Source: a virus. Taken from it: a DNA stretch of 64,000 nt. Below the pieces are notes generated by a model. That model worked only from the letters and a program-made list of their open reading frames with translations. It was not told where the DNA came from and made no database searches. The stretch spans positions 263,296 to 327,295 of the IMG/VR virus record IMGVR_UViG_3300028800_000001; one strand, given 5' to 3'. Position numbers and translations under genes: made by a program. Positions 1 through 64,000 of the stretch are shown here, one piece after another; within the stretch, counting starts at the first letter, position 1, and each line of letters begins with the position of its first letter.

Positions 1-220
1 GACTTTCGCGCAACCATTTTTCTAGTGCATTTTGATTGCCTTGATATGCTTTCCAGGCATCTCTGGCACACAGAGAAATTAAGGGCATTGCTGGATAGAG
101 TGTTTTCGTCTGCCGATCAAGCACCCGACCGCACGGAAGGTTTTGCCAACGTGGATGATTCTTCTCTTCATCATCCACCAGATACACATTTTCGTTTCTG
201 AGATATCCTATAATTTTCAT
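1..220 (-). CDS. partial small protein, member of the ~70-90 aa 'LYP...W..Y....EWLK' partner family (runs off the window start)
   Basis: Minus-strand ATG at 218-220, open to position 1. Translation MKIIGYLRNENVYLVDDEEKNHPRWQNLPCGRVLDRQTKTLYPAMPLISLCARDAWKAYQGNQNALEKWLRES aligns with 2172..2444, 11896..12174 and 13008..13220. Confidence 0.45.
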   Translation of the reverse strand, partial: MKIIGYLRNENVYLVDDEEKNHPRWQNLPCGRVLDRQTKTLYPAMPLISLCARDAWKAYQGNQNALEKWLRES

Positions 221-240
221 ATTTCTTTCTTCTTTCTTTT

Positions 241-1029
241 TTAACAATTGTGGAAGCGATACGGGATCGAAGCCGCATCTAGCTTATCAGTGATTGCTTT
301 GGTTGCATACTTACGCTCCATGAAGACCACTTCTTCAATGTGCTTCACGCGTAACCCCTTGTGATACTGCACCTCTGGATAGGAACGCACCTGCTGCACA
401 CTGGTATAGGAGAGGACGGTGTTGAGGTAACTGGTATCCACTGCTCGGTGATCAGGCGCGGCTACTGGCATTGCCACCAGTTCCATATAGCCACCAAGAG
501 ATGCCTTTCCCAGGCTGTCATCAAACGTAAAGGTCGCTTTACGAGCCACTACATCACGCTTGAACTTTACGGCGATTTGGCCGTACATGCCAACGCTATC
601 ACGGCTTCCTCCCAGCTCACCGTCTGGACTATTGGTCATATATCCGTAGACCGGACGTTTGGTTGGCTCCATATCTTCTGGATAGGAGAACATTGCCAGC
701 TCAAACCTTGCGCGTCCGTCAGGATGATACGAGCCACAAGAGTTCCCTGTTTCAAACTGTGATTTGAAGCGTCCTTCCTCAAGAATCTTTTCGAAGGCCG
801 TAGAACGAACACGCATCCAAAGACCACTTTCGTCTACCAGCTTTTTGACGTGGGCGTCTACCAGCTTTAAAAAAGCTTCAGCCGTGATGCCACGATAATT
901 TGCATGATATTTGACGGTATTCTCAGCATCCTTGTCATAGACGGCCAACATCTTGTCAGAAGGGCGAACATCTTTCAGACGATTGGATGCACCAGGAAAG
1001 CGTTTTGTCGTTGCAACAGCGGTACCCAT
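241..1029 (-). CDS. member of the multi-copy 'GRFKSQFETG / RPxYGY / YPExQxH / GIPY' module family (262 aa), function unknown
   Basis: ORF track. Conserved motifs WMRVRS, GRFKSQFETGNS, RPVYGYMT, YGQIAVKFK, FTFDDSLG, YPEVQYHKG, EVVF, SIPYRF are shared with 1162..2103, 6811..9870 (twice), 12188..13006 and 13223..14170. Strong RBS AAGGAG and an AT-rich promoter lie upstream. Confidence 0.6.
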   Translation of the reverse strand: MGTAVATTKRFPGASNRLKDVRPSDKMLAVYDKDAENTVKYHANYRGITAEAFLKLVDAHVKKLVDESGLWMRVRSTAFEKILEEGRFKSQFETGNSCGSYHPDGRARFELAMFSYPEDMEPTKRPVYGYMTNSPDGELGGSRDSVGMYGQIAVKFKRDVVARKATFTFDDSLGKASLGGYMELVAMPVAAPDHRAVDTSYLNTVLSYTSVQQVRSYPEVQYHKGLRVKHIEEVVFMERKYATKAITDKLDAASIPYRFHNC

Positions 1030-1034
1030 AATAA

Positions 1035-1144
1035 TCTCCTTGAATTAATTATTTTTTTATTTTCCCGCGTAAATCTCTTTACAAAATTAATTATATGCCA
1101 CTAGTATGTAAAAGACAAGCTTTTCTTCTATGAATATTCAGAAA
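1035..1144 (-). promoter_or_regulatory. promoter/leader for 241..1029: TTCTGAATATTCA element, then -35 TTGTCT, N17, -10 TATAAT, then TAATTTT, then AATAATTAATTCAAGGAGA leader
   Basis: Minus-strand reading ...ctgtatttctgaatattcatagaagaaaagcTTGTCTtttacatactagtggcaTATAATtaattttgtaaag...ataaaaaaataattaattcaaggagattattATG. The architecture is almost identical to 39589..39720. Confidence 0.5.
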
Positions 1145-1161
1145 TACAGAAAAGTGGTACT

Positions 1162-2103
1162 TTACGCATGTGGGTTTTTTGCACGATAGGGAATGCCCAA
1201 TGCTTTCAGCTTTTTTACGACTGCGGGTTTGATGTCAGAGCCGTTCTCAAAGACGACTTCAGCAATGTGAGACGTGTTGACGCCACCATGATATTGTGCT
1301 TCAGGGTACGTAGGAACTTCAGCAAGACTGGCATACTTGAGAGGGCTGTCATATTTGAGTGCTGCGAAGCCTGTATGATCTGGCTTTGAGAGTGCAGAAG
1401 GCAGCAAATAGCCAGCAGAAGAGAGTGAATCGTTGCCTGTCCAGGTTGTGTTGTCTTTTATACTCTCTTTTAAGCGTACGGAGACAGAGCCGTACATATC
1501 AACGGTGTCACCCCAACCGGCCTTTGTGGGATCAGCACTTTTGAGGCGTCCATCGCCGTCAGCCGAGAGATAGCCGTATATCGGACGATCTTCATCTTCA
1601 GTTTTCATTTGGTCGTAGCCAAAAAGGTCTTCTTCCACACTAGCGCGATGCCAAACATCCAATAATCCGCCAGATTTACCGGTTTCATGTTGTGATTTGA
1701 AGCGACCATCTGTCAACACCTTGCCGAGTATTTGTGGACGCACTCGTATCCAGGGCTGTGCATCCTTAAAGAGATCAACTGCTTTTTGATCAAGCGCTTT
1801 GGTGTAGTCTTCAACGCTCATGCCAGCTTTGGCTGCTTTAAATGCAAAGACCGTGGCCTTATTGTTGTTATACTTATCAATGATTGCTTGTGGTGGTTTG
1901 AGCTTTTGTAAAATCTTAGGCACAAGGTTATTGGGATGCAGTGGATTCTTCGGTCCTGGCGTTCTGGTGCCATCGCGTGCCACAATCAGGTGCGCTTCTC
2001 CTGCGGTAGAAAAGCGTCCAAGATGATCATGATGTGGGTTGTACTTCTCTTGAAGTTGCAGCACAAGACGTTTAATCAGCCGAATGTCTTTTTGAAAATA
2101 CAT
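1162..2103 (-). CDS. KYNPxH-leader module-family protein (313 aa), function unknown
   Basis: N-terminus LQLQEKYNPHHDHLGRFSTAGEAHLIVARDGTRTPGPKNPLHPNN. Core motifs PWIRVRP, GRFKSQHETGKSGG, LFGY, RPIYGYLS, YGSVSVRLK, TWTGNDSL, YPEAQYHGG, EVVF, GIPYRA. Confidence 0.65.
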   Translation of the reverse strand: MYFQKDIRLIKRLVLQLQEKYNPHHDHLGRFSTAGEAHLIVARDGTRTPGPKNPLHPNNLVPKILQKLKPPQAIIDKYNNNKATVFAFKAAKAGMSVEDYTKALDQKAVDLFKDAQPWIRVRPQILGKVLTDGRFKSQHETGKSGGLLDVWHRASVEEDLFGYDQMKTEDEDRPIYGYLSADGDGRLKSADPTKAGWGDTVDMYGSVSVRLKESIKDNTTWTGNDSLSSAGYLLPSALSKPDHTGFAALKYDSPLKYASLAEVPTYPEAQYHGGVNTSHIAEVVFENGSDIKPAVVKKLKALGIPYRAKNPHA

Positions 2104-2171
2104 ACAAATCTCCAGGCAGAAAAAAGTGTGGTTGCTTTTTATTTTGTGTGAAGATTTGTATGAACGAAGTT

Positions 2172-2444
2172 TTACGAAGCAGGAATGATTTTGACACCTT
2201 TGAGCAATTCTTCTAGCTTGTTTTGGTCACCATCATACTTTTGCCAGGGATCACGTGCTCCCAGCGATACTAAGGGAAGGGGTGGATACAGTGTTTTACT
2301 ATTGAGATCTAACACACACCCATATTTCAGGTCTTTGTTTCCGTGTTCTGGCACGTCGGCTGAGAGGACATAAAGATTGGGATCGTCAGGATGCGATGCA
2401 ATGATTGTTTGTTTTCCCATTGGGGGTTTCTCCTTACTATGCAA
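2172..2444 (-). CDS. small partner-family protein (90 aa) upstream of module-family gene 1162..2103
   Basis: KTLYPPLPLVSLGARDPWQKYDGDQNKLEELLKG matches the 11896..12174, 13008..13220 and 1..220 products. Confidence 0.5.
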   Translation of the reverse strand: MHSKEKPPMGKQTIIASHPDDPNLYVLSADVPEHGNKDLKYGCVLDLNSKTLYPPLPLVSLGARDPWQKYDGDQNKLEELLKGVKIIPAS

Positions 2445-2883
2445 CTTTCTTTACTACTACTAATAACAAATTTTTGAGTGCCAAAATTTCTGCATCCTGT
2501 GCTTCAAGATGCTTTTTTAGCTCTTCATTTTCATGAAAGATCTTGAGCGTGGTTTGATACGTTTCTTCCGCTTGCAATTGCTGATGTCTTCCTAACACGT
2601 CTTGCCCGACCGATAAAATTGATAAGGCAACTAATTGGATGAATGTCTGGCTTGTCCACTGCACATACTGATTGGCGGTTGCATGAAAACCAGGAAAGCC
2701 AAGGATGGCAAGAAATACAAAGAAGTAAGCACACCACATGTTGCTGAGCACATTGGTTACAAAAACCGCCACACGTTGATTGAAGCCACCTGCTTTGCGT
2801 TCTAATGCTTGCAACACATTGACGTTACGCACTTTGTGTGGGTGTTCTTTGTGTTCATATAAAGTTACTTTGTGATCACTCAT
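2437..2883 (-). CDS. membrane protein with 2 TM segments and an N-terminal coiled coil (148 aa), possibly lysis- or virion-associated
   Basis: Hydrophobic stretches FFVFLAILGFPGF and FIQLVALSILSVG; heptad-like N-terminus. Overlaps the stop of the upstream gene. Confidence 0.4.
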   Translation of the reverse strand: MSDHKVTLYEHKEHPHKVRNVNVLQALERKAGGFNQRVAVFVTNVLSNMWCAYFFVFLAILGFPGFHATANQYVQWTSQTFIQLVALSILSVGQDVLGRHQQLQAEETYQTTLKIFHENEELKKHLEAQDAEILALKNLLLVVVKKVA

Positions 2884-2896
2884 CGCTTCCTACTTC

Positions 2897-4234
2897 TTAC
2901 GAATAATAAAAGGTCACACCAGGGCAGTTGGCTACCCCATTGGAAACAATGCCTACGGAAGCACGACCACCTCCACCAATGCTATAAATGCTGCCAACTG
3001 TAGCATTGGCTGGAATAGAAAGCAGCTTTGTTCCACTATTGGTGGTGGCATTGTCATAGATATCAAGCTGCGCGGTTCCGGTCGTTGTCACTACTGCACT
3101 CCAAAGATAGCCAGGAGTGCCTTTGACCACCACATTACCTGCGGTATTGGCAGCTTGCGCAGCGTTCGCCGTCGCTCCAGCCGTGAGCCATGGATTCGTA
3201 TTTTGTGTATTTCCAGGCTGCACTGTCCAGGTTCCTGCTTGCGCACTTTGCATCCCACCAGGAGCAGAACTACTGGTGTAGAGCTCTAGTGTCGCGTTTG
3301 CGGTGCCGCTGGTATACGCCGTCATGCGCACACGAAAGTAGCGAAACGTCACCGCTCGTTCATAGATGACACTCACTGTATTGGTAGTAGTTGAGAGTAG
3401 TGAGCCACTGGTAACATTGGTCATGAGCACATTGACAAAAGCAGCGCCATCATTAGAACCTTGAAATGTGAGTGTTCCTGAATAGGCACTAGAACTAATA
3501 TGAATACTCAGCCATTTATACGCACTGACATCTGTAGAGGGAACCAGATCAGCATTGAGTGATGCGGCGCTCAGCCCTGTTTGTTCAGTAAAGTTTCCTC
3601 GTACTGCCTGTGAACCAGCGGCGTCTATCATTGCTTTATTTGTGCCAGCGCTATCAACCACAGTGACTCCACCGACAAGATTGCTTCCAGCAGGAAGGCT
3701 AGAGAGCAAACTAATATCACCGGTTGCAGCGCTTGCATTTAAGGTTACCGTGAGTGTTTCTGTACTTCCAAGCACACTTGCACGCACACGTATCTTTGTC
3801 AGCCCTGCACAATTTCCTCCTAGCTCCAACGGGCCAGGGCCAACAATGCTTTGCACTGATGTGCTGGTCAAAGAGCCGCCCACTTTTATCCCTTTGGCGA
3901 TCCAGTTTGTGCCATCGACACTGCCATCGACCACGATTGTTGTTGCAGAAGTAAAAGTGCTCAGTGCCACAATTTCTGCTTTCCAGCTTCCTTGACCAGC
4001 ACCAAGAGAAAGGACAACGGTGCCACCAGCAATCGGTGTTTGCTGCGTGCTTTGTGCAGCAGTAATCGTACCGCTTACGCTGAGATCGCTCGTGCTACTG
4101 TAAAGTGGGTTGACAGCAACTCCCAACGCATTATCAGACGTATCCACAAGCACTGTTGGGTGCACAATCATTACCGTACTGTTCGGGCCGGTGTCCACGC
4201 CTGGGACGGTTGGCTCTGTTTGATTAATAGGCAT
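2897..4234 (-). CDS. tail fibre / receptor-binding-like protein (445 aa), rich in T/S/G/A/V
   Basis: The N-terminal 45 aa MPINQTEPTVPGVDTGPNSTVMIVHPTVLVDTSDNALGVAVNPLY are near-identical to the N-terminus of 5370..5822. The rest is a low-complexity Thr/Ser/Gly/Ala beta-rich sequence typical of fibres. Confidence 0.6.
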   Translation of the reverse strand: MPINQTEPTVPGVDTGPNSTVMIVHPTVLVDTSDNALGVAVNPLYSSTSDLSVSGTITAAQSTQQTPIAGGTVVLSLGAGQGSWKAEIVALSTFTSATTIVVDGSVDGTNWIAKGIKVGGSLTSTSVQSIVGPGPLELGGNCAGLTKIRVRASVLGSTETLTVTLNASAATGDISLLSSLPAGSNLVGGVTVVDSAGTNKAMIDAAGSQAVRGNFTEQTGLSAASLNADLVPSTDVSAYKWLSIHISSSAYSGTLTFQGSNDGAAFVNVLMTNVTSGSLLSTTTNTVSVIYERAVTFRYFRVRMTAYTSGTANATLELYTSSSAPGGMQSAQAGTWTVQPGNTQNTNPWLTAGATANAAQAANTAGNVVVKGTPGYLWSAVVTTTGTAQLDIYDNATTNSGTKLLSIPANATVGSIYSIGGGGRASVGIVSNGVANCPGVTFYYS

Positions 4235-5368
4235 CTATTGTATCCTTCCACTGGTGTGCCGCATTTCCCTGATATAAGGAGAGCCCACCACTGCTTTATA
4301 GAGTGAGTTGAGAAAGAAGTTCAGCCAGAGATTTTGATAGGCTACGTAGCCTGCGGGAAGTGTGGGATGAATATTGTCCACATCAATTAAGCTTTGATGC
4401 GTAGAAAAATACGCATAGAGATCAGGGCCAAGAATGATGGACGGAAAACTGGCTTTGAGTGTCAAGATCTTGGTATTAATTGTAGGCGCATTCGCCAGTA
4501 AATTCGTCGTATTGCCCCAACAAATTGTCTTTGGTAATACCACCGTTTTCCCAGCACCAATCACGGCATTGATCATGGTGGTCATGTTACTGATAAAATT
4601 CGTGACGTACGTTCCGCCCTGGTTTGCATCATTGGTACCGTAGAGGAGTCCCACATATTTACCAGGAAAGAGTGCAAGCCACGTCGCAATATTGGCCGCG
4701 CCTTCGACTGCCGTAAACCCACCAATGCCGCCATCCTCCATCAAAGGAAAATTGCTGACCTGGGCATTGATTTGTGCAGGGAGTGTGGTATCGGTGTGCA
4801 AAAAACCTTGTTGCGCAATAGAGTCGCCATAAAAGATCCAATCATCAGCCAGCCCATTTGCTTTATGCACATCCATATTGATCTGCACATTATTGTTAGA
4901 AACCGATCCATTGATTGCAGTGATGCGAATGCGCACCCATTTGTACCCAGTGAGATTCACACTATGCTGACGGCTGTGATAGACGTTTCCGGTTACCGTC
5001 GCAAGCGTTATCCATCCACTTGAGGGTAAACTTCCACCGGCTGCACTATTGGCATCAATCGTGTAAGCAGCAGGAACGTTATAGGAATTATTGCTAATCA
5101 AGGTCGGATCATAGGCACCCGTTGAGGGATCGTTATACCAGACCACAACAGCCGTCGTGAGACTACTCACACCAGAAAGATCATAGGCCAGATACACGGC
5201 TTGCGTCAGCGTGCCACTGTCTGTATTTCCTGTGGGTGCTGTGAGGCAACGCCAATAATTGCCATACGTGCTGTCGTTGGCTTGCGAGGCTGGAAACGCA
5301 CCTGAAAAGTCATCATTGGTATAGGCAGGCACACCACGTGAGATCAGGGGCATTGGAGCTATCGTCAT
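4235..5368 (-). CDS. SGNH/GDSL-type hydrolase (esterase/deacetylase) with an N-terminal carbohydrate-binding-like region, tail-associated (377 aa)
   Basis: Block I FYGDSIAQQG (GDS), block III LLYGTNDA (GxND), block V DVDNIHPT (DxxH). Its start is 2 nt from the stop of 5370..5822. Confidence 0.65.
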   Translation of the reverse strand: MTIAPMPLISRGVPAYTNDDFSGAFPASQANDSTYGNYWRCLTAPTGNTDSGTLTQAVYLAYDLSGVSSLTTAVVVWYNDPSTGAYDPTLISNNSYNVPAAYTIDANSAAGGSLPSSGWITLATVTGNVYHSRQHSVNLTGYKWVRIRITAINGSVSNNNVQINMDVHKANGLADDWIFYGDSIAQQGFLHTDTTLPAQINAQVSNFPLMEDGGIGGFTAVEGAANIATWLALFPGKYVGLLYGTNDANQGGTYVTNFISNMTTMINAVIGAGKTVVLPKTICWGNTTNLLANAPTINTKILTLKASFPSIILGPDLYAYFSTHQSLIDVDNIHPTLPAGYVAYQNLWLNFFLNSLYKAVVGSPYIREMRHTSGRIQ

Positions 5369-5369
5369 A

Positions 5370-5822
5370 TTAATTCCAAGCCCTGACTACAATATTGCTC
5401 GCGCTTGTTCCATTGACGTTGCTAATGCCTGGAGTATAGAGATGCAGCGCTGTTACCTGCACATCCAAAAATAGCGTTTGTCCAGCAGCGAGTACTGGGC
5501 TTCCTGCGGTAGCTGTAACATCTAAGTCCCATTGGATATTGCTAGCCGTGTTATTTTGCACCATCAAATGTGAGATAACGGTGGTGCCAGCGGCTCCCCA
5601 TTTAAAACTATAATCAGTGGTAGCCGCCGTTGCCGCGCCATTAGAGGCGTAGGCTGCAACGTAGCCTGATTGGACGGTTTGTTCAACAAAGAGAGGGTTG
5701 GCAACAATCCCAAAGGCATTATCAGAGGTATCTACAAGCACGCTTGGATGCACAATCATCGTGGTGCTATTGGGGCCAGTATCGACACCAGGAACGGTTG
5801 GTTCAGTTTGGTTGAGTGGCAT
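5370..5822 (-). CDS. tail fibre N-terminal anchor-domain protein (150 aa), paralogous to the N-terminus of 2897..4234
   Basis: MPLNQTEPTVPGVDTGPNSTTMIVHPSVLVDTSDNAFGIVANPLF. It abuts the SGNH hydrolase gene, so the pair may be a split or frameshifted fibre-enzyme fusion. Confidence 0.55.
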   Translation of the reverse strand: MPLNQTEPTVPGVDTGPNSTTMIVHPSVLVDTSDNAFGIVANPLFVEQTVQSGYVAAYASNGAATAATTDYSFKWGAAGTTVISHLMVQNNTASNIQWDLDVTATAGSPVLAAGQTLFLDVQVTALHLYTPGISNVNGTSASNIVVRAWN

Positions 5823-5896
5823 TGTTTTCTCCAGTACAAATCATTGCAACAGAAATGCTATTTTTGTTTGTACTGAAGAATTTAGGAGAAATACAG

Positions 5897-6814
5897 TTAT
5901 TTTTGTTCGTGGCCTTGCAGGGCAAATGCAGTGCGATCTTCCCCAATGCAGAGCCAGAGATTTTCAAACAAGAGTGCTTCGGCAGGAACACTCATTGTTG
6001 GAAAAGCAGCATCTTTGTCAATATACGCTAAAGTGCAGTGTGGTGTAAAGCCATGTGTGTTGTCAATAGGAACAGGCAGAGACGTTCGAAGCTGTTCACG
6101 CCACTCTGCTATCCCTGGAAGGTCTACAGAGGCGTAAAACGGCAGCGTAGCGCTCTCTGTGGGGGTGTTTGTGAAGCACCCGATCCCTGAGACAATGCCA
6201 TGTACCGGAACCGCGTTTGTCGCATAGTCACCGATTGCTTTTTTGAGCTGTGCGGAAAGGGCATCAGGAACATTCTCAGCGCTTCCTAGTATCATCAAAG
6301 TGACATGCAGCTCTTGTGGCTCACATTTCCCTTCACAGTCCAGTGCTATTTTTTGTGCGGCATCTGGCTCCAGATAAAATGCCACCATGATTGGCAAGGC
6401 CGACACAGGTTTAGGTTGCTCTGGTGTTTCTTCTTTGCGTAGCCACAGCGTCTTTAAAAAAGAAACATGCTCTTCGTTGGCGCGAAAGATTGGCGTCTGC
6501 AAAAAGTCTTTGACAGCTATATCGTGTGCTGCAAGATAGCCAATTAATTGTTCTTCATTCTTGACAGGCAACGTCCATGTCGTCTCTTCAAAGATGCTTT
6601 TCTTCTTTGCAGGTTCTTCATCTGAAAGGGTTGCGCGCTCCTCTTCTGGGAGATCATCAAGATTTTCACAAGGCAGCACACGATTCAAAAAATCTTCACG
6701 TGCTTCATCAGTCAATTGGTGCCGTTGCAAAAACTTGGCAACGCGGCGTGAGAGATCAGGTGACATATTGTCAGGTACACTGCTTTTTGCACTATCGTCT
6801 TTGAGTATTTTCAC
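5897..6814 (-). CDS. 2H phosphoesterase superfamily protein (LigT / cyclic phosphodiesterase-like) with an acidic N-terminal extension (305 aa)
   Basis: Two H-x-T-x motifs at the expected spacing: ELHVTLMILG (around aa 170) and FTPHCTLAYI (around aa 262). Confidence 0.6.
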   Translation of the reverse strand: MKILKDDSAKSSVPDNMSPDLSRRVAKFLQRHQLTDEAREDFLNRVLPCENLDDLPEEERATLSDEEPAKKKSIFEETTWTLPVKNEEQLIGYLAAHDIAVKDFLQTPIFRANEEHVSFLKTLWLRKEETPEQPKPVSALPIMVAFYLEPDAAQKIALDCEGKCEPQELHVTLMILGSAENVPDALSAQLKKAIGDYATNAVPVHGIVSGIGCFTNTPTESATLPFYASVDLPGIAEWREQLRTSLPVPIDNTHGFTPHCTLAYIDKDAAFPTMSVPAEALLFENLWLCIGEDRTAFALQGHEQK

Positions 6815-9800
6815 AAAGTGTCTCCATTCAAAATGGTTTTGCCTACACGGGTTGCTGTTCTATTTAAAACTACCAGAAAGTCAGCACGTTTATTGATCGA
6901 ATCTACATGAGAGCGATCAACATAAATGGCATCATAGCCCTTCATTGCGGCGTAGCGACCAGGATCGTTGGCAAGATCAAAGAGCCGATCAATGCGGCGT
7001 GACTCCGTATACTTCCCAGCATCATCCAAGGCTTTGCCCCGTGTACGCAAATCATTCTTGTAGTCAATCCACTCATTGATTAAACGTCCCTTCTCAATTG
7101 CGGTGGTATTTTTGAGTACGGACATATGCAGCACATCATCGCCATAAGTAGCGGCCACATGAGACGCACTATATCGGTCAGATACTCCTTCTGTGGTAAG
7201 CGCGGTATAGGTTCCGTTGCCATAGACGCCAAGTCCTGCAAAATAGTGCCCACTTTGATAGCTTGCAGCATAGCCCAGGCCGTCAGAGGGATCACCACCA
7301 TCATCCACACCGCGATAGAGCTCAGCCTCACCGTCTTTAATGTGCTGCGCAAGCACATTATCTTCAACCACATGTGGAGGGCCATCAAACCCCTGTGCTT
7401 TATAGATTTCCTGTAAGCAGGCGTCGGCATCCGTGGCGCTACTGCTTCCTGGGATTGGGCCTTTGCCTGTATCCATATAGTTTTTGACGTAGGGAATATC
7501 TTCAGGGTTGCTATATTTGGCTTCCGTCTTCTGAAATTCCTGGTTATCAGGGTGTTTCGGTCCTTTCTCGCGGGTACCATCAGCATGCACAAGCAGGTGT
7601 GCATTTTCTGTCGTGGTAAATTTCCCTACGTGATCATGCGCAGGGTTGTACTTTTCTTCAAACTGCTCAACACTTTTTGTTCCTGAGACGCGGTAAGAAA
7701 TGCCTTTGGCTTTGAGTTGTGCCTCAAGCGGTGGTGTAAGCTCATAATCATTATGAAACACAATTTCTGCAATAGTTGAGGTGTTTAGACCACCATGAAA
7801 TTGTGCCTCTGGATAGCCGCGTACATCACTCACGTTTTGGTAGGTCAGTGGATCTGGACCATGCACACTAAAATTGGTATGATCAGGATGCAGCATGCTT
7901 CCTGGCAAGAGATAGCCACCCATACCAAGTGAGTCATCACCTGTCCAGGTGGTTTTTTGCTTCACCTCTGGTTTGAAGCGAACCGCAACGCCTCCATATT
8001 CATCAACAGAGTCGAACATGCCATGCCGCGTCTGTCTCAGGCTTGCGCCGTCAGGATGATCGCTTAGATAGCCGTAAAGTGGACGCTGCTCTTTGGCAAG
8101 ATCGTCTGGATAGCCAAAGAGATCATGTTCTGCTTCAGAACGTGAATCGTGATCCATAATTCCCGCAGAGGTATTGGTTTCAAATTGCGACTTGAAGCGT
8201 TCATCATCCAATATCTTTGAAAGAATTGTTGGGCGTACCCGCATCCAAGGTTCTGCATTCTTGAGCAGTTCCACGGCTTTGTCATCAACGGCTTTGTTGT
8301 ACTCTTCAGCCGTCATGTTATGCGTCTGCGCATGCTTTTCAGCGAACGCTGCACCTTGTATGTCATATTTTTTGAGGACGGCGTCTGGTGGACGCACCTG
8401 TTCTAAGATATCTTTTTTCTGATTATCAGGATGCGCCGGTCCTTTTTCAGTGGTACCATCACGATGCACTAAAAGGTGGGCATTTTCGGTGGTCGTAAAT
8501 TGTCCATTGTGCCCGTGGGCTGGATTATATTTCGCTTCGCCTGTGAGCAGCTCTTGATCACGTGCGGATAAATCTTCTAGCGATTGCACACCCATCAAAC
8601 GATTGAAAAAGTCCTGACGCTCTGCGAGTGTCCAAGAGGCCGCAACAGGGCCAGCAAGAAACTTTTCTACCAGTGGTACTAGATCAGGGGCAAGCGTATC
8701 AGGGATTGTGTTAATGGCTTGATTTTCTGCATCAGTGATTTGATCTTTATGTTCTGGGGTATCATCATCTATTTCCTCGTCATTTTGCTTCTCCTCTGGT
8801 AAATACAATGAAAGATCAAGTGGTTCATGCATCTTGCCGTGGCTGCGATGCCCTGGCTTTTTGCGCGGCACAGGGATAACGCCATGAGCAGGTTTGCCGT
8901 GAGGAGCCGCATGTGGTTTTGCAGCAGGTGCGCCGTGAGCAGCAGCAGGTTTCTTGAGTGGCTTCACGCTCGTTGGCACTGCTGGATGCTTTGGTGGCAT
9001 TCCACCGGTTTGTGACTCAGGGTGTGCCGTAATCTTGAAAAAGTCTTCCCAGGTGGGATTCTTCATTCCAGCTAGCTGATGCAAAATCTCAAAACGTTTT
9101 GCGAAACCTAACGCTGCTTCATCATTGGCTGCATACTCTTTTGAGAGGATCAGGGCTTTGGTTTCTTTGGTGAGAAACTTTCCCAGGATGCCATGATCAA
9201 TGCTGTTGCGCAGAAAACTTTTTCCAATGACTTTCATCAGAAAGCTATGCGACTGGATTGCAATATCTTTTTTGACGAGTGCCGAAGAAAGTTGTGTCAG
9301 GTTAATCTTGCCGGTCTTTTGATTGAGGGTATAGTGTCCAGATTGATCTTGTTTCATGCCAAGAATATATTCCAACATGCCGACTTTGGTCACCTGATCA
9401 GGGGGCATTTTCTCCATTGCCTCGGTTGCCGTCTTATCATCCAGGGGAGTGCTTTTTACATCCTCAGAGACCACTACGGGCTCTTTGTCCACTGTTCCAC
9501 TGTGGACTACAGGCACCGTATCAGAGGCTCCTACCAGATCTGCAATGCGGCTTGCACCGGTCTGTGAAAAGGCAATGCGCGTGCTACCAGTGGGCACAAT
9601 ACGATACGTCTTGCCATTAATGTTGGCGGTATAGACGCCGTCAGCCCCTCTGGTCATTGCCCCTTTGTCGGAGAGGGCTTTCGCAATGTGGGCAGGCATG
9701 GTGGTGAGCACATCAGCGTGCACACCGCCTGCGCCATCATCAGCACCGATGAATTGTCCGGTCGTAGTGCTGTGATTACGGTTATATTTTTCTTCAGGAA

Positions 9801-9870
9801 GATAGAGTGTAAGGTCAGGTTTCTCCTGTTCTTCTATCTCTTTACGAAAGAGAGCATAATGATACTTCAT
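6811..9870 (-). CDS. 1019-aa polyvalent protein: N-terminal unique region, His/Pro/Ala/Lys-rich linker, two tandem KYNPxH-leader + GRFKSQFETN modules, C-terminal ~230-aa domain
   Basis: Repeated LYLPEEK(Y/Q)N, EAKYNPAHGHNGQFTTTENAHLLVHRDGT and EEKYNPAHDHVGKFTTTENAHLLVHADGT. One complete core module (WMRVRP, ERFKSQFETNTSAG, RPLYGYLS, TWTGDDSL, YPEAQFHGG, GISYRV). C-terminus has ELYRGVDDG...GVYGNGTY. Low-complexity linker KPAAAHGAPAAKPHAAPHGKPAHG. Confidence 0.7.
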   Translation of the reverse strand: MKYHYALFRKEIEEQEKPDLTLYLPEEKYNRNHSTTTGQFIGADDGAGGVHADVLTTMPAHIAKALSDKGAMTRGADGVYTANINGKTYRIVPTGSTRIAFSQTGASRIADLVGASDTVPVVHSGTVDKEPVVVSEDVKSTPLDDKTATEAMEKMPPDQVTKVGMLEYILGMKQDQSGHYTLNQKTGKINLTQLSSALVKKDIAIQSHSFLMKVIGKSFLRNSIDHGILGKFLTKETKALILSKEYAANDEAALGFAKRFEILHQLAGMKNPTWEDFFKITAHPESQTGGMPPKHPAVPTSVKPLKKPAAAHGAPAAKPHAAPHGKPAHGVIPVPRKKPGHRSHGKMHEPLDLSLYLPEEKQNDEEIDDDTPEHKDQITDAENQAINTIPDTLAPDLVPLVEKFLAGPVAASWTLAERQDFFNRLMGVQSLEDLSARDQELLTGEAKYNPAHGHNGQFTTTENAHLLVHRDGTTEKGPAHPDNQKKDILEQVRPPDAVLKKYDIQGAAFAEKHAQTHNMTAEEYNKAVDDKAVELLKNAEPWMRVRPTILSKILDDERFKSQFETNTSAGIMDHDSRSEAEHDLFGYPDDLAKEQRPLYGYLSDHPDGASLRQTRHGMFDSVDEYGGVAVRFKPEVKQKTTWTGDDSLGMGGYLLPGSMLHPDHTNFSVHGPDPLTYQNVSDVRGYPEAQFHGGLNTSTIAEIVFHNDYELTPPLEAQLKAKGISYRVSGTKSVEQFEEKYNPAHDHVGKFTTTENAHLLVHADGTREKGPKHPDNQEFQKTEAKYSNPEDIPYVKNYMDTGKGPIPGSSSATDADACLQEIYKAQGFDGPPHVVEDNVLAQHIKDGEAELYRGVDDGGDPSDGLGYAASYQSGHYFAGLGVYGNGTYTALTTEGVSDRYSASHVAATYGDDVLHMSVLKNTTAIEKGRLINEWIDYKNDLRTRGKALDDAGKYTESRRIDRLFDLANDPGRYAAMKGYDAIYVDRSHVDSINKRADFLVVLNRTATRVGKTILNGDTL

Positions 9871-10493
9871 TCGGACTCCTCAACTTCAGCCAGAACGCGC
9901 TCCAGCGCAATTAATTGTTCATTGGAAAGTTTTTCCAGATCAATTGTTAGCTTGTTATGGGTGACGCTTTCTGAGAGCCCTGGAATGTTCTCCATCGCAA
10001 TTTGTTCCGTTGCTGCACCACGTGCCACACGCTCCAGGGAGGAAGCTTCTTTAAAGAGCATGACAGCAGCAGTGGCTCCAAAACGTTTCTCTTTAATCAG
10101 ATCAGTGATTTGCTGTGCTGCTTTAATTGCCATACCAGAGCCGAGTGTGGCATGATTCTCATTCATCTTCTCAATTTCAGCATCACGCTTGCGCTTTTTC
10201 TCTTCTAATTGCTCTTTATCATAGCTACGCACCTGCTCTTGCCAGCCATAGGCACTGCTCCAAATGCCTATTTGCTTATGTGAAGAGCTAATTAATTTTT
10301 CTCTCTTCTCGTCCGTGACCTGTGGTGGAAAAACGCCACTGGCTAGCAGCCGTTCTTGTTCAGCACGCAGCCGCTCCTCCACCAATTGTTCAGCAAGCCT
10401 GCGCAAGCTTCTGGTGTAGCCTTGTTGTTTATAAAGTTCTAATGCATAGAGTGAACGGGTGGTTTCTTCACCCTTTGGCAGTTTACGCGCCAT
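9867..10493 (-). CDS. coiled-coil protein (208 aa), possibly scaffold-like
   Basis: E/K/R/L/Q-rich heptad-like sequence throughout. Start overlaps the stop of 6811..9870 by 4 nt. Confidence 0.45.
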   Translation of the reverse strand: MARKLPKGEETTRSLYALELYKQQGYTRSLRRLAEQLVEERLRAEQERLLASGVFPPQVTDEKREKLISSSHKQIGIWSSAYGWQEQVRSYDKEQLEEKKRKRDAEIEKMNENHATLGSGMAIKAAQQITDLIKEKRFGATAAVMLFKEASSLERVARGAATEQIAMENIPGLSESVTHNKLTIDLEKLSNEQLIALERVLAEVEESE

Positions 10494-10610
10494 ACTTGTC
10501 TCCCCAAGAGATAGTTTTCTTTTTCGTATTTGGTATTTCTCTTTGAGAAGATTTGGAGATTTGATGGGGGATTAATTTTTGAGGTTGTTTCTTTTTCTAA
10601 GTATTTTTTA

Positions 10611-10850
10611 TTACATGGTCTCAATAGAGAGTTCGTTGTCCTTTTTTTTAATTTCTTTTGCCCATAAGACACTGGTGAGCGTTTGCAACAAATAGAGGAG
10701 AATCTTTTCATCAGGAAGATGTGTTTCCTCTTTTGCACCAGCAATAACGTTGCGTAATTCTTCCTGTTTTTCTCCTGTATAGGTAAACACCGATGCAGCA
10801 AAAGAAATAGTTCCGTATACCGTTGGCCCGTAGCCAATTTCTAGCGTCAT
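10611..10850 (-). CDS. hypothetical protein (79 aa)
   Basis: ORF track only. Confidence 0.3.
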   Translation of the reverse strand: MTLEIGYGPTVYGTISFAASVFTYTGEKQEELRNVIAGAKEETHLPDEKILLYLLQTLTSVLWAKEIKKKDNELSIETM

Positions 10851-10865
10851 ATCATCTCCTTTTTT

Positions 10866-11837
10866 TTAATCAGTAAAGAAGGAAGCAGGTTTTCTTTTTT
10901 TGGCGTCCCTACTCTCCCATGGAATTGTTGCAATGACCGCATTCAATGCATTCATCGTCGGATCTTTTTTGCTTTTACTCAGTAGTGCAATTGCATGCAA
11001 ACGTAACTCCAATGCTTTGATCGTACGATCATTCGCTCCAGTGTAACGTGCCATCCGTACAATTTCGTCAGCATGCTCTACAAAAGATCTGAGTACTTTT
11101 TTATTAAATGGCTTCTCGTTTGGATCAGTAGAGCGGGTACCTGTCGCATCTTTAAAAGGGGGCGTGGTGTAATTCGTTGCAATCTTTGACTCAAAGTCAT
11201 TGGTAATTTCATCAGTGCGCAAAGCAAGTCCCATATCGATAAGTTTTAATCCCTTCTCGCCTTTTTGTGTTGAATCAACTAAATAGTTCCCTAAATGACG
11301 ATCACGATCATGAACGACATACTCATAGAGACGAAGTTTCGCATAATTCTCTATACTTAATTTGCTCACCGCAGCCACGCGCTGTTCTTTTGAGAGTGCA
11401 AGCATTGGTGTTCCCTCAACCCACGGCTGGACAGTAACATCTTGTCCATTACGTGCCATTTTTTGCACTGGAAGAGTAAAGTCGCTCACTCCAAGCACGT
11501 CAGCCGTCTTCGATGAAAAAACTGCACGTTCTTCCTGATTGGAAATGCCCATTGCGTCTGCTTCATCGCTGTTCTTTTTTACCAAATAGTTTTTTCCAGC
11601 AATGGTTGTCTTGTAGGTTGCATTCAAACTATCGCCACGCCCAAATTGCTGCAATGATGCTGTTTGAAGTTGCCCCTGGCTAGGAAAGCGTTTATCACTA
11701 TTTGGAGTCATATCTAGAGCCGAAGGCGATGACGCAAATCGACCATCTTCCTCATCGTGATAATAATTGTACTTGCGCTGATAGGCATATCTTCGTAACC
11801 GTACGGCTCGCGGCATCTTACATCTCTCCTGATACAA
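10866..11837 (-). CDS. protein kinase-like (HxDxxxxN...DMG) domain protein with a KYN-type N-terminal leader (323 aa)
   Basis: N-terminus LRRYAYQRKYNYYHDEEDGRF resembles the KYNPxHxxxGxF leader. Catalytic-loop-like VHDRDRHLGNYLV and DFG-like LIDMGLA. AT-rich promoter upstream. Confidence 0.55.
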   Translation of the reverse strand: MYQERCKMPRAVRLRRYAYQRKYNYYHDEEDGRFASSPSALDMTPNSDKRFPSQGQLQTASLQQFGRGDSLNATYKTTIAGKNYLVKKNSDEADAMGISNQEERAVFSSKTADVLGVSDFTLPVQKMARNGQDVTVQPWVEGTPMLALSKEQRVAAVSKLSIENYAKLRLYEYVVHDRDRHLGNYLVDSTQKGEKGLKLIDMGLALRTDEITNDFESKIATNYTTPPFKDATGTRSTDPNEKPFNKKVLRSFVEHADEIVRMARYTGANDRTIKALELRLHAIALLSKSKKDPTMNALNAVIATIPWESRDAKKRKPASFFTD

Positions 11838-11840
11838 AAG

Positions 11841-11898
11841 GATAATTAATTATTTATTTTGTGAGTGCGAGACATTTCTTTTTAAAATTAATTATTTA
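11841..11898 (-). promoter_or_regulatory. AT-rich bipartite promoter/leader for 10866..11837 (minus: TAGACA-N18-AATAAT-TAATTTT ... ATAAATAATTAATTATCC-RBS)
   Basis: Same TAATTAATTTT / AATAATTAATT paired elements as at 1.04, 17.46, 25.89 and 39.60 kb. The promoter overlaps the stop of 11896..12174. Confidence 0.4.
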
Positions 11899-12174
11899 CA
11901 TCGTTTCGATATCATGTCTATCTTCTTTTTTCTCAGCCAAACTATCGGCAACAGGGGTTGCATCCTTTAGCCATTCTTGTAGTACGTCTTGAGAGTCGGT
12001 GTAAGGTTCCCACTCTTGTCTGCTTTGCAGTGTCGCAAGGGCATTGACTGGATACAGTTTTTTCTCATCACTGTAGTAGATTTGCCCCAGGTGTTGTGTA
12101 CGTCCATAGAGCATTCCTGTGCCCAGGTCAAGCAGGTAATACCCATCTTCGTCACGTCCAAGTATTTTTTTCAT
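11896..12174 (-). CDS. small partner-family protein (92 aa) upstream of kinase-like gene
   Basis: MKKILGRDEDGYYLLDLGTGMLYGRTQHLGQIYYSDEKKLYPVNALATLQSRQEWEPYTDSQDVLQEWLKDA is a paralogue of 13008..13220, 2172..2444 and 1..220. Confidence 0.5.
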   Translation of the reverse strand: MKKILGRDEDGYYLLDLGTGMLYGRTQHLGQIYYSDEKKLYPVNALATLQSRQEWEPYTDSQDVLQEWLKDATPVADSLAEKKEDRHDIETM

Positions 12175-12187
12175 TTTCTTTTCTCCT

Positions 12188-13006
12188 TTAAAGCTTTACC
12201 GTAAATGGAATGCCTGCGCTGTTCAGTGCCTTTTTTATAGGGGCTGTTGGTGCTTTCCCATGAAAGGTAACACTTTTGATATCGCTTGTTGAGACTCCAC
12301 CATGCACCTGTGCTTCCATATATTCATTTGCCAGATCACGTGGTCGCAAGGGATCAATACCGTTATAGAGTGGATAAATGCGACTATCAGGATGCGTCAC
12401 TGGTTGTGGAATGACGCTTTCGTAGTGTCCACCAGAGGTCATTGCCAGTGAATCACCATAGGTCATAGTAGCACGATCTCGTGTTTCTGGCTTTAGTTCA
12501 ACAGCTACGTTCCCATATTGAGAAACATCTGCATCAGTATTGTCTCCATGAGTATCTTTTGAGAGATATCCATAAATGGGACGGTTCTCCACCCCTGCTT
12601 TTGCTTCATCAAATCCAAAGGCACCAGATTCTAGTTTATCTCTTGAATCTTTGGCAACGCTTCCGCCACTCTTGTTTGTCTCGAATTGACTTTTGAAGCG
12701 ACCGCCATCCAATATTTTTTGGAGTGCTGACGGTTTTACTCGTACAAAGAGTCCAGTATCTTTGACTGCATCTTGCGCTTGCTTATCAAGCGTTGCTTTG
12801 TAGGCATCAGGTGAGAGACCATGACGCTCCCCAAAGATTTCGTAACGCAGATGGGTGTTGTCAGCAAACTCAGAGGCCCAGTGCTCTGTAGGATGTACTC
12901 CCAGGCTTTCTAGTGTCTTGCCGGAACCACCCTCAGAAATAAATTCACCATTTGCATCGCTATGCGCATGATTGTATTTCCTTTGGACTGCGTAGCGAAA
13001 CCGCAT
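12188..13006 (-). CDS. KYN-leader module-family protein (start adjusted to MRFRYAVQRKYNHAHSD), function unknown
   Basis: The ORF-track start at 13168 overlaps the upstream gene. The internal Met at 13006 abuts the stop of 13008..13220. Core motifs FVRVKP, GRFKSQFETNKSGG, RPIYGYLS, YGNVAVELK, MTYGDSL, YMEAQVHGG, GIPFTV. Confidence 0.55.
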   Translation of the reverse strand: MRFRYAVQRKYNHAHSDANGEFISEGGSGKTLESLGVHPTEHWASEFADNTHLRYEIFGERHGLSPDAYKATLDKQAQDAVKDTGLFVRVKPSALQKILDGGRFKSQFETNKSGGSVAKDSRDKLESGAFGFDEAKAGVENRPIYGYLSKDTHGDNTDADVSQYGNVAVELKPETRDRATMTYGDSLAMTSGGHYESVIPQPVTHPDSRIYPLYNGIDPLRPRDLANEYMEAQVHGGVSTSDIKSVTFHGKAPTAPIKKALNSAGIPFTVKL

Positions 13007-13007
13007 A

Positions 13008-13220
13008 TTACTCTCCAACCTTCTTTGCCGTCTTGAGCCACTCATTGACTTTTTCTTGTACACCATCATAGGGCTCCCAGGCAGTTCCACGCGTGAGCAT
13101 CGTGGCAATGGATTGTGGTGGATACAAGAGATGTTTCTCTTGATCATAAATCTGGCCCATTTTTTCATCTTCAGTCAGGATGAAGCGTACTCCATCATCA
13201 GAGACAGCAAATATTTTCAT
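13008..13220 (-). CDS. small partner-family protein (70 aa)
   Basis: MKIFAVSDDGVRFILTEDEKMGQIYDQEKHLLYPPQSIATMLTRGTAWEPYDGVQEKVNEWLKTAKK. Confidence 0.5.
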   Translation of the reverse strand: MKIFAVSDDGVRFILTEDEKMGQIYDQEKHLLYPPQSIATMLTRGTAWEPYDGVQEKVNEWLKTAKKVGE

Positions 13221-13222
13221 GG

Positions 13223-14170
13223 CTATGATGCTCCTGCTACGCTATACGGAATATTTTCTCGTTGTAATAATTTAGTCAGCGCCGCGCTTGGTGCTTTACT
13301 ATGAAAGACAACGTGTGCAATGTGACTTTTTGAGACACCGCCATGCATTTGTGTTTCGGTGTACACATCTTTGATGAGTGAGGTATTTCCTTCTGGACTG
13401 TTATAATTGCTTGCTGCGGTCCCTGTTGGCTTGAGTACTGGATTAGGGAGCATTCGTGGTGCATCCTCACTTCCTCCTTCGTCAAGCGAATCGCCAAGTG
13501 TAAACGTACTTTTTGCCCTCACTTCAGGTTTGAAGCGGATTGCCACATCACCGTAAGCTGAGGCAAAGTTTTGTTCGCCATTTGCACCATCACTTAAATA
13601 CCCGTAAATTGGTCGATCTTCTGACTTGGTCTTTTGATCATAGCCAAACATCTGCTCTTCTTGTTCAGCTCGACTCTCAAGATAGTTGGTCAGTTTGATC
13701 TTATTGGCTCCAATAGCCGCGCCGGTCTTATTGGTTTCGAAGGCACTCTTAAAACGACCATCAGTAAGAATGCCTTGCAGTCCTTTGCTTGATGTTCGTG
13801 TCCATAACTCTCCAGGCGTTACCAGGGCAACAATGTGTGCATCTTCGCGTGCTTTGAGTGCATCAGCCGTGATAGGTTTTCCTAAATCCGTCCATGAGTC
13901 AGCAAAGTTCTTGAGTCGCTGATTGTACGTAGCTTCAAAATTCTTTGTCCAGGCGGCACTCGGATGCACATTTTTCAGCACCGGATCAAGTTGATTGTCA
14001 GGATGCTTTGGCCCCAGCGTTCGCGTTCCATCACGTGCGACAGAGATATGAGCTTCGCCAGCCGTTGAGAACTGTCCCAAATGATTGTGATGTGGGTTAT
14101 ATTTTTGTGCCCAGGCATGTGCCAACATCCGCATCCGTTTCATACGATCATAGAGAAAAATGTCTTCCAT
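13223..14170 (-). CDS. KYNPxH-leader module-family protein (315 aa)
   Basis: QKYNPHHNHLGQFSTAGEAHISVARDGTRTLGPKHPDNQ, then GRFKSAFETNKTGA, RPIYGYLS, YGDVAIRFK, FTLGDSL, YTETQMHGG, HVVF, NIPYSV. Confidence 0.65.
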   Translation of the reverse strand: MEDIFLYDRMKRMRMLAHAWAQKYNPHHNHLGQFSTAGEAHISVARDGTRTLGPKHPDNQLDPVLKNVHPSAAWTKNFEATYNQRLKNFADSWTDLGKPITADALKAREDAHIVALVTPGELWTRTSSKGLQGILTDGRFKSAFETNKTGAAIGANKIKLTNYLESRAEQEEQMFGYDQKTKSEDRPIYGYLSDGANGEQNFASAYGDVAIRFKPEVRAKSTFTLGDSLDEGGSEDAPRMLPNPVLKPTGTAASNYNSPEGNTSLIKDVYTETQMHGGVSKSHIAHVVFHSKAPSAALTKLLQRENIPYSVAGAS

Positions 14171-14182
14171 CAGAGCTCCTTG

Positions 14183-14458
14183 CTATTTACTCGCATTTTT
14201 TCTTTTTGTTCGCATGTACGCTAATCGTTTTTCAAATTCTTCAGCAATAAGTTTATTGGTTTGATAAGTCAGATGCGGATGCCATCCTCCAGCTTCAGGA
14301 AGGCCATTGACAATACGTAAGATATCTTCAATCATTTTCATACGTTCGTGGCGAATAGCCTGATCAATGCTACGCAGTGTGACAAAGATACCAAACAGCA
14401 AGATCAGGAGGAAACAGCCAAGACTGATCAGGCCATGAGCCACGATCCATTGGCTCAC
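14183..14458 (-). CDS. small membrane protein (91 aa)
   Basis: N-terminal TM IVAHGLISLGCFLLILLFGIFV. Confidence 0.35.
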   Translation of the reverse strand: MSQWIVAHGLISLGCFLLILLFGIFVTLRSIDQAIRHERMKMIEDILRIVNGLPEAGGWHPHLTYQTNKLIAEEFEKRLAYMRTKRKNASK

Positions 14459-14566
14459 GTAAAGCGCTCCTTTCGAAAGAAAAGCACAAAGTAGTGTTTG
14501 GAGGATTTTGTATTGGTGAAGAATTTGGAAGGATGTGTCTAGTATACCGCAGCGCGTGACAAAAGG

Positions 14567-15010
14567 CTATACTTTGTTGAGGGCTGTTGTGACTGCAATA
14601 GAAACGCCAGCCGCCGCGCCAATAATAAGAAACGTTTGACCATAGGCTTTGAGGATTCCAAGGCTACTCACACGTGCTTGCGCAATGAGCACTCCAAGTG
14701 CACAGGTGATGAGCGCACATAAGAGCAACGCAAGTGGTTTGGGCGCAAAAGCAAAAGGTAACGAAGGGAGCAGTATGCCAATACAAGAAGCAACACCGAT
14801 CACCAGGGCATACTTGACGGTGTTCACATTCGTCACATCAGAGAGATATGCCCCGCCTGTCATCGAAATACCAGAGGCCAGGGCCAATCCAACGGCTGAG
14901 AGTACTAATGCATGTGTATCACCGATGATGTATCCGGCTGCAATCACGCCAAGAATGCAGGTCATCCCATCAAAACTACCAAAGATGGCCTTACTGACGA
15001 TTTCCTTCAT
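14567..15010 (-). CDS. VIT1/CCC1-family-like membrane protein (147 aa), host-like cargo
   Basis: GSFDGMTCILGVIAAG motif, like the VIT family G..DG..S.L..VAG, plus multiple TM helices. Confidence 0.45.
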   Translation of the reverse strand: MKEIVSKAIFGSFDGMTCILGVIAAGYIIGDTHALVLSAVGLALASGISMTGGAYLSDVTNVNTVKYALVIGVASCIGILLPSLPFAFAPKPLALLLCALITCALGVLIAQARVSSLGILKAYGQTFLIIGAAAGVSIAVTTALNKV

Positions 15011-15386
15011 AATGCTGCTCCTTTAAGAGTTCTAGGATTTGGAGTTGTTGATGATTGATCTTCAGTAAAAGTGCATTTGTCTCATACATCTTTTCAACCT
15101 CTGCGGCTTCAATGGTGTCACGGGCACGATCTTTTCCAGCCTGTCTATTTTGACTCATGAGAATGAGCGGCGAGCTAAACGCTGCTTCTGCTGACATAAA
15201 GAGATTGCACAGAGTAAAGGGGTAACTGTCCCAATGATAGAACCAACCAACACTGTTGAGTAAAAACCAGAGAAAGAGCAACGCTGCCTGAATCAAGATA
15301 AAGTTCCAATTACCTAACGCTTTGACCGCACCATCAGCCAGCCGATCACCCGCGTCATGCGGAAGATGTATATTCATACGCTTCAC
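14991..15386 (-). CDS. DUF1003-like membrane protein (131 aa), host-like cargo
   Basis: YPFTLCNLFMSAEAAFSSPLILMSQNRQ resembles the DUF1003 signature YPFxLLNL...MSQNRQ. Confidence 0.45.
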   Translation of the reverse strand: MKRMNIHLPHDAGDRLADGAVKALGNWNFILIQAALLFLWFLLNSVGWFYHWDSYPFTLCNLFMSAEAAFSSPLILMSQNRQAGKDRARDTIEAAEVEKMYETNALLLKINHQQLQILELLKEQHYEGNRQ

Positions 15387-15760
15387 GCATCTGCTCCAAA
15401 TTCTGAGAGTGCTAACTTTGCTTCGTGTTCCTCCACCATGCGTTCAAGTTCTGCGGTCTCAATGCCATGTTCACGTAACATCTCAACCGCATACGTGACC
15501 AGAAAGAAGGCACTATCTAACAGCTTTTTGAGTTGCTCAAGATCATTGTCCATCAAGCGTTCCTCTCTTGACATGAATCCGAACTTTTGTGCATGTTCTG
15601 TTCCATCTTCTCCACGCAACCAGGAAAGAAGAAGTCCAGAAAAATCCTTGACTTCTCCCAGCCCGTAGGGTGGATCAGTGACACACAAATCGATAGAGTT
15701 TGTCTGAAGGTGACGTAAGACTTCTAAGCAATCGCCATGAATGACCGTATCAAGCATCAT
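15383..15760 (-). pseudogene. truncated N6A/N4C DNA methyltransferase: catalytic DPPY N-terminal fragment only, 125 aa, no SAM-binding FxGxG region
   Basis: IHGDCLEVLRHL...SIDLCVTDPPYGL is the classic beta-class amino-MTase N-terminus. The ORF ends after 125 aa and is followed by host-like membrane genes. Confidence 0.5.
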
Positions 15761-16626
15761 TTTGTCCTTCTGGTCTTTTTGGTGGGATCAAACCTTTCTC
15801 CGGTTAACTGGCGTTGCATGCGTTCTTCTTCGCGTTCTAAGCGAAAGCGCTGAATACGTTCTATCTCATCACGTGGTGGCAAACATTTCCACATCTGCTG
15901 CATACTGTAGTACACAATAGAATAGCGAAACGAATCCTGTTCCAACTGTGTAATGGGCGTCACACCATGCAAAATGTTTTGGCCGTCAAACATGAGCAGC
16001 GAATTATTACGCAGTTCAAAGCCCAGGCCGTATTCAGGCACCGCAAGATAGCCACCAAGCACGTTGCGTTTAAGCACAATCATGTTTGACCACACATCAC
16101 GAAAGTTGCCTGCATCAAAGTGATAAGGGAGAGGATTATTTTTGTTCACGATGCCAGAGGTGAAGACGGATTCGTCAATCTTCCAATTTTCTAGCACTTT
16201 TTCGGTCATCTCCATGTGTTGTTGATAGAGCAGCGGCGCAAATTCTTGGTAGTAGTGCGCAACTTTGGCCGCATAACTCACAATGATGTCATGCTCATCA
16301 GGATGTTCTACATAACAACTCGTGGCAGTGCAGTAATCACGACGCAGCGTGTTGCGTGGCAAAAAGCCAACGGTGCGTGATTGAGCCATCATGCCACCTG
16401 TGCGTATCTCCAGCTTGTAGTCAATCGTTTGCAGTGCTTTGATCAGCGCGCTGTTATCTTCTTGTAAGAGGAGATAGACAATCTTTGGCTCAGCATTCCC
16501 TGGCTCATAGATCACTGTTGGTTCGCTGATCAGCGTGTCATAGTCTTCGTCTTGCGCATGACGCAATTTGTACTGCGAAAGATCAAGTTGCTTTTTTGTT
16601 GCAATCCTAGTGTAAAGATCTGCCAT
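15757..16626 (-). CDS. 2OG-Fe(II) dioxygenase superfamily protein, copy 1 (HxD...H...RxS; TET/JBP- or AlkB-like nucleic-acid oxygenase candidate)
   Basis: NKNNPLPYHFDAGNF (HxD), about 50 aa later LHGVTPI (second His), then 14 aa later RYSIVYYS (Arg-x-Ser). Paralogue of 18293..19141. Start adjusted to MADLYTRIA to avoid overlap. Confidence 0.55.
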   Translation of the reverse strand: MADLYTRIATKKQLDLSQYKLRHAQDEDYDTLISEPTVIYEPGNAEPKIVYLLLQEDNSALIKALQTIDYKLEIRTGGMMAQSRTVGFLPRNTLRRDYCTATSCYVEHPDEHDIIVSYAAKVAHYYQEFAPLLYQQHMEMTEKVLENWKIDESVFTSGIVNKNNPLPYHFDAGNFRDVWSNMIVLKRNVLGGYLAVPEYGLGFELRNNSLLMFDGQNILHGVTPITQLEQDSFRYSIVYYSMQQMWKCLPPRDEIERIQRFRLEREEERMQRQLTGERFDPTKKTRRTK

Positions 16627-17440
16627 ACGCACCTTCCCTGTACGGGTTTTCCATCCCCAAATCAATGCCCTGCTCTTCTAAGTAGCGCGCCAAAAAGAAT
16701 GCGAGCACATCTGGATTTGCTTTGATCTCTTCACGGGCGCGTACTTCGCGCAGGCCACTCACCATCCAGGCAAATTCGGAAGGGGAACAAATGAGCACAA
16801 TTTGCCGAATAAGCCCATTTTCAAATTGCTCACGATTTTTGCTTGGAACACCTCGATAGACCGGTGGTGGAATATCTTCAACGACCCGTGGCAAATAGGG
16901 GGCCAGTGGTGCTTCTTCACCATCATCCTCGTCTTCTTGCTCTTCTGAAATCACAGAGAGATAGGAAGGTGTCACAGCAGGACGTACCATTTCAGGCAGC
17001 GCTTCAACAGTTTTTGGAATACTTGCGAGCAAGGTTTGCAACTCTTGTTCTGAAGAGCCCAGTGCATTCAGATCAAAACCGGCTTCATTTTGTTCACGAA
17101 GTAATTGCAAAAACATCGTTTGGTCTACGTTTTGCTCATTATGAAGTCGGTTATCGGCCACTAGATAGGCTTCCACTTCACGCGGTGACCAGTTCTTCGG
17201 CAAAATGTCGGCACGTAACTCATCCCACTGGAGATAGAGTGCCGCCTCGACCACACCATGACCGGCAACCAGCAAATAGCGCTCATCGTCTTGCTCCTGG
17301 CACACAATAGAGCGTACCTGTCCGAAGCGCTTGAGACTGGCTGCAAGGCGCACAATATCCGCATTGGTATGGATTTTATAGTTTTTAGGATGTGCTCGCA
17401 CTGCGGCAAGCGGAACAATCTTATTCGTTTTGAAGTGCAT
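16607..17440 (-). CDS. ParB-like N-terminal (ParB/Srx nuclease-fold) domain protein, copy 1 (277 aa)
   Basis: AAVRAHPKNYKIHTNADIVRLAASLKRFGQVRSIVCQEQDDERYLLVAGHGVVEAAL has the ParB N-domain pattern (xxYxLIAGHxRxxAA). Paralogues at 17710..18306 and 19141..19995. AT-rich promoter upstream. Confidence 0.6.
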   Translation of the reverse strand: MHFKTNKIVPLAAVRAHPKNYKIHTNADIVRLAASLKRFGQVRSIVCQEQDDERYLLVAGHGVVEAALYLQWDELRADILPKNWSPREVEAYLVADNRLHNEQNVDQTMFLQLLREQNEAGFDLNALGSSEQELQTLLASIPKTVEALPEMVRPAVTPSYLSVISEEQEDEDDGEEAPLAPYLPRVVEDIPPPVYRGVPSKNREQFENGLIRQIVLICSPSEFAWMVSGLREVRAREEIKANPDVLAFFLARYLEEQGIDLGMENPYREGAYGRSLH

Positions 17441-17462
17441 CTTCTCTTCCTCGGTGCGCAGT

Positions 17463-17522
17463 GAATTAATTATTTTTTCACGCTCTTCTCTTTTTTATTT
17501 TTTAAAAATAATTATTTATTTC
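17463..17522 (-). promoter_or_regulatory. AT-rich bipartite promoter/leader for ParB-like copy 1 (TAAATAATTATTTTT ... AAAAATAATTAATTCA-RBS GAGGAAG)
   Basis: Same paired AATTAATT elements as the four other copies. Confidence 0.4.
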
Positions 17523-17713
17523 TTTTCGCATTTACACTGTTGGAAGAAGGGGAAGCGCAACTCAGACTGCGAAACAAAGCTATGAAATACCAGTGCCCCG
17601 CCACAGCGTGTACAGATCAGGGCACACCAACCATGTGCAACATAGAAGAGCCGATCCCCTTGATGATAAATTCTGACTTCGCTATGCTTTTCGGTCAGTT
17701 CTCGCATACTCAT
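17516..17713 (-). CDS. small Cys-rich / zinc-ribbon-like protein (65 aa)
   Basis: ICTRCGG...QQCKCEKK. Confidence 0.3.
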   Translation of the reverse strand: MSMRELTEKHSEVRIYHQGDRLFYVAHGWCALICTRCGGALVFHSFVSQSELRFPFFQQCKCEKK

Positions 17714-18306
17714 CCTAGCCTCGTGATATCCACCAATGATAAGAGGACACGAAAACGCTCTGTGTCATCGGGCGCAACAATATGGCGCATGAGCCGTTCA
17801 TAGCGTTCTTTTATTTCTGGTGTAACACGCAAACGAATATACACTTCTTCTTTGGTTTCAAAAAAGATTTCCTGCTGTTCTAGCTTTGGCATACGGCTAT
17901 TTTGTAACAGCTTTTGTAGCTCACCATCATCGTAGCCTACAGAGAAGAGGTCAAACCCTTGCTGCTCTTGCAAGAGGTCAAGGAGCGCTACTTCATCATC
18001 TTCTGCCAGTTGGCTCAGGCGATTATCTGCTACCATGATTGCATTGATTTCAGTCGGTGCAAGATCTGGTGGCAAAATATCGATGTGTACCTCCTGTGCC
18101 CCTTCAGCACGCATTGCCTCCACCATTCCGTGTCCAGCTACAATAAGGTAGGTATTGGGCGCGCCTTGCTGCACAACAATACTACGGAATTGTCCAAAAC
18201 GCCGGTAACTGGCTTGTAAGTGTTTCATCTGTTTGGCTGGATGATGGCGATAATTGCCAGGGTGCGGATGTAGTTGCGTGAGGGCAACCCGTTTATTGGT
18301 GATCAT
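17710..18306 (-). CDS. ParB-like N-terminal domain protein, copy 2 (start adjusted to MITNKRVALTQL)
   Basis: LHPHPGNYRHHPAKQMKHLQASYRRFGQFRSIVVQQGAPNTYLIVAGHGMVEAMRA. The ORF-track start at 18468 would overlap the dioxygenase gene by 175 nt. Confidence 0.55.
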   Translation of the reverse strand: MITNKRVALTQLHPHPGNYRHHPAKQMKHLQASYRRFGQFRSIVVQQGAPNTYLIVAGHGMVEAMRAEGAQEVHIDILPPDLAPTEINAIMVADNRLSQLAEDDEVALLDLLQEQQGFDLFSVGYDDGELQKLLQNSRMPKLEQQEIFFETKEEVYIRLRVTPEIKERYERLMRHIVAPDDTERFRVLLSLVDITRLG

Positions 18307-19141
18307 GTTGCACCTTCTCAATGGTACTTTGTAATCGTTTTTCCTCACGCTCGGTACGCTTCTGGCGAATGCGTTGCATTTCTTGCCCAAGAGGCAAACA
18401 TTTCCACATACTTTGCAGTGAATAGTACACAATAGAGTAGCGATAGCCATCAGGGCGCGTTTGTGCAATAGGGGTTACCCCATGCAACAGGTTTTGTCCA
18501 TCGAACATGACCAGTGAATTATTTTTAACAGCAATGCCAAAGTTATATTCAGGAACCGACAAAAGACCACCACTGGTTCCTGCGCGAAAGACCAGCATAT
18601 TTGACCAGACGTGTTTGAAGTTTCCTGCATCAAAGTGATACGCCAGTGGGTTGTTTTTATTAATAATGCCAGAAGTAAAGACAGAGCGCTCAAGTGTCCA
18701 GTCTGGCAACACTTTTTCCACCTGCTGTTCGTGGTAACTATAGAGCTCTGGATTGTAGCGCTCGTAATAGGTTGCAACACGCTTTGCGTAGGACGTAATC
18801 AGGGCATGCGCCTGCGCACTATCGCGAGCCAGAGAAGAAACGGTACAAAAATCATCACGAATGGTGATGCGTGGACGAAAACCAAAGATACGACTTCGCG
18901 TCTTCATTCCACTGGTGCGCTCTTGCTCACGATACTCAATGCGCTTCAGGCAGTCAGTGATTGCACGACAATCATCATCGAGCTCTAGGTAGACAATAGA
19001 GACGCGTCCACTTTCTGCGTCGCGCACCACTGTAGACGTTTCAATGCGTTCTGCAAAGTCGGCTTCTGTGGCACTACGGAAGCGATAGGATTGCAAATCA
19101 ATGACACCGCGTGTGCGTGTCATCACCTGTGGCTCTTGCAT
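18293..19141 (-). CDS. 2OG-Fe(II) dioxygenase superfamily protein, copy 2 (282 aa)
   Basis: INKNNPLAYHFDAGNFKHVWSNM...LLHGVTPIAQTRPDGYRYSIVYYS shows the same HxD/H/RxS layout as copy 1. Confidence 0.55.
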   Translation of the reverse strand: MQEPQVMTRTRGVIDLQSYRFRSATEADFAERIETSTVVRDAESGRVSIVYLELDDDCRAITDCLKRIEYREQERTSGMKTRSRIFGFRPRITIRDDFCTVSSLARDSAQAHALITSYAKRVATYYERYNPELYSYHEQQVEKVLPDWTLERSVFTSGIINKNNPLAYHFDAGNFKHVWSNMLVFRAGTSGGLLSVPEYNFGIAVKNNSLVMFDGQNLLHGVTPIAQTRPDGYRYSIVYYSLQSMWKCLPLGQEMQRIRQKRTEREEKRLQSTIEKVQHDHQ

Positions 19142-19995
19142 TACGCCTCCACTGGCATTGGCTCAAGGGCATGTTCTTTGGCATAGAGCCGTAAGAACTC
19201 AGTAAAGACATCCGTATTGGTATCCAGTTGCCATTTTGCCCTGGCCTGTGAAAGGACATTCATCACCCAAATATATTCCTCTTGTGAATAAATCAGCACA
19301 ATCTGGCGAATAGTTGTGGTGTTATAGGTATGTAAGAAGTCTTGTGGAGTGGTGCCAATAATTTGTTCGGGGGCCGCAAAGACGGTGGTTCCTTTTTCGT
19401 CAGAAGTGGCAACGGTTCCTGGTGCATACACAGGGCTATAAGGTGCTGGCGTAAAAAGTGGATTATGCGGGGCTGGAGGACCATCATCCTCTTCCTCAAT
19501 ATATTCTTGATTGACACGCATGGACTCACGAATAGCGCTTTGCGCTTCTTCTTGTCCACCAAAGGCCATTTCCTCTAGCATACGTGCCATATCTTGCTCA
19601 GAAGTTCCTAGCGACAAAAGGTCAGCACCAATGGTAGCTTGCTCACGGAGTAGCGCGAGTAACTTCTCTTGATCATCGTGGCCTGCGTCGCTGAGCTTAT
19701 TGTCAGCAACCAGATAGCCAGAGACCATGCTGTCGTCCCAGGACGCAGGCAAGAGATCCGCACGTAGCTCTTGATAACCTAAACGGCGTGCCGCTTCGAA
19801 GACGCCATGACCAGCGACCAGCAAATAGGTACCATCAGGCTGTTCTTGACACACGATACTTCTGCCTTGTCCAAAGCGGGTGAGGCTAGAAGCAATATTG
19901 CGTAGTTGTGTTTCGGTATGGACACGATAATTCTTGGGATTTGGACGCACCGCAGAGAGGGCAATGCGATGGTTTTCTTTCAGCATTTCTATCAT
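19141..19995 (-). CDS. ParB-like N-terminal domain protein, copy 3 (284 aa)
   Basis: SAVRPNPKNYRVHTETQLRNIASSLTRFGQGRSIVCQEQPDGTYLLVAGHGVFEAARRL. The C-terminal RQIVLIYSQEEYIWVMNVLSQARA block is shared with copy 1. Confidence 0.6.
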   Translation of the reverse strand: MIEMLKENHRIALSAVRPNPKNYRVHTETQLRNIASSLTRFGQGRSIVCQEQPDGTYLLVAGHGVFEAARRLGYQELRADLLPASWDDSMVSGYLVADNKLSDAGHDDQEKLLALLREQATIGADLLSLGTSEQDMARMLEEMAFGGQEEAQSAIRESMRVNQEYIEEEDDGPPAPHNPLFTPAPYSPVYAPGTVATSDEKGTTVFAAPEQIIGTTPQDFLHTYNTTTIRQIVLIYSQEEYIWVMNVLSQARAKWQLDTNTDVFTEFLRLYAKEHALEPMPVEA

Positions 19996-20096
19996 AAAAA
20001 CTCCTCAAAATGACAAAGCCAGAGATAAGTGGATGTTTTTCTCTACTGAAAATTTGAGGAATTTTGTATAGGAGGATTGCTGCTAGTATAGCATAC

Positions 20097-20669
20097 CTAA
20101 GAAATAAACAAAAGAGAAAGAAGTGTTTCTACATTGCGCCGCAACTGTGTTGGAGTATCATTACGCAGGTGATAGCTTGGAATGGTGTGCTGATAGGCGA
20201 GAAAGACGTTGTTGATTTGGGTCTGGATACCTTTCACCCAACTCTCACTCTGGTTCCCTCTGGCCTTTCTCCGCAGCAATGCGGCCTCGCTACACAGTTC
20301 CACGAGCGTCACTTTCCCAGGAAAATTGGTTGAGAATAATTCAATACAAGAGCGCGTAAAGATGCGGCTTCCTTCAGCCAGCAACGTGTACTCTTCGAAA
20401 AAAGGATGCTGTAGCTTCTCGCACAGCGCTGGAATATCGCACAGCAGCGCGGTCGAGAGACGATCTGTCCCTGCAAAGACTTCGTTCTCTGCGTAGAGCC
20501 CAAGAAGAAGTACACGCGTCGAGGGATAGAGCTGCCCACGAACTGTACCACAACGAAACTGTGTACTGGCACAGGGGCCAAGGGCCGGAAGCAAACTGCG
20601 CACTGTGGTGGTTTTGCCAACTCCAGGCGCGCCGCCAAGAAAAACAAACGCTTTCACAAAAAACTCCAA
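20097..20669 (-). CDS. P-loop kinase-like protein (190 aa)
   Basis: Walker A FVFLGGAPGVGKTTT. Small-kinase size. No further family assignment possible. Confidence 0.5.
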   Translation of the reverse strand: MEFFVKAFVFLGGAPGVGKTTTVRSLLPALGPCASTQFRCGTVRGQLYPSTRVLLLGLYAENEVFAGTDRLSTALLCDIPALCEKLQHPFFEEYTLLAEGSRIFTRSCIELFSTNFPGKVTLVELCSEAALLRRKARGNQSESWVKGIQTQINNVFLAYQHTIPSYHLRNDTPTQLRRNVETLLSLLFIS

Positions 20670-20981
20670 GAAGAAGATAGATGTTTGGTGTTTTTTGTGA
20701 AGATGAATATTTTTTTCTCTAACCCCTCTATAGGACCAGTCTTATACAAGAGTAATAACAATCTAAGAAGATATATTACTTCTCTCAGTCTTACTCATAT
20801 ACCAGTCTTTAGAAGAGTAAGTAAGTATAGTAATAACTATATATCTTCTATAGTATATAGTCTTTCTTTTTTTTCGGCGCTCTATAAGCTATATTCTCCA
20901 AAAATCAGGACTTTATAAGAAAATCGAGACCAATTTTCACCAGTTTTGGGCGCATTTTCAAAACTCTCAGGAAAGTCGCAT
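20670..20981. repeat. AT-rich noncoding island with short direct repeats (CCAGTCTTA x3, AGAGTAA x2, TATAGTATATAG)
   Basis: Composition differs sharply from the flanking coding DNA, and no ORF lies here. Repeats: ccagtcttatacaagagtaa, cagtcttactcatatac, cagtctttagaagagtaagtaag. Confidence 0.4.
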
Positions 20982-21413
20982 CTAGTCCTCCCAACGTAAT
21001 TTCCAAACGTTCATACGACTTTTCTTTCCTTGTACCGTGGCCGAAAGGACAAAGCCCTGCGCACGATAGAATTTGTTGGCGTCAATGGTTTCAATCGCTT
21101 TGAGACTCACACAATGTTTTCCTGCCTGATGCGCGGCAAGAACGGTACGTGCTACCAGCATGTTTCCAATACCTTTGCGACGAGTATTTTGATCGACACA
21201 AAGATAGGAAAGCGTGGTTTGTTCGTCACGACGATGGTGAAAGAGCACAAAGCCCACCAGTTTTTCTTCTTCCCAGGCCGTAATAAGACTTTCATGCTTT
21301 ATTGCTTCAAAGTATTGTGGGTAGAGAATAAAGCCAAGCTCTTTTTTACTGGCAGAAGCAAGACGCGCAAGCAAAGGAACGTCTTCGTCACACGCGGGGC
21401 GTAGCGCAATCAT
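20982..21413 (-). CDS. GNAT family N-acetyltransferase (143 aa)
   Basis: Acetyl-CoA binding motif RRKGIGNMLVARTVLAAHQAG and ...NKFYRAQGF. Confidence 0.6.
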   Translation of the reverse strand: MIALRPACDEDVPLLARLASASKKELGFILYPQYFEAIKHESLITAWEEEKLVGFVLFHHRRDEQTTLSYLCVDQNTRRKGIGNMLVARTVLAAHQAGKHCVSLKAIETIDANKFYRAQGFVLSATVQGKKSRMNVWKLRWED

Positions 21414-22288
21414 ATGAGACTCCTCAATTGACTACAGAGCAGCGGTGCCATGCGTACTCCAGAGCCACCCATCGCAGGAGCATAATAGATGTCATCTTGT
21501 TTGTAGAGTTGTTTTTTGAGTGCCATTGCTGGCCTCCATCCTTCTATCAGGGGTTGCTCTTCTTCCGCAACCAGGACAAGATCACCGGTAAGCCGCGCAA
21601 AAAGTTCTTTCCAAAGCGCATACTTTGGCTCCATGCTGTAGCCTTTCAGTTTCTTTTGCGAGAGGGTAGAACTGCCTGCATAGTGATAGGGGGTATTCGG
21701 CACAAGATTGGCATAGGCAAACTGAAAACGATTCTCTCGTAAATAAAAGGTTGGCCGCGCTGGTGAGGCAATAAGCACTTCTTCAGAGACCAATAACTTT
21801 ACTTTGCGTGACCAGCCCCATACATAGTGATCGGCAATGCGAAAGCCATGTGAAATGATCTGTTGTGCGCCAGTAGGCACATCGTCAGTGCGCCGTTCGG
21901 CAAAAAAGAGCCGACTTTGCTCAACAAAGCGCTGAACATTGAAGTGATAACTTGGATACGCACCAAGATAGAGAGGTCCGATATGGGTGAGAATATCATA
22001 TTTGGCTCCATGTGGCGGATGTTTACTGGAAAACCAGAATGCGCCATTTTCACTCAGGCGTCCCAGGTGTGCCGTCCAGGGTGCGCCTCGCTGGTGCCAC
22101 TTTGACCAGCCATGGTAGGCTCGCATCTCTTCTGGCTCTCCGCTTGGATAGATGAGCCCTGTACTGGCTTTCCAGGCAACATGTTCCGCATCGATATCGT
22201 TCCAGGTAAATGCTTTTTTTGCGGCGAAGAGTTCCCAGGCAAAAAAGGCACCAAGAACGCCCATGCCATGTAAATGATAGTGTGTCAT
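21410..22288 (-). CDS. FAD-dependent oxidoreductase-like protein (292 aa)
   Basis: N-terminal dinucleotide-binding HLHGMGVLGAFFA (GxGxxG) and C-terminal YYAPAMGGSGVRMAPLL (G-G-x-G), typical of the DAO/glycine oxidase family. Confidence 0.45.
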   Translation of the reverse strand: MTHYHLHGMGVLGAFFAWELFAAKKAFTWNDIDAEHVAWKASTGLIYPSGEPEEMRAYHGWSKWHQRGAPWTAHLGRLSENGAFWFSSKHPPHGAKYDILTHIGPLYLGAYPSYHFNVQRFVEQSRLFFAERRTDDVPTGAQQIISHGFRIADHYVWGWSRKVKLLVSEEVLIASPARPTFYLRENRFQFAYANLVPNTPYHYAGSSTLSQKKLKGYSMEPKYALWKELFARLTGDLVLVAEEEQPLIEGWRPAMALKKQLYKQDDIYYAPAMGGSGVRMAPLLCSQLRSLI

Positions 22289-23190
22289 CGAAGAAGTAAG
22301 ACTCCTGTCTTTTTATAGAGTGTTTTGCGCACGCGGTCTGGCCCATTCCAGCCATGCACTTCTCCCAGGTAGGCATCAGGGAACAACTCAGCGCGTAAAC
22401 TAAAAAGTTCTTTAGCTTCTAGTGGAGAAAGCGTGTAAAGTTGCGCAAGCATTTGATCAATATCATGACCGATATAATAGCGTCCTTCATAGACGGCGTG
22501 AAAGTCACAGAGCATTGTTTCCAATTGTGCAATATGCAGCACGATATCATGTTTGTGTACACGGCGTAACAAATCTTCTCCTTGCTCGTCAAGTATGCGT
22601 ACTGCCTGTGGGGTGTTACCAACAACGGTGGGATAAAAGAGAGCAAGTCCTTGTCGTGGGCCACTAGAAAACTCATTGCCCATATTGGGTGCAACGAGCG
22701 GATAGTGATGCACACTCATGAGTATTTCACAGGTCTTATATGCAGCCCAGCGGCCATTGCCCCAAAAGCGTTGCAGGCGATCTGTGAGCGTTTGCCAGTT
22801 TGCATAGGGATCGCTACGGGACAATCCTTCTTGAAAAAAGGCCGTGAGACTTTCATAGGGGCGCGTGATTTCCTGCACAGAGAGCAGGTGCTTGCTGATA
22901 GTGCCGCCACGAAAGCCACGCCGTTCGGTCGCACAGGAGAGCCGCGCAAACTGCGCAGGCAGCGCACTGCGCACAGGAGTGTGAGGGTAGACGCGTGTTA
23001 CAGAACCAAGATGATAATAGCTGACGTAGAGTAGCGTATGCCAGAGCGCTTCTTCAGGAGTGAAGTGGCTGTAGAGTCGTTCAAGAAGTGGGTACACCGG
23101 ATCAACATCTTTGGTAAGCAACTGGGCATGACAAAAGGAAAGGAAATCTTGAAAAAGTTTATCTTCTGAAAAGAACATTGGATATTTCAC
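22285..23190 (-). CDS. hypothetical protein (301 aa) in the modification-gene cluster
   Basis: ORF track. Translationally coupled to the downstream FAD oxidoreductase gene (4-nt overlap). Confidence 0.45.
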   Translation of the reverse strand: MKYPMFFSEDKLFQDFLSFCHAQLLTKDVDPVYPLLERLYSHFTPEEALWHTLLYVSYYHLGSVTRVYPHTPVRSALPAQFARLSCATERRGFRGGTISKHLLSVQEITRPYESLTAFFQEGLSRSDPYANWQTLTDRLQRFWGNGRWAAYKTCEILMSVHHYPLVAPNMGNEFSSGPRQGLALFYPTVVGNTPQAVRILDEQGEDLLRRVHKHDIVLHIAQLETMLCDFHAVYEGRYYIGHDIDQMLAQLYTLSPLEAKELFSLRAELFPDAYLGEVHGWNGPDRVRKTLYKKTGVLLLR

Positions 23191-23282
23191 TTTCTAGCAG
23201 CGCGGAGAAGAGCGTAGCAGGGTTTGCCCACCATCGCCTGAGTATTTCACGCTTTGAAGAGGACAAACCCTGAAAACGCTTC

Positions 23283-23666
23283 TTATTGTGAAGGAAGCTG
23301 TACCGCAGGAGGATTGCCTGGAACACTAGGGATCACTCCTGTTGTGCCACTAGGCAGTGTTCCCTTGCCACCCACATCTTTCCAGAAACGTTGCTCGGCT
23401 GTTTCTACAACGGGCTCTGCGGCAATGATAACTGGAGTTGCGTCAGGGACATTGACTCGCAGGTAATGCAGCGCGCCATTGATAAAGGAGAAAACAGCAA
23501 GCGTTGCGCCTTGCGTGACAATCAGTTTGATATCGTTGCTGTTTGGGGCAAGCAGGAGTGTTCCAATGGCCTCCAAGAAAACGATAGCAGCGCTGATAGC
23601 AAGCTGTAAAAATGTGTGGATGAGTGCGGCCTTTTGAGCAGAAGACATATGCATCCCTTTCTTCAT
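23283..23666 (-). CDS. membrane protein (127 aa)
   Basis: TM segments LIHTFLQLAISAAIVFL and LAVFSFINGAL. Confidence 0.4.
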   Translation of the reverse strand: MKKGMHMSSAQKAALIHTFLQLAISAAIVFLEAIGTLLLAPNSNDIKLIVTQGATLAVFSFINGALHYLRVNVPDATPVIIAAEPVVETAEQRFWKDVGGKGTLPSGTTGVIPSVPGNPPAVQLPSQ

Positions 23667-23754
23667 ACAAATGAAAAAGTATCATGTTTTTTCTATGAAG
23701 ATTTAGGATATGTTCCTCAGTATACCGGACTTCAAGAAGAGGTGCAAGAGTGGG

Positions 23755-23958
23755 TCAAAAACCATGCTCTTTTGCTTGGCGCACATCCTCTTCGCTATAA
23801 ACAAAGGTTCCGGTAATTGTTGGATGCTGTTCACTATACTTTTTCATCAGCCGATCCATCGCTTTGCGTGCGATTTTATATGCTCTTGGTGTCGCGCCAG
23901 GATCATATAAGACTTTTCGCAATCGTGCCTGTTCTTCAAGAAATTCACGGTCGTTCAT
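23755..23958 (-). CDS. hypothetical small protein (67 aa)
   Basis: ORF track. Confidence 0.3.
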   Translation of the reverse strand: MNDREFLEEQARLRKVLYDPGATPRAYKIARKAMDRLMKKYSEQHPTITGTFVYSEEDVRQAKEHGF

Positions 23959-24098
23959 CAGGTTCTCCTCTTTTTAGTACTTTTTGTTTTGAGTATAGCA
24001 GCCGTGTCCTCCATCCCAGTTTTGAGTTTTCTCCAAAGTGGCTCTGATTTTATAATAGGATGGAAATTGGACAATATAGTAAATGAGATACGAAAAAA

Positions 24099-24629
24099 GT
24101 GCTAAAAAAAGAAAGTGAGACGGCTGTGAGCTGTACTGAAATTTACGTTGAACGAAAAAATGGAGATGTTGAACACTACGGTGATGCCCATAACGCCTGG
24201 GGTGGAGCGATGCATATCTGGATGACACTTAAAGAGCACTACGCCATCAGTGGTCGTGATCTCTTTGGTGGCTTTGAAGCGCTCTGGAGTCGCATTCAGG
24301 AATACGCACCAATGGATCAGTGGGTGCTGGCCTCCACCTTTGATGGAATGATCATTCCTGTCGAGACACTGGGCATTTTCCTTGGGCATCTCAAGAACTT
24401 CATCAAAGCGCATCCAACGGACACCTTAAAAGAAGAGTTGAGCATTCTCACGCGAGCGCTTAGTGACACAGAGGTGGTAGGCGTGTGCTTCAATCAGACC
24501 AGTGTCAATAGTAATCCCTGGTATGTCTACAATTCTGAAGAAGACGAAGGACGACCATACAATACGCAGCAGGACAGCGACCATCAGCGTTTAACGCCGG
24601 ACTACTTTACTACTTCTGAAAATACCTAG
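24099..24629 (+). CDS. hypothetical protein (176 aa)
   Basis: ORF track. First gene of the plus-strand block 24.1-33.5 kb. Confidence 0.4.
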   Translation: MLKKESETAVSCTEIYVERKNGDVEHYGDAHNAWGGAMHIWMTLKEHYAISGRDLFGGFEALWSRIQEYAPMDQWVLASTFDGMIIPVETLGIFLGHLKNFIKAHPTDTLKEELSILTRALSDTEVVGVCFNQTSVNSNPWYVYNSEEDEGRPYNTQQDSDHQRLTPDYFTTSENT

Positions 24630-24674
24630 AAAATTATTGACTTTTCCCGTGAAAACGGGTATACTGAGAGTACG

Positions 24675-25265
24675 GTGAGTGCTGTACTCTCCAGGTTGCA
24701 AGAGAGAAAAAAGATGTTTGAAAGCAATATGCACAGAGTGTACGGCGATGCCTACACCATCAGCGCCTCCTACCAATTGCAGGAAGATGGTCTCTATGTA
24801 CATGATCTGGACAAAGATGGCATACGACTCCTTTCTAGTGTGGAGATATCCACCATCAATACCTATCTGGATACGCATGTACGCGCCAAAGATTCTGTCA
24901 ACGACATCGCTTTTATGGGAAACCTTTCAGGCTACGCATATCAGAAACTTCGCTTAGAGCAGACGCAAGCAGACATGCCAGAGGTTGTAGCGGGGCGCTG
25001 GATTGTGACGTGGCCGTATCTTACCAGAACTCCCACGTCAGGCAGTCTTGCGGTGCGCCACGATCTTTTTTACGATTGGGTATGTGTACTCAAAGCCAGC
25101 AAGCCACAAGAAATTTTAGAGTATCTTGCAACGCATCTCTTACTCGATGAGCTGATTACCTTTCAGGAAGAGGAGGACGCCGTCTACGATTACCCGTCAT
25201 TTCACAAAGAGATACGAAGCAGGGAAAGAGAACGGCGCGTACAACGAAACGGCACTATCTTATGA
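24675..25265 (+). CDS. hypothetical protein (196 aa)
   Basis: ORF track. Confidence 0.4.
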   Translation: MSAVLSRLQERKKMFESNMHRVYGDAYTISASYQLQEDGLYVHDLDKDGIRLLSSVEISTINTYLDTHVRAKDSVNDIAFMGNLSGYAYQKLRLEQTQADMPEVVAGRWIVTWPYLTRTPTSGSLAVRHDLFYDWVCVLKASKPQEILEYLATHLLLDELITFQEEEDAVYDYPSFHKEIRSRERERRVQRNGTIL

Positions 25266-25597
25266 GTGATTACTACAACGAGTGCCTGGAGACGGTGAAG
25301 AACCGTTTTCCCGAATTGCTCTTTGAGCTCTATGACCGACGTGATCCGGTGTATCTGCGCAGCAATTTTGATACCATCGTACAGGGGATTGAGCATCTGA
25401 TGCCGGTTGGTGCTCAGGTCTGGACGCTCACCCTCGCAGAGGCGCAAAGCGTCACCGCAATTGGCTATCTAGAACTGATCAAGCGCAGCGACGAAACCGT
25501 TAAGATTGCTTTTATGGATGTTCCAGCACAGTATAAGCAACCAATTCTTGAGAGTCTTGCCCTGTTCTTTAGTATTCAGGAGTTGGAGAAACTATGA
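25262..25597 (+). CDS. hypothetical protein (111 aa)
   Basis: ORF track. 4-nt overlap with neighbours. Confidence 0.4.
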   Translation: MSDYYNECLETVKNRFPELLFELYDRRDPVYLRSNFDTIVQGIEHLMPVGAQVWTLTLAEAQSVTAIGYLELIKRSDETVKIAFMDVPAQYKQPILESLALFFSIQELEKL

Positions 25598-25896
25598 GCG
25601 TGTACGTTGATCCGCTTTTTACTACCACGCCAAAGGCGAATTGGGCGTATAAAAAAGCATGCCATATGACGGCTGACACTGAAGAAGAACTGCACGCAAT
25701 GGCAGAGCGTCTGGGACTCAAACGCTCCTGGTTTCAAAATCATCATCCACGCGCCGTCTTCTGGCATTACGATTTAACCGTAAACAAACGCAGGCAGGCC
25801 ATTGATTACGGAGCTGTTCCCATCACAGGGCAGCAAGTATTGGCACGTGTTCTGGCATACAACGAACGAGAACGAAAAGAGAAAGAAACGAATTAA
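25594..25896 (+). CDS. DUF4031-like protein (100 aa)
   Basis: YKKACHMTADTEEELHAMAERLGLKRSWFQ resembles the conserved CHM.AD...ELH.mA.r.G core of DUF4031. Confidence 0.45.
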   Translation: MSVYVDPLFTTTPKANWAYKKACHMTADTEEELHAMAERLGLKRSWFQNHHPRAVFWHYDLTVNKRRQAIDYGAVPITGQQVLARVLAYNERERKEKETN

Positions 25897-25949
25897 TTAA
25901 TTTTTCAACCTTCTTTTTATAAAAATAAAAAATAATTAATTATTTATTT
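25891..25949 (+). promoter_or_regulatory. AT-rich bipartite promoter/leader for the helicase gene (AATTAATTAATTTTT ... ATAAAAAATAATTAATTATTTATTT, then RBS AGGAGG)
   Basis: Fifth copy of the paired AATTAATT architecture, here on the plus strand. Confidence 0.45.
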
Positions 25950-25983
25950 CCAATCTTACTATGAGAAGGAGGATCTTTTTTTT

Positions 25984-28560
25984 ATGGCACTAGCACTCGC
26001 ACCGCGACCATATCAGCAAGAAGCATTTGATGCGATTATGGCACAGAATATCAAAGCATTGGTGAAGCTCCCGACAGGGTGCGGGAAAACTTTGTTGTTC
26101 CCGATGTTGGCAAGGCATAAACGTTTTAGCAAAAAGATAACGCTTATTCTGGCAGAGCACGAAGAACTGTTAGAACAGGCCCGTGATAAGATTTTGCGCA
26201 TGTACCCCAATGCTGACGTTGGTATTGTGGGCTTTGGGAAAGCGGAGTGGGACCATCGGATAATTCTAGGGGGCGTGGATACGCTTTCCTATTCAAAGCG
26301 CTTAGAGAAATTGGCAACGCTGGATATCGGGTTAGTTATCTGTGACGAGTGTTTTCCGGCAGGAACACTTGTTGACGGGCGTCCTATTGAGACGTTGAAA
26401 GTTGGTGATACTGTCACGGCGTTTGATGAGAAAACGCAGACGTTTGCACAAAGACGTATCACTTCTGTCTCTCAGAAGTCGGCAGTAAGACTTTTAAAAA
26501 TTATAGTAAATGGTGCATCGGTAGTATGCACGCCAAACCATCCATTTTACACTGAATCTGGATGGAAATATGCTGAGAACATTTTGGTAGGAGAGAGAAT
26601 ACTGTATGCAAATCTTACTAGCAACGTGCCCGATTTGCGAGCAACAATTTCCGGTGTTGGAAAGTCACAAGCGAATCAAGTTCAGGAAAGGAATTCCAGT
26701 GTTTTGCTCACCAACATGCACAAAGATTGCAGTCTCAAAGATGAATTCAGAGAGAATGGCGAAGACAAACAAGAAATATGCTTCGCAGCGTATGAGAAGA
26801 AACAATCCGATGCGCAACGAATCTTCGAGAAAGAAAATGAGATCAACTTTGGTGGCAATGGGACATGTTCCGAAGATTCGTGGGGGCAACGGAAAAGGAT
26901 TAACAGTTCCGCAGCGGCTTTTGTTCGAGAGACTTGGTTGGGAACCGAAAGAAACTATTGTGAGAACGAACATAGTGAAAGCGGAGAATCTAGAGCGGTA
27001 TCCAACACATTACAAGGTGGACATTGGCAACGAAGCGCTGATGATAGCTATAGAAATCGATGGGGGGTCTCATTATTCGATAATGAGGAGAAAACAGGAC
27101 GCGAAGAAAACGAAGTTTCTTGTTGGAAGAGGGTGGACGGTATTGAGGTTTACGAACCAGGAAGTGATGGAACATTTGGAGGATTGTGTCCAGGCGGTTC
27201 AGTCTACAATTTTGAAGTCGAAGACCTCCATACCTATACAGCAAATGGCTTCGTAGTTCATAACTGCCATCATGCGGTCACCAAGAGCTATCTAGATATC
27301 TTTGCGGCCTGCAAAAATGCTTTTTTGTATGGCAATACTGCAACGGTGGATCGCCATGATCAGCGTGACATTACGGCTATCTTTGGCCCACCGGTTTACA
27401 GTAAATCTATTAATGAAATGATTGATGCCGAATATCTTTGTGGCATCGTTCCTTTTACTATTCGAACACAGAACACCATCAATGTTGCGGTTTCTGCAAC
27501 CTCTGGTGATTATAGTGAAGCGCGGCTGGAGCAGGCCGTCAATCGAAAGGATCGTAATGATTGCATCGTTCGGGCGTGTTGTGAAGAAAAGTATGGTGGA
27601 CCTGATTTGCCTACTGTTGTCTTTTGTGCTGGTACGCAGCATGCGAAAGAGCAGGCTTTGGCATATGTTCGAGCAGGAATACCTGCCGCGCATATTACGA
27701 TGGATGTTCCCAAAGAAATTCGTGAACAGCATTATGCTGATTTTGCTACCGGCGCAATTAAAGTCCTCACCAATGTCCAAATTCTTACTGAAGGATGGGA
27801 CGCGGATGTACGAAGGATTGTGTTTGCCCGTCCTACAAAAAGTCGCCCTCTCTTCACTCAAATGCTGGGGCGCGGGACTCGTATCGCTCCTGGTAAGGAA
27901 GCTTGTATTCTCTTAGATTTTACCGACAATTATCTTGACCATGATCTTGAGCCCTGCACACTAGAAGATGTTCTTGGTGTACCAGTACGCGAAGGGGTGG
28001 ATTGCCGAGAGGTTATTCGTAAAGAGAAGGAGGCCAGTGGTGGCGCGGTTCCTGAAGACGGTGAAGAGAAGAAAAAGCGTGAGAAGCAGGAAATTGACGA
28101 GCGCAACAAACTGGTTGAGAAGCAGCTCACGTTCCGCTACAAGTGGCAGCAGGTGCAAGGTGGCGCATACATTGCCACCGTTGGCGATAAGCGTGCCGGA
28201 GGCGATTTGATCCTCTACCCATCAAAAGCCGGTGGTTATATCGTCGGGGTCTCCTATAAAGAAACACCAATGGCAAAGCAACCAAAAGAGGTGGTGGTTG
28301 CAAGAAACGTGCCGCTTTCCTGGGCTCAATCAATTGCAGAGCAGCAAGGGAAAAACTTGCAACTGGGCAATTATCAATTTATTGATCCTGATGCTCCCTG
28401 GCGGAAAAGTAAGCCATCGCAGGCGCAACTTGACCAAATCAAAATGCTTTCAAAAGCAACTTATGGGAAAATTCTTCCAAAGAAGAATATGACCAAGGGT
28501 GAAGCTTCAGAACTGATCTCTAAAGGGTTTGCGCTCTTGCAGCAAAAAGGGAGAAAGTAA
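25984..28560 (+). CDS. SF2 DExH-box helicase interrupted by an intein in motif II (858-aa precursor)
   Basis: Motif I LPTGCGKT. Motif II is split as LVICDE|C...intein...HN|CHHA, restoring DECHH after splicing. Motifs V/VI ...VLTNVQILTEGWDA...FTQMLGRGTRIAP. C-terminal ~200-aa extension. Confidence 0.75.
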   Translation: MALALAPRPYQQEAFDAIMAQNIKALVKLPTGCGKTLLFPMLARHKRFSKKITLILAEHEELLEQARDKILRMYPNADVGIVGFGKAEWDHRIILGGVDTLSYSKRLEKLATLDIGLVICDECFPAGTLVDGRPIETLKVGDTVTAFDEKTQTFAQRRITSVSQKSAVRLLKIIVNGASVVCTPNHPFYTESGWKYAENILVGERILYANLTSNVPDLRATISGVGKSQANQVQERNSSVLLTNMHKDCSLKDEFRENGEDKQEICFAAYEKKQSDAQRIFEKENEINFGGNGTCSEDSWGQRKRINSSAAAFVRETWLGTERNYCENEHSESGESRAVSNTLQGGHWQRSADDSYRNRWGVSLFDNEEKTGREENEVSCWKRVDGIEVYEPGSDGTFGGLCPGGSVYNFEVEDLHTYTANGFVVHNCHHAVTKSYLDIFAACKNAFLYGNTATVDRHDQRDITAIFGPPVYSKSINEMIDAEYLCGIVPFTIRTQNTINVAVSATSGDYSEARLEQAVNRKDRNDCIVRACCEEKYGGPDLPTVVFCAGTQHAKEQALAYVRAGIPAAHITMDVPKEIREQHYADFATGAIKVLTNVQILTEGWDADVRRIVFARPTKSRPLFTQMLGRGTRIAPGKEACILLDFTDNYLDHDLEPCTLEDVLGVPVREGVDCREVIRKEKEASGGAVPEDGEEKKKREKQEIDERNKLVEKQLTFRYKWQQVQGGAYIATVGDKRAGGDLILYPSKAGGYIVGVSYKETPMAKQPKEVVVARNVPLSWAQSIAEQQGKNLQLGNYQFIDPDAPWRKSKPSQAQLDQIKMLSKATYGKILPKKNMTKGEASELISKGFALLQQKGRK
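26350..27264 (+). other. intein (305 aa) inserted in the helicase DECH box
   Basis: N-terminal Hint blocks CFPAGTLVDG...KVGDTV and CTPNHPFYTESGW. C-terminal blocks VYNFEVEDLHTYTANGFVVHN, followed by the +1 Cys. Boundaries come from codon arithmetic, with C123 at 26350. Confidence 0.7.
26606..27256 (+). CDS. nested out-of-frame gene inside the intein: Zn-finger + DUF559/Vsr-like PD-(D/E)xK endonuclease (216 aa), putative homing endonuclease
   Basis: Frame +2 relative to the helicase. N-terminal CPICEQQ...CSPTC. C-terminal KVDIGNEALMIAIEIDGGSHY...RRKQDAKKTKFLVGRGWTVLRFTNQEV matches the DUF559 core (vDf..klaIEvDG..H...D..R...L...GW.VlRF.n.ev). The helicase/intein frame stays open across the same 651 nt. 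Confidence 0.55.
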   Translation: MQILLATCPICEQQFPVLESHKRIKFRKGIPVFCSPTCTKIAVSKMNSERMAKTNKKYASQRMRRNNPMRNESSRKKMRSTLVAMGHVPKIRGGNGKGLTVPQRLLFERLGWEPKETIVRTNIVKAENLERYPTHYKVDIGNEALMIAIEIDGGSHYSIMRRKQDAKKTKFLVGRGWTVLRFTNQEVMEHLEDCVQAVQSTILKSKTSIPIQQMAS

Positions 28561-28866
28561 ATGCTTATTGGAATGTATCCAACGCTACTCAATACACAGG
28601 GGCTTCCGGTTTCGGTGTCCCTGTTCGAGTTCCTTGCCAGTGATTCGCTAGAGGAATTGAAACCATTTGCTGTACAGGAGGCGCAAGAGAAGAACAAACG
28701 TCAGTTCATTGCGCTACTTGGAGGTCGTTACGTCCTCATTGATACCCATTGGCGCGCAAGCGAGTACTTTCAAGCGTGTCCCATAGTAGCGCAATTTGCA
28801 AAAAGTGGCAAAGAGACCACACGAAAGAAGAAAAATCATGAGAATAAAAATTACCAAGTGGCTTGA
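28561..28866 (+). CDS. hypothetical protein (101 aa)
   Basis: ORF track. ATGCTT start overlaps the helicase stop. Confidence 0.3.
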   Translation: MLIGMYPTLLNTQGLPVSVSLFEFLASDSLEELKPFAVQEAQEKNKRQFIALLGGRYVLIDTHWRASEYFQACPIVAQFAKSGKETTRKKKNHENKNYQVA

Positions 28867-29350
28867 AGTGAACATGACCGTAGAGGTGGAGGATGAAGAG
28901 GAAGCAGCGCAACTAGCAGGAGAAATCAGCGCACAGTCGCCAGTATTGGAGGAAATGCACTTACTTGCGTTTAACTATAAAACGGTTCCGCACACAACAG
29001 CATTTACGAGAGAACTGGTACTGGAGGCAAACGAAGCACACATGGATAAGACAGTGCGATTACCTGGGATGGTGATGACACCGCCCATTGATAGCAGTTA
29101 TTGGCTCTTTCGGGTGCAGCTCTATAAAGATCAGGCCATCGTAGGCTTCAAGAAATTTGGCACCATCGGCATTGGGTTTGCAAGAGAAGAAGATTGGAAT
29201 ACGAACTTTCCTTGTAGTTGCTCAGTTGAAGAAATTTATGATCATATTGAGCACAACAAAGAATACGAAGAGATCAGCAAAGAGGAAGTGCTAGAGGCGA
29301 TCACATTGGTGCGTGATGCGGCTCTGGAGTATCAGAAACAGGAATGCTAG
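28838..29350 (+). CDS. hypothetical protein (start adjusted to MRIKITKWLEV, 170 aa)
   Basis: An RBS-like GAAAGAAGAAAAATC precedes the ATG at 28838. Confidence 0.4.
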   Translation: MRIKITKWLEVNMTVEVEDEEEAAQLAGEISAQSPVLEEMHLLAFNYKTVPHTTAFTRELVLEANEAHMDKTVRLPGMVMTPPIDSSYWLFRVQLYKDQAIVGFKKFGTIGIGFAREEDWNTNFPCSCSVEEIYDHIEHNKEYEEISKEEVLEAITLVRDAALEYQKQEC

Positions 29351-29649
29351 AGAGAGAAGATTTCACCTATGCGGAACGTTATGCGCTGCTTTCTCGTGAG
29401 GCCAACGCACTGCTTAGCACCTGGATGGATAGCCACGGCGACTTCATTCATACAGAAACGATAACCTGCTGGCATCTTTTGTGCTTTTTGGAGGACCATC
29501 ATAAGAGTGAGACGTGGTCCTTTGGCTACAATGGCGTGTACTGGTTTGTAGGGACAGAGGGGAGCGGCTTCTCAGGCCGCACACCATTTACGGCACTGTG
29601 GAGCGCTCTGGTGCTTATCCTTGAGAAAGAATTACGGGGAAATACATGA
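29344..29649 (+). CDS. hypothetical protein (101 aa)
   Basis: ORF track. Confidence 0.35.
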   Translation: MLEREDFTYAERYALLSREANALLSTWMDSHGDFIHTETITCWHLLCFLEDHHKSETWSFGYNGVYWFVGTEGSGFSGRTPFTALWSALVLILEKELRGNT

Positions 29650-29924
29650 CAGATATACATAATGCAACAAAAATACAAGAAGTAATGGAAGAAGAATACG
29701 AACGCGATTACGAAAATGGGCGCAAAACTTTTGCACGCGCTTACGCAGAATCGTCAGCACTCGGAGATTTTGAGACGGCGCTCACCACGGCCAAGCTTTC
29801 CGCAGAACTGCGCTATCGCAATTATCCGCATTGTAAAGAAACGATGGAGCGCATGTTGGCGTACGTCATGGGCCGCATGATGGGATGGAAAGAAACACAA
29901 GAGGAAAAGAATGAAAGAATTTAA
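29646..29924 (+). CDS. hypothetical protein (92 aa)
   Basis: ORF track. Confidence 0.35.
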   Translation: MTDIHNATKIQEVMEEEYERDYENGRKTFARAYAESSALGDFETALTTAKLSAELRYRNYPHCKETMERMLAYVMGRMMGWKETQEEKNERI

Positions 29925-30384
29925 ATATTATCAAACTACTTGTTTTTTTTGCGATGAACAGGAAACAGTGCGTGTCGTTTCAGTAAGACAACGTGGTACT
30001 GGTGCTGCACTGGCAACTGATGTACCACTAAGTATAAATGGTTTTGGGCTGACTGATACGTACGATGAGCAGACGCGCTGTAGTAGTTGCGGCCACGAAG
30101 CAGAACTTGAACTGTATGAGGTCTCAGGGCTGCGCATCCTGGTGGAAGAAGAGTATCTCAAAGACTATCAAAATGGACGCCATGAGTTCGAGACTGATTA
30201 CGGCCATGAATTAGAACTGACAGAGTATCCAACGCTCGGTGACTATTCCGCAGCATTTCCGGCAGGAAGAGTTGCCACCTTTCAGATCTATGAACACCAA
30301 TCGCCATCACTCGAATCGCTCTCGCGTGCACTCTGGTTTTTTACTGGCTGGATGCAACGTTGGACTGAAGTGGCAGAGGGGTAA
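29911..30384 (+). CDS. zinc-ribbon protein (157 aa)
   Basis: CFFCDEQ ... CSSCGHEAE Cys pairs. Confidence 0.4.
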   Translation: MKEFKYYQTTCFFCDEQETVRVVSVRQRGTGAALATDVPLSINGFGLTDTYDEQTRCSSCGHEAELELYEVSGLRILVEEEYLKDYQNGRHEFETDYGHELELTEYPTLGDYSAAFPAGRVATFQIYEHQSPSLESLSRALWFFTGWMQRWTEVAEG

Positions 30385-30458
30385 AATCTTCTGCCACTAT
30401 TATTTTTCGCAAGCCTTTTTTGCGAGAAAGAAAAAGATACACAGAAAGAGAAAAAGAA

Positions 30459-30776
30459 ATGAACTTCCTCGAACAATGTTTAGTAACCAATGGTCTTTTT
30501 AGTATGCCCCAGGAAATGATCCTCTGTCAGCGCCACGCACAGTTTCGTCGCATGCAAGGTGAACAAGTTATGGCACAATGCCGTCTTCAGGGCGGTATGT
30601 GCAATGACTGCATGCAACAGGGCATGATGAATAACAACGGCGGCTTCGGTATGATGAACAACGGTTTCAATCAGGGCTTTGGCGGTGGTGACACCATCAT
30701 CGAAGAGACTGTTATTCAAGAGACCGTGATTGAGGCCGATCCTTTTAATGATCCCTTCAACAATAACGGCTGGTAA
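30459..30776 (+). CDS. low-complexity Met/Asn/Gly/Gln-rich small protein (start adjusted to MNFLEQ)
   Basis: ...QGGMCNDCMQQGMMNNNGGFGMMNNGFNQGFGGGDTIIEETVIQETVIEADPFNDPFNNNGW. Confidence 0.35.
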   Translation: MNFLEQCLVTNGLFSMPQEMILCQRHAQFRRMQGEQVMAQCRLQGGMCNDCMQQGMMNNNGGFGMMNNGFNQGFGGGDTIIEETVIQETVIEADPFNDPFNNNGW

Positions 30777-30835
30777 TTCTTACCTGGAGTGAGGCGATTC
30801 TTCGCTTTCACTCCCTTTTTTTAAGAAGGGGAACG

Positions 30836-31078
30836 ATGAGTATTCTTCATTTTTGTGAACTTCAGTGGATGATCGACCAGCTTGAGATATGTGGGTATAA
30901 AGATTGTACTGAGCAGGTAAAACCTTATTATCAGGGAGAGTACCAGTACCTCTGTACGTTTGATCGACCGTTTGCAGAGCAGGACGCGGGGCCAATCTAT
31001 TGCCAGACGGTCAAAGATCTGGTAGAACTATACCGCAGTGTGATCGTACAAAAAGAAGTAAAAAAAGAAAAAGAATGA
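30836..31078 (+). CDS. hypothetical protein (80 aa)
   Basis: ORF track. Confidence 0.35.
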   Translation: MSILHFCELQWMIDQLEICGYKDCTEQVKPYYQGEYQYLCTFDRPFAEQDAGPIYCQTVKDLVELYRSVIVQKEVKKEKE

Positions 31079-31087
31079 GAAAAATAT

Positions 31088-31411
31088 ATGCCCAATCGAG
31101 AATTAATGGTTTCTCTTACCGATAGCGAATGGATGTCGCTGATTGACAAAGAGCGCGGTGGACTACCACCTTGTTGCGCGAATATTAGTGAACTTCGTGA
31201 TCAAATTATTCTCCTGGCACGTGAGGGCGGCAATCTTCCACCCTGGAATGGTATGGCCTATCTCAGAGCGTATCGGGTGTGCCTGGATGGTCATCCTTTT
31301 ACTGAGACACATTTTCCAGAACTATTAAAGTTGACGAAGGATGTTGCACGTAGTATGGGCGTAACACTTGAAGAGCTCGGTGCGTTTCCGCATGAGGGCA
31401 ACGGCGAATGA
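31088..31411 (+). CDS. hypothetical protein (107 aa)
   Basis: ORF track. Confidence 0.35.
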   Translation: MPNRELMVSLTDSEWMSLIDKERGGLPPCCANISELRDQIILLAREGGNLPPWNGMAYLRAYRVCLDGHPFTETHFPELLKLTKDVARSMGVTLEELGAFPHEGNGE

Positions 31412-31800
31412 CGACCATCATCCTTGGGCAGATCAGCAAGCGAAAGTATTATGAAGCCCACTACGGGCCTCTTTCTTGTTACACCATGACGGTGAAGTCG
31501 CTCCCAGGTATAGAAAACATCGCCTGCCTCACCCCCACGAAGGAACTTGTCTATGGGCACAAGGGCTATCAAGGCTACGAGCCGCTAGACGATGATGCGT
31601 ACACGGAGCGCTATATAGGACGCCTGAACGCACATATGCGCCAGATTCGTCTGTGGTATCGTGCCCTGGCTGCGCAAGAAACAGTGCTTCTGTGTTGCTT
31701 TTGTCGCAAGGGGGCATTTTGTCATCGCAAGATTGTGTATGCGCTCTTTGGTTGGCTCAACAGCCGTCTTGATCTTTCCTATACGCTTATCTTGGAGTAG
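31408..31800 (+). CDS. hypothetical protein with CCFCRKGAFCHRK Cys/His cluster (130 aa), possibly DUF488-like
   Basis: The C..C....FCHR pattern is reminiscent of the DUF488 family. Weak. Confidence 0.3.
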   Translation: MTTIILGQISKRKYYEAHYGPLSCYTMTVKSLPGIENIACLTPTKELVYGHKGYQGYEPLDDDAYTERYIGRLNAHMRQIRLWYRALAAQETVLLCCFCRKGAFCHRKIVYALFGWLNSRLDLSYTLILE

Positions 31801-31806
31801 TTGGTT

Positions 31807-33531
31807 ATGGCAGCACATTTTCTTCTTCCCAAAAACCGTGAAGAGATTCGTCTTTTTGGCGCGGGGATGGCATTTCATCTCGCGCTGACGGAATACATCA
31901 AAGAGGAACCAAAGACCATTGAGGAGTTACAAAAGGCCGCAGAATATGCTTACGGCGTCTTAGAGCAGAGCGCTACACGCGTTGGAAAAACGCTGAGCAA
32001 TGATGATGCAAGCGCTAAAGCGTTACTTCTTGAGGCATTCTTTTGGGGTTATCATCATTGTACACGTATGCTCAATGAAGAAGGTTCGAAGTGGGCCAAT
32101 CTGGTCAATCATGTCAAGAACACGAAAACAGAAGTAGCGCTGGATATTATTTTTACACAGCTACGTGCTGACTGGGAAATACTTTCTGCGACACTTCCAC
32201 GCAAAGATGATGAGTATACCTGTGCCTATTCGGGGTGTCATGATCCGATTGTGGCGATTGTACGCACCATCACGCTTAAAAATGAACAGGGCAGACCGTT
32301 TACCTTTAAGCTTGGCGGCTGCAATGCGCATCTGGACGCACTTGCGGCGCAACTACGTGATAACGGGAAACTTCAAGTGCTCTTAGAAGAGATGGCTCCT
32401 GAGATCTTTTTGACAAAAAAGATACTTGCGGCGCGCAAAGAGAAGTTGCTCATTGATCGCTTTCGCATTGCGCAGCGCTGGGACGAGAGTAGCGCTGAAT
32501 ATCGTGGAATGCAGCAACAATTTGGGGAACGCGGTGTGCAGTTCTCTTTTGCCTTTGTTGATGCCTACGTGGATATTGCGAAGAAGTATGAGCTGACACC
32601 ATCAGCCGGTGCTTTTGTCCTCAGTCTGCCACCCATTCCTTTTTATAGAGCGATTGCCGAAGCTGTGGACTTTGCAGAGCGTGTCTTCATTACGTTTGAA
32701 GAGCCGATAGAATCGCCCTATGGCGCATGTTCTGGCTACTCCTTTGGTGTAAAATCATTAGAGAATCTTCTCTATGCAAACCGCATTGTACCGCATTCTA
32801 AAGGGCAGTTAGAGAAGATGCGCGCTATTATGTTGCAAGAAAACAGCACGACGGTTGGAATTGATGCCTTTGCGGAAAGTGGGCTGGCGATCTGGACACT
32901 CTCGTTAGAGCTTCCTCGTACCATCGTTCCTGGTGCACCACTTCAACCCATTTACTTTATGACGCAAAGCTGGCAGCAGTGTACGAGCGGCGAGTGTGGC
33001 GACGGTAAACCGGTGTGTGCAGCCTGTACAGCTATCAACGCGTGGTATTATTCACTTTACAGCAATATTTTACGGCTTATTGCTGGCGACTACGCAATGG
33101 AAGAAGAATCGTCAGGTCAGTTCCCAATAAAGAGTCGCACCTCCAAGCGAAGGCAACCCGATAAAGAGAAGTATTGGAAGATACGCGACGTGGAGGTGAC
33201 ATATGAGTACCATGTAGTGAGTATGGACGCGTTACTCAAGAAGAGTAGTGTGGAAGCCCTGCCAATAAAGCAACATCGTGGTTCCTGGCTGGAGAAACTT
33301 GATCCTGAACACATCGTGTATGTACGCAAAAGAATTAGTCTCAAGAAGGGGAGAACACTCAAAGATCCCCGTTACCATAAATACATTTTGGCACACGGGG
33401 GTAATCCTGAAGAAGGATACACGATTGCGGTCAAAGACCATGAGAAACGCATACCAATGAAGCTTGAGACGCTGACAAAACTGGTAGAACGTGTGGAGGT
33501 CAAGGGGCCAACATTCTTGAAGAGGGAATAA
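31807..33531 (+). CDS. large hypothetical protein (about 575 aa)
   Basis: ORF track (starts at TTG 31801; first ATG is 31807). Confidence 0.5.
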   Translation: MAAHFLLPKNREEIRLFGAGMAFHLALTEYIKEEPKTIEELQKAAEYAYGVLEQSATRVGKTLSNDDASAKALLLEAFFWGYHHCTRMLNEEGSKWANLVNHVKNTKTEVALDIIFTQLRADWEILSATLPRKDDEYTCAYSGCHDPIVAIVRTITLKNEQGRPFTFKLGGCNAHLDALAAQLRDNGKLQVLLEEMAPEIFLTKKILAARKEKLLIDRFRIAQRWDESSAEYRGMQQQFGERGVQFSFAFVDAYVDIAKKYELTPSAGAFVLSLPPIPFYRAIAEAVDFAERVFITFEEPIESPYGACSGYSFGVKSLENLLYANRIVPHSKGQLEKMRAIMLQENSTTVGIDAFAESGLAIWTLSLELPRTIVPGAPLQPIYFMTQSWQQCTSGECGDGKPVCAACTAINAWYYSLYSNILRLIAGDYAMEEESSGQFPIKSRTSKRRQPDKEKYWKIRDVEVTYEYHVVSMDALLKKSSVEALPIKQHRGSWLEKLDPEHIVYVRKRISLKKGRTLKDPRYHKYILAHGGNPEEGYTIAVKDHEKRIPMKLETLTKLVERVEVKGPTFLKRE

Positions 33532-33648
33532 TTTCATCAACATTTAACAAAAGTACTTGTTTTTTCCTTGATTTTTGGGTACGCTTAACAAGCATTCGCT
33601 TTTGTAGCGCGTCCTTGAACTGTGAACAAATACTCAAGGGAGTTTTGT

Positions 33649-35997
33649 ATGCGCCACCTCAAAACATCTGTGACTCTTTTTGCATTATTCTTTGTAGTCT
33701 TCTTTTTGAGTACCTCCACTGTAGCCGCGAAACCTGTAGCTGGTCCTGTCGTACTTTCTGGGGACATCCTTCCTGGTATGAAACCAGTGAGCGGGGCAGT
33801 GGTCAATTTACAAACGTCTATCCCGATAGAGTTATCCCTGTCAGTGCAAAATCAGCCAGGGCTCAATACATTGCTTGCAGAAATCTACAATCCGCAGTCC
33901 ACAGAGTACCATCACTATCTAGCAAAAGGGCAATTTGCTACGATGTTTGGGTCGTCACCTGCGCAACAAACACAAATCAAACAGTTTCTTACCCGTAATG
34001 GCCTGACATTTGATAACTTTGCCAATAGCAACTTATTGGTGCATGCGCATGGTTCACTTGCGGCCATTGATCAGGCGTTTGCCGTGAGCATGCAAACGGA
34101 ACAGATCAAAGGCACGAAGTTCCTGGCGAATACTGTAGAGCCATCGGTGCCAGCAGCAATAGCTCCACTCGTAACAGGTGTGCAGTTAGAACAAGCGCCA
34201 CAATCGCTCTTCGTCAAGCCGCAAGGAAGAACAACTGGTCAACGTTTTCTCACGCCATCAGGGTATGGCCCTGCCGATATTAAGACGGCCTTTAGTGGCA
34301 CGTCTTATCTTGGGACTGGAAGTGGACAAAAGATAGGGGTTGTCGGGTTCGATGTACTTGCAGCTAGTGACATTACTGCCTATGAACGGCAGTACGGTGT
34401 CATTTGTGGCACCTGTAATGTGAGTATAACTACTGTCACTACAGGAAACACCGCAACTGATGTCGATATTGAACAGGCATTAGATTTCGAGCAAATTATC
34501 GCACTCGCGCCATCAGCCACGTATTACTTCTATGACGAGGAAAGAAACGACTTTACTGGATTTCAGGATAATATTGCAACTGTTGCAAGTGCCGACGTGG
34601 TGAACACTGCTAGCTTGAGTTGGGGATGGGATTGTGAACAAGCGCCAGGTTCTACCATAAAATCATCTGTGAATACCTCCCTGGCTACCATGTCCAGTCA
34701 AGGGCAGTCATTCACAGATGCTTCTGGTGACGATGGTTCTGCGCAAGCAGATGTCTGTGGAGGTGGTGTACCTAATGTTGATTACCCTGGAACAGAACCG
34801 AATGCGCTCACAACTGGTGCGGTTCATGTTTCTGCAACGAGCCCACTTGCGCAGACGAATTGGTACGATGTTTCTGATCCCACTCCTGGTTTTCAGTGCA
34901 GTTCTGATCCGGTCTGTGAAAGTGGAGGTGGCGTAAGTACCTACTATGCAGCCCCCGCCTGGCAAACGGGCACAGGAGTCACTGAAGCTACATATAGCCA
35001 AACAGGAACGTATTGTGGACAGAGTACAGGTGTGCATTGTCGAGAGATGCCTGATGTTTCCGGCGATGGAGGCACAGATGGCAGTCTAGTTGGTGATCTT
35101 GCACTTTATGATAGTGGAACATGGGGATTAGTTTTTGGGACAAGTGCCTGTGCGCCGCAATGGGCAGCATTCATCGCCGATTTCAATGCTAGTTCAGGAA
35201 CCACTATTGGGACGCCAATGACTAGCCTCTACGGCTTTTGGAACGCGACCCAGAATGTTGGGTACAACGGTTTTACTGACGTAACCACTGGTTCTTCAGA
35301 TTATTATCCTGTTGGAACTGGATATGATATGGCAACAGGGCTTGGCACCCCGCGCCTTGACCAACTCCTTTGGGACTACGAAGGCTTTTTAGGTTGGGAT
35401 AAATTTGGAAATCGTAACACGATTAGTAGTGGATGGAACGGCACAAAGAACGCGCAGGACGGTCAGGCGTGGGCTGGCGATCCTGTATCCAATGCTGCTT
35501 TTAGCGTACCTGTTGCAGGCGGTGAGGGTGATATCGCGCCTTCTGCCAATACGAACTTCAATGGACAGCTTGGACCATCTAGTAGCGATGATGAGCAAGT
35601 CGTAATTGAGGCGCAGGCGTCTTCATGGACCAGTACCAATCTCGGCGCAGTAGCGAGATGGAGTTCCAACTCGAACTGGTACAGAGCCTACATCAATGGC
35701 ACAAATTTAAAAATTGATAAGCTGGTCGCAGGAACAGCGACCAATCTTGCTACCTTTGGCTTTACCGCATCAACCAGTACAAAATACTGGATTAAGTTCA
35801 AAGTCGTAGGGACCACGCTAGAAGCAAAAGTTTGGGTAGAAGGAGGTTCTGAGCCTGGAAGTTGGCAGGCAACGGTTACTGATTCTAGTTTCTCATCTGG
35901 GAAAGAAGGTATTCGCTTTGGAGTGGGGAATGGAGTGACCGCGAATCTCTTCGCGTTCTATGGAGGCAGTGGTTTGAAGTTTAAGCCAGTAGCATAA
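33649..35997 (+). CDS. secreted peptidase S53 (sedolisin/kumamolisin-like) with signal peptide, N-terminal pro-domain and C-terminal ~200-aa beta-rich extension
   Basis: RBS caAGGGAG precedes MRHLKTSVTLFALFFVVFFLSTSTVAA|KP. The active-site serine motif VFGTSACAPQWAAF matches GGTSAAAP of S53/S8 peptidases. Confidence 0.6.
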   Translation: MRHLKTSVTLFALFFVVFFLSTSTVAAKPVAGPVVLSGDILPGMKPVSGAVVNLQTSIPIELSLSVQNQPGLNTLLAEIYNPQSTEYHHYLAKGQFATMFGSSPAQQTQIKQFLTRNGLTFDNFANSNLLVHAHGSLAAIDQAFAVSMQTEQIKGTKFLANTVEPSVPAAIAPLVTGVQLEQAPQSLFVKPQGRTTGQRFLTPSGYGPADIKTAFSGTSYLGTGSGQKIGVVGFDVLAASDITAYERQYGVICGTCNVSITTVTTGNTATDVDIEQALDFEQIIALAPSATYYFYDEERNDFTGFQDNIATVASADVVNTASLSWGWDCEQAPGSTIKSSVNTSLATMSSQGQSFTDASGDDGSAQADVCGGGVPNVDYPGTEPNALTTGAVHVSATSPLAQTNWYDVSDPTPGFQCSSDPVCESGGGVSTYYAAPAWQTGTGVTEATYSQTGTYCGQSTGVHCREMPDVSGDGGTDGSLVGDLALYDSGTWGLVFGTSACAPQWAAFIADFNASSGTTIGTPMTSLYGFWNATQNVGYNGFTDVTTGSSDYYPVGTGYDMATGLGTPRLDQLLWDYEGFLGWDKFGNRNTISSGWNGTKNAQDGQAWAGDPVSNAAFSVPVAGGEGDIAPSANTNFNGQLGPSSSDDEQVVIEAQASSWTSTNLGAVARWSSNSNWYRAYINGTNLKIDKLVAGTATNLATFGFTASTSTKYWIKFKVVGTTLEAKVWVEGGSEPGSWQATVTDSSFSSGKEGIRFGVGNGVTANLFAFYGGSGLKFKPVA

Positions 35998-36003
35998 CAA
36001 AAA

Positions 36004-36046
36004 AAGAGTGGAGAAAGTTTTTCTTCTTTCTCCACTCTTTTTCTAG
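36004..36046. terminator. bidirectional intrinsic terminator between convergent genes
   Basis: aaaaaaa-GAGTGGAGAAAG-ttttt-CTTCTTTCTCCACTC-ttttt gives a perfect 12-13 bp stem, with an A-run on one side and a T-run on the other. Confidence 0.55.
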
Positions 36047-36050
36047 ATTT

Positions 36051-36476
36051 TTACGAATGCGATTGCAGCATCCAGCCGCGCAACTGAGCATCTAGCTTTT
36101 GATTGTCAACCAGTGTTGCGAAGACCTTATGGCTATCAACGACATTTCCTTGATGGTAGAGTACGTACAGTGTCTCTTTTTGTTTAGCAGTGGAATGTGA
36201 GACGCATACCCTCCAACTACCAGGAAGGATAAGATCGCCAAGGGAGAGCATTTCGTAGGCTTCAACGAAGTTTCTCGGCATACTCCCATTTTTATACTTG
36301 GGCTGCATGGCAAGATCGTCAATATCGCTCGCGTCGTACGACCGGTCTTCATTCGGGCACTGTTCTACAATGCCATTGATGACATAGAGAAGCGCATCCT
36401 CAATCTTTTCATCGTTGCCGCTGGCAAACGCAATCTCCAAACTTTTTCGAATATTGGGAAATCTACTCATTTTCAT
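36051..36476 (-). CDS. hypothetical protein (141 aa)
   Basis: ORF track. Confidence 0.4.
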   Translation of the reverse strand: MKMSRFPNIRKSLEIAFASGNDEKIEDALLYVINGIVEQCPNEDRSYDASDIDDLAMQPKYKNGSMPRNFVEAYEMLSLGDLILPGSWRVCVSHSTAKQKETLYVLYHQGNVVDSHKVFATLVDNQKLDAQLRGWMLQSHS

Positions 36477-36915
36477 CTATCTCCATATTGGGGCATCCAC
36501 ACCAGTAGAGCCCTTCGTCTAATTGTTCGGCTTCGTAAATGTTGACTTCGTGTTCACAAAAATTGCAGATGACCGTCTGTTTTGGGCCATCCGTTATCTC
36601 TTCAAAATCTTCTTCAAAATCGTATACATCCGCAATTGTGGGGAATCTGGGAATATGGGAATGGCGCGCATTGAGAATTTGCTTTCCCTCCGTGGCCTGG
36701 GCTAACTTTTGCAACAGGCGGATAAAGTGTTGAATCTTCTGGTTATAAGGTGCGAACTCTGTTGCCTCTACTGTGCCATTTTTGCACAGTAACATCGTGC
36801 GTAACTGTAAAATGAAGGGAACTGCTCGCTCAGGTTGTATGAGCGCTTCGAACTGTTCAAAGGCTTCTAACCCCTCTTCGATATGCTGCTGTAGCACTTT
36901 GTCATTGATTTCCAT
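36463..36915 (-). CDS. hypothetical protein with C-terminal Cys cluster (150 aa)
   Basis: CNFCEHEVNIYEAEQLDEGLYWCGCP. Confidence 0.4.
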   Translation of the reverse strand: MEINDKVLQQHIEEGLEAFEQFEALIQPERAVPFILQLRTMLLCKNGTVEATEFAPYNQKIQHFIRLLQKLAQATEGKQILNARHSHIPRFPTIADVYDFEEDFEEITDGPKQTVICNFCEHEVNIYEAEQLDEGLYWCGCPNMEIDENE

Positions 36916-36927
36916 GAAAACTACTTT

Positions 36928-37331
36928 CTATGAGAAAATTTCTAACTGTGGATTGGCAGGCAATAAAACTTTTTTCACGCCTGGATAGGACGGATACTGT
37001 GCGATAAATTCACTGGGCACGATGATATTGTTCTGCTGTAGGAACGTTTTGTATGCCGTGTAGGTAATCTCTTGCTCAACGGTTCGCCAGAGGACGCGAT
37101 CCTCTTGCTCAGCGCGTAGCAGTGTCGGAATCACAATTTCTTTCCAGGCCGTTCGATAGGCTTCTTGATTGCGGCTTTTCCTAGCTTTTCAATACAGAAG
37201 TTCACCGCTTCTTGTTCGTGCATATTATAGTGCGTGAAGCCATCAACGATATCGCTAAAACGAGCGAGGAGCCCGTTTGGCTGTTGCAAAATTCTCCAGG
37301 CCATCTTTGTCTTCCTTTCTACGCAATCCAT
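36928..37331 (-). pseudogene. two adjacent short ORFs (68 + 66 aa) that together resemble the C-terminal half of 37319..38002; likely a fragmented paralogue
   Basis: QEDRVLWRTVEQEITYTAYKTFLQQNNIIVPSEFIAQYPSYPGVKKVLL versus QEGRILWRTNDGTPYEEYREFFAHHDVHLPEKLNGYPGLQAIREALEKL. Confidence 0.3.
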
Positions 37332-38002
37332 ACCAGGACGCGTCTATTCAACTTTTCTAAGGCTTCTCGAATGGCTTGGAGCCCTGGATAGCCATTCAAC
37401 TTTTCTGGCAGATGCACATCGTGGTGTGCAAAAAATTCTCTGTATTCCTCGTAAGGCGTACCATCATTCGTGCGCCAGAGGATACGTCCCTCCTGCTCGG
37501 CTTGCAGCACTGCGGGGATCAAAATGTTTTTCCATGCGCGTCTCTGTATTTCTTGGTCGTCAAGCATCAGTTCTAGTTGAGAGTCTGCGCCAAGCATATC
37601 AACAACAAGCCGACGCCGCGCATTAAAAGTGAAGAGGCCAGTGCGCAGTGCTTGTTCTGGAATGGCGCTACTGGCAATCATAGGTATAAGAAAACTGAAA
37701 GATGGGAAGACGTGGAGTGCCTCTGGTTCTTGCGGCCACTCGTACGCCATAATCGGTCTCCAGCTCTGGTAGTTCTCGCCATAGGCTTTTTCACCAATTT
37801 CTTCTTCGAGACGCCTCTTTGGTGCTTTGAGTAGGATCTTTTTGCCACGTATCCAGAGGGTATATTGATCTTCAGACCAGGACTCAGGATCGCCTGCGTA
37901 GTGATGAATAACGTGTCGCTCAACAAACATATCAGGGGCAAGAAAAAAGATATCGTCCTCGCCGTATTCTTCTTTGAGCCATTGTTCAAATGTTGTGTTC
38001 AT
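37319..38002 (-). CDS. hypothetical protein (227 aa)
   Basis: ORF track. Confidence 0.45.
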   Translation of the reverse strand: MNTTFEQWLKEEYGEDDIFFLAPDMFVERHVIHHYAGDPESWSEDQYTLWIRGKKILLKAPKRRLEEEIGEKAYGENYQSWRPIMAYEWPQEPEALHVFPSFSFLIPMIASSAIPEQALRTGLFTFNARRRLVVDMLGADSQLELMLDDQEIQRRAWKNILIPAVLQAEQEGRILWRTNDGTPYEEYREFFAHHDVHLPEKLNGYPGLQAIREALEKLNRRVLVWIA

Positions 38003-38014
38003 TTTTCTTCTTTC

Positions 38015-38365
38015 TTATCTTCGTTGTCTTCGCTGGCGTGTTGCCAGCGGCAACTTGGCGCGAATGCTATCAGGGTATGCTACGTCAAGTACTCTGACAG
38101 TCTCTAGTCCAAATTCTTCAATCAAAGGCTGCATCGCTAACTCCAGCATGAGATCGCCATGCTTGCCTTCAGGCACAAAGATATCAAAGTAGCAATCCGG
38201 TCCTTTGACGCCAGTGTATTTCGCTTTGTACTCAAACGTGAGCGCGTGCATAACGGTGCGTATATTTTCCCAACATTTTCCATGCTCTGCTTCTGGACTC
38301 CCCCATGGACTCGGATAGAATTCGATCACTACGATGGGCGTTTCTTCGCCAGGAGTAATGGTCAT
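38015..38365 (-). CDS. hypothetical protein (116 aa)
   Basis: ORF track. Confidence 0.4.
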   Translation of the reverse strand: MTITPGEETPIVVIEFYPSPWGSPEAEHGKCWENIRTVMHALTFEYKAKYTGVKGPDCYFDIFVPEGKHGDLMLELAMQPLIEEFGLETVRVLDVAYPDSIRAKLPLATRQRRQRR

Positions 38366-38400
38366 TCACTTTTTCCTTTTTTGCAAAAAATGGGAGTGGC

Positions 38401-39588
38401 TTACGCCACTCCAGTTTTAACGGTGTCAAGCACCGCACAGTAGTAGAGAATAGTGGTTTGGATGCCTCTAAAGCTATCATCGTGCTTTTTAACTTTACCT
38501 TTGATGACGTAACTCTCACCTTCAATCAGTAGGTCTTTCGGAGTGAACCATGTGTATTGGTTCCCTTCTGCATCCTCCAGGTGATAAATGTTATTGACAG
38601 AGCCGCGTTTAAAGCCAGGGCAATAGTTGACGCGTACCAGCGTCAACGTACGCGTGATTTCCTCGTCTACGTTTCCTTGAAATTGGCTCACCTTTTTCTC
38701 GGTGCGCCGCGAAATCTTATGCGCAAGATCATAGGCTACAAAGAGGGAAGCGACCGTTCCACAGAATTTCCAGGGGATACTGTCGCTCTTGCAGGCCACC
38801 CACAGATTATGATGATAATCACTCGTGCTTTCGTTGATGACCAGTTCGCGTATCCAGGTGAGTGCCGTTTGTACGCGCTTTTCGTCTTCGTTGTTTGGTC
38901 GCGGCGCATCTTGATCTTTTCGCACATCGTCAATCATGAAGAGCGCGGTCTGTGACGTTTTTGCCAGTGGCTCGTAGCTTTCGTGCACCATCTTGGCGGA
39001 AACCCACCCGTAGGTACGGATTGCGAGGGCCACCCAACGCAGGTAACTTTCAGTGCCGATTCCATCAATACGACCAGCGCATCCCTCCTCGTAGGCACCA
39101 CAGGAGTCGCCTGCCAGTGACAACAGCTCTGCGTATGAGGCCATCGCCTCTGGGCTTTTGTGTCCTAAAAAGTCTTTTAAGCAGGTGCGACCAACCTGTT
39201 TGTAAACGCCGGTTGCGTTTTGACGCAGAATAAAGGTGTTGTCGCGTCTGCGATTGGTGTTACACTGTTCGCACTGCTGGGGAACATGGCGAAACTGGAC
39301 AAGCTCGCCTTCGTGGGTCATTGTTGGTACAGAGCGTAAAATATTGCCGTCTTCGGTGTGATCGACAATCGAGATGAAGCTCCATCCGTTGATAATAGGA
39401 GAATCGCCTGTGATCTCAATCTCAAAGTGGCACAAATCGATGCCACCGAGCTCTTCAACCTTGATCATCTGTGTACCAACAACAGAGAGCACAATAGGAG
39501 CGCATTTTAAGCGTTTCGCCTTGCGGTTGAGGACATTAATCTTCTCTTGAAGTTTATCCATGTTGGGCTGTGGAATGAGGTAGGTCAT
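38401..39588 (-). CDS. Cys-rich hypothetical protein (395 aa) behind a strong promoter
   Basis: ORF track. RBS AAGGAG 8 nt before the ATG. CEQCNTNRRRDNTF Cys motif. Confidence 0.5.
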   Translation of the reverse strand: MTYLIPQPNMDKLQEKINVLNRKAKRLKCAPIVLSVVGTQMIKVEELGGIDLCHFEIEITGDSPIINGWSFISIVDHTEDGNILRSVPTMTHEGELVQFRHVPQQCEQCNTNRRRDNTFILRQNATGVYKQVGRTCLKDFLGHKSPEAMASYAELLSLAGDSCGAYEEGCAGRIDGIGTESYLRWVALAIRTYGWVSAKMVHESYEPLAKTSQTALFMIDDVRKDQDAPRPNNEDEKRVQTALTWIRELVINESTSDYHHNLWVACKSDSIPWKFCGTVASLFVAYDLAHKISRRTEKKVSQFQGNVDEEITRTLTLVRVNYCPGFKRGSVNNIYHLEDAEGNQYTWFTPKDLLIEGESYVIKGKVKKHDDSFRGIQTTILYYCAVLDTVKTGVA

Positions 39589-39720
39589 CGATTTTTCTCC
39601 TTGAATTAATTATTTTATTTTTTCGTTTTCACAAAATCATTTTCTAAAATTAATTATAGGCCAGAACGGGTTAAAAGACAAGCATTTTTTCACTGTATTT
39701 TCAGAATATAAATAAAAACC
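39589..39720 (-). promoter_or_regulatory. promoter/leader for 38401..39588 (minus: TTCTGAAAATACA element, then -35 TTGTCT, N17, -10 TATAAT, TAATTTT, then ATAAAATAATTAATTCAAGGAGA)
   Basis: Near-identical architecture to 1035..1144. Preceded on the minus strand by a hairpin (ccgctca...tgagcgg) and a T-run that terminates the upstream gene. Confidence 0.55.
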
Positions 39721-39754
39721 GCTCAAACTTCTTCAAGATGAGCGGTATGCGAGG

Positions 39755-40015
39755 TTAGGGAAGCAGGGCTGTTTGTGCATCAATGAGGTGCTGTAAGTTT
39801 TCTACAAAGGCGAGACTAAGAGTGATTTGCTCTTTGACTCTGTTCACTTCTCCTTGCGCGGCTGCAATAAATTCGCGCTGTTTGGCGTAGAGCCCCTGCT
39901 TTACTTGTCTGATTTCATCTTCAATAGCGGGGCGCTCTTCGTCTGAAGAGGCGATGAGTCTTTGCCTGAGTGTTTCAATGGTGGTGTAGTGTTCGGTAAG
40001 TTGCGCGTCTAGCAT
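39755..40015 (-). CDS. coiled-coil small protein (start adjusted to MLDAQLTEHY)
   Basis: The ORF-track version overlaps 40047..40349. The internal Met removes the overlap. Confidence 0.35.
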   Translation of the reverse strand: MLDAQLTEHYTTIETLRQRLIASSDEERPAIEDEIRQVKQGLYAKQREFIAAAQGEVNRVKEQITLSLAFVENLQHLIDAQTALLP

Positions 40016-40046
40016 TTGTAAATGTTCCAAAGAGGTCTCCTTTTTA

Positions 40047-40349
40047 TTAGAAACTAAAACCGCGCTTATGCGCGTACTGTTTACTGTGCAGATACAGGGT
40101 TGGCACAATGCCCAGGTCAAGAAATTCGTCGAGGATATTGCAGATCCCACCAAGTGCCTCTTCGTCAGAGACAACTTTCATGAACGGATTCTTTTTGCTG
40201 TACTGCTCAAAATAGAAGTTTAGTTTGTTCAATTTCTTGAGTAGCGCTTTATCCTCTCTTGCCATGCGCAACATGTTCAGGCGGGTGCGCTCATCAATGA
40301 CGGTTTCTTGGAGTCTTTTGACGACTGCGAGCATTTCATCGGTGTTCAT
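40047..40349 (-). CDS. hypothetical protein (100 aa)
   Basis: ORF track. Confidence 0.4.
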   Translation of the reverse strand: MNTDEMLAVVKRLQETVIDERTRLNMLRMAREDKALLKKLNKLNFYFEQYSKKNPFMKVVSDEEALGGICNILDEFLDLGIVPTLYLHSKQYAHKRGFSF

Positions 40350-40464
40350 TGTGCTTCTCCTTGATTTTTCGTTTATTTCTTCTATACGAGAAGTATACGC
40401 CAGGAAAAGGACAAAGACAAGGGTTTTTTCATCGCATTGTCAGAGATGAAAAAACCCTTGAGAA

Positions 40465-41358
40465 CTACTTACTTTGGAACGGGTTGAGGAGAATATTACT
40501 GCCATTGGTTGAAAGGGTGCTCGGCAGGTGTCCGTCCCATTTCTGTTGGTACATCTGAATTAAGAGGTACTGCAAGTATTGTGGTGACTTTGAGAGCTCA
40601 GCATTAATGATCTGAATTTGCTGTGCCTGTGACTGCGCTTGTATCTTGGCCGCGTCAGCCGTGTACTGTGCCTTCAGTTTTAAGAATTGCGCCTGTGTGG
40701 CATCTTGCTGGGCTTGCTGTATCGCATCAATACTGGTTTGCTGCGCTTTACTGTAGTGCGGCTGTCCAAGTGAGATTTGTTCAATTGTGACGCCATACTT
40801 ATTCATAATGGGGGTGAGTTGCCCCATCATTGCGGTCTCAATGGAGTTGCCGTGTGAACTGACATCTTGCCACTGATAAGCTCCACCGACCTGATTGAGA
40901 GCATGAATGACGCTTTGGCGAATAAGCTTGGTGCTGACATCGTTATTGAAGCTACCATCCAGCGGTACTCCAGGCATCAGAAAGTAGAGCTTGGCTGGAT
41001 CGGTCACGCGCCACTGCGTTGTGATATCAACCTTGAGTGGAATACCGTTTAAGGTGACAAAGGTGACACTGTCATCACCGCCTTGCTGGCCTTCGGCAGG
41101 ATTGGCGACCATTGCCAATGTTTGCAAGGCGACAGGATATTCAAAAACCGCTTGTCCGTTCCACGAGTTGTACCAATTGAAGGTACTCTGTGGCAGGATG
41201 GTCACATTGGGTTGCCCATTGGCACTTCGCTGTGTGTAGTTGATTAAGAGCCCTACTTGCCCCGCGTTCACGCGGTAGGTAAAGCTACTCATAATAAAGA
41301 CAATCAGAAGAATAAAGAGCACGAGCGCGGCTCCTACGCTGATAAGAAATTTGGTCAT
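40465..41358 (-). CDS. SPFH/band-7 (stomatin/prohibitin/HflKC-like) domain membrane protein with Gln/Ala-rich coiled-coil tail (297 aa)
   Basis: N-terminal TM ISVGAALVLFILLIVFI, then SPFH-like region GQVGLLINYTQRS...IPLKVDITTQWRV, then C-terminal AQQTSIDAIQQAQQDATQAQFLKLKAQYTADAAKIQAQSQAQQ. Confidence 0.55.
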   Translation of the reverse strand: MTKFLISVGAALVLFILLIVFIMSSFTYRVNAGQVGLLINYTQRSANGQPNVTILPQSTFNWYNSWNGQAVFEYPVALQTLAMVANPAEGQQGGDDSVTFVTLNGIPLKVDITTQWRVTDPAKLYFLMPGVPLDGSFNNDVSTKLIRQSVIHALNQVGGAYQWQDVSSHGNSIETAMMGQLTPIMNKYGVTIEQISLGQPHYSKAQQTSIDAIQQAQQDATQAQFLKLKAQYTADAAKIQAQSQAQQIQIINAELSKSPQYLQYLLIQMYQQKWDGHLPSTLSTNGSNILLNPFQSK

Positions 41359-41361
41359 TGG

Positions 41362-41520
41362 TTACTCCTCACGCCATGTCTGGCGAATAGTTGTTTTGGT
41401 TGTTCGAAAATTTTTGCGTATCCAGAGTGCAATTCTGGTAAGTTGTTTCGCAAAGAGTGCGATGCACACGGTGATCACGCTGAGTGCACCAAGTACAGGA
41501 AAGACAATCCATTGCCACAT
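41362..41520 (-). CDS. possible small membrane protein (52 aa, below the ORF-track cutoff) translationally coupled to the SPFH gene
   Basis: Minus-strand MWQWIVFPVLGALSVITVCIALFAKQLTRIALWIRKNFRTTKTTIRQTWREE. Its stop is 3 nt before the SPFH ATG, with GGAG spacing. Confidence 0.3.
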   Translation of the reverse strand: MWQWIVFPVLGALSVITVCIALFAKQLTRIALWIRKNFRTTKTTIRQTWREE

Positions 41521-41559
41521 TGATAGTTTCCTTTCATAAGAAGAAGAACGAAAAAGTTT

Positions 41560-41883
41560 TTAAACAATAAAAAAGCCATAGTTTTTGGCTTCCTCTAACC
41601 AGATGAGTAAATCCACTACACGCTTCTCGTAGAGTGTTCCCCACGGCTCTTCGCGCTCCTGTGCGAGGTATTCTTTGGTCAGCCGGTGAAGTCTGGCCGC
41701 AAGGCGCTTACTCACATAGTGCCCATCATTGGCATAGTAGTATTCTTCTTTCCCTTTGGTCAGATAGCCACGTGCTTCAGCCATGCGTATAATATCGCCC
41801 CAGGCTACAGAAGAAGGGAGGAAGTTTTCAAGCTCCACTCCCTCTGGTATGGCGTTGCGTTTGGCTGCAAGTTCATATCCCAT
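41560..41883 (-). CDS. hypothetical protein (start adjusted to MGYELAAKRN, 107 aa)
   Basis: The ORF-track version overlaps 41888..42331 in another frame. The internal ATG at 41883 sits 4 nt after the upstream stop. Confidence 0.35.
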   Translation of the reverse strand: MGYELAAKRNAIPEGVELENFLPSSVAWGDIIRMAEARGYLTKGKEEYYYANDGHYVSKRLAARLHRLTKEYLAQEREEPWGTLYEKRVVDLLIWLEEAKNYGFFIV

Positions 41884-41887
41884 TACT

Positions 41888-42247
41888 TTACTCCCACGGA
41901 TAATCGGCAGGGCTTGCTGCCTGTTCAACGATTGCATCGAGCGCTTCACGTGAGCGCATTGCACCAGCCCAGGCAGCACGTAGATAGGTCTGCCCATGCC
42001 GCTTGTTTTCCTCCAGGTACGCTTCACGGATCTTGTCATGCTGCGCTTTGTTGGACGCAAGTGCTTCGCGTGCACTCTCCAGCGTAAATCCTTCTTTTTC
42101 GAGAAGGGCAATTCGCTCTTGTATGCCTTGAAAGACACCACCATCAGCTCTGGCCTCGCCGGAGGCGATTAAGCGCTCACAGTAGGTGATGAGGCGCACC
42201 GTTTGGTGCAGTGCGCTGTAGTGTTCGTAACTCGTAATTCCCTGCAT
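41888..42247 (-). CDS. hypothetical protein (start adjusted to MQGITSYEHY, 119 aa)
   Basis: RBS AAAGGAAAAG precedes the ATG at 42247. Confidence 0.35.
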   Translation of the reverse strand: MQGITSYEHYSALHQTVRLITYCERLIASGEARADGGVFQGIQERIALLEKEGFTLESAREALASNKAQHDKIREAYLEENKRHGQTYLRAAWAGAMRSREALDAIVEQAASPADYPWE

Positions 42248-42261
42248 TTTTCTTTTCCTTT

Positions 42262-43149
42262 TTAATAGTTCATTGGCGCACGCCAGTAATCGCAGTGATC
42301 TATCGTGCCGAGCGATTGACTGCTGAACCATCCGCCGTCGCCGTTATGCTTGCAGCGCACCAGGACGCCGTTGCCATCTTGCCAGAAGGTTTCCCATGGT
42401 TTTGAACTGTCAGAGGTAACCGCTTCTAATTGTGGGTTAACCAGTCCTGGCGGGAATAAACTGCCATCAAAGGCCGGTAACTTTTTGCACTGTGTCGCAA
42501 CACCAAAGCCGTCTTTGGCAAACCAGCTCCCGTCATTCGGTTTGGTATGCAGACACACGCTTCCATCGCTCCAGAAGCTTTGCGCATCAATATTTTGTCC
42601 AGCGTTAATGGAAACCAGCACCGCAGAAGGATCAACCCATTGCGGATGTGCAAATGGTTTACAACCGGTGACCGATGTTGCGGTATTGCCCCAAAAGGTA
42701 TTATCATGATTGCAAATGCTCATCTTGCCGTTCGGTAACAACCAGACGGATTGTGTGAGCTCGTTGTAGCCCATATTGATTGCGGCAAACGTTGCGGTAC
42801 TTGGCAGTTGCGCTGGGACGGCAAAATGATCGCAATCTGACGGATCAGCAGTAAGATTATCCCAATCATTATCGTGGTAGCAGCGAATAACGTAGCCAGC
42901 GCGAGTCGGGTCATACCAATACGACTCTGTGGTTTTACTATACTTTCCCGCACCCGCAGAGGTGACATCAGCCAACAGCAACTTTGAGGTCGCTTCCTGC
43001 TTTGTGGGTTGCTGCGTTGCGTTATGAATACAGGAACCGACACCAAAGAGCAAGAAGCCAATAACGAGACTTACCAGTATTGTGCTTATTGCTGTTTGAC
43101 AGCCTTCGCCGCTACTTGACGAGCGACGACGACCATAACGATCTTCCAT
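42262..43149 (-). CDS. membrane-anchored Cys-rich extracellular protein (295 aa)
   Basis: N-terminal TM AISTILVSLVIGFLLFGVGSCI. Many Cys/Trp/Asp/Gly in the remainder. Confidence 0.45.
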   Translation of the reverse strand: MEDRYGRRRSSSSGEGCQTAISTILVSLVIGFLLFGVGSCIHNATQQPTKQEATSKLLLADVTSAGAGKYSKTTESYWYDPTRAGYVIRCYHDNDWDNLTADPSDCDHFAVPAQLPSTATFAAINMGYNELTQSVWLLPNGKMSICNHDNTFWGNTATSVTGCKPFAHPQWVDPSAVLVSINAGQNIDAQSFWSDGSVCLHTKPNDGSWFAKDGFGVATQCKKLPAFDGSLFPPGLVNPQLEAVTSDSSKPWETFWQDGNGVLVRCKHNGDGGWFSSQSLGTIDHCDYWRAPMNY

Positions 43150-43218
43150 AAAATCTATCCTTTTTTCAAGAGAGTATTCTTTACTTTCTTCAACGTATAA
43201 TCAGATCAAAGATCAAAT

Positions 43219-43683
43219 TTAAGAATCAAAGTAAATGTGCAGTGTTGGCTCTTTGGTAAGCATGAGTGATGCCTCTTTACAGATAAAGTGCATCCAGGCG
43301 AGAATGGCTTTTTGCCGCTCCGCTGCACCTTTTTGCTGACTGTAATACGCGACTGCATCAGGGTAATCCTCATCGCAGCCTGCGATGATTTCGTTAAGCA
43401 GCGTGAGAAATTTGGGAGTGATCGCAAGGAATACGTTGTTCGTAGCCTCTTCCCACGGACCACCGTAGATGTAATCTTCCAGGCTTTTCCCTTTTGCATT
43501 TTCAACCATGAGCACATCGCCCATTTCGTGCTCCAAGATGTTGATTTCGTTTTCTTTTCCAGCGAAGATTGAAAATCCTAACTCTTTGGTTTTTGTGCAG
43601 GACATAGGTTCGATAACGCTCTGACGATGATTGTCCGTAGTTTCTAAAACAAGGTTGCCAACGCTGATCGTGACAAGGCTCAT
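43219..43683 (-). CDS. hypothetical protein (154 aa)
   Basis: ORF track. Confidence 0.4.
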   Translation of the reverse strand: MSLVTISVGNLVLETTDNHRQSVIEPMSCTKTKELGFSIFAGKENEINILEHEMGDVLMVENAKGKSLEDYIYGGPWEEATNNVFLAITPKFLTLLNEIIAGCDEDYPDAVAYYSQQKGAAERQKAILAWMHFICKEASLMLTKEPTLHIYFDS

Positions 43684-44486
43684 AGCTGTACTCCTTTATT
43701 ATTTGCTGTGCGCACTCGTACTAAAAAATCCTCTAAAGTCTTTTTCGTCTCTTGCGCGGTGAAATCTGGCAGGCTGCTCAGCGCCTTGCATTCTTCTAGA
43801 TAGTTATAGAAGTGCTCAAGCGTGCGTTCATGTTCCCAACATGCCTGTTTTTCTATCCCCTCTATCCCTTCTTTGCGATACGCAAGTAGCGTTTGTATTG
43901 TGGGCACATCATATTCTTCTGCGAGCGTTGGGAGGCAATACTCAAGGGAACCAGAGCGCATCAGGTGAACGGCCATCAGTAGACAGCGATAGCAATGCAA
44001 CAACTTCTTCACGTCGTTGAGCTGCATACGTTTCTGTTGATTAAATGCCATGCCCCGATAATGATCAGCGCAGCGCTTCGAAAAACAACCAACAGCCAAT
44101 TTTTTGAGTTCCTGGTGCGCAGCTCCACTCACCAGTGGATCAGGTGTATAGAGGTCTTCGAGCGCGCTTCCGTTTCCTTTGATGAGTAAAAGCAGGTGTT
44201 TCTTCAGGTCGTGGGTCACCACTTCTAGATTCTCTTCTGGACGCTTTATCTCGATAGTATCGCCACCAGAAGGGAAGCCAAGTACATGCTCTAATGGAAG
44301 GCAATGCACGCCGTGAAAGTCTTGATCGGAAAACGATCCTTGCATGCCATAGAGGTGTGAACCGGAAAGCCCTAAGAATAAAATGGGGTATGGGTGGTCT
44401 AACTTCATAAAAGATCTCCTACAAAAAGTATTCAATATTACATTCACCTTGATGAAAGGTGAACTCCATCGGGCCAGCCTCATCAT
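43680..44486 (-). CDS. Pol-beta superfamily nucleotidyltransferase (268 aa)
   Basis: hG[GS]x9-13[DE]h[DE]h signature: LFLGLSGSHLYGMQGSFSDQDFHGV. Confidence 0.5.
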   Translation of the reverse strand: MMRLARWSSPFIKVNVILNTFCRRSFMKLDHPYPILFLGLSGSHLYGMQGSFSDQDFHGVHCLPLEHVLGFPSGGDTIEIKRPEENLEVVTHDLKKHLLLLIKGNGSALEDLYTPDPLVSGAAHQELKKLAVGCFSKRCADHYRGMAFNQQKRMQLNDVKKLLHCYRCLLMAVHLMRSGSLEYCLPTLAEEYDVPTIQTLLAYRKEGIEGIEKQACWEHERTLEHFYNYLEECKALSSLPDFTAQETKKTLEDFLVRVRTANNKGVQL

Positions 44487-44751
44487 CCAGGGTCAGCTTG
44501 CTGCCCTCTTGGACGTAAGGGGCAAGAAGAATGAAAAAGAGCTCAAGAAATGCCCCGTTACCATTGTGGCCTTGCACCGTCAGTTTATTTTTATGGACGG
44601 CAAAGGTGAAGTCCCAGGCCGTGAAGAAGTCTTCAACAGTCCTGGCCTGAGACAGCGCAGTATTGGTGCGGTGAAACTGTGTAAAGAGTTTTTGCTCAAT
44701 CGCGTCACGTTCGTCAAGATTGAGCAAAAAAGCATTGGTCGCAATGTTCAT
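44419..44751 (-). CDS. hypothetical protein, tandem paralogue of 44751..45104 (110 aa)
   Basis: Shared FF(E/I)(V/L)LAPYVQ(N/E) motif. Confidence 0.35.
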   Translation of the reverse strand: MNIATNAFLLNLDERDAIEQKLFTQFHRTNTALSQARTVEDFFTAWDFTFAVHKNKLTVQGHNGNGAFLELFFILLAPYVQEGSKLTLDDEAGPMEFTFHQGECNIEYFL

Positions 44752-45104
44752 TAAAAGTATCTCTTTTCCAGGGTGAGATACGCCATCGTCACTTCGCCGT
44801 CACGAAATTCGATACGCATTGGCGTTTCGTCTTTTGCCCATACCAGTAAGAAACAGTTTTGCACATAAGGGGCAAGTACTTCGAAGAAGGTGCGCAGTCC
44901 ACTGCCGTATTGGTCTTTTATTTCGGTGATATAGACGTTATTTTCAAGAATCACCGTCTTGATTCCGTAGAAAGTGAAAAAGTCAGCAATGGTATCCTTA
45001 TGCTTTGGCTCATGCGAGAGTCTACGTGCGTAAGCTAAAAGTGCAAGATATAATTCTGGGAAACGCTCGTTACTGAGTACGAAAGTATTCTGTAGTAAAA
45101 TCAT
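44751..45104 (-). CDS. hypothetical protein, tandem paralogue (117 aa)
   Basis: FFEVLAPYVQNCFLLVWAKDETPMRIEFRDGEVTMAYL. Confidence 0.4.
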   Translation of the reverse strand: MILLQNTFVLSNERFPELYLALLAYARRLSHEPKHKDTIADFFTFYGIKTVILENNVYITEIKDQYGSGLRTFFEVLAPYVQNCFLLVWAKDETPMRIEFRDGEVTMAYLTLEKRYF

Positions 45105-45820
45105 AGATTTAATTCCTTTAGTTTTTCTTCAAACAGCGTGTTGCGCTCTGCCGTCAGTCCAATAACTTGATAGCCTCCAAGGTCTTCGTCAGGTTCCAAA
45201 AGTGCCACTGCGTTTCCGTAAGGTGGATCATCAGGCGTACACAACCGGTAATGATAGACGCCGTATTCAACACCATCAACGGTGACATCAATTGTGTCTT
45301 TCCCCCAGATACAGAGCTCCACCGTATGCTTTGGGTTGTCAAAGCGGAGTGTGCGTGCTGCGTCTTCTCGCAGGGCGTTAAGATGCTCTTCAACGTCTTC
45401 GAGATAAGGTTGTGGGTCAACAGGATAGCGCGCTAAGAGTGTTCTCGCCTGTTCTACTGAAGTACACCAGAAGAGGTTCGCCTCAGTGACCGTTCCGTTA
45501 TCGCTCACACGGATTAAAACATTGCGTTCATCATCGCTATCTTCATCAACGACCACAAGCAACTGCTCGTCATCACGGCAGGCCAGTAAGCGTTCACGTG
45601 CATCGCTGTAGTTGCGCTCTGCCATCCAACCAAGTTTGCTTGCCTCTTGGAGTGTTCTCGGTGGTGTCGCATTCTTAATAGGATTGCGAAGCAAAAATGC
45701 GCGTGCTTCACGCTCCCAGTGAGCAGAAAATGTTTGTTGGCTCAGCCAGTGCACATAATTGCGTGGCACCGCGCTCAGCCCTTTGCCTTTGTGTTTTCCA
45801 AACGGAAGTAGTTCTTCCAT
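45101..45820 (-). CDS. DUF3820-like protein (239 aa)
   Basis: N-terminal LPFGKHKGKGLSAVPRNYVHWL matches the conserved PFGK(Y/H)KGK.L..(I/V)P..Y..WL motif. Confidence 0.4.
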   Translation of the reverse strand: MEELLPFGKHKGKGLSAVPRNYVHWLSQQTFSAHWEREARAFLLRNPIKNATPPRTLQEASKLGWMAERNYSDARERLLACRDDEQLLVVVDEDSDDERNVLIRVSDNGTVTEANLFWCTSVEQARTLLARYPVDPQPYLEDVEEHLNALREDAARTLRFDNPKHTVELCIWGKDTIDVTVDGVEYGVYHYRLCTPDDPPYGNAVALLEPDEDLGGYQVIGLTAERNTLFEEKLKELNL

Positions 45821-45829
45821 ACGACTCCT

Positions 45830-46291
45830 TTAGAGAAAAATGAGATCAGTCTCGGTCACGCTTTCTGATTGCATAACAGTTAAGCGAGCGAGATCAAACG
45901 CTGGGTCTTTATACCCATCAAACATCGCAAAACGGCGTACCACGCGGTTGTCGTACGCCATCTCTGGCACGAGCTCCAGGTACAGGATGCAATCGTCGTA
46001 GGCGTATGGTACCCACAGCCAGACGTAGCCGACGAGCTTGCCGTTGATGACGAGCGGATACTGTGTGTCTTCTTCGTACACCTTTGGACTAGTGGGGAGC
46101 GCATCGATTTTTCTAAAGTAGCGCTCTTCTTCAATGGTTAACCGCGCTACCACCTGACGACCTGTCCAGGCCCAAGGGAACGAACCGTCGCTGTTGCGTT
46201 TGTACTTTGCGGTGTTCTTCATGAGACGCGCACAAGAATTGGCGAACGTTTGGATAATTCTTTCGGAAACGGCGCTATCGGTTGTAAACAT
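45830..46291 (-). CDS. hypothetical protein (153 aa)
   Basis: ORF track. Confidence 0.4.
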   Translation of the reverse strand: MFTTDSAVSERIIQTFANSCARLMKNTAKYKRNSDGSFPWAWTGRQVVARLTIEEERYFRKIDALPTSPKVYEEDTQYPLVINGKLVGYVWLWVPYAYDDCILYLELVPEMAYDNRVVRRFAMFDGYKDPAFDLARLTVMQSESVTETDLIFL

Positions 46292-46292
46292 G

Positions 46293-46592
46293 CTAGACCT
46301 CCTGGTTGTACTGGTTGAAATAACCGTTAATTTTTTCGAGAGAAGAAAACCAGAGATATGCGGCGTTTTGGCCGTCGATCTGTGCTTTTCTACAGAAGGT
46401 TGGAGCGAGCGCTTTGACTACATCCACCTGAACGTTTAACTGCATCACACGGTACAGACGCTCTTGCTCGTGCCAGTAGTAGGCGCTTCCGTCTTCTTCC
46501 TGCCAGACCTGTATCTTAAACTGACGCATGATCAGGTGTGCGGTCGCGGTCATATCCTCTGGTGCTTGTGCGTTCTTTGGAAGTTTATTCAT
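46293..46592 (-). CDS. hypothetical protein (start adjusted to MNKLPKNAQAP, 99 aa)
   Basis: The minus-strand promoter TTGACG-N17-TATACT lies inside the ORF-track N-terminus. RBS CAAGGAG precedes the ATG at 46592. Confidence 0.4.
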   Translation of the reverse strand: MNKLPKNAQAPEDMTATAHLIMRQFKIQVWQEEDGSAYYWHEQERLYRVMQLNVQVDVVKALAPTFCRKAQIDGQNAAYLWFSSLEKINGYFNQYNQEV

Positions 46593-46616
46593 TGCTCTTT
46601 TTCTCCTTGAATGTTT

Positions 46617-46728
46617 TCGTTTATTTCTTATACAGGAAGTATAGCTGAAAGGCGCTTCTACGTCAAGTATTTTTACCATGTATTTTCAGAAAAAAGAGGT
46701 TGACAGCCAAAAAAGTCTCTGCTATACT
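46617..46728. promoter_or_regulatory. back-to-back divergent sigma70-type promoters sharing the TGTATTTTCAGAA element
   Basis: Minus promoter: TTGACG (+46662-46667 revcomp), N17, TATACT. Plus promoter: TTGACA 46700-46705, N17 (gccaaaaaagtctctgc), TATACT 46723-46728. Confidence 0.55.
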
Positions 46729-46734
46729 AAGGAC

Positions 46735-47017
46735 TCAAGACTGGTGGCTAAGGCTCTTGCGGGTTGCTTCCCAATAAGAGAGTTGAAGGTGCGAAGAGAT
46801 AGAACGGTAGGGACTGTTTCTGCGGGGGTCGAAATGGAAACTATCAACGCGGAGCCACTCTCTTCCGTAGTAGGGCAGATGGTGTTTTTCTTGAAGACGG
46901 ACAGCAGGCGTTGAGAGAGAAATATCTTTGTTCCCAGGCACCGACCTGGAAAACGGTAGAGCAAAAAGCTTGCTCGGCAGAAAAGAACCTATAAATTATA
47001 GGTTCTTTTCTTTTTTG
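46735..47017 (+). ncRNA. candidate ~280-nt noncoding RNA, promoter-to-terminator unit with no convincing ORF
   Basis: Near-consensus promoter upstream and a strong intrinsic terminator at the end. Only a 26-codon ORF (METINAEPLSSVVGQMVFFLKTDSRR) with a weak SD lies inside. G-rich segments are capable of pairing (CTCTT...AAGAG; GGCTAAGGCTC...GCGGAGCC). Confidence 0.4.
46981..47017. terminator. intrinsic terminator (aaaagaacctata-aat-tataggttctttt then cttttttg), probably bidirectional
   Basis: 13-bp perfect stem, 3-nt loop and a T-run on the plus strand. The A-run on the other side also serves the minus-strand gene ending at 46996. Confidence 0.55.
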
Positions 47018-47340
47018 CCAGCGTAGTACGCACCATCACGCAACATTGTGCGTACTACTTTTTGGCAGGCAGTGCATTGATGCTTGCGCACGAGTATCAC
47101 ATGTGGTGTTATGACACCGCTGGCATTTATGCTATTTTGATCCCACTGCTCTTCTGCAAGAAAAACAAATTCGTGCGGTCCTTTCCCTTTCTTGCAGAAA
47201 TCTTTGGGATACTTTGCTGGGTGCCTTGGCAATTCTTCAGCCATCATGGAAACGAGTATATCATTTTTTGGGTGGCTTTGCTTTGGGAGCGGTTTTATCA
47301 CGATTATCAATCGTGCCATATTTTTCTTTATTAGGGGCAA
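46996..47340 (-). CDS. hypothetical protein (114 aa); reading frame uncertain
   Basis: ORF track. A strong RBS+ATG (TAAGGAGGATTATTATG, ATG at 47380) instead opens a 39-codon Lys/Pro-rich frame. Confidence 0.25.
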   Translation of the reverse strand: MPLIKKNMARLIIVIKPLPKQSHPKNDILVSMMAEELPRHPAKYPKDFCKKGKGPHEFVFLAEEQWDQNSINASGVITPHVILVRKHQCTACQKVVRTMLRDGAYYAGKKEKNL

Positions 47341-47391
47341 GACGCATATCGGGCGCGGTTGCCTTTTTGGGTTTTCCCATAATAATCCTCC

Positions 47392-47562
47392 TTATGCTTT
47401 CGCGCCAAGCGCATAAATGATAGCGGCAACGAGTGCGAGCACTGCGACGATACCATAGATGATTGCGTGCACGTATTGGCGTGCCATTCCGGCAGTGATC
47501 GCGATATCACCGCAGCGAACAGTAATAAAGACAAGCATGACAAAAAGTGGTTGTACGAGCAT
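47392..47562 (-). CDS. small 2-TM membrane protein (56 aa), holin-like, translationally coupled to the endolysin gene; below the ORF-track cutoff
   Basis: Minus-strand MLVQPLFVMLVFITVRCGDIAITAGMARQYVHAIIYGIVAVLALVAAIIYALGAKA. Its ATG lies 2 nt after the endolysin stop (TAATCATG). Confidence 0.4.
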   Translation of the reverse strand: MLVQPLFVMLVFITVRCGDIAITAGMARQYVHAIIYGIVAVLALVAAIIYALGAKA

Positions 47563-47564
47563 GA

Positions 47565-48704
47565 TTAGTTTCCTGTAAACTCTGAAGGGACGACATTTTG
47601 TGTTGATTTGAGTAATTCTTCCAGGTAACTGAGCACTTCGGTTGAGGTGATCTTTTGCGTTGTCGGCTGATTCGCCTGTAATGCACTCAGTTCTTTGGAA
47701 AGTGCGGTTGCGTTGGCGATAGCTGCGTCACGCTGTTGTTGCAAAATAACCATTTGTTTGCTCGTATCAGTCAGTGTTTGCTGGAGTGTTGCTGCTTGCT
47801 TTTGAAAGTTGGCCGCTTCTTCGGCTTCCTTAAAGAGATTGTCAATATGCGTCATATAGCAGTTGCTTGCCCCTGGAGGACTATCAAGCAGGTGGGAAGG
47901 GTCATAACTGATTTCACCGCGTTCAAAACGCTGTCGCGTTGCAGTACGGCCCTGATGATCAACAACAGAATGTCCAACATTGTCGAGTGCTTTCTCTTCG
48001 TTGCTTATTGGCAGGCCAAGGAGCGTAATGCCGTTGAGGCCAATATTGCCGACGTTTTGATAAAAGGCGAGAATATCGCCTCCAAGAAAGCAGCCATTCT
48101 TTTTGCATTGCCAGCGATTTGTGCCAACCAACTTAAAATAATTGGCAACAACAGGATTTCCGATATCAAGCATGGTATTTGCTCCTAAGAAGGTGAAGAG
48201 GCCGTCCCACGGGTACGTACCTGGGCAGTCGCGTCTGCTGACAGGATCGATAGAAAAGTGGCCGGTGATACCGCCTGTGGCGTCGGCTTTACGCGTCGGA
48301 ATATTCCAGCGCTGACAAATATGTTTAATGAGTGTAAAACTTGCCTGCTGCTGTTGTGGGGTGAGTGCGAGGCCATTGGTGACGTTATTGACGTGTTCAA
48401 TAGAGATAGTAACTAAGTTAGGATTGATTGACCACCAGGAATCCGCGCCTGCGGTAATCACCCCGTTTGCCCATGCCGCGTCATGTTCGCTGACGCATTG
48501 CACAATAATTCCATCACGTCCAACGACGTAGTGAGCTGAGACTTGCGATGCAGGGTTGGCAAAATAGTTGGCAATATTTTGTGCGGTTGGATCGCCTTGT
48601 GATCCGGTACCATGCAAAATAAGATGTGTAGGGCTGTGCCCATAGCGATTCGTCCACATATTTGCTGTTGGTATCCAGAGCGCTCCTGGTTCGTCCATGA
48701 TCAT
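47565..48704 (-). CDS. endolysin: N-acetylmuramoyl-L-alanine amidase (Amidase_2/PGRP) N-terminal domain plus C-terminal binding/coiled-coil region (379 aa)
   Basis: THLILHGTG, AHYVVGRDG, AAWANG and SIEHVNN are typical Amidase_2 zinc-amidase blocks. RBS GGGAGA. Confidence 0.7.
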   Translation of the reverse strand: MIMDEPGALWIPTANMWTNRYGHSPTHLILHGTGSQGDPTAQNIANYFANPASQVSAHYVVGRDGIIVQCVSEHDAAWANGVITAGADSWWSINPNLVTISIEHVNNVTNGLALTPQQQQASFTLIKHICQRWNIPTRKADATGGITGHFSIDPVSRRDCPGTYPWDGLFTFLGANTMLDIGNPVVANYFKLVGTNRWQCKKNGCFLGGDILAFYQNVGNIGLNGITLLGLPISNEEKALDNVGHSVVDHQGRTATRQRFERGEISYDPSHLLDSPPGASNCYMTHIDNLFKEAEEAANFQKQAATLQQTLTDTSKQMVILQQQRDAAIANATALSKELSALQANQPTTQKITSTEVLSYLEELLKSTQNVVPSEFTGN

Positions 48705-48721
48705 TCTCCCAAAACAAAAAA

Positions 48722-48760
48722 AGAGTAGAGAAACAAAAAGTAAATTTGTTTCTCTACTCT
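48722..48760. terminator. hairpin terminator (agagtagagaaaca...tgtttctctactct) flanked by A- and T-runs
   Basis: 14-bp stem. On the minus strand it is followed by TTTTTTTGTTTTGGGAGA immediately before the endolysin start. Confidence 0.4.
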
Positions 48761-48948
48761 GAATATTTTTTATTTTTTAGCGCGTTGTAATTTTAGTGTG
48801 ATAGAGTACATGCTGCTGATAGTGACGACGTAAGAAAGAAAGTACAAGTGAACACAAAACATAGAGCATGATAACGGTCACGGTAACTCCTCGCACTGAG
48901 TTCTGTCCCTAGTATACCAGTTTCCTGTGCCTCCTGCAAAGAGGGGGG

Positions 48949-49236
48949 TTACTTATATGTCACGTCGTGGCGCATTGAACTGGTGTACTGCGCACACAGC
49001 GTATCCTTTTTCTCGTCTAACTCACGAAGTGCCTTTTCGCAGCGCTCTATTTCTTCGTTGTACAGTTTCAGCGTAAAATCTGTAAGCTCTTGAGAGGTGA
49101 CGACCTTTGGTAACGCTTCTTTGAATTGCTGGATCGTGGCTATTCTTCTCTTAATTTCTTGTCCTTTGCTGTCTAGCGCGCTGAGGAGCAATTCAAACAT
49201 TTCGTTATCAACCACTATTGATCTACCTTCCTGCAT
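48949..49236 (-). CDS. hypothetical coiled-coil protein (95 aa)
   Basis: ORF track. Confidence 0.35.
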   Translation of the reverse strand: MQEGRSIVVDNEMFELLLSALDSKGQEIKRRIATIQQFKEALPKVVTSQELTDFTLKLYNEEIERCEKALRELDEKKDTLCAQYTSSMRHDVTYK

Positions 49237-49843
49237 AGCCTTTTTCCCTTCGTTGCATATTGATCAACTCTTCGACGGACTCCAGGTGTTCCGTACGTTT
49301 CTTTAGGTGCTCTATTTCGTGAAGGATAGCGCGCATCACACTATCATGACCGCTGCCTTTCAAAGGCGTGTCGTCTTGGAGTGTCTGATAGGCACTTTGG
49401 AGCGCTTCGCTTTCGCTATAGAGCTGTGCGCGCATGCTTCCAAGCGCTACGAGCAGATCTCGTGTGGTCTCGTCGTCTTCAACATAAAACGTGTATTCGT
49501 ATTGCATTGGTGTATCTTTTCTCACCTTCGGGGTGTAGCGAAAGTAAAACCTTGGATAATAATCATCATCATAGTTGGTGCCAAACTCCAGCCAGATATG
49601 TTTATCGTAGGTATCAATGAGTTCATAGCCGTCTCCAAAAGAACCGACAACGCGAACGTTCGCAAAGGCAAAACCGGAGAAAATGAGGCCGCTTGCATCG
49701 TGGCTCGAAACAGTCTCCAGATACGAACGGTAGCCATCGGAGGGGTCTTCTACTACTTCCCAGACACTCTGTCCCAATTTAAAACATTGGTTATCTATCC
49801 CATAAAAGGGATAGCTTTTTCCAACTATCTCATTAAATTCCAT
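49223..49843 (-). CDS. hypothetical protein (206 aa)
   Basis: ORF track. Confidence 0.4.
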   Translation of the reverse strand: MEFNEIVGKSYPFYGIDNQCFKLGQSVWEVVEDPSDGYRSYLETVSSHDASGLIFSGFAFANVRVVGSFGDGYELIDTYDKHIWLEFGTNYDDDYYPRFYFRYTPKVRKDTPMQYEYTFYVEDDETTRDLLVALGSMRAQLYSESEALQSAYQTLQDDTPLKGSGHDSVMRAILHEIEHLKKRTEHLESVEELINMQRREKGYAGR

Positions 49844-49857
49844 GACCTCTTCCTCCT

Positions 49858-50295
49858 TTATTTTTTAAGCAGCTTGTTCGCAAACGAACAATGTAGCAAA
49901 CTTGCGATCTTCTCTGGCGTCAAGGCAGCGACACGACTTGCAGCCGGTGGTGCGCCTGGGCGATGAATTTTCCAGTGCACTTCGACAATGCGTCCATCAG
50001 AAAGTACATAATGATAAACCTCTTCTGGATGCTTTGGAGGCGTCACTTGGTACAGCTCGTCTTTAAACTCAAAGATAATTTTATCTTGCACAATCTCTCG
50101 TGCCAGGATGCCATCGCCAAAGACGGCTGCAAGTGTTTGCCAATCAAGCCCCTGCGCTTCTAAAAGCTCAGAAACAATAGGTGGGTGGGTTTCAATCCAA
50201 CTTACTCCAAAGATGCGATAGTCTGGGAAGATAATATACGGTGTTCCTACGGTATCCAGTTCGTAGGTTTTCCCACCATATTCAAATGTAGTCAT
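49858..50295 (-). CDS. hypothetical protein (start adjusted to MTTFEYGGK, 145 aa)
   Basis: Minus-strand promoter TTGACT-N17-TATACT and RBS AAAGGGGAA lie inside the ORF-track N-terminus. Confidence 0.4.
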   Translation of the reverse strand: MTTFEYGGKTYELDTVGTPYIIFPDYRIFGVSWIETHPPIVSELLEAQGLDWQTLAAVFGDGILAREIVQDKIIFEFKDELYQVTPPKHPEEVYHYVLSDGRIVEVHWKIHRPGAPPAASRVAALTPEKIASLLHCSFANKLLKK

Positions 50296-50410
50296 ACGGT
50301 TCCCCTTTCTTGTACTAATCCAGGGAAGTATAGACAGTTCTCTTGTGAAAGTCAAGAAAATATTCTTTGTATTTTCAGAAAAATAAAAAAGAGCTTCAAA
50401 AGAAGCTCTC
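50296..50410 (-). promoter_or_regulatory. terminator hairpin (gagcttc-tttt-gaagctc + T-run), then TTCTGAAAATACA element, then sigma70 promoter (TTGACT-N17-TATACT) on the minus strand
   Basis: Minus reading: ...gagcttcttttgaagctcttttttatttttctgaaaatacaaagaatattttcTTGACTttcacaagagaactgtcTATACTtcc. Confidence 0.5.
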
Positions 50411-57879: not shown

Positions 57880-60400
57880 CACATCTTTTTCTGGTGTGCG
57901 CCCCGTGTGAATCAAATCAGGAACGCTTCAAACCGCTTGTATGAAGAGATATGTAAGATGTTTGAGTAAAAAATCTTGGTTCTTTCGAAATGACCGTACG
58001 AACGAGTCTTTGCGCTTTTCAAGCAAGGCGTGTGAACAAGAATGACAGTTTTTCAAGGTAGAAGTATGAGTCAGGTGTGTTCGTTTTTTCAGGAAAGGGA
58101 TGCGAGTCTAATTTACAGCGTGTTCAAAAAAAAAGTGTATGAGTAAGACAGGTCTGATCATTCAAGAAAGGTGTACGAACCGCCCATGAGGTGTTTCAAG
58201 TGGTGCGTGTGAACTATTCCTAGCGTGTTTTTAAAATAGCCGTGTGAACCGAATAAGTTGTTTTCCCAATGAAAGGGTATGAATCGCTCCTGGCGTAGAG
58301 CAAAATTACTGTATGAACGATACATCAAGTTGTTTCAAAAAAGTCGCGTGAGCACACACGCTTTGGTTGAGGCAATACATGAGAGCGAATTTTTGGATAT
58401 GGAGAGGGGTCAAGATAGAGGAATGAGTTATCTTTCACCTGCGCTTTCAGAGAAAGGGTACGAATCAGTTTAATCGTCTTTTCATTTCATGAGCATGAGC
58501 GAACTTTTGTGTAGCGTCAAAATTCTGGTGCGAATTCAATTGCAAAGTTTTTCATACAAGTGGTATGAGTCATTCCACCTGGAGGTTCAATTTAACTGTA
58601 CGAGTCGTTTGGAATGCGGTTTCAAGAACGCTGTACGAGTCAAATCACCGGTTTTTCTATGCGGGATGGTGCGAGTCAATTAATATGTTTATCGTAAACG
58701 ATGTGTATGAACGGAAGGCAACGATTTTTTCAGGATATAGGTTTGAAGCAAGTTCCATGTTTTTCGAAGTAACCGTTTGAGCCATTAAGAGCGTCTCGGC
58801 CAGCGAAAAGGTATGAGCAGCAGGGGCAACGAGTGATCAGGACATAGGTGCGAAACACTACATTGATTGTAGCAAAATACCGGTTTGAATCAATTCGCGG
58901 ATGCAATCATTCTAATGGAGTGAGCAAACTATCAAAGTGGTTTCAATTAGTAGGTGCGATTCTTGTCCTGGGTCGTTTCTCAAGACACGTGAGAGCCAAG
59001 GAAAGTGGAGATCAATTTGTGGAGGCGAACCAATACGACAGTGTTTCATGGTTTACGTCTGAGCAGATATAAGGGATTTCTCATATCATATATACGAAAC
59101 AAGAAGCCAGTTTTCACGATTGACGTTTGAGTAAGAATTATTGTTTCTTCATAATGTACGTACGATTCATCTATCTAGTGTGTCAAAATTCAAGTAAGAG
59201 TCAGCAAGCCAGTTTTCACGGTTAACGTTTGAGTAAGGTGAAAGTTTTTTTCATAGCACAGGTACGAAACGAGAAGCCAGTCTCTCCATAATTGACGTTT
59301 GAACGCCATTCAGCAGTAATGCAGATGTGAGCCATGCTCCAGATACTTTTCATAAAGGGAGAGCGAGTCAATTGTATGTCGCTGCAATACATTGTTGTGA
59401 ATGAATGTAAGACGTACCTTCAAAGCGAGCGTATGAGTAAAAGGTTCAGTTGTCTCAAACTATGAGTACGAATGGATGGAATACGTGGCGCACCAAATTA
59501 AGCGTATGAGCAAAACGGTAAGGTTACTTCAGGATGAGTGAGCGAGTTCGAATAAGGGTAAGACTCAGTTTGTAGGTACGATCCAGGTTCCATGTAGACG
59601 CAAATAAGGGAGAGAGCCACTAAAAAGGTATGATCATCTAAGGGGAACGATCCATGTTAGCTGTCCGGTCACTGATCTGGTGTGAATAAACGCGGCTTGT
59701 TTTGAACAAATAGAAGGTATGAACTATTAGCGATGTATACTTCTTAGAAGGAGATTGAGTTCTTTACGATGTGCTTTCAGATTATTGGTACGAATTATTG
59801 GCGAAGTCTTTTCATAAAAGCCGAATGAGCAAGCAATGCTGTTTTTCAAATTGCTGGTGTGAGCAGATAGCTTTAGTTTTTCATAATCGGCGTGTGAGTC
59901 TTATAATGAGTCTGTTTGTACATGGTGCACGAGCCAACCATTCTGTAGAACAAAAAGGTGACGCGAATCATTTCTAAGGCGAGTTCAAGTATAATGTGTG
60001 AGTCGCAATGAGAAGTGCAGACAAATTGCATGTACGAATTGCAAAAGGTGTATACACAAGAGAATCGTGTGAGTCAGGAATTGTGTTTTTTCAAGTTGTA
60101 GCTACGAGTTATGATAAAAGTGTCTTTCAACTAAGCAGTGCGAACACAGGATAATTGTAGTGTAAGAAACTGGTGTGATCCTTGATAGTAGTCTTTTTAT
60201 TCAACTAGCGAGAAGCAAGAAAAGCCGTCTCCATCAATAAAGAAGTTTGAACGAAGCATGATGTTTCTTTCATGTAGGTAAGTGAATCAGTCGCTATGTG
60301 TTTCAAAATAAATGTATGAGTCCAGCGAGCTGTCGTATCAGATGTTGTCTACGAAACAACAATTATGTTATTACAAAATCCTTGTTTGAACCGAAAGGAG
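57880..60400 (+). repeat. main body of the degenerate tandem-repeat field (about 2.5 kb, several dozen ~30-45-bp units; consensus GTTTTTCAA-N5-9-GGTGTGAGTCA)
   Basis: Continuous run of units such as tttttcaaggtagaagtatgagtcagg; gttttttcaggaaagggatgcgagtc; gtgtttcaagtggtgcgtgtgaact; gtttttcaaattgctggtgtgagcag; gtttttcataatcggcgtgtgagtc; gtttcaaaataaatgtatgagtcc. No ORF above 75 codons. Confidence 0.65.
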
Positions 60401-60406
60401 TTCGTA

Positions 60407-61326
60407 TGGTTGCATCCTATGCTCCAGAGCAACTGGAGAAAAGTGCGAGAAATTTACTGGCGTGCGCCAAGTGGATGCTTGCCGAAAAGCAGGCGCGGCT
60501 GAAGGAAAACCGTCCGGCCATGAAAGAGGCGGAAATTGACAAGAATACCCGCGAGCTTTTTGGCACCAATTGGGGCTCTGCCTATAATGCGCTCAAGATC
60601 TTAGAGAAACTTGGCGAAGAGTACATTGAAAAGGCCATCAAGCGGGGCATTGCTTTCAGTGCGTTGTATGCCTTTACTCATGAGGATGATCCGCAGTATG
60701 CTTATGACCTTGTGACAGAAGCTCTTGCTCGCGAAGAGATTGTCGGTCGCCCAAGTCACGATAAGCTTTTTGATTATCTCAAAAAGCTTCCTAAAGAAAT
60801 GAAAGCGCGGCCACCGGTAGAAGAGCGGGAGCCAGAAAATACACAGACAGAGGAAACCGAAAGCGCAGATCTTTCCGCACTCGATAGTCTCTTGAGCCCC
60901 TATCAGACGCGTCAAAAGCCCTACGTAAAGCCACAACACGGTCTGGTCATCATGAAGACACCAGCGCACCTGCCTATTTCTCGTGGACGGCGCGCCGTCA
61001 TTGATAGCCGCAATGAGCTGACCGAAGAGTCGCTTGCCCATATGAAGATCTACCTTGTGGCGCAAGCCAGCAACGGGAGAGTCTACGTTTCACGGCACTG
61101 GTCCTGGCTTACGATGGAACATTTTGCGCGTGAGAATAAGAAGAACGTCAACAAAGAAGAGTATATCAATAAGCGCTGCAAAGAGATGCGCGCTGCCCTT
61201 GAAGTCGATTTTAAAAAGCGAGGACTCTATCTGGTCTTTTCCGAAGAAGTACTTTCTGCGGCCCGTGACCACATCGTCCAGTTCCTCCGCAAAAAACATT
61301 ATATGGTAGGAGAGTACAAAGAATGA
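60407..61326 (+). CDS. hypothetical protein (start adjusted to MVASYAPEQ after RBS AAAGGAG, 306 aa)
   Basis: ORF track. The upstream extension to 60298 lies in the repeat field. Confidence 0.45.
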
Positions 61327-61520
61327 AAGATGAACTAAAAATAGAGACCTGGAGTATGGAAGATTTAAGTGCCCAGGTGACAATTTCGCCAGAGCTCTTT
61401 TCTGAAGAGATTGATGTCATCCAGGTGAAACGTGGCGAGAAAAGCGTCCTCGCCATTGTTCCTTGGGAGCTTTTTATGGAGATGTTGAGAAAACTGACGC
61501 TAGAAAAAATGGAGGAGTAG
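61323..61520 (+). CDS. hypothetical small protein (65 aa)
   Basis: ORF track. 4-nt overlap. Confidence 0.35.
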   Translation: MKDELKIETWSMEDLSAQVTISPELFSEEIDVIQVKRGEKSVLAIVPWELFMEMLRKLTLEKMEE

Positions 61521-61539
61521 CGTAATGCTACTCCCTCAG

Positions 61540-61824
61540 CTATACCGCAAAAAACAATACAATAAAAAGTACCATGACCAGGATCGCAAGGGGATCTGGC
61601 AGGTGTAATTTGGCGTTCCAGAATAAAATCCCAGGAACAGAAGTCCAGCGGCCCCGATTGGGTGCAAACGCCATGAACAAGCATAAAATGACGCCAATAA
61701 CTGCGAGTGTCTTCATTGTTTTCCTTTCTTTAAATGTGGCAATCCACGCCAACCAGAAGGCAATTTTGATTAGCTTGAAAGAGGGCTTTGATTTCTTGCT
61801 GCCATGCGTACCTATCCTTCTCAT
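61540..61824 (-). CDS. small membrane protein (94 aa)
   Basis: Two TM segments: FWLAWIATF and LAVIGVILCLFMAF/LVMVLFIVLFFAV. Confidence 0.35.
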   Translation of the reverse strand: MRRIGTHGSKKSKPSFKLIKIAFWLAWIATFKERKTMKTLAVIGVILCLFMAFAPNRGRWTSVPGILFWNAKLHLPDPLAILVMVLFIVLFFAV

Positions 61825-62263
61825 TGGTGGTCATACCCCACCAACCAGCCTCAGCGCGCTGGTGCCACGTACCATTAGGGGTGACAACCGCAAAACATTG
61901 GAAGTCTCCCTGAACTTCTGAGACGGGAAATGCGTTCCGTAGTTTCCCGTCATCGTTGATCTCAAATTCGATCATACTCCAATAATCCCACTGAGACTGT
62001 GGGTTGTAGGTACTCAGCTCGAAGAGTCCCAGGCCGTCCACGCCACCATCATTATTGCTCCACTCTTCCATATGCAGAGCAAGTTCGTCTAGAGCGTGCG
62101 TCTTATAATGATCTGCCATACGGTCAACATCTTCTTGGGTTTTATACTTTTTGTACGGCTCAACATCCATGTTTTCGTTGTAGGGAGCCAGCAACGCGGA
62201 TACGGCTGCTTGTACATCGGTAGAATCCTGCGGCACCAGGACAACGGTAAAAAAGTGGGTCAT
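61730..62263 (-). CDS. hypothetical protein (177 aa)
   Basis: ORF track. Confidence 0.4.
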   Translation of the reverse strand: MTHFFTVVLVPQDSTDVQAAVSALLAPYNENMDVEPYKKYKTQEDVDRMADHYKTHALDELALHMEEWSNNDGGVDGLGLFELSTYNPQSQWDYWSMIEFEINDDGKLRNAFPVSEVQGDFQCFAVVTPNGTWHQRAEAGWWGMTTNEKDRYAWQQEIKALFQANQNCLLVGVDCHI

Positions 62264-62820
62264 TCGCTCTCTCCTTCGGATGGTTCTTCTTCGGCTGCTT
62301 CTTGTTCTTCTTCGTCCATATAGAGCGCAACCGGTGCATACGTACGAAATCTTTCTAAAAGGGCTTGATCAAGATATCTTTCCAATTGCTCAACAACGAA
62401 CTTACTCTTTGAATAATGCCAGAACGGGTAATACTCTTTGAAAGGATGCCCGTCTTTGAGCATATCCGCATGCACGACATTTTGTATTGTCCAGAAGAAA
62501 TCGCCATCGCCCTCATGGGCACACTGCTTGAGTGTTTTGCCGTCAATTTGCGCAAACATGTAATCGGCAAGCGGGGTGATCATAGCATCTAAAACGCGCT
62601 GGCGTGCTTCGAGTACAGCGCGCTGACTGAGTACTGCCTCTGCTAGTTCCAATGCCTCTTTGGGCGTCCAGTATTGATTGCCATCGCGTACTGTAAAAGG
62701 GATATCTTCAAAGCAATAATCGATGGCCTGTTGCGTGATCAGGCCGTTCTCGTTCAGAAGAACGGCCCTGTCATGTGTTAACTTGATTACGTCAACGTTT
62801 TGACGCTTGTGATGTTTCAT
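62260..62820 (-). CDS. hypothetical protein with acidic C-terminal tail, tandem paralogue of 62820..63341 (186 aa)
   Basis: MKHHKRQNVDVIKLTHDRAVLLNENGLI ... EEEQEAAEEEPSEGESE versus MKHHEKEDLDILMHIGRRGIFFNEYGAL ... GDEEEAATEEE. Confidence 0.4.
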   Translation of the reverse strand: MKHHKRQNVDVIKLTHDRAVLLNENGLITQQAIDYCFEDIPFTVRDGNQYWTPKEALELAEAVLSQRAVLEARQRVLDAMITPLADYMFAQIDGKTLKQCAHEGDGDFFWTIQNVVHADMLKDGHPFKEYYPFWHYSKSKFVVEQLERYLDQALLERFRTYAPVALYMDEEEQEAAEEEPSEGESE

Positions 62821-63341
62821 TATTCCTCCTCGGTGGCTGCTTCTTCCTCATCGCCTGTGATATACATCGTTTCATTTTGATGCAGACGCATGTAGAGAAG
62901 TTCATAGAACAAATCCTCTAGTTGATCTTTGGTAAAGCACGTTGCCATCTTTGCTTTCCAGTACGGTTGAAAGAATGCATGCTCCCAGAACTTTTCTTTG
63001 AGGAGTACGTGGTGCGCTTCGTAGGCAAGCGCACCCCAATCGTAATGGAGCTTCTCAATTGTTTCTGTTCCAAGCAGTTCGATGACTTTCTCAACGACAG
63101 GGACAAGGAGTGCCTCAAGCGCTGTTTGCTGTGCTTGCAACTGTTCTTTGCGCGCCATCACCGCTTCTGCAAACTGGATGCACTCATTTGGCATCCAGTA
63201 TTGGAGCGGCTCGTATTCAAGCGCATGCGGCTCACAGTTATCCTCTTTTTGAAAAAGAAGCGCGCCATATTCATTGAAGAATATGCCACGCCTTCCTATG
63301 TGCATCAGGATATCAAGATCCTCTTTCTCGTGATGTTTCAT
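62820..63341 (-). CDS. hypothetical protein, tandem paralogue (173 aa)
   Basis: See 62260..62820. Confidence 0.4.
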   Translation of the reverse strand: MKHHEKEDLDILMHIGRRGIFFNEYGALLFQKEDNCEPHALEYEPLQYWMPNECIQFAEAVMARKEQLQAQQTALEALLVPVVEKVIELLGTETIEKLHYDWGALAYEAHHVLLKEKFWEHAFFQPYWKAKMATCFTKDQLEDLFYELLYMRLHQNETMYITGDEEEAATEEE

Positions 63342-63946
63342 TTTTTTCCTTTTTGTTGTGCTTCAACCAGGGCGACCATGCGCTCTAGCTGAAGATAGCC
63401 ATCCTGGCCGTAGTCATAGTCGTGGCAATGATCATCCTCTTCGGTGTGATCGCGCTCTTTGAACCAATCTTCAAGTTTTCCCTCAACAGAGACGGTTCTA
63501 TCAAACGTCTGCTTTGCAGCCCACTCCAAGAGTTCTTCTTTGGTCACCTCTACGGTGATGTAGCTGGAACATTGTTCGGCCTCGCAACCGGTTGAAATTT
63601 CAAACTCAAAGGGACCATCGTCTTCATCTGCCACCGCGTCTTCGTGTACAACAGGTGCTTCTTGTTGCTGTGCATTGAGAAGGACGGCAAGAACTTCATT
63701 CATCGCTATACGTTCGTCATCGCTAAAACTGTAGGTATAGGTTTCAACATCAAGCATGTCTTCGTGCTCATGCACGCGGGTAAAGTAGGCGCAAAATTCG
63801 TGTGCGATCTGATCTGCGCTTTGCACTGGATGTTCTTTTACCCAATCCAACAAATCCGTCTTAGTAAGGCTGGCGTGCACAAGGCGATGATCTTTTTGCT
63901 CCCAACTGTAGTTGCTATGAAACTTTCCATTGGCATGAAAGTACAC
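63338..63946 (-). CDS. hypothetical acidic protein (202 aa)
   Basis: ORF track. Confidence 0.4.
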   Translation of the reverse strand: MYFHANGKFHSNYSWEQKDHRLVHASLTKTDLLDWVKEHPVQSADQIAHEFCAYFTRVHEHEDMLDVETYTYSFSDDERIAMNEVLAVLLNAQQQEAPVVHEDAVADEDDGPFEFEISTGCEAEQCSSYITVEVTKEELLEWAAKQTFDRTVSVEGKLEDWFKERDHTEEDDHCHDYDYGQDGYLQLERMVALVEAQQKGKK

Positions 63947-64000
63947 GTCGTACGTGTAGTTGAGATCATAATTAGGTACAACAAAATCAGGATCAAGCGC

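What the first reader, a model, noticed from the sequence alone, without database searches (positions are those of the whole stretch)
15383..23190. Duplicated ParB-like + 2OG-Fe(II) dioxygenase cassette with methyltransferase remnant, kinase, GNAT and FAD oxidoreductase: candidate DNA base-hypermodification system
Three paralogous ParB/Srx-fold N-domain proteins alternate with two paralogous ~290-aa proteins. These carry an HxD...(about 50 aa)...H...(about 14 aa)...RxS arrangement, the iron/2-oxoglutarate site spacing used by nucleic-acid-modifying dioxygenases (TET/JBP, AlkB). The run is co-directional with a DPPY amino-MTase fragment, a P-loop kinase, a GNAT, an FAD-type oxidoreductase and an unknown 301-aa protein. 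In phages, in-DNA thymine/cytosine hypermodification pathways combine a base oxidase or hydroxymethylase with a DNA kinase and group-transfer or tailoring enzymes. The gene content here fits that logic, but the duplicated ParB-dioxygenase pairing is not one I can match to a described system. The placement is inference; I cannot verify whether ParB-dioxygenase linkage has been described.
Basis: partly seen in the sequence, partly recalled or inferred. Interest (0 to 1): 0.8.

Follow-up and report, generated by a model that had tools for sequence, protein, structure and literature searches.

The report
Phage thymine hypermodification cluster, two ParB–TET modules
This is a phage gene cluster predicted to convert thymine in DNA into a bulky modified base, starting with two TET/JBP-type thymine dioxygenases that each have their own ParB-like activator; this kind of system was described in 2021–2026, so it is a new member with a rare doubled front end.

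Summary

- **Dioxygenases:** both ~285-aa proteins pass Pfam Tet_JBP. They keep HxD…H…R, and the TET_B model matches NgTET1, CMD1, CcTet and human TET2.
- **Interpretation:** O'Toole et al. (bioRxiv 2025, PNAS 2026) showed ParB-dependent phage thymine dioxygenases linked to P-loop kinases and AADTs.
- **Downstream genes:** AADT–FAD–GNAT–kinase has the gene order of Pseudomonas phage PaMx11 gp46–49, which makes 5-acetylaminomethyl-dU (Lee et al. 2021). Cultured Gordonia and Mycobacterium phages carry ParB–TET–AADT–kinase–oxidoreductase cassettes.
- **What is unusual:**
  - Two ParB–TET pairs of different lineages sit in one cluster. This was seen in 2 of 82 surveyed loci, one of which is this same phage.
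  - There is an extra short ParB.
  - A 1,025-bp deletion has destroyed the adjacent N6/N4 methyltransferase.

Verdict: new member of a known kind, modest interest.

The parts
22285..23190 (-). Amino acid:DNA transferase (AADT, formerly aGPT-Pplase clade 2). Predicted to act as a glycine:5-phosphomethyl-dU transferase. The start is probably the ATG at 23178 (297 aa).
   Evidence: Pfam PF18724 ADDT scores 51.3 bits against a cut-off of 26.2. It is 38-39% identical to the annotated aGPT-Pplase2 proteins of Gordonia and Mycobacterium phages. Ten of 12 active-site residues of PaMx11 gp46/PUGT are identical, including E220-T221-x-x-C224 and the glycine-binding D26, W144 and K148.
21410..22288 (-). 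Small (292 aa) FAD-dependent amine oxidase of the DAO/glycine-oxidase fold. Predicted to act as an N-alpha-glycinylthymidine oxidase/lyase, producing 5-aminomethyl-dU.
20982..21413 (-). GNAT N-acetyltransferase. Predicted to acetylate 5-aminomethyl-dU.
   Evidence: Pfam Acetyltransf_1/7/10 at E 4e-12 to 8e-12, above the cut-offs. It occupies the same position as PaMx11 gp48, to which it is 23% identical with weak support. A 61%-identical orthologue sits in the same position in L098.
20097..20657 (-). P-loop kinase. Predicted to be a 5-hydroxymethyl-dU DNA kinase (5-HMUDK).
   Evidence: It has the Walker A motif GGAPGVGKTT. Pfam Ploopntkinase3 scores 22.4 bits, below the cut-off of 27. It is 30% identical to Gordonia phage Wooper gp4, annotated '5-hmU DNA kinase'. 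Its 61%-identical orthologue in L098 carries a weak Ploopntkinase3 hit.
19141..19995 (-). ParB_C: ParB-like activator, the presumed cognate partner of TET_B.
   Evidence: It hits PHROG ParB families (E 2e-24). Its N-domain aligns to Spo0J 1vz0 residues 25-96. Its stop codon overlaps the TET_B start at 19141. Its 51%-identical orthologue sits directly upstream of the TET_B orthologue in L098.
18293..19141 (-). TET_B: TET/JBP-family Fe(II)/2OG 5-methylpyrimidine dioxygenase (5mYOX). Predicted to oxidise thymine to 5hmU.
   Evidence: Pfam PF12851 scores 44.8 bits against a cut-off of 34.9. H169, D171, H220 and R234 are invariant. The AF2 model has pLDDT 93.9, and its top PDB matches are NgTET1, CMD1, CcTet and TET2. 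A C-terminal helix follows the conserved C248.
17710..18306 (-). ParB_B: short (198 aa) ParB N-domain protein lacking the C-terminal domain shared by ParB_A and ParB_C. Its role is unknown; it may be an accessory or regulatory protein.
   Evidence: PHROG ParB hit at E 3e-27. It aligns to ParB_A and ParB_C only over about 140-170 residues. A 51%-identical orthologue follows the TET_B orthologue in L098, with an unrelated C-terminus.
17516..17713 (-). 65-aa Cys-rich ORF of unknown function inside the cluster.
   Evidence: The ORF is called in all near-identical contigs. It has no family hit and was not found in other loci.
16607..17440 (-). ParB_A: ParB-like activator, the presumed cognate partner of TET_A.
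   Evidence: PHROG ParB hit at E 2e-22. Its 3' end overlaps the TET_A start by 20 nt. Its 36%-identical orthologue, which carries PF02195 ParB_N, sits directly upstream of the TET_A orthologue in L099.
15757..16626 (-). TET_A: second TET/JBP-family dioxygenase, from a different lineage than TET_B.
   Evidence: Pfam PF12851 scores 59.6 bits. It is 51% identical to TET_B with all catalytic residues kept. Its nearest relatives are P0039 (66%) and P0092 (62%), and it is not sister to TET_B in a neighbour-joining tree.
15383..15760 (-). Remnant of an N6/N4 amino-methyltransferase. The N-terminal ~62 aa, with the DPPY motif, are fused in frame to a downstream 56-aa ORF by a 1,025-bp deletion.
   Evidence: PHROG DNA methyltransferase families match aa 1-35 only. 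L001 and L003, 99.8% identical to the window, carry an intact 409-aa PF01555 MTase plus a 56-aa ORF. The blastn breakpoint is at window 15572-15575.

Best explanation
The region is a post-replicative thymidine-hypermodification gene cluster of a phage or phage-like element known only from metagenomes.

**Proposed pathway**
1. Two TET/JBP-family 5-methylpyrimidine dioxygenases, TET_B and TET_A, hydroxylate thymine in double-stranded DNA to 5-hydroxymethyluracil. Each is activated by the ParB-like protein encoded just upstream (ParB_C and ParB_A).
2. The P-loop kinase phosphorylates the hydroxymethyl group, giving 5-PmdU.
3. The AADT uses its Cys/Glu active site to displace the phosphate with an amino acid, most likely glycine, giving N-alpha-glycinylthymidine.
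4. The DAO-fold flavoenzyme oxidises the glycyl C-N bond, leaving 5-aminomethyl-dU.
5. The GNAT acetylates the amine, giving 5-acetylaminomethyl-dU.

Steps 2-5 are the route reconstituted for Pseudomonas phage PaMx11.

**What is shown here and what is inferred**
- Shown here: family membership of the TETs, AADT and GNAT; fold of the TET and of the flavoenzyme; conserved catalytic and glycine-binding residues; gene order; orthologous cassettes elsewhere.
- Inferred: substrate (T rather than 5mC), ParB dependence, glycine as the donor, and the final product.

**The two ParB-TET modules.** They come from different lineages. Their most likely role is to widen or raise the fraction of thymines modified, for example through different sequence contexts. 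The modification itself most likely protects the DNA from host nucleases.
For: **Dioxygenases**
- Pfam Tet_JBP is above its cut-off for both proteins.
- The catalytic HxD/H/R residues are invariant.
- The top fold matches are all TET-family DNA dioxygenases.
- Both TETs have a C-terminal extension after the conserved Cys. O'Toole et al. found this feature only in ParB-dependent enzymes.

**ParB pairing**
- A ParB gene lies immediately upstream of each TET, as in Gordonia phage Wooper and Mycobacterium phage Phelemich.
- Of 84 TET genes in 82 loci, 43 have a ParB ORF immediately upstream.
- ParB-dependent phage T-dioxygenases linked to P-loop kinases and AADTs have been demonstrated experimentally (PMC13229309).

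**Substrate**
- No Thymidylat_synt or C5-MTase Pfam hit exists anywhere in the 64-kb window.

**Downstream enzymes**
- The AADT is above its Pfam cut-off. It keeps 10 of 12 PaMx11 gp46 active-site residues, including the Gly-binding D, W and K.
- The flavoenzyme fold is that of glycine oxidase, MnmC and NGTO.
- The order AADT-FAD-GNAT-kinase equals PaMx11 gp46-49.
- The same AADT-FAD-GNAT-kinase-ParB-TET-ParB order occurs in an independent relative, L098, at 51-67% identity.
Against: - Nothing has been tested biochemically for these proteins.
- Only 64 kb is visible, and a contig of 327 kb is on record for these proteins. A dUMP hydroxymethylase or a C5-MTase could lie elsewhere in the genome.
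- The kinase is below the Pfam cut-off.
- The flavoenzyme has no sequence-level similarity to PaMx11 gp47 beyond the FAD motif. Structurally it is closer to D-amino-acid and glycine oxidases than to gp47.
- The AADT and GNAT are only 22-23% identical to gp46 and gp48, so the donor amino acid and the final product are not secure.
- The three ParBs carry GHG[V/M] where canonical ParB has GERR and where most 5mYOX-linked ParBs keep the final Arg.
- Many ParB/5mYOX pairs tested by O'Toole et al. gave little or no 5hmU in E. coli.
Confidence: 0.8

Rival explanations
1. The architecture is the same, but the chemistry ends elsewhere. The AADT might install an amino acid other than glycine, or the flavoenzyme and GNAT might act differently, so the final base would be a different thymidine hypermodification and not 5-acetylaminomethyl-dU.
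For: The AADT is 22% and the GNAT 23% identical to the PaMx11 enzymes. The flavoenzyme shows no sequence similarity to gp47 and is structurally nearest to D-amino-acid oxidases. Two of 12 gp46 pocket residues differ: K261 is H and E265 is Q. Lee et al. stress combinatorial diversity in these clusters.
Against: The glycine-binding D/W/K and the catalytic E-T-x-x-C are conserved. The gene order is identical to PaMx11 gp46-49. Glycine/sarcosine-oxidase-type folds and MnmC score highly.
Confidence: 0.3
2. The dioxygenases act on 5-methylcytosine, as phage clade A/B TETs do. The kinase and AADT would then elaborate 5hmC rather than 5hmU.
For: The TET/JBP fold cannot by itself distinguish T from 5mC. 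The best structural matches are 5mC enzymes. 5mYOX97 and 5mYOX176 also oxidise 5mC iteratively in vitro. Burke et al. considered P-loop kinases acting on 5hmC. The rest of the genome is unseen.
Against: No C5-MTase is present in the 64-kb window. The adjacent MTase is of the N6/N4 type and is deleted in this genome. The ParB-associated clade with kinase and AADT neighbours was shown to make 5hmU. The AADT pocket matches a thymine-derivative enzyme.
Confidence: 0.05
3. One ParB-TET module is a redundant or decaying duplicate with no separate function, and the short ParB_B is a remnant.
For: Two TETs occur in only 2 of 82 loci. ParB_B lacks the C-terminal domain that O'Toole et al. found necessary. 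The neighbouring MTase is already being lost.
Against: Both TETs are intact with all catalytic residues, and identity is highest in the catalytic core. Each has orthologues at 62-66% identity in other phages and each travels with its own ParB type. The ParB_B type is conserved next to the TET_B type in L098. The same ParB-TET-ParB-ParB-TET layout arose independently in L027.
Confidence: 0.15
4. The ParB-like proteins are partition, packaging or nuclease proteins unrelated to the dioxygenases.
For: PHROG labels call them partition proteins or nucleases. Earlier literature speculated on packaging roles.
Against: There is no ParA and no HTH domain hit. GERR is replaced by GHG[V/M]. Start and stop codons overlap with the TET genes. 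The pairing recurs across loci. Activation of cognate 5mYOX by such ParBs has been shown experimentally.
Confidence: 0.05

Closest known systems
ParB-dependent phage thymine dioxygenases (5mYOX clade C1; e.g. 5mYOX176/ParB176), O'Toole et al., PNAS 2026 (PMC13229309)
   Same: - A TET/JBP-family enzyme of about 280-290 aa with a C-terminal extension.
- A ParB-like gene immediately adjacent.
- Neighbouring P-loop kinase and AADT genes.
- No C5-MTase nearby.
   Different: - Two ParB-TET modules of different lineages plus a third, short ParB sit in one cluster. The paper's main text mentions no duplication, although its tables list contigs with two ParBs.
- ParB box II is GHG[V/M], lacking the Arg kept by most 5mYOX-linked ParBs.
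- Direct sequence comparison with the paper's proteins was not possible, because no sequences are held.
Pseudomonas phage PaMx11 gp46-gp49 pathway to 5-acetylaminomethyl-dU (Lee et al. 2021, PMC8989533; structures in Wen et al. 2024, PMC11472151)
   Same: - The four enzyme types occur in the same order: AADT, FAD oxidase/lyase, acetyltransferase, 5-HMUDK.
- AADT active-site and glycine-binding residues are conserved.
- The flavoenzyme is small (about 290 aa) with the same fold family.
   Different: - PaMx11 makes 5hmdU before replication, with a thymidylate-synthase homologue (gp51). Here TET/ParB modules take that role and no ThyA-like gene is seen.
- Sequence identity is only 22-23% for the AADT and GNAT, and undetectable for the flavoenzyme.
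Cassette at the left end of cultured actinophage genomes (Gordonia phage Wooper gp1-5; Mycobacterium phage Phelemich/Reprobate gp1-5)
   Same: ParB, TET, AADT, kinase and an oxidoreductase are co-directional. The window proteins are 35% (TET), 38-39% (AADT), 27-30% (kinase) and 35% (Wooper gp5, flavoenzyme) identical.
   Different: - These phages have a single ParB-TET pair and no GNAT.
- The gene order differs.
- The Phelemich oxidoreductase is not detectably related to the window flavoenzyme.
Trypanosome JBP1/2 and eukaryotic TETs
   Same: The same Fe(II)/2OG double-stranded beta-helix fold and HxD...H...R site. JBP also makes 5hmU as a precursor for further modification.
   Different: The window proteins are stand-alone small enzymes with 12-15% identity to solved TETs. 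They have a ParB partner instead of fused DNA-binding domains, and the downstream chemistry uses an amino acid rather than glucose.

Membership tests
TET/JBP (5mYOX) dioxygenases | Match to Pfam PF12851 above the gathering score | tested here: met
   59.6 bits (TET_A) and 44.8 bits (TET_B) against a cut-off of 34.9.
TET/JBP (5mYOX) dioxygenases | Fe(II)/2OG ligands: HxD, a distal H, and the 2OG-binding R | tested here: met
   H169, D171, H220 and R234 (TET_B numbering) are invariant in 39 homologues and present in both copies.
TET/JBP (5mYOX) dioxygenases | Double-stranded beta-helix fold closest to TET-family DNA enzymes | tested here: met
   The AF2 model has pLDDT 93.9. Foldseek ranks 1-26 are NgTET1, CMD1, CcTet and TET2 (E 1e-12 to 2e-9), followed by the AlkB family and FTO.
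TET/JBP (5mYOX) dioxygenases | Oxidation of a 5-methylpyrimidine in DNA | not testable with these tools
   This needs expression and nucleoside analysis.
ParB-dependent T-dioxygenase subclass (O'Toole et al.) | Co-located ParB homologue | tested here: met
   ParB_C/TET_B and ParB_A/TET_A have overlapping stop and start codons. The orthologous pairs in L098 and L099 are adjacent too.
ParB-dependent T-dioxygenase subclass (O'Toole et al.) | C-terminal extension beyond the last conserved Cys of the dioxygenase | tested here: met
   34 aa (TET_B) and 41 aa (TET_A) follow the invariant C248. This stretch is predicted as a long helix, residues 251-281.
ParB-dependent T-dioxygenase subclass (O'Toole et al.) | ParB partner with an N-terminal nucleotide-binding domain and a C-terminal dimerisation domain, and no DNA-binding domain | tested here: inconclusive
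   The N-domain aligns to Spo0J. ParB_A and ParB_C share a C-terminal region also found in Wooper ParB. No HTH hit was found. No structure was predicted for the ParBs. ParB_B lacks the C-terminal region.
ParB-dependent T-dioxygenase subclass (O'Toole et al.) | Absence of a neighbouring C5-cytosine methyltransferase | tested here: met
   No PF00145 hit in any scanned ORF of the window. The rest of the genome is unseen.
ParB-dependent T-dioxygenase subclass (O'Toole et al.) | Activity on dsDNA requires the ParB | not testable with these tools
   This needs a co-expression assay.
PaMx11-type 5-AcNmdU pathway | Clade-2 AADT with the essential Cys and Glu | tested here: met
   PF18724 is above its cut-off. 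The E220-T-x-x-C224 motif is invariant in 17 AADTs including gp46. Ten of 12 gp46 pocket residues are conserved.
PaMx11-type 5-AcNmdU pathway | 5-hmdU DNA kinase | tested here: inconclusive
   Walker A is present. Ploopntkinase3 scores 22.4 bits, below the cut-off of 27. Identity to the annotated phage 5-hmU DNA kinases is 27-30%, and there is no detectable similarity to PaMx11 gp49.
PaMx11-type 5-AcNmdU pathway | N-alpha-GlyT FAD-dependent oxidase/lyase (gp47/NGTO) | tested here: inconclusive
PaMx11-type 5-AcNmdU pathway | Acetyltransferase following the flavoenzyme gene | tested here: met
   GNAT Pfam hits. Gene order is as in PaMx11.
PaMx11-type 5-AcNmdU pathway | Pre-replicative 5hmdU supply by a dUMP hydroxymethylase | tested here: not met
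   No thymidylate-synthase-family hit in the window. PaMx11 has gp51. Here the TETs are the presumed 5hmU source.
Chromosome-segregation ParB (CTPase clamp) | GERR arginine patch (box II) | tested here: not met
   In the alignment to Spo0J, GERR is replaced by GHGV. All three paralogues have GHG[V/M].
Chromosome-segregation ParB (CTPase clamp) | Score above the family cut-offs (Pfam ParB_N, TIGR00180), and a ParA partner | tested here: not met
   15-19 bits against 26.3 and about 17 bits against 58. No ParA-like gene is found in the cluster.

The most novel reading that the evidence does not exclude
The two ParB-TET modules are not redundant. Each cognate pair would target a different thymine sequence context or DNA state, and both would feed one shared kinase/AADT/oxidase/GNAT line, so that a fully post-replicative pathway reaches a much higher density of modified T than a single sequence-specific dioxygenase can. 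The conserved short ParB_B would act as an extra regulator of timing or pairing. That would be a modular 'multi-reader, one-tailoring-line' design for DNA hypermodification.
Probability: 0.3. Interest if true: 0.45.

Novelty: new member of a known kind. Interest (0 to 1): 0.3.

Why it matters
The cluster is a clean natural example of a fully post-replicative route from ordinary thymine to a PaMx11-type acetylated aminomethyl-uracil. It joins two recently characterised systems: ParB-activated T-dioxygenases and the AADT/flavin-lyase/acetyltransferase line.

It also supplies two divergent cognate ParB/5mYOX pairs from one genome. These are a ready-made test of cognate specificity and sequence-context partitioning, and a source of enzymes for 5hmU-based DNA labelling. 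It does not open a new category.

Tried and rejected
- **Megablast against phages.** The whole region gave no match, so there is no close cultured relative.
- **PDB sequence searches.** phmmer and hmmsearch with the flavoenzyme and with the TET profile gave nothing significant, so fold searches were needed.
- **Profile comparison with PaMx11 gp47.** hhalign of the flavoenzyme family matched only the 36-residue FAD motif, so orthology with gp47 cannot be claimed from sequence.
- **First locus searches.**
  - The single-protein search in viral contigs found only 2 loci.
  - Plain tblastn with the window ParBs missed most ParBs.
  - I replaced both with an alignment-based scan and iterative HMMs.
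- **Is ParB_B plus the 65-aa ORF a split gene?** I rejected this. The longer L098 orthologue has an unrelated C-terminus and no match to the 65-aa ORF.
- **Candidate catalytic Cys C150-E151 in the AADT.** I rejected it. It does not align with gp46, and the invariant motif is E220...C224.
- **Promoter and terminator scan.** Promoter-like sites were no more frequent than in shuffles. Terminator-like sites were about two sd above the shuffle mean but mark no clear operon boundary. No tRNAs were found.
- **Literature gaps.**
  - The O'Toole supplements hold no sequences, so I could not place the window proteins in their clades.
  - Iyer et al. 2013 is not held.
- **Host assignment.** The genome-contig scan found only 8 loci, all distant, so no host could be assigned.

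Full report
**1. Observation**

The minus strand between 23190 and 15383 carries a tight, co-directional run of ORFs. In order of transcription they are:

| Coordinates | Size | Name used here |
|---|---|---|
| 22285-23190 | 301 aa | AADT |
| 21410-22288 | 292 aa | flavoenzyme |
| 20982-21413 | 143 aa | GNAT |
| 20097-20669 | 190 aa (186 from 20657) | kinase |
| 19141-19995 | 284 aa | ParB_C |
| 18293-19141 | 282 aa | TET_B |
| 17710-18468 | probably 198 aa, from the ATG at 18306 | ParB_B |
| 17516-17713 | 65 aa | 65-aa ORF |
| 16607-17440 | 277 aa | ParB_A |
| 15757-16626 | 289 aa | TET_A |
| 15383-15760 | 125 aa | MTase remnant |

- The two ~285-aa proteins are 51% identical (E 2e-101). The three ParB-like proteins are 38-45% identical.
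- DNA repeats spaced about 2.5 kb apart reflect the same duplication.
- The HxD...H...RxS arrangement is real. It is H169/D171, H220 and R234/S236 in TET_B, and H169, D171, H220 and R234 are invariant across 39 homologues.

**2. What the parts are**

*Dioxygenases.*
- Both pass Pfam Tet_JBP (59.6 and 44.8 bits against a cut-off of 34.9).
- An AF2 model of TET_B (pLDDT 93.9) matches NgTET1, CMD1, CcTet and human TET2 at ranks 1-26. The AlkB family and FTO come after that.

*The "unknown" 301-aa protein.*
- It is Pfam ADDT, an amino acid:DNA transferase formerly called aGPT-Pplase (51.3 bits against 26.2).
- Aligned with PaMx11 gp46, it keeps 10 of the 12 residues that Wen et al. describe in the gp46 (PUGT) active site.
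- The conserved residues include E-T-x-x-C (E220, T221, C224) and the glycine-binding D26, W144 and K148.

*The 292-aa protein.*
- It has no Pfam hit, but it carries an invariant N-terminal GxGxxG motif. Two of its homologues carry PF01266 DAO.
- Sequence-level similarity to gp47 is limited to the FAD motif.

*GNAT and kinase.*
- The GNAT is unambiguous.
- The kinase has a Walker A motif and a sub-threshold Ploopntkinase3 hit. It is 27-30% identical to the phage proteins in the equivalent position, one of which GenBank annotates as a 5-hmU DNA kinase.

*ParB-like proteins.*
- They match PHROG ParB families (E 1e-22 to 1e-27) and the N-domain of Spo0J.
- The canonical GERR box reads GHG[V/M]. 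They are not canonical partition ParBs.

**3. The methyltransferase remnant**

- Five metagenome contigs are 99.8% identical to the window.
- Two of them (L001, L003) carry an intact 409-aa N6_N4 MTase plus a 56-aa ORF where the window has the 125-aa ORF.
- The window lacks 1,025 bp, with a 4-bp overlap at the junction (15572-15575). The deletion fuses the first ~62 MTase residues, including DPPY, in frame to the 56-aa ORF.
- The intact enzyme resembles CcrM-type adenine MTases. It cannot supply 5mC.

**4. Literature**

- *O'Toole et al.* (bioRxiv 2025; PNAS 2026, PMC13229309) define ParB-independent and ParB-dependent phage thymine dioxygenases.
  - The ParB-dependent subclass is "consistently linked" with P-loop kinases, AADTs and GATases.
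  - It needs its cognate ParB on dsDNA, and it has a C-terminal extension after the last conserved Cys.
  - Both window TETs have such an extension, of 34 and 41 aa, predicted to be helical.
- *Lee et al.* (PMC8989533) reconstituted the PaMx11 pathway to 5-acetylaminomethyl-dU: gp46 AADT (glycine), gp47 flavin lyase, gp48 acetyltransferase, gp49 5-HMUDK. They also noted metavirome contigs in which TET_JBP replaces the dUMP hydroxymethylase.
- The window's order, AADT-FAD-GNAT-kinase, is exactly that of gp46-49.
- *Burke et al.* (PMC8256090) had already remarked on the TET-ParB association.

**5. Relatives**

*Cultured phages.* Some cultured phages carry the cassette.
- Gordonia phage Wooper gp1-5 are annotated ParB-like, Tet-like, aGPT-Pplase2, 5-hmU DNA kinase, and a homologue of the window flavoenzyme.
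- Mycobacterium phage Phelemich gp1-5 are equivalent. There the TET is mislabelled "queuine tRNA-ribosyltransferase" and the kinase "terminase small subunit". This explains the odd PHROG labels seen.

*Survey of 82 TET loci* (80 from IMG/VR).
- A ParB-like ORF occurs in 77 of the 82 loci, and lies immediately upstream of 43 of 84 TET genes.
- An AADT occurs in 15 loci, a kinase in 21, a flavoenzyme homologue in 4, and the GNAT only in the copy of this same phage.
- Two TETs occur only in that copy (L007) and in L027.
- L027 has the layout kinase-ParB-TET-ParB-ParB-TET. Its two TETs are each other's closest relatives (61% identical), so it is an independent duplication.

*Cellular genomes.* The TET family is nearly absent from them: 8 loci in 185,579 species genomes.

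**6. Origin of the doubled front end**

- TET_A and TET_B are not sisters in a neighbour-joining tree. Their last common node spans 25 of 124 tips.
- TET_B's nearest relative, P0006 (62%), sits in L098. That contig has the order AADT-FAD-GNAT-kinase-ParB(C-type, 51%)-TET-ParB(B-type, 51%).
- TET_A's nearest relative, P0039 (66%), sits in L099. That contig has the order kinase-AADT-FAD-ParB(A-type, 36%)-TET.
- The window cluster therefore looks like a complete "C/B-type" cassette to which a second "A-type" ParB-TET pair has been added.
- Each ParB type travels with its own TET type. This fits the cognate specificity reported by O'Toole et al..
- Both TETs are intact. Their identity is highest in the catalytic core (65-85%) and lowest in the N-terminal half (25-40%).

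**7. Mechanism proposed**

1. TET_A/ParB_A and TET_B/ParB_C convert T in DNA to 5hmU.
2. The kinase makes 5-PmdU.
3. The AADT replaces the phosphate with glycine.
4. The flavoenzyme oxidises the glycyl C-N bond, giving 5-aminomethyl-dU.
5. The GNAT acetylates it.

Thymine is favoured over 5mC because no C5-MTase or thymidylate-synthase-family gene is detectable in the 64-kb window, and because of the company the TETs keep. The family, fold, residue and synteny statements are shown here. Substrate, ParB dependence, donor amino acid and product are inferred.

Weak points:
- The rest of the genome is unseen; a 327-kb contig is on record.
- The kinase hit is below threshold.
- The flavoenzyme is only fold-level similar to gp47.
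- Identity to the PaMx11 enzymes is low.

**8. Verdict**

The features not described in the papers I could read are modest:
- two ParB-TET modules of different lineages in one cluster;
- a conserved short third ParB;
- the combination of a TET front end with the PaMx11-type FAD+GNAT tailoring pair;
- a population-level deletion of the adjacent MTase.

Interest is about 0.3.

Noticed in passing
window 25984-28560 (+), with nested ORF 26606-27256 (+): The 858-aa ResIII/Helicase_C helicase carries an intein (HINT-family hits at aa 134-427). Inside the intein-coding stretch, a 216-aa ORF in a different reading frame hits the DUF559 endonuclease family above its cut-off (46 bits against 20.6). The helicase frame stays open across the same 650 nt. 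This may be a homing-endonuclease gene nested in an alternate frame.
   Followed up: partly
window 15572-15575; L001 12833-13853: A 1,025-bp deletion removes most of a 409-aa CcrM-like N6/N4 DNA methyltransferase that is intact in 99.8%-identical metagenome contigs. The remnant is fused in frame to the next small ORF.
   Followed up: yes
window 14567-15386 (-): Directly downstream of TET_A and the MTase lie two small membrane-protein genes, both conserved in the sibling contigs. One is a DUF1003 protein (14991-15386). The other is a 147-aa VIT1-family protein (14567-15010), from the Fe2+/Mn2+ transporter family. A link to iron supply for the Fe(II)/2OG enzymes is pure speculation.
   Followed up: no
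window 241-1029, 1162-2103, 6811-9870, 12188-13168, 13223-14170 (all -): At least five ORFs in the window carry a DUF3626 domain. Two of the hits are weak, and one lies inside a 1,019-aa protein. This is a striking paralogue expansion of a family of unknown function.
   Followed up: no
window 20670-20981: A 312-bp AT-rich non-coding gap separates the GNAT and kinase genes. It contains repeated AAGACTGGT-type and TATA-rich motifs, and a 30-nt imperfect inverted repeat at its kinase-proximal end. It may be an internal promoter or regulatory region.
   Followed up: no
PHROG phrog_6059 and phrog_800; L088 (Phelemich gp2, gp5); L089 (PaMx11 gp49): Two PHROG functional labels appear to be inherited mis-annotations. 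'Queuine tRNA-ribosyltransferase' is applied to the TET/JBP family. 'Terminase small subunit' is applied to the P-loop 5-hmU DNA kinase family.
   Followed up: partly
L098 6187-7645: In the closest relative of the TET_B cassette, QueD-like (PTPS) and radical-SAM genes lie just downstream of the thymidine-hypermodification genes. This hints at a second DNA modification, of the 7-deazaguanine type, in the same phage.
   Followed up: no
window 56982-57866 (+): An IS110/IS116-family transposase ORF is present (Transposase_20 hit). Recognisable phage structural proteins are almost absent from the 64-kb window, so the genome is very divergent and its phage nature rests mainly on the IMG/VR classification and the gene content.
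   Followed up: no

What the first reader, a model, noticed from the sequence alone, without database searches (positions are those of the whole stretch)
26350..27264. Intein in the helicase DECH box with an out-of-frame, fully overlapped DUF559/Vsr-like endonuclease gene (dual-coding region)
Extein junctions (LVICDE | CFPAGTLV ... GFVVHN | CHHAV) regenerate the DExH motif II on splicing, so the 305-aa element is an intein. Its central ~650 nt is open in two frames at once. The intein frame encodes a hydrophilic linker. Frame +2 encodes a 216-aa protein with a Cys4-like N-terminus and a C-terminus matching the DUF559 / very-short-patch-repair-like PD-(D/E)xK core (AIEIDGGSHY ... GWTVLRFTNQEV). 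Inteins normally carry LAGLIDADG or HNH endonucleases in-frame. A separately translated, frame-shifted homing-endonuclease gene embedded in an intein would be an unusual solution; the chance of a 216-codon window being open in a second frame at random is roughly 3e-5.
Basis: partly seen in the sequence, partly recalled or inferred. Interest (0 to 1): 0.8.

Follow-up and report, generated by a model that had tools for sequence, protein, structure and literature searches.

The report
Helicase intein hiding frame-shifted homing endonuclease
A phage helicase gene is interrupted by a self-splicing protein element (intein) whose DNA also encodes, one base out of register, a complete and conserved DNA-cutting enzyme; the arrangement is real, shared by many unrelated phages and never annotated, though the general idea was first described in 2025.

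Summary

This is not an assembly artefact or chance. The same layout, always with the same frame offset, occurs in 28 of 39 IMG/VR loci, 5 MAG contigs and 40 GenBank phages (Vibrio CP-T1, Pseudomonas MR14, Corynebacterium phi673). None of the GenBank records annotates the inner gene.

Purifying selection acts in the endonuclease frame. The intein frame across it evolves like non-coding sequence but never has a stop (0 observed, 3-18 expected, in 25 of 25 loci), and it is predicted to be disordered. About 150 nt at the 3' end encode the nuclease's last strand and helix and also the Hint C-terminal strands.

The concept was published in 2025 (Gosselin et al.) for other nuclease types and orientations, and Dassa 2009 described the split-intein version. 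I rate this a new variant of a known kind. Independent translation and homing are inferred, not shown.

The parts
25984..28560 (+). Helicase precursor ORF (858 aa), SF2 DExH helicase including the intein
   Evidence: ORF list. Pfam ResIII, DEAD and Helicase_C. 853 homologues found.
25984..26349 (+). N-extein (122 aa), ending in the D-E of motif II
   Evidence: Alignment with intein-less P0106, P0107 and P0117.
26350..27264 (+). Class-1 intein, 305 aa: Cys1 ... His-Asn, followed by Cys+1
   Evidence: Pfam Intein_splicing and PT-HINT. Clean 305-residue gap in intein-less relatives. Same DE|C..(H/S)N|C/S junctions in the related contiguous loci.
26350..26619 (+). Hint N-terminal splicing subdomain (block A CFPAGT; block B TPNH at 26530-26541)
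   Evidence: Conserved columns C1, T61 and H64, alignment of 25 loci, and a mostly confident beta structure up to precursor residue 212 (10-residue block means 72-92 over 131-210; residues 123-128 below 50).
26620..27108 (+). Intein-frame 'linker' (163 aa): kept stop-free but otherwise unconstrained and predicted disordered
   Evidence: pLDDT below 50 and almost no secondary structure (two short helical turns) for residues 213-375. Amino-acid identity is 20%, the same as the non-coding third frame. pN is at least pS. No stops against 11.4 expected.
27109..27264 (+). Hint C-terminal splicing subdomain (strand RVDGIEVYE, block F VYNFEVEDLHTY, block G NGFVVHN)
   Evidence: Alignment of 25 loci and AF2 strands 379-426.
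27265..28560 (+). C-extein, starting with the Cys+1 of C-H-H (completes motif II DECH)
26606..27256 (+). Embedded homing-endonuclease-like gene: 216 aa, +1 frame relative to the helicase/intein
   Evidence: ORF. Pfam DUF559 E=3.9e-12. 104 homologous protein clusters. AF2 mean pLDDT 93.4. Purifying selection in this frame.
26588..26590 (+). TAG stop in the endonuclease frame, five codons upstream of its ATG
   Evidence: Read directly from the sequence and from the open-stretch analysis. It argues for internal initiation rather than read-in from upstream.
26589..26597 (+). Shine-Dalgarno-like AGGAGAGAG, 8-12 nt before ATG 26606 (inferred ribosome-binding site)
   Evidence: Sequence. It is unpaired in the predicted local RNA fold. 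By my reading of the 20 nt printed upstream of each start, roughly half of the 25 related loci have an SD-like purine run there. The helicase's own GGAGG has a 10-nt spacer.
26627..26719 (+). Cys4 zinc-ribbon of the endonuclease (C8, C11, C34, C38)
   Evidence: Nearly invariant columns in the 64-sequence alignment. Weak zf-FCS and L24e-like matches.
26756..26812 (+). Conserved helical motif MAKTN+KYASxRMxxNNPM, a presumed DNA-binding module
   Evidence: Conserved columns. AF2 helices 36-65 and 72-84. The function is inferred.
26948..27226 (+). DUF559/Vsr-like nuclease core of the endonuclease (aa 115-207), with invariant D139, E150, D152, H156, D165
27109..27256 (+). Doubly functional overlap: the nuclease's last strand and helices (GWTVLRFTNQEVMEHLE...) in the +1 frame, and the Hint C-terminal strands and block F in the helicase frame
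   Evidence: Both frames are conserved across 25 loci. The distance from GW.VLRF to the intein end is 134 nt in 15 of 25 loci. blastn matches to distant phages (78-84% nt identity) lie almost only here: 8 of the 9 hits fall within about 27131-27274.

Best explanation
This is a mobile intein whose homing-endonuclease gene is written in a different reading frame from the splicing domain, on the same strand.

Shown here:
- The helicase gene is one uninterrupted 858-codon ORF.
- Codons 123-427 are a class-1 Hint intein, placed between the DE and the CH of helicase motif II.
- The stretch where canonical inteins carry an in-frame endonuclease domain is, in the intein frame, a 163-residue filler. 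It is unstructured and unconstrained, and selection only keeps it free of stop codons.
- The same DNA read one base later is a 216-codon gene under purifying selection. It encodes a Zn-ribbon, a helical module and a DUF559/Vsr-like nuclease with all conserved acidic and His residues intact.
- Its last ~45 codons share nucleotides with the C-terminal splicing strands of the intein.

Inferred:
- The precursor is translated through the filler. The two Hint halves fold together with the filler looped out. Standard splicing (Cys1, Asn305, Cys+1) then releases a 553-aa helicase with DECH restored.
- Ribosomes start independently at ATG 26606, which has an SD-like AGGAGAGAG upstream and an in-frame stop five codons upstream, and make the free endonuclease.
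- In a mixed infection the enzyme cuts intein-less helicase alleles near the DE|CH codons. Recombinational repair then copies the intein and endonuclease in as one unit.

The layout most likely arose when a free-standing endonuclease gene of this family invaded a mini-intein. The same nuclease family is also found in four other settings: free-standing next to intein-less helicases, between the halves of split inteins, fused in frame to the N-terminal intein half, and fully in frame in another intein.
For: Anatomy.

Conservation of the layout:
- The +1 offset and an open host frame occur in phi673, MR14 and CP-T1.
- They also occur in 28 of 39 IMG/VR loci and 5 of 8 MAG loci. The third frame is always closed.

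Stop avoidance: 0 stops in the host frame in 25 of 25 distinct loci, against 3-18 expected from synonymous shuffles. Each locus has P<=0.025, most <=5e-5.

Selection:
- Nucleotide divergence at endonuclease-frame codon positions 1/2/3 is 0.49/0.44/0.65.
- Amino-acid identity is 40% in the endonuclease frame, against 20% in the host frame and 20% in the third frame.
- pN/pS is 0.005/0.104 in the endonuclease frame and 0.029/0.012 in the host frame for a close pair. For distant pairs it is 0.35/0.8 against about 0.47/0.4.

Fold:
- The endonuclease model has pLDDT 93.4 and matches 3hrl, I-Bth0305I and Vsr.
- Invariant D139, E150, D152, H156 and D165.
- In the precursor model the helicase and most of the Hint domain are confident (the first six intein residues, 123-128, fall below 50), and residues 213-375 have pLDDT around 30.

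Mobility signature:
- The closest exteins (68-69% identical) lack the intein, while the nearest intein/endonuclease relatives sit in helicases about 30% identical.
- phi673 and phi674 differ by an exact 906-nt presence/absence in flanks about 99% identical. Substitutions cluster in the first 78 nt 3' of the site.

Relatives in other arrangements.
Against: - No expression data exist. The start at 26606 and its SD-like run are only plausible: the spacing is 8-12 nt, and I saw no recognisable SD in roughly half of the related loci (my reading of the upstream sequences).
- No promoter or RNA structure above chance was found.
- Nothing here shows that the nuclease cuts the helicase gene. DUF559 proteins are mostly uncharacterised.
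- At sequence level the nuclease is closer to bacterial DUF559 (3hrl, E=8e-13) than to the one proven homing enzyme of this fold (3r3p, E=0.02).
- Splicing across a 163-residue disordered insert is assumed from general knowledge of mini-inteins, not tested.
- The only two substitutions in the overlap between the window and its 98% relative are both non-synonymous in the endonuclease (T7A, R92L). Two events are too few to interpret.
Confidence: 0.8

Rival explanations
1. Assembly or sequencing artefact: the endonuclease is really an ordinary in-frame intein domain, and two compensating indels (near 26600 and 27120-27250) only make it look frame-shifted.
For: The window is a metagenomic-type assembly. 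A two-frame layout is what a pair of indels would produce. In-frame versions of a related nuclease do exist in another intein (L036-L039, L041).
Against: The same +1 offset is seen in isolate phage genomes from three host genera (Corynebacterium, Pseudomonas, Vibrio; three of them read in detail) and in more than 30 metagenomic loci whose DNA is too diverged to share errors. An independent 98%-identical assembly has no indel. The 3' part of the nuclease and the Hint C-terminal strands use the same nucleotides in different frames, so no single frame could encode both.
Confidence: 0.01
2. Relic: the intein is fixed and still splices, but the inner ORF is a no-longer-expressed remnant of an old invasion, kept open only by accident or by constraints from the intein frame.
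For: No expression evidence. I saw no obvious SD in roughly half of the loci (my reading). The W/L044 pair shows two non-synonymous changes in the ORF.
Against: The intein frame places no amino-acid constraint on this stretch, so it cannot explain the data. The ORF stays open and 40% identical across hosts of very different GC content. It has third-position-dominated divergence, pN/pS as low as 0.05, and invariant catalytic-type residues in 64 sequences. The AF2 model is highly confident.
Confidence: 0.05
3. The endonuclease is made by ribosomal frameshifting from the helicase frame, giving an N-extein-IntN-endonuclease fusion, rather than by internal initiation. The element would then behave like a split intein part of the time.
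For: L018 has exactly this fusion hard-wired: a 397-aa ORF of N-extein + IntN + nuclease, with IntC and the C-extein in the other frame. SD-like sequences can stimulate frameshifting (general knowledge).
Against: In the window the endonuclease frame has a stop five codons before its ATG, and in several other loci the open stretch in that frame begins only 1-15 codons before the chosen start. Any shift would therefore have to occur within a few codons. Every one of the 25 ORFs has an ATG or GTG just before the Zn-ribbon. No slippery motif is evident by eye.
Confidence: 0.05
4. The inner protein is expressed but is not a homing enzyme for this intein. It might instead be a nuclease for phage competition, host DNA degradation or repair that merely uses the intein as a safe landing site.
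For: DUF559 is a large and mostly uncharacterised bacterial family. The closest solved relative is a bacterial protein of unknown function (3hrl). No target-site data exist.
Against: In the 39 IMG/VR loci, this clade of the nuclease is always tied to SF2-helicase motif II or to an intein. It is inside the intein (28 loci), between the halves of split inteins in helicases (3), fused in frame to the N-extein and IntN of such a helicase (1), directly upstream of intein-less helicases (2), or in frame in another intein (5). There is a precise intein +/- polymorphism in near-identical phages, with substitutions clustered at the site. The fold family already contains a proven homing enzyme (PMC3239194).
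Confidence: 0.09

Closest known systems
'Non-canonical' actinophage inteins with the homing endonuclease in another frame or strand (Gosselin, Arsenault & Gogarten, bioRxiv 10.1101/2025.01.02.630785)
   Same: A contiguous splicing-domain frame whose middle is structureless filler. A recognisable endonuclease ORF overlaps it in a different frame. The proposed origin is invasion of an intein by a free-standing endonuclease gene, and annotation pipelines miss it.
   Different: That paper reports antisense LAGLIDADG, antisense VSR-like and same-strand frame-3 endonuclease-VII-like genes. The hosts are DNA polymerase, minor capsid, terminase and thymidylate synthase of actinophages. Here the nuclease is a same-strand, +1-frame DUF559/Vsr-like enzyme in an SF2 helicase motif-II intein, found in phages of Vibrio, Pseudomonas, Corynebacterium and many uncultured lineages. 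[quoted passage not shown]
'Fractured genes': split inteins with a free-standing Vsr-like or GIY-YIG endonuclease gene between the halves (Dassa et al. 2009, PMC2677866)
   Same: The same nuclease class on the same strand, at the same position between the Hint halves, and in phage DNA-metabolism genes including helicases. The 3' end of the endonuclease overlaps the start of the C-terminal intein part (6-69 bp there). Relatives of the window's nuclease occur in exactly this arrangement (L024, L025, L035).
   Different: There the host frame is broken: a stop follows IntN, then a 27-51 nt spacer, and IntC has its own start, so splicing must be in trans. Here the host frame is continuous and under selection to stay so. 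That implies cis-splicing, and the overlap is the whole 651-nt gene.
I-Bth0305I / EDxHD homing endonuclease family (Taylor et al. 2011, PMC3239194; PDB 3r3p)
   Different: I-Bth0305I sits in a group I intron and has NUMOD repeats rather than a Cys4 ribbon. Sequence similarity is marginal (E=0.02), and the window's nuclease is a clear PF04480/DUF559 member instead.
ShiLan-type 'hidden' out-of-frame HNH endonuclease insertions in phage methylase genes (Arsenault et al. 2025, PMC11855218)
   Same: An endonuclease ORF is fully nested out of frame inside a host ORF that stays stop-free, and the host-frame read-through is predicted to be a loop.
   Different: That element has no splicing domain at all, so the filler stays in the mature protein, and the nuclease is HNH. 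Here a complete Hint domain removes the insert.
Canonical bifunctional inteins (in-frame LAGLIDADG or HNH endonuclease domain)
   Same: The same insertion logic: a conserved catalytic motif of a replication protein, the endonuclease located between blocks B and F, and a sporadic distribution.
   Different: In canonical inteins one polypeptide carries both activities. Here there are two polypeptides from two frames.

Membership tests
Intein (class 1 Hint splicing domain) | N-terminal Cys/Ser at position 1 and block B TxxH | tested here: met
   Cys1 (CFPAGT) and T61-P-N-H64. They are conserved in phi673 and MR14. Across the 25 loci Cys1 is kept throughout and block B in most.
Intein (class 1 Hint splicing domain) | C-terminal His-Asn followed by Cys/Ser/Thr at +1 | tested here: met
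   VVHN|C in the window. All related loci have (H/S)N|C or (H/S)N|S.
Intein (class 1 Hint splicing domain) | Profile match to the intein splicing domain above the curated threshold | tested here: met
   PF14890 at 38.2 bits (cut-off 35.8) and PF07591 at 42 bits (cut-off 27.7) for the 305-aa segment.
Intein (class 1 Hint splicing domain) | In-frame insertion in a conserved host motif, with uninterrupted intein-less homologues | tested here: met
   P0106 and P0107 read DE|CHHA with a clean 305-residue gap. phi674 lacks exactly the 906 nt present in phi673.
Intein (class 1 Hint splicing domain) | Protein splicing actually occurs | not testable with these tools
   Inferred from the intact catalytic residues and from selection keeping the frame open.
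DUF559 / Vsr-like endonuclease (PF04480) | Profile match above the curated threshold | tested here: met
   46.4 bits against a cut-off of 20.6, E=3.9e-12, residues 135-201. PF04480 is precomputed on all 104 homologues.
DUF559 / Vsr-like endonuclease (PF04480) | Vsr-type alpha/beta nuclease fold | tested here: met
DUF559 / Vsr-like endonuclease (PF04480) | Conserved catalytic acidic/His residues | tested here: met
   D139, E150, D152, H156 and D165 are invariant in 64 sequences. Their equivalence to Vsr D51/H69/D97 is inferred; I did not check it by superposition.
EDxHD homing endonucleases (I-Bth0305I lineage) | Sequence-level membership and NUMOD-type N-terminal DNA-binding repeats | tested here: inconclusive
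   The profile against 3r3p gives only E=0.02. The N-terminus is a Cys4 ribbon plus an NNPM-containing helical motif. I did not test NUMOD homology.
Homing endonuclease (functional class) | Cleaves the element-less allele at or near the insertion site and drives super-Mendelian inheritance | not testable with these tools
   Only indirect signs are available: a sporadic distribution, and the phi673/phi674 presence/absence polymorphism with clustered site polymorphisms.
Fractured gene / split intein with a free-standing endonuclease (Dassa 2009) | Host ORF broken by a stop after IntN, with a separate IntC-C-extein ORF | tested here: not met
   The host frame is continuous from 25984 to 28560, and in 25 of 25 analysed contiguous loci. 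Relatives L024, L025 and L035 do meet this feature.
Inteins with an out-of-frame homing endonuclease (Gosselin et al. 2025) | A contiguous splicing frame with a structureless middle, plus a recognisable endonuclease ORF overlapping it in another frame | tested here: met
   The nuclease type, orientation and host gene differ from the four published architectures.

The most novel reading that the evidence does not exclude
The two-frame layout may be a stable, co-adapted architecture that has spread across SF2 helicases of phages from several bacterial phyla, rather than a fleeting intermediate. The nuclease's last beta-strand and helices are written in the same ~150 nt as the intein's C-terminal splicing strands. 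A deletion reaching the 3' end of the endonuclease gene would therefore destroy splicing and kill the helicase. The overlap would then act as an 'anti-deletion lock' that slows the usual decay of homing endonucleases in the homing cycle. The family would also show all stages of the long-hypothesised route from a free-standing endonuclease to a split intein, an overlapped intein and an in-frame bifunctional intein, within one nuclease lineage.
Probability: 0.4. Interest if true: 0.75.

Novelty: new variant of a known kind. Interest (0 to 1): 0.6.

Why it matters
How inteins acquired their endonucleases, and why those endonucleases do not always decay, are old questions. This family offers one nuclease lineage in every proposed evolutionary state, and the overlapped state is the commonest.

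It also shows that many 'mini-inteins with long linkers' in phage helicases are complete mobile elements whose endonuclease is invisible to annotation. That holds for all 40 GenBank phage records matched here.

It provides a clear natural case of about 150 nt encoding parts of two unrelated folded domains in two frames.

Cultured systems exist for direct tests: C. glutamicum phages phi673 (intein+) and phi674 (intein-), V. cholerae phage CP-T1 and Pseudomonas phage MR14. The nuclease is a compact candidate sequence-specific enzyme.

Tried and rejected
- Promoter/terminator consensus scan of 25700-28700: 6 promoter-like sites against 3.8 expected, none compelling. One lies 32 nt upstream of ATG 26606.
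- RNA folding around the endonuclease start: z=+0.95, so there is no regulatory hairpin like those Dassa 2009 saw upstream of free-standing endonuclease genes.
- Ungapped comparison of the window with L044 failed because of flank indels. I redid it with blastn and a gene-only comparison.
- Looking up the Ktedonobacter homologue P0003 for genomic context: not on record.
- DNA-level search of GenBank phages with the whole gene found little beyond the ~110-140 nt doubly coding segment: 8 of 9 hits lie there and one is a short C-extein match. That became evidence rather than context.
- Correlating intein-N, endonuclease and extein distances gave only moderate correlations (Spearman 0.38-0.62). It did not resolve whether the intein and nuclease move strictly as a unit.
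- In the 3' overlap, host-frame identity measured on the nuclease-based alignment was not above the third frame (31% vs 35%). Host-frame conservation there is visible only in the intein-based alignment.
- Literature searches for intein + DUF559, and for intein with CP-T1 or MR14, found no prior description of the inner gene. The phi673 genome paper noted the intein only.
- I considered and rejected the minus-strand ORFs inside the intein (26665-26973, 26990-27244). They are mechanical ORFs with no support.


Full report
**1. What is in the sequence.**

The region holds one long plus-strand ORF, 25984-28560 (858 aa).
- Its ends match SF2 helicase profiles: ResIII 65.9 bits, DEAD, and Helicase_C.
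- Residues 123-427 match the Intein_splicing and PT-HINT profiles.
The insert is 915 nt (305 aa).
- A database search found two close intein-less helicases, P0106 and P0107, 68-69% identical to the exteins. They align with a clean 305-residue gap and read DE|CHHA. The boundaries are therefore exact, and excision restores motif II, DECH.
- The intein has Cys1, block B T-P-N-H, block F VYNFEVEDLHTY, block G ending in HN, and Cys+1.

Inside the intein, one base out of register, lies an ATG-initiated ORF at 26606-27256 (216 aa).
- It hits Pfam DUF559 at E=3.9e-12, 46.4 bits against a cut-off of 20.6.
- It has 104 homologous protein clusters, all carrying PF04480.

**2. Is it chance or an artefact?**

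Neither.
- I fixed the 216-aa protein and shuffled its synonymous codons 20,000 times. The helicase frame then carries 11.4 stops on average and was never open. The observed count is 0. The third frame has 18 stops against 15 expected.
- A second assembly from a different ENA sample (L044) is 98% identical over 10 kb. Its gene has 9 substitutions and no indel.

The decisive evidence is that the layout recurs in unrelated genomes.
- Corynebacterium phage phi673 gp43, Pseudomonas phage MR14 gp44 and Vibrio cholerae phage CP-T1 gp10 each have an 840-990-aa 'helicase' with DE|CF..GT ... VHN|CHH and a ~210-aa homologue of the inner ORF in the +1 frame.
- A pattern scan of IMG/VR returned 39 loci. 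In 28 of them the frame one base upstream of the nuclease frame is open across the whole nuclease gene, as part of a 700-1585-aa ORF, while the third frame is always closed (longest open stretch 6-93 codons).
- Every such locus that retains the junctions has (M/I/V..)DE|C ... (H/S)N|C/S junctions. L016 is cut off at the contig end before the C-terminal junction, and L031's N-terminal junction was not captured by that BLAST-based extraction.
- Five of eight hits in bacterial MAG contigs are the same.
- tblastn against GenBank phages found 40 records: CP-T1, phage 24, Rostov M3, 30+ Vibrio lentus/crassostreae phages, MR14 and phi673. In every one, the only annotated feature under the match is the helicase itself.

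**3. Which frame is under selection for what?**

I aligned the nuclease ORFs of 25 distinct loci. The results below refer to the part that does not overlap structured intein.
- Pairwise nucleotide divergence at nuclease-frame codon positions 1/2/3 is 0.49/0.44/0.65.
- Amino-acid identity is 40% in the nuclease frame. It is 20% in the intein frame, the same as the 20% seen in the non-coding third frame.
- Nei-Gojobori counts agree. For the close pair L049/L050, pN/pS is 0.005/0.104 in the nuclease frame and 0.029/0.012 in the intein frame. For distant pairs it is about 0.35/0.8 against about 0.47/0.31-0.49.

So the nuclease protein is under purifying selection. The intein-frame translation of the same DNA is unconstrained except that it must not contain a stop. 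The intein frame has 0 stops in 25 of 25 loci, against 3-18 expected. P is at most 0.025 in each locus and at most 5e-5 in most.

**4. Structure.**

- With a 64-sequence alignment, AlphaFold2 models the 216-aa protein at mean pLDDT 93.4. The model has a small Zn-ribbon (C8, C11, C34, C38), long helices carrying the conserved MAKTN+KYASxRMxxNNPM motif, and an alpha/beta nuclease core (residues ~115-207).
- D139, E150, D152, H156 and D165 are invariant in 64 sequences.
- At sequence level the domain is clearly DUF559 (3hrl, E=7.8e-13). It is only marginally similar to I-Bth0305I (E=0.02).
- The 858-aa precursor model has a confident helicase and a largely confident Hint domain (residues 123-128, the first six of the intein, fall below pLDDT 50). 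Residues 213-375 (nt 26620-27108) have pLDDT around 30 and almost no secondary structure (two short helical turns). That stretch is the nuclease-only part of the overlap.

**5. The 3' overlap.**

The structured intein resumes at 27109, and the nuclease ORF runs to 27256.
- In the nuclease frame these ~150 nt encode G-W-T-V-L-R-F-T-N-Q-E-V-M-E-H-L-E..., the last core strand and the C-terminal helices.
- In the intein frame they encode W-K-R-V-D-G-I-E-V-Y-E ... V-Y-N-F-E-V-E-D-L-H-T-Y.
- Both readings are conserved across the 25 loci.
- The distance from GW.VLRF to the intein end is 134 nt in 15 of 25 loci.
- This doubly constrained segment is where DNA-level matches to phages of Corynebacterium, Pseudomonas and Vibrio concentrate, at 78-84% nt identity. 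Eight of the nine blastn hits lie there; the ninth is a short match in the C-extein.
- The nuclease tail beyond about residue 203 looks dispensable, because several homologues stop there.

**6. Expression signals.**

- The nuclease frame has a TAG five codons before its ATG, and an AGGAGAGAG run ends 8 nt before the ATG. The helicase's own GGAGG has a 10-nt spacer.
- All 25 ORFs have an ATG or GTG just upstream of the Zn-ribbon. By my reading of the printed upstream sequences, roughly half have an SD-like purine run.
- No promoter or RNA structure stands out.
- Internal initiation on the helicase mRNA is thus the simplest model, but it is inferred.

**7. Evidence bearing on mobility.**

- The window's closest exteins lack the intein. 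One of them (L042) lies in a 66.8-kb contig with the same upstream DUF4031 gene and patchy ~70% nt similarity to the window. Its site reads GACGAA|TGCCATCAC, against GACGAG|TGCCATCAT for the spliced window sequence.
- The nearest intein and nuclease relatives sit in helicases only 22-35% identical, including SNF2-like ones (DE|SQRIRN in L020).
- The published phi673 genome paper noted an intein in gp43 and none in phi674 gp40 (PMC6132909).
- I find that phi674 lacks exactly the 906 nt. The flanks are about 99% identical for ~2.5 kb each side. The phi674 site reads DE|VHH (GTG), where phi673 has Cys+1 (TGT). Seven substitutions fall in the first 78 nt 3' of the site, against 0-7 per 250 nt over the next 2.5 kb.
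- This pattern fits recent gain with co-conversion, or a cleavage-resistant empty allele. It does not prove homing.

**8. Relatives in other arrangements.**

- L017 and L021: the nuclease gene is free-standing, directly upstream of and overlapping an intein-less helicase gene.
- L024, L025 and L035: it lies between the halves of a split intein in SNF2-type helicases, the 'fractured gene' form.
- L018: N-extein, IntN and nuclease are one ORF, and IntC with the C-extein is in the other frame.
- L036-L039 and L041: a related Zn-ribbon/NNPM/Vsr-like nuclease is fully in frame inside an intein of a ~700-aa ORF that I did not profile. Its sequence recalled a phage head-morphogenesis (Mu F / SPP1 gp7-like) protein to me, but that identification is from memory and was not tested.

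One nuclease lineage therefore occupies every state of the evolutionary scheme drawn by Dassa et al. 2009. The overlapped contiguous state is the most frequent in this sample.

**9. Comparison with what is known.**

- Dassa et al. 2009 (PMC2677866) described split inteins with free-standing Vsr-like endonuclease genes and 6-69-bp overlaps with IntC.
- Gosselin, Arsenault and Gogarten (bioRxiv 2025) reported contiguous actinophage inteins with endonucleases in another frame or strand. These were antisense LAGLIDADG, antisense VSR-like and same-strand frame-3 EndoVII-like, in DNA polymerase, minor capsid, terminase and thymidylate synthase. They predicted that such elements are under-annotated.
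- Arsenault et al. 2025 (PMC11855218) described out-of-frame HNH genes nested in methylase genes without any splicing domain.
- The present element belongs to this recently recognised kind but differs in several ways. It has a different nuclease/orientation combination (same strand, +1 frame, DUF559/Vsr-like) and a different host gene and site (SF2 helicase motif II). It has a much wider host range. It also has a conserved overlap of the nuclease core with the splicing domain itself.
- I found no paper describing it. The searchable library is incomplete, so this is not proof of absence.

**10. Verdict.**

I rate the novelty as a new variant of a known kind.

Shown:
- the intein and its exact boundaries;
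- the overlapping conserved nuclease gene;
- frame-specific selection;
- enforced openness of the intein frame;
- a disordered filler in the intein frame;
- a wide and sporadic distribution.

Inferred:
- cis-splicing;
- internal initiation at 26606;
- cleavage of intein-less helicase alleles, and homing.

Noticed in passing
L021 3906-3946 (IMG/VR UViG_3300031867_000701): An intein-less helicase sits directly downstream of a free-standing copy of the nuclease gene, and it is frame-shifted exactly at the intein insertion codon. The sequence reads GATGAA-CGGA-CACCAC where GATGAA-TGC-CACCAC is expected, a 1-nt insertion. This could be a repair scar at the cleavage site, a resistance mutation or a sequencing error.
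   Followed up: partly
L018 2320-4583 (IMG/VR UViG_3300010351_001913): A variant in which the N-extein, the N-terminal intein half and the nuclease form one 397-aa ORF, while the C-terminal intein half and C-extein are in the other frame. It is either a real IntN-nuclease fusion working as a split intein or a single-base assembly error.
   Followed up: partly
L036-L039 and L041 (e.g. L036 1468-3663): A related Zn-ribbon/NNPM/Vsr-like nuclease lies fully in frame inside an intein (HPN|CFINGQ ... VVHN|CRC) of a ~700-aa ORF. By eye the host looked like a phage head-morphogenesis (Mu F / SPP1 gp7-like) protein, but no profile search was run on it. An in-frame Vsr-like intein endonuclease appears not to be among the classically listed types.
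   Followed up: partly
L024/L025 1998-4412 and L035 1092-3924: These are 'fractured' SNF2-type helicases. Split inteins sit after DEAHC / DEIHK, and the same nuclease family lies between the halves, overlapping both. This matches the Dassa 2009 arrangement.
   Followed up: partly
L047 (phi673) 6733-7638 vs L046 (phi674) ~6735: A natural intein+/intein- pair of C. glutamicum phages. phi674 lacks exactly the 906 nt. The empty site encodes DE|VHH (GTG) rather than Cys+1. Seven substitutions lie within 78 nt 3' of the site, in flanks otherwise ~99% identical.
   Followed up: yes
GenBank phage records H10-H49 (e.g. NC_019457.1 CP-T1 gp10, 6842-9823): All 40 GenBank phage records containing this nuclease annotate only the enclosing 'helicase', 'coil containing protein' or 'hypothetical protein'. 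The inner gene is never annotated.
   Followed up: yes
window 26880 vs L044: The 98%-identical sister assembly has CGT->CTT. This is silent in the intein frame but changes R92 of the RGGNG motif of the nuclease to Leu. The other overlap substitution (26624) is non-synonymous in both frames.
   Followed up: partly
window 33622-35997 (+) and the window as a whole: A 791-aa ORF carries a pro-kumamolisin (sedolisin) activation domain (E=6e-22) in what looks like a phage genome. The window has an Amidase_2 endolysin at 47565-48704, DUF4031 at 25594-25896, no tRNAs, about 46-47% GC, and large ORFs that mostly lack Pfam matches.
   Followed up: no
L020 (IMG/VR UViG_3300047160_005727), host ORF 3-4757: The same intein and +1 nuclease unit sits in a 1585-aa SNF2-like protein, with Ser+1 (DE|CLPTGT ... 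LVHN|SQRIRN). The element has evidently crossed between SF2 helicase subfamilies at the homologous motif II position.
   Followed up: partly

What the first reader, a model, noticed from the sequence alone, without database searches (positions are those of the whole stretch)
46700..47017. Promoter-to-terminator unit with no plausible ORF: candidate ~280-nt structured ncRNA
A near-consensus promoter (TTGACA-N17-TATACT) is followed by ~250 nt lacking any ORF above 26 codons and ends in a textbook intrinsic terminator (13-bp stem, T-run). The interior is G-rich relative to its neighbourhood and has several complementary stretches. I could not match it to tmRNA, RNase P or a tRNA by eye.
Basis: seen in the sequence. 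Interest (0 to 1): 0.6.

Follow-up and report, generated by a model that had tools for sequence, protein, structure and literature searches.

The report
Conserved orphan non-coding RNA gene in phage
A roughly 280-base stretch beside the cell-lysis genes of an uncultivated giant soil phage looks like a real stand-alone RNA gene that makes no protein, matches no described RNA family, and has no established function.

Summary
Window 46700-47017 (+) has an 11/12 sigma-70-type promoter with an extended -10, a G-rich body of about 245 nt, and a 15-bp hairpin followed by a T-run.

Only two diverged relatives could be found, in metagenomic contigs of related phages (L006/L007/L017 and L005). Both keep the -35 box, the TG-extended -10, the 17-nt spacing and the terminator, while the promoter spacer and the neighbouring genes change.

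The body does not evolve like coding sequence. Differences fall 20/20/17 over codon positions, indels are 1-3 nt, and every candidate peptide is lost or changes length. Two blocks are 89% identical, more than the adjacent genes (78-83%).

Two hairpins and the terminator stem keep their pairing through changes on both sides. Their loops are invariant.

No Rfam family matches any of the three copies, and no tRNA or tmRNA was found.

Best reading: a new, narrowly distributed phage non-coding RNA, transcribed by host RNA polymerase and convergent with the lysis cassette. It probably acts in trans as a folded RNA. The function is inferred, not shown. With only three sequences and no expression data, the long-range fold stays unresolved.

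The parts
46700..46728 (+). Sigma-70-type promoter of the RNA: TTGACA, 17 nt, TG-extended TATACT
   Evidence: 11 of 12, TG present. The -35 TTGAC, the TGC before the -10 and the 17-nt spacing are kept in L006 (TTGACA/TAAAAT) and L005 (TTGACC/TACAGT). Over the whole promoter segment identity is only 52-62%.
46735..47017 (+). Predicted transcript of about 281 nt. The 5' end is inferred as 7 nt after the -10; the 3' end is in the T-run.
   Evidence: Sequence; folding z = -3.6; homologues at L006 7694-8010(-) and L005 6444-6704(-) by nhmmer. No experimental ends.
46744..46751 (+). Invariant 5' block GUGGCUAA
   Evidence: Identical in all three lineages. It can pair with the 3' block AG.CACC (RNAalifold), or perfectly with AGCCAC at 46853-46858.
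46752..46784 (+). Hairpin P2: a 7-bp outer stem, an internal loop (GC / AAUAA), a 3-bp inner stem and the loop UUGCUU
   Evidence: Four pairs change on both sides in L005 and stay paired. Pair probability is 0.79-1.0 in all three sequences. Loop GCUU is invariant.
46793..46865 (+). Central domain: tentative helix P3 (GAAGAGA 46793-46799 with UCUCUUC 46859-46865) enclosing hairpin P4 (46806-46845) and the invariant GGAGCCAC (46851-46858)
   Evidence: P4 is kept between the window and L006 with one-sided changes, and is deleted in L005. P3 shows two compensatory pairs only after a gapless re-alignment of L005, and has low probability when each sequence is folded alone.
46936..46961 (+). Conserved 3' block AGGCACCG-ACCUGG-AAAACGG-UAGAG
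   Evidence: 89% identical to L006 and 77% to L005. It is the predicted partner of the 5' block.
46959..46975 (+). Hairpin P6: GAGCAA, loop AAAGC, UUGCUC
   Evidence: Two pairs change on both sides. Loop AAAGC is invariant, and its AAGC is complementary to the GCUU of the P2 loop (read from the sequence).
46979..47017 (.). Terminator: a 15-bp hairpin with an A-run and a T-run, usable on both strands. The + strand has the longer T-run.
   Evidence: In L005 the inner stem sequence differs but pairing is kept (three compensatory pairs) and 8 T follow. On the - strand the stem holds the last codons (KEKNL, stop) of the 83-residue ORF.
46638..46666 (-). Back-to-back divergent promoter (TTGACG, 17 nt, TATACT) for the leftward gene string. 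This is context, not part of the RNA.
   Evidence: TATACT and the 17-nt spacing are kept in L006 and L005.
46996..47247 (-). Context: an 83-residue ORF with a CxxC motif, convergent with the RNA and ending inside the terminator
   Evidence: Compared with L006 it looks coding: 12/6/22 differences by codon position and no gaps. Absent in L005. Not called on the public contigs of this lineage.
47261..48704 (-). Context: lysis cassette convergent with the RNA. It comprises an amidase (47565-48704), a 56-residue hydrophobic protein (47392-47562) and a 39-residue Lys-rich protein (47261-47380).
   Evidence: Pfam Amidase_2 E = 4.8e-25; PHROG endolysin families. The same three genes sit next to the RNA terminator in all three lineages.

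Best explanation
This is a stand-alone gene for a non-coding RNA of about 230-285 nt, conserved in a small clade of uncultivated, probably jumbo, phages whose endolysin points to Ktedonobacteria hosts. It is transcribed from its own host-type (sigma-70, extended -10) promoter. That promoter sits back-to-back with the promoter of a variable leftward gene string. Transcription runs towards the 3' end of the lysis cassette and stops at a strong terminator shared with that cassette.

The RNA folds into several hairpins with invariant loops (P2, P6, the terminator, and P4 in two lineages). A core is built from the conserved 5' and 3' blocks around a variable, partly dispensable central domain.

What is shown: the unit is conserved, it evolves as non-coding sequence, and it shows local base-pair covariation.

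What is inferred: the RNA is released as a discrete molecule and acts in trans through its fold, as a protein-binding or decoy RNA, rather than through one short antisense seed or as a cis leader. The host-type promoter suggests expression by host RNA polymerase, that is, early or constitutive.
For: The promoter and terminator are near consensus. Both are kept in two diverged lineages while the spacer sequence, the upstream spacer (about 50-65% identity) and the flanking genes differ.

The 5' and 3' blocks are each 89% identical between the window and L006. The adjacent coding genes are 78-83% identical.

The body shows no codon periodicity (20/20/17) and has 1-3-nt indels. The neighbouring 39-residue gene shows 4/3/20. 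No peptide is conserved on either strand.

RNAalifold finds 10 pairs kept through changes on both sides. On helices P2, P3 and P6, 91% of cells are paired, against 42-61% when partners are slid. Six pairs change on both sides, against 0-1 in the slid controls, and only 2-4 of 500 shuffles reach the observed values. The terminator stem has three compensatory pairs.

Folding z-scores are -3.6 (window) and -4.15 (L006).

Several separate invariant blocks and invariant hairpin loops fit a folded RNA with tertiary or protein contacts better than a single-seed antisense RNA. There is no + strand gene for about 10 kb downstream, so it is not a leader.
Against: There is no expression data. There are only three independent sequences, so covariation rests on a few events, mostly on the L005 branch. 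The L005 copy does not fold better than shuffles (z = -0.37).

The long-range helices involve invariant bases and are ambiguous. GUGGCU can pair with AG.CACC or with AGCCAC. P3 has low probability when each sequence is folded alone.

No partner protein or target was identified. Duplex scans against neighbouring translation starts gave nothing conserved. The trans-acting, fold-dependent mechanism is therefore a preference, not a result.
Confidence: 0.6

Rival explanations
1. The RNA is an antisense or interference regulator of the lysis cassette. It is made convergently to the lysis operon. It would dampen holin and endolysin expression in one of three ways: pairing at the shared 3' end, polymerase collision, or antisense read-through past a leaky terminator. 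This would resemble the 3'-overlapping antitoxin RNAs of type I toxin-antitoxin pairs.
For: In all three lineages the unit faces the 3' end of the same amidase / small membrane protein / 39-residue cassette, while the genes on its other side differ. The two share a two-way terminator. A small hydrophobic 56-residue protein lies in the cassette.
Against: The overlap with the convergent mRNA is only the 33-nt terminator hairpin. The + strand T-run is long and conserved (6, 6 and 8 T), which argues for efficient stopping. The conserved blocks lie far from the overlap. No conserved complementarity to the start regions of the lysis genes was found. The one 13-nt match in L005 is not kept in the window. 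blastn of the RNA against the window gave only chance-level complementary hits.
Confidence: 0.15
2. The RNA body has no function of its own. Selection maintains the divergent promoter pair and the two-way terminator as an insulator between the lysis operon and the leftward operon. The sequence between them is a spacer, or carries DNA-level sites such as operators, an origin or a packaging signal.
For: Both promoters and the terminator are conserved. A G-rich transcript could favour an R-loop (inference). The central 40-60 nt can be deleted, as in L005.
Against: Blocks inside the body are more conserved than the neighbouring genes. Hairpin stems change on both sides while their loops stay invariant. 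DNA-binding sites would not predict that pattern.
Confidence: 0.1
3. The RNA is a cis-acting sensor: a riboswitch, attenuator or processive-antitermination element. Its fold would decide whether polymerase stops at 47017 or reads on as antisense RNA.
For: The layout is a conserved structured region directly followed by an intrinsic terminator. GUGGCU has two alternative conserved partners, which could be a switch.
Against: There is no + strand gene downstream for about 10 kb. No conserved alternative pairing with the 5' arm of the terminator was found by reading: L005 has one, but the window does not. No Rfam riboswitch or leader matches, even weakly.
Confidence: 0.08
4. The unit is a small-protein gene. 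Candidates are the GTG-initiated 'VAK...' frame starting at 46744, or the 26- and 27-residue ORFs.
For: GTG-GCT-AA(G/A) is invariant and opens a frame in all three lineages. GGGGG lies 5 nt before the ATG at 46834.
Against: The VAK frame is 56, 16 and 20 codons long in the three lineages. Over its first 15 codons, the window and L005 differ 6/5/4 by codon position (read from the sequences printed). The ATG at 46834 is lost and the frame shifted in L006, and the region is deleted in L005. The 27-residue ORF is frameshifted by a 2-nt indel. Overall periodicity is 20/20/17. No Shine-Dalgarno sequence lies inside the predicted transcript ahead of the GTG.
Confidence: 0.04

Closest known systems
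Stand-alone phage or prophage non-coding RNAs with their own promoter and terminator, such as lambda OOP, P22 sar, P4 CI RNA and phi29 pRNA (from my own knowledge; see also the review PMC10884466)
   Same: It is a phage-encoded, untranslated, discrete transcription unit driven by a host-type promoter and ended by an intrinsic terminator. It is comparable in size to the 174-nt phi29 pRNA and, like it, has conserved loops on covarying stems.
   Different: There is no sequence or Rfam match to any of them. Unlike OOP and sar, it does not overlap a gene in antisense. Its genome position and phage type differ from phi29. No function has been shown.
3'-overlapping antitoxin RNAs of type I toxin-antitoxin pairs on Bacillus prophages: RatA/txpA and SR4/bsrG (from my own knowledge)
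   Same: It is transcribed convergently to a cassette holding a small hydrophobic protein, shares a two-way terminator with it, is 160-280 nt long, and sits in a phage.
   Different: Those RNAs overlap the toxin mRNA by roughly 75-120 nt. Here the overlap is only the 33-nt terminator. The gene nearest to the RNA is not the membrane protein.
Lambda pR'-tR' '6S' transcript next to the lysis genes (from my own knowledge)
   Same: A strong constitutive promoter, about 200 nt of untranslated RNA and a strong terminator, all adjacent to the lysis cassette.
   Different: In lambda the unit lies upstream of the lysis genes, runs in the same direction, and is the substrate of Q antitermination. Here it is convergent, so read-through would be antisense.
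Orphan structured RNAs found in phages and metagenomes, such as GOLLD, ROOL, HEARO and raiA (Rfam families; discovery pipelines described in PMC5737381 and PMC8632094)
   Same: It is recognised only by comparative sequence analysis, it has covarying stems with conserved loops, and its function is unknown.
   Different: None of these families matches. It is much smaller than GOLLD or ROOL and is so far limited to three lineages.
RNA anti-CRISPRs, which are solitary CRISPR-repeat mimics (Camara-Wilpert et al. 2023, cited in PMC10884466)
   Same: A phage-encoded small RNA. In the window, GUUCCCAGGCACCGACCUGGAAAAC superficially resembles a type I repeat: a GUU start, a hairpin, and a GAAAC-like tail (from my own knowledge).
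   Different: The hairpin is not kept in L005, where only GGCACCG and AAAACGG are conserved. No host repeat was available for comparison.

Membership tests
Any Rfam 15 family (including tmRNA, RNase P, 6S, SRP RNA, Y RNA-like, pRNA, GOLLD, ROOL, HEARO, riboswitches) | Score at or above the family's gathering threshold against its covariance model | tested here: not met
   There were 0 matches in the whole window and none in the L005 or L006 RNA regions. Permissive scans of all three copies gave only terminator-hairpin noise and no family shared between them.
tRNA / tmRNA | Cloverleaf or tRNA-like domain with a tag reading frame | tested here: not met
   ARAGORN found 0 genes in the window.
Small protein gene | A reading frame kept in homologues, with changes concentrated at third codon positions and indels in multiples of three | tested here: not met
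   ORF lengths are 56, 16 and 20 codons. The ATG of the 26-residue ORF is lost. Periodicity is 20/20/17 and indels are 1-3 nt.
Riboswitch or cis-regulatory leader | Lies upstream of, and on the same strand as, the gene it controls | tested here: not met
   Every gene from 36051 to 56082 is on the - strand. The next + strand gene is near 56982.
Riboswitch or cis-regulatory leader | A conserved alternative (antiterminator) pairing that competes with the terminator | tested here: inconclusive
   An 8-nt match to the 5' arm of the terminator exists in L005 only. It is not conserved in the window or L006 (read).
Type I antitoxin-like cis-antisense RNA | Extended complementarity (tens of nt beyond the terminator) to the mRNA of a small toxic membrane protein | tested here: not met
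   The overlap with the convergent transcript is the 33-nt terminator only. No conserved duplex with the start region of the 56-residue protein was found.
Structured non-coding RNA (generic criterion) | Base pairs maintained by compensatory substitutions across homologues | tested here: met
   P2, P6 and the terminator meet it. RNAalifold finds 10 doubly changed pairs. 91% of cells are paired against 42-61% in the slid controls, and 2-4 of 500 shuffles reach the observed values. Power is limited to three sequences.
Structured non-coding RNA (generic criterion) | A detected transcript with defined ends | not testable with these tools
   No transcriptome data are available. The ends are inferred from the promoter and terminator.
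RNA anti-CRISPR (repeat mimic) | Sequence and structure match to the CRISPR repeat of the host | not testable with these tools
   The host is unknown and no repeat set was available. The repeat-like hairpin is not conserved in L005.

The most novel reading that the evidence does not exclude
The RNA is a new class of sensor placed against the lysis cassette. Its conserved core is GUGGCU with two alternative conserved partners, plus a possible P2-P6 loop-loop contact. This core would respond to a phage or host factor and set how much polymerase passes the shared terminator. Read-through would make antisense RNA across the holin and endolysin genes, which would amount to an RNA-based lysis clock. 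The evidence does not exclude this, but nothing here supports it directly.
Probability: 0.07. Interest if true: 0.75.

Novelty: new member of a known kind. Interest (0 to 1): 0.4.

Why it matters
Few phage non-coding RNAs are described, and none is known to me from phages of Chloroflexota. This is a compact, independently transcribed RNA that stays at a fixed position, facing the lysis genes, while the neighbouring genes turn over. That pattern suggests a function the phage keeps under selection. If expression and a partner were found, it would add a new RNA family, and possibly a new way for a large phage to control timing or handle its host. As it stands it is a well-supported orphan RNA with a very narrow known distribution. 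It is worth adding to RNA family collections but does not change any concept.

Tried and rejected
1. Known RNA families. Rfam at gathering score on the window and on nine loci gave nothing. Permissive scans on all three copies gave only terminator-like noise. ARAGORN found nothing.

2. More homologues.
- blastn against GenBank phages: no match.
- Three pattern scans of IMG/VR: 0 hits.
- Amidase search in IMG/VR: no relative.
- Metagenome scan with the 3' block: only L017 is real, and it is the same contig as L007. L011-L016 and L018 are chance hits in coding or ORF-poor DNA.
- Genome scan with the 5' block: L019 is a chance hit inside an aminotransferase-like ORF.
- Loci around more distant amidase relatives at 45-52% identity (L009, L010, L020, L021) lack the RNA by nhmmer.
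- Protein searches with the 99- and 153-residue neighbours returned only themselves.

3. Paralogues in the window: none.

4. Peptides on either strand: rejected.

5. Trans targets. Duplex scans against translation start regions in the three phages found nothing conserved. A 13-nt match in L005 upstream of its holin-like gene is not kept in the window.

6. The minimum-free-energy fold of the window's central region is not conserved in L006, so it was dropped in favour of P4.

7. The second hairpin with a T-run at 47021-47058 is not conserved. It lies in coding sequence on the - strand.

8. A 6S-like rod, SRP RNA, RNase P and Y RNA were considered from memory. None has Rfam support.

Full report
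**What is in the sequence.**
Window 46700-46728 (+) reads TTGACA, 17 nt, TATACT, with TG before the -10. This matches 11 of 12 positions and is the best promoter-like site between 44000 and 50000.

A 15-bp hairpin lies at 46979-47011. Its arms are AGAAAAGAACCUAUA and UAUAGGUUCUUUUCU, with a 3-nt loop. TTTTTT follows it.

The body between them is 31.6% G, the 99th percentile for this window. It is predicted to fold better than shuffled versions, with z = -3.6.

A second promoter (TTGACG, 17 nt, TATACT) sits back-to-back on the - strand at 46666..46638. It serves a 99-residue gene at 46293-46592, which has an AAGGAG ribosome-binding site.

With GTG and TTG starts there is a 56-codon frame from 46744.

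**Context.**
All real genes from about 36 kb to 56 kb are on the - strand.

To the right of the unit, and convergent with it, lies a lysis cassette:
- an Amidase_2 endolysin at 47565-48704;
- a 56-residue hydrophobic protein;
- a 39-residue Lys-rich protein.

In this lineage there is also an 83-residue CxxC ORF at 46996-47247. Its last codons lie in the terminator stem.

The window belongs to a metagenomic contig family whose longest member is 327 kb. It carries phage-type genes. Named homologues of the endolysin are from Ktedonobacteria. The "jumbo phage of Ktedonobacteria" label is an inference from these results.

Public gene callers placed no gene between 46593 and 47260.

**Homologues.**
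The same phage occurs in several samples with an identical RNA region.

Through the endolysin I found two diverged lineages. L006 (= L007 = L017) has an endolysin 74% identical to the window's, and L005 has one 81% identical.

nhmmer finds the unit in both, on the strand opposite the endolysin. Nothing else was found in any of the following:
- GenBank phages;
- IMG/VR;
- JGI metagenomes;
- GTDB genomes;
- more distant endolysin neighbourhoods.

All conclusions therefore rest on three independent sequences.

**The transcription unit is under selection.**
All three lineages keep TTGAC, a 17-nt spacer, and TGC followed by a -10 hexamer (TATACT, TAAAAT or TACAGT). Across the whole promoter segment, identity is only 52-62%.

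All three end in a hairpin with a T-run of 6, 6 or 8 T. In L005 the inner stem has a different sequence but still pairs, with three doubly changed pairs.

The divergent - strand promoter is also kept.

The flanking genes are not kept. The first leftward gene is a 99-residue protein in the window. In L006 it is a homologue of the window's 153-residue protein. In L005 it is a homologue of the window's 110-residue protein. The 83-residue ORF is absent from L005.

The unit always faces the 3' end of the lysis cassette.

**It is not coding.**
Differences between the window and L006 fall 20/20/17 over the three codon positions in any frame. Indels are 1, 1, 1, 3, 2 and 1 nt.

By contrast, the 39-residue gene next door shows 4/3/20 and the 83-residue ORF shows 12/6/22.

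The 26-residue ORF loses its ATG and shifts frame in L006, and it lies in a region deleted in L005. The 27-residue ORF is frameshifted.

The invariant GTG-GCT-AA opens frames of 56, 16 and 20 codons. Over the first 15 codons, the differences between the window and L005 fall 6/5/4 by position (read). Antisense ORFs also differ in length and sequence.

**RNA-level constraint.**
The 5' block (46741-46805) and the 3' block (46933-46978) are each 89% identical to L006. That exceeds the neighbouring genes (78-83%) and is far above the spacers (about 50-65%).

RNAalifold predicts 52 pairs, and 10 of them are kept through changes on both sides.

| Helix | Window coordinates | Compensatory pairs | Other support |
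|---|---|---|---|
| P2 | 46752-46784 | 4 | Pair probability 0.8-1.0 in all three sequences |
| P6 | 46959-46975 | 2 | |
| Terminator | 46979-47011 | 3 | |

Counted on the MAFFT alignment, 91% of cells in P2, P3 and P6 are paired. The figure is 42-61% when partners are slid by 1-3 columns. Six pairs change on both sides, against 0-1 in the slid controls. Only 2-4 of 500 shuffles reach the observed values.

The loops of P2 (GCUU) and P6 (AAAGC) are invariant and complementary over 4 nt. This is a possible loop-loop contact, read from the sequence and not tested.

**What is unresolved.**
GUGGCU (46744-46749) can pair with the 3' block AG.CACC, which gives a closing helix in the RNAalifold consensus. 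It can also pair perfectly with AGCCAC at 46853-46858. All the bases involved are invariant, so neither option is tested.

P3 (GAAGAGA with UCUCUUC) shows two compensatory pairs only after I re-aligned L005 without gaps. It has low probability when each sequence is folded alone.

P4 exists only in the window and L006. L005 lacks about 42 nt there and is 233 nt long, so the central domain is partly dispensable.

The L005 RNA does not fold better than shuffles, with z = -0.37.

**Comparison with what is known.**
No Rfam family matches any copy, even weakly. No tRNA or tmRNA was found.

By layout it resembles stand-alone phage RNAs. In its convergent position, it also resembles the 3'-overlapping antitoxin RNAs of type I systems, but here the overlap is only the terminator.

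It is not a leader, because no + strand gene follows it. No conserved complementarity to nearby start regions was found.

**Verdict.**
This is a real, conserved, independently transcribed non-coding RNA gene of a new and, so far, tiny family. I put confidence that it is a functional RNA gene at about 0.75.

The mechanism is inferred. I favour a trans-acting folded RNA that binds a protein or acts as a decoy, because there are several separate invariant blocks and loops. The main rivals are a role tied to the convergent lysis cassette, and a non-functional spacer between conserved signals.

Expression data and a larger alignment are the decisive missing pieces.

Noticed in passing
window 56982-57866 (+), with 56257-56981 and 57916-60297: A 294-residue ORF matches the IS110/IS116/IS902 transposase C-terminal domain (Pfam Transposase_20, E = 1.8e-5) and PHROG 4285 'transposase' (E = 1.7e-45). 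It is flanked by 725 nt and 2.4 kb with no ORF of 90 or more residues. IS110-type recombinases are known to use an RNA made from their non-coding end (from my own knowledge). Rfam found nothing there.
   Followed up: partly
window 46996-47247 (-): An 83-residue ORF with a CxxC motif was not called on the public contigs of this lineage, yet it evolves like coding sequence compared with L006 (12/6/22 by codon position, no gaps). It is absent from L005. Its last five codons and its stop lie in the terminator stem.
   Followed up: partly
window 47261-47380 (-): A 39-residue, very Lys-rich protein has a strong AAGGAGG site and is conserved in all three lineages. In L005 it lies directly next to the RNA terminator. 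It has no Pfam match. It could be a nucleic-acid-binding peptide, but this is untested.
   Followed up: no
window 25984-28560 (+): A superfamily-2 helicase is interrupted by an intein (ResIII and Helicase_C together with PT-HINT / Intein_splicing).
   Followed up: no
window 43680-44486 (-); L006 8891-9604: An RlaP-type nucleotidyltransferase (RNA-repair-associated polymerase beta family, E = 1.2e-31) lies 0.9-2.3 kb from the RNA in two lineages. No link to the RNA was established.
   Followed up: no
window 47021-47058 (+): A second hairpin with a T-run lies just after the main terminator. It is present only in this lineage. In L006 the stem is destroyed by substitutions in the 83-residue ORF.
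   Followed up: yes
L011 296-367 and L018 144-217: Two ORF-poor contigs from one project matched the 3'-block pattern. They also share GCAGGCGTT upstream of it, inside a 17-bp helix. nhmmer E is 0.07-0.08, so I judged them chance matches, but the resemblance was not excluded.
   Followed up: partly
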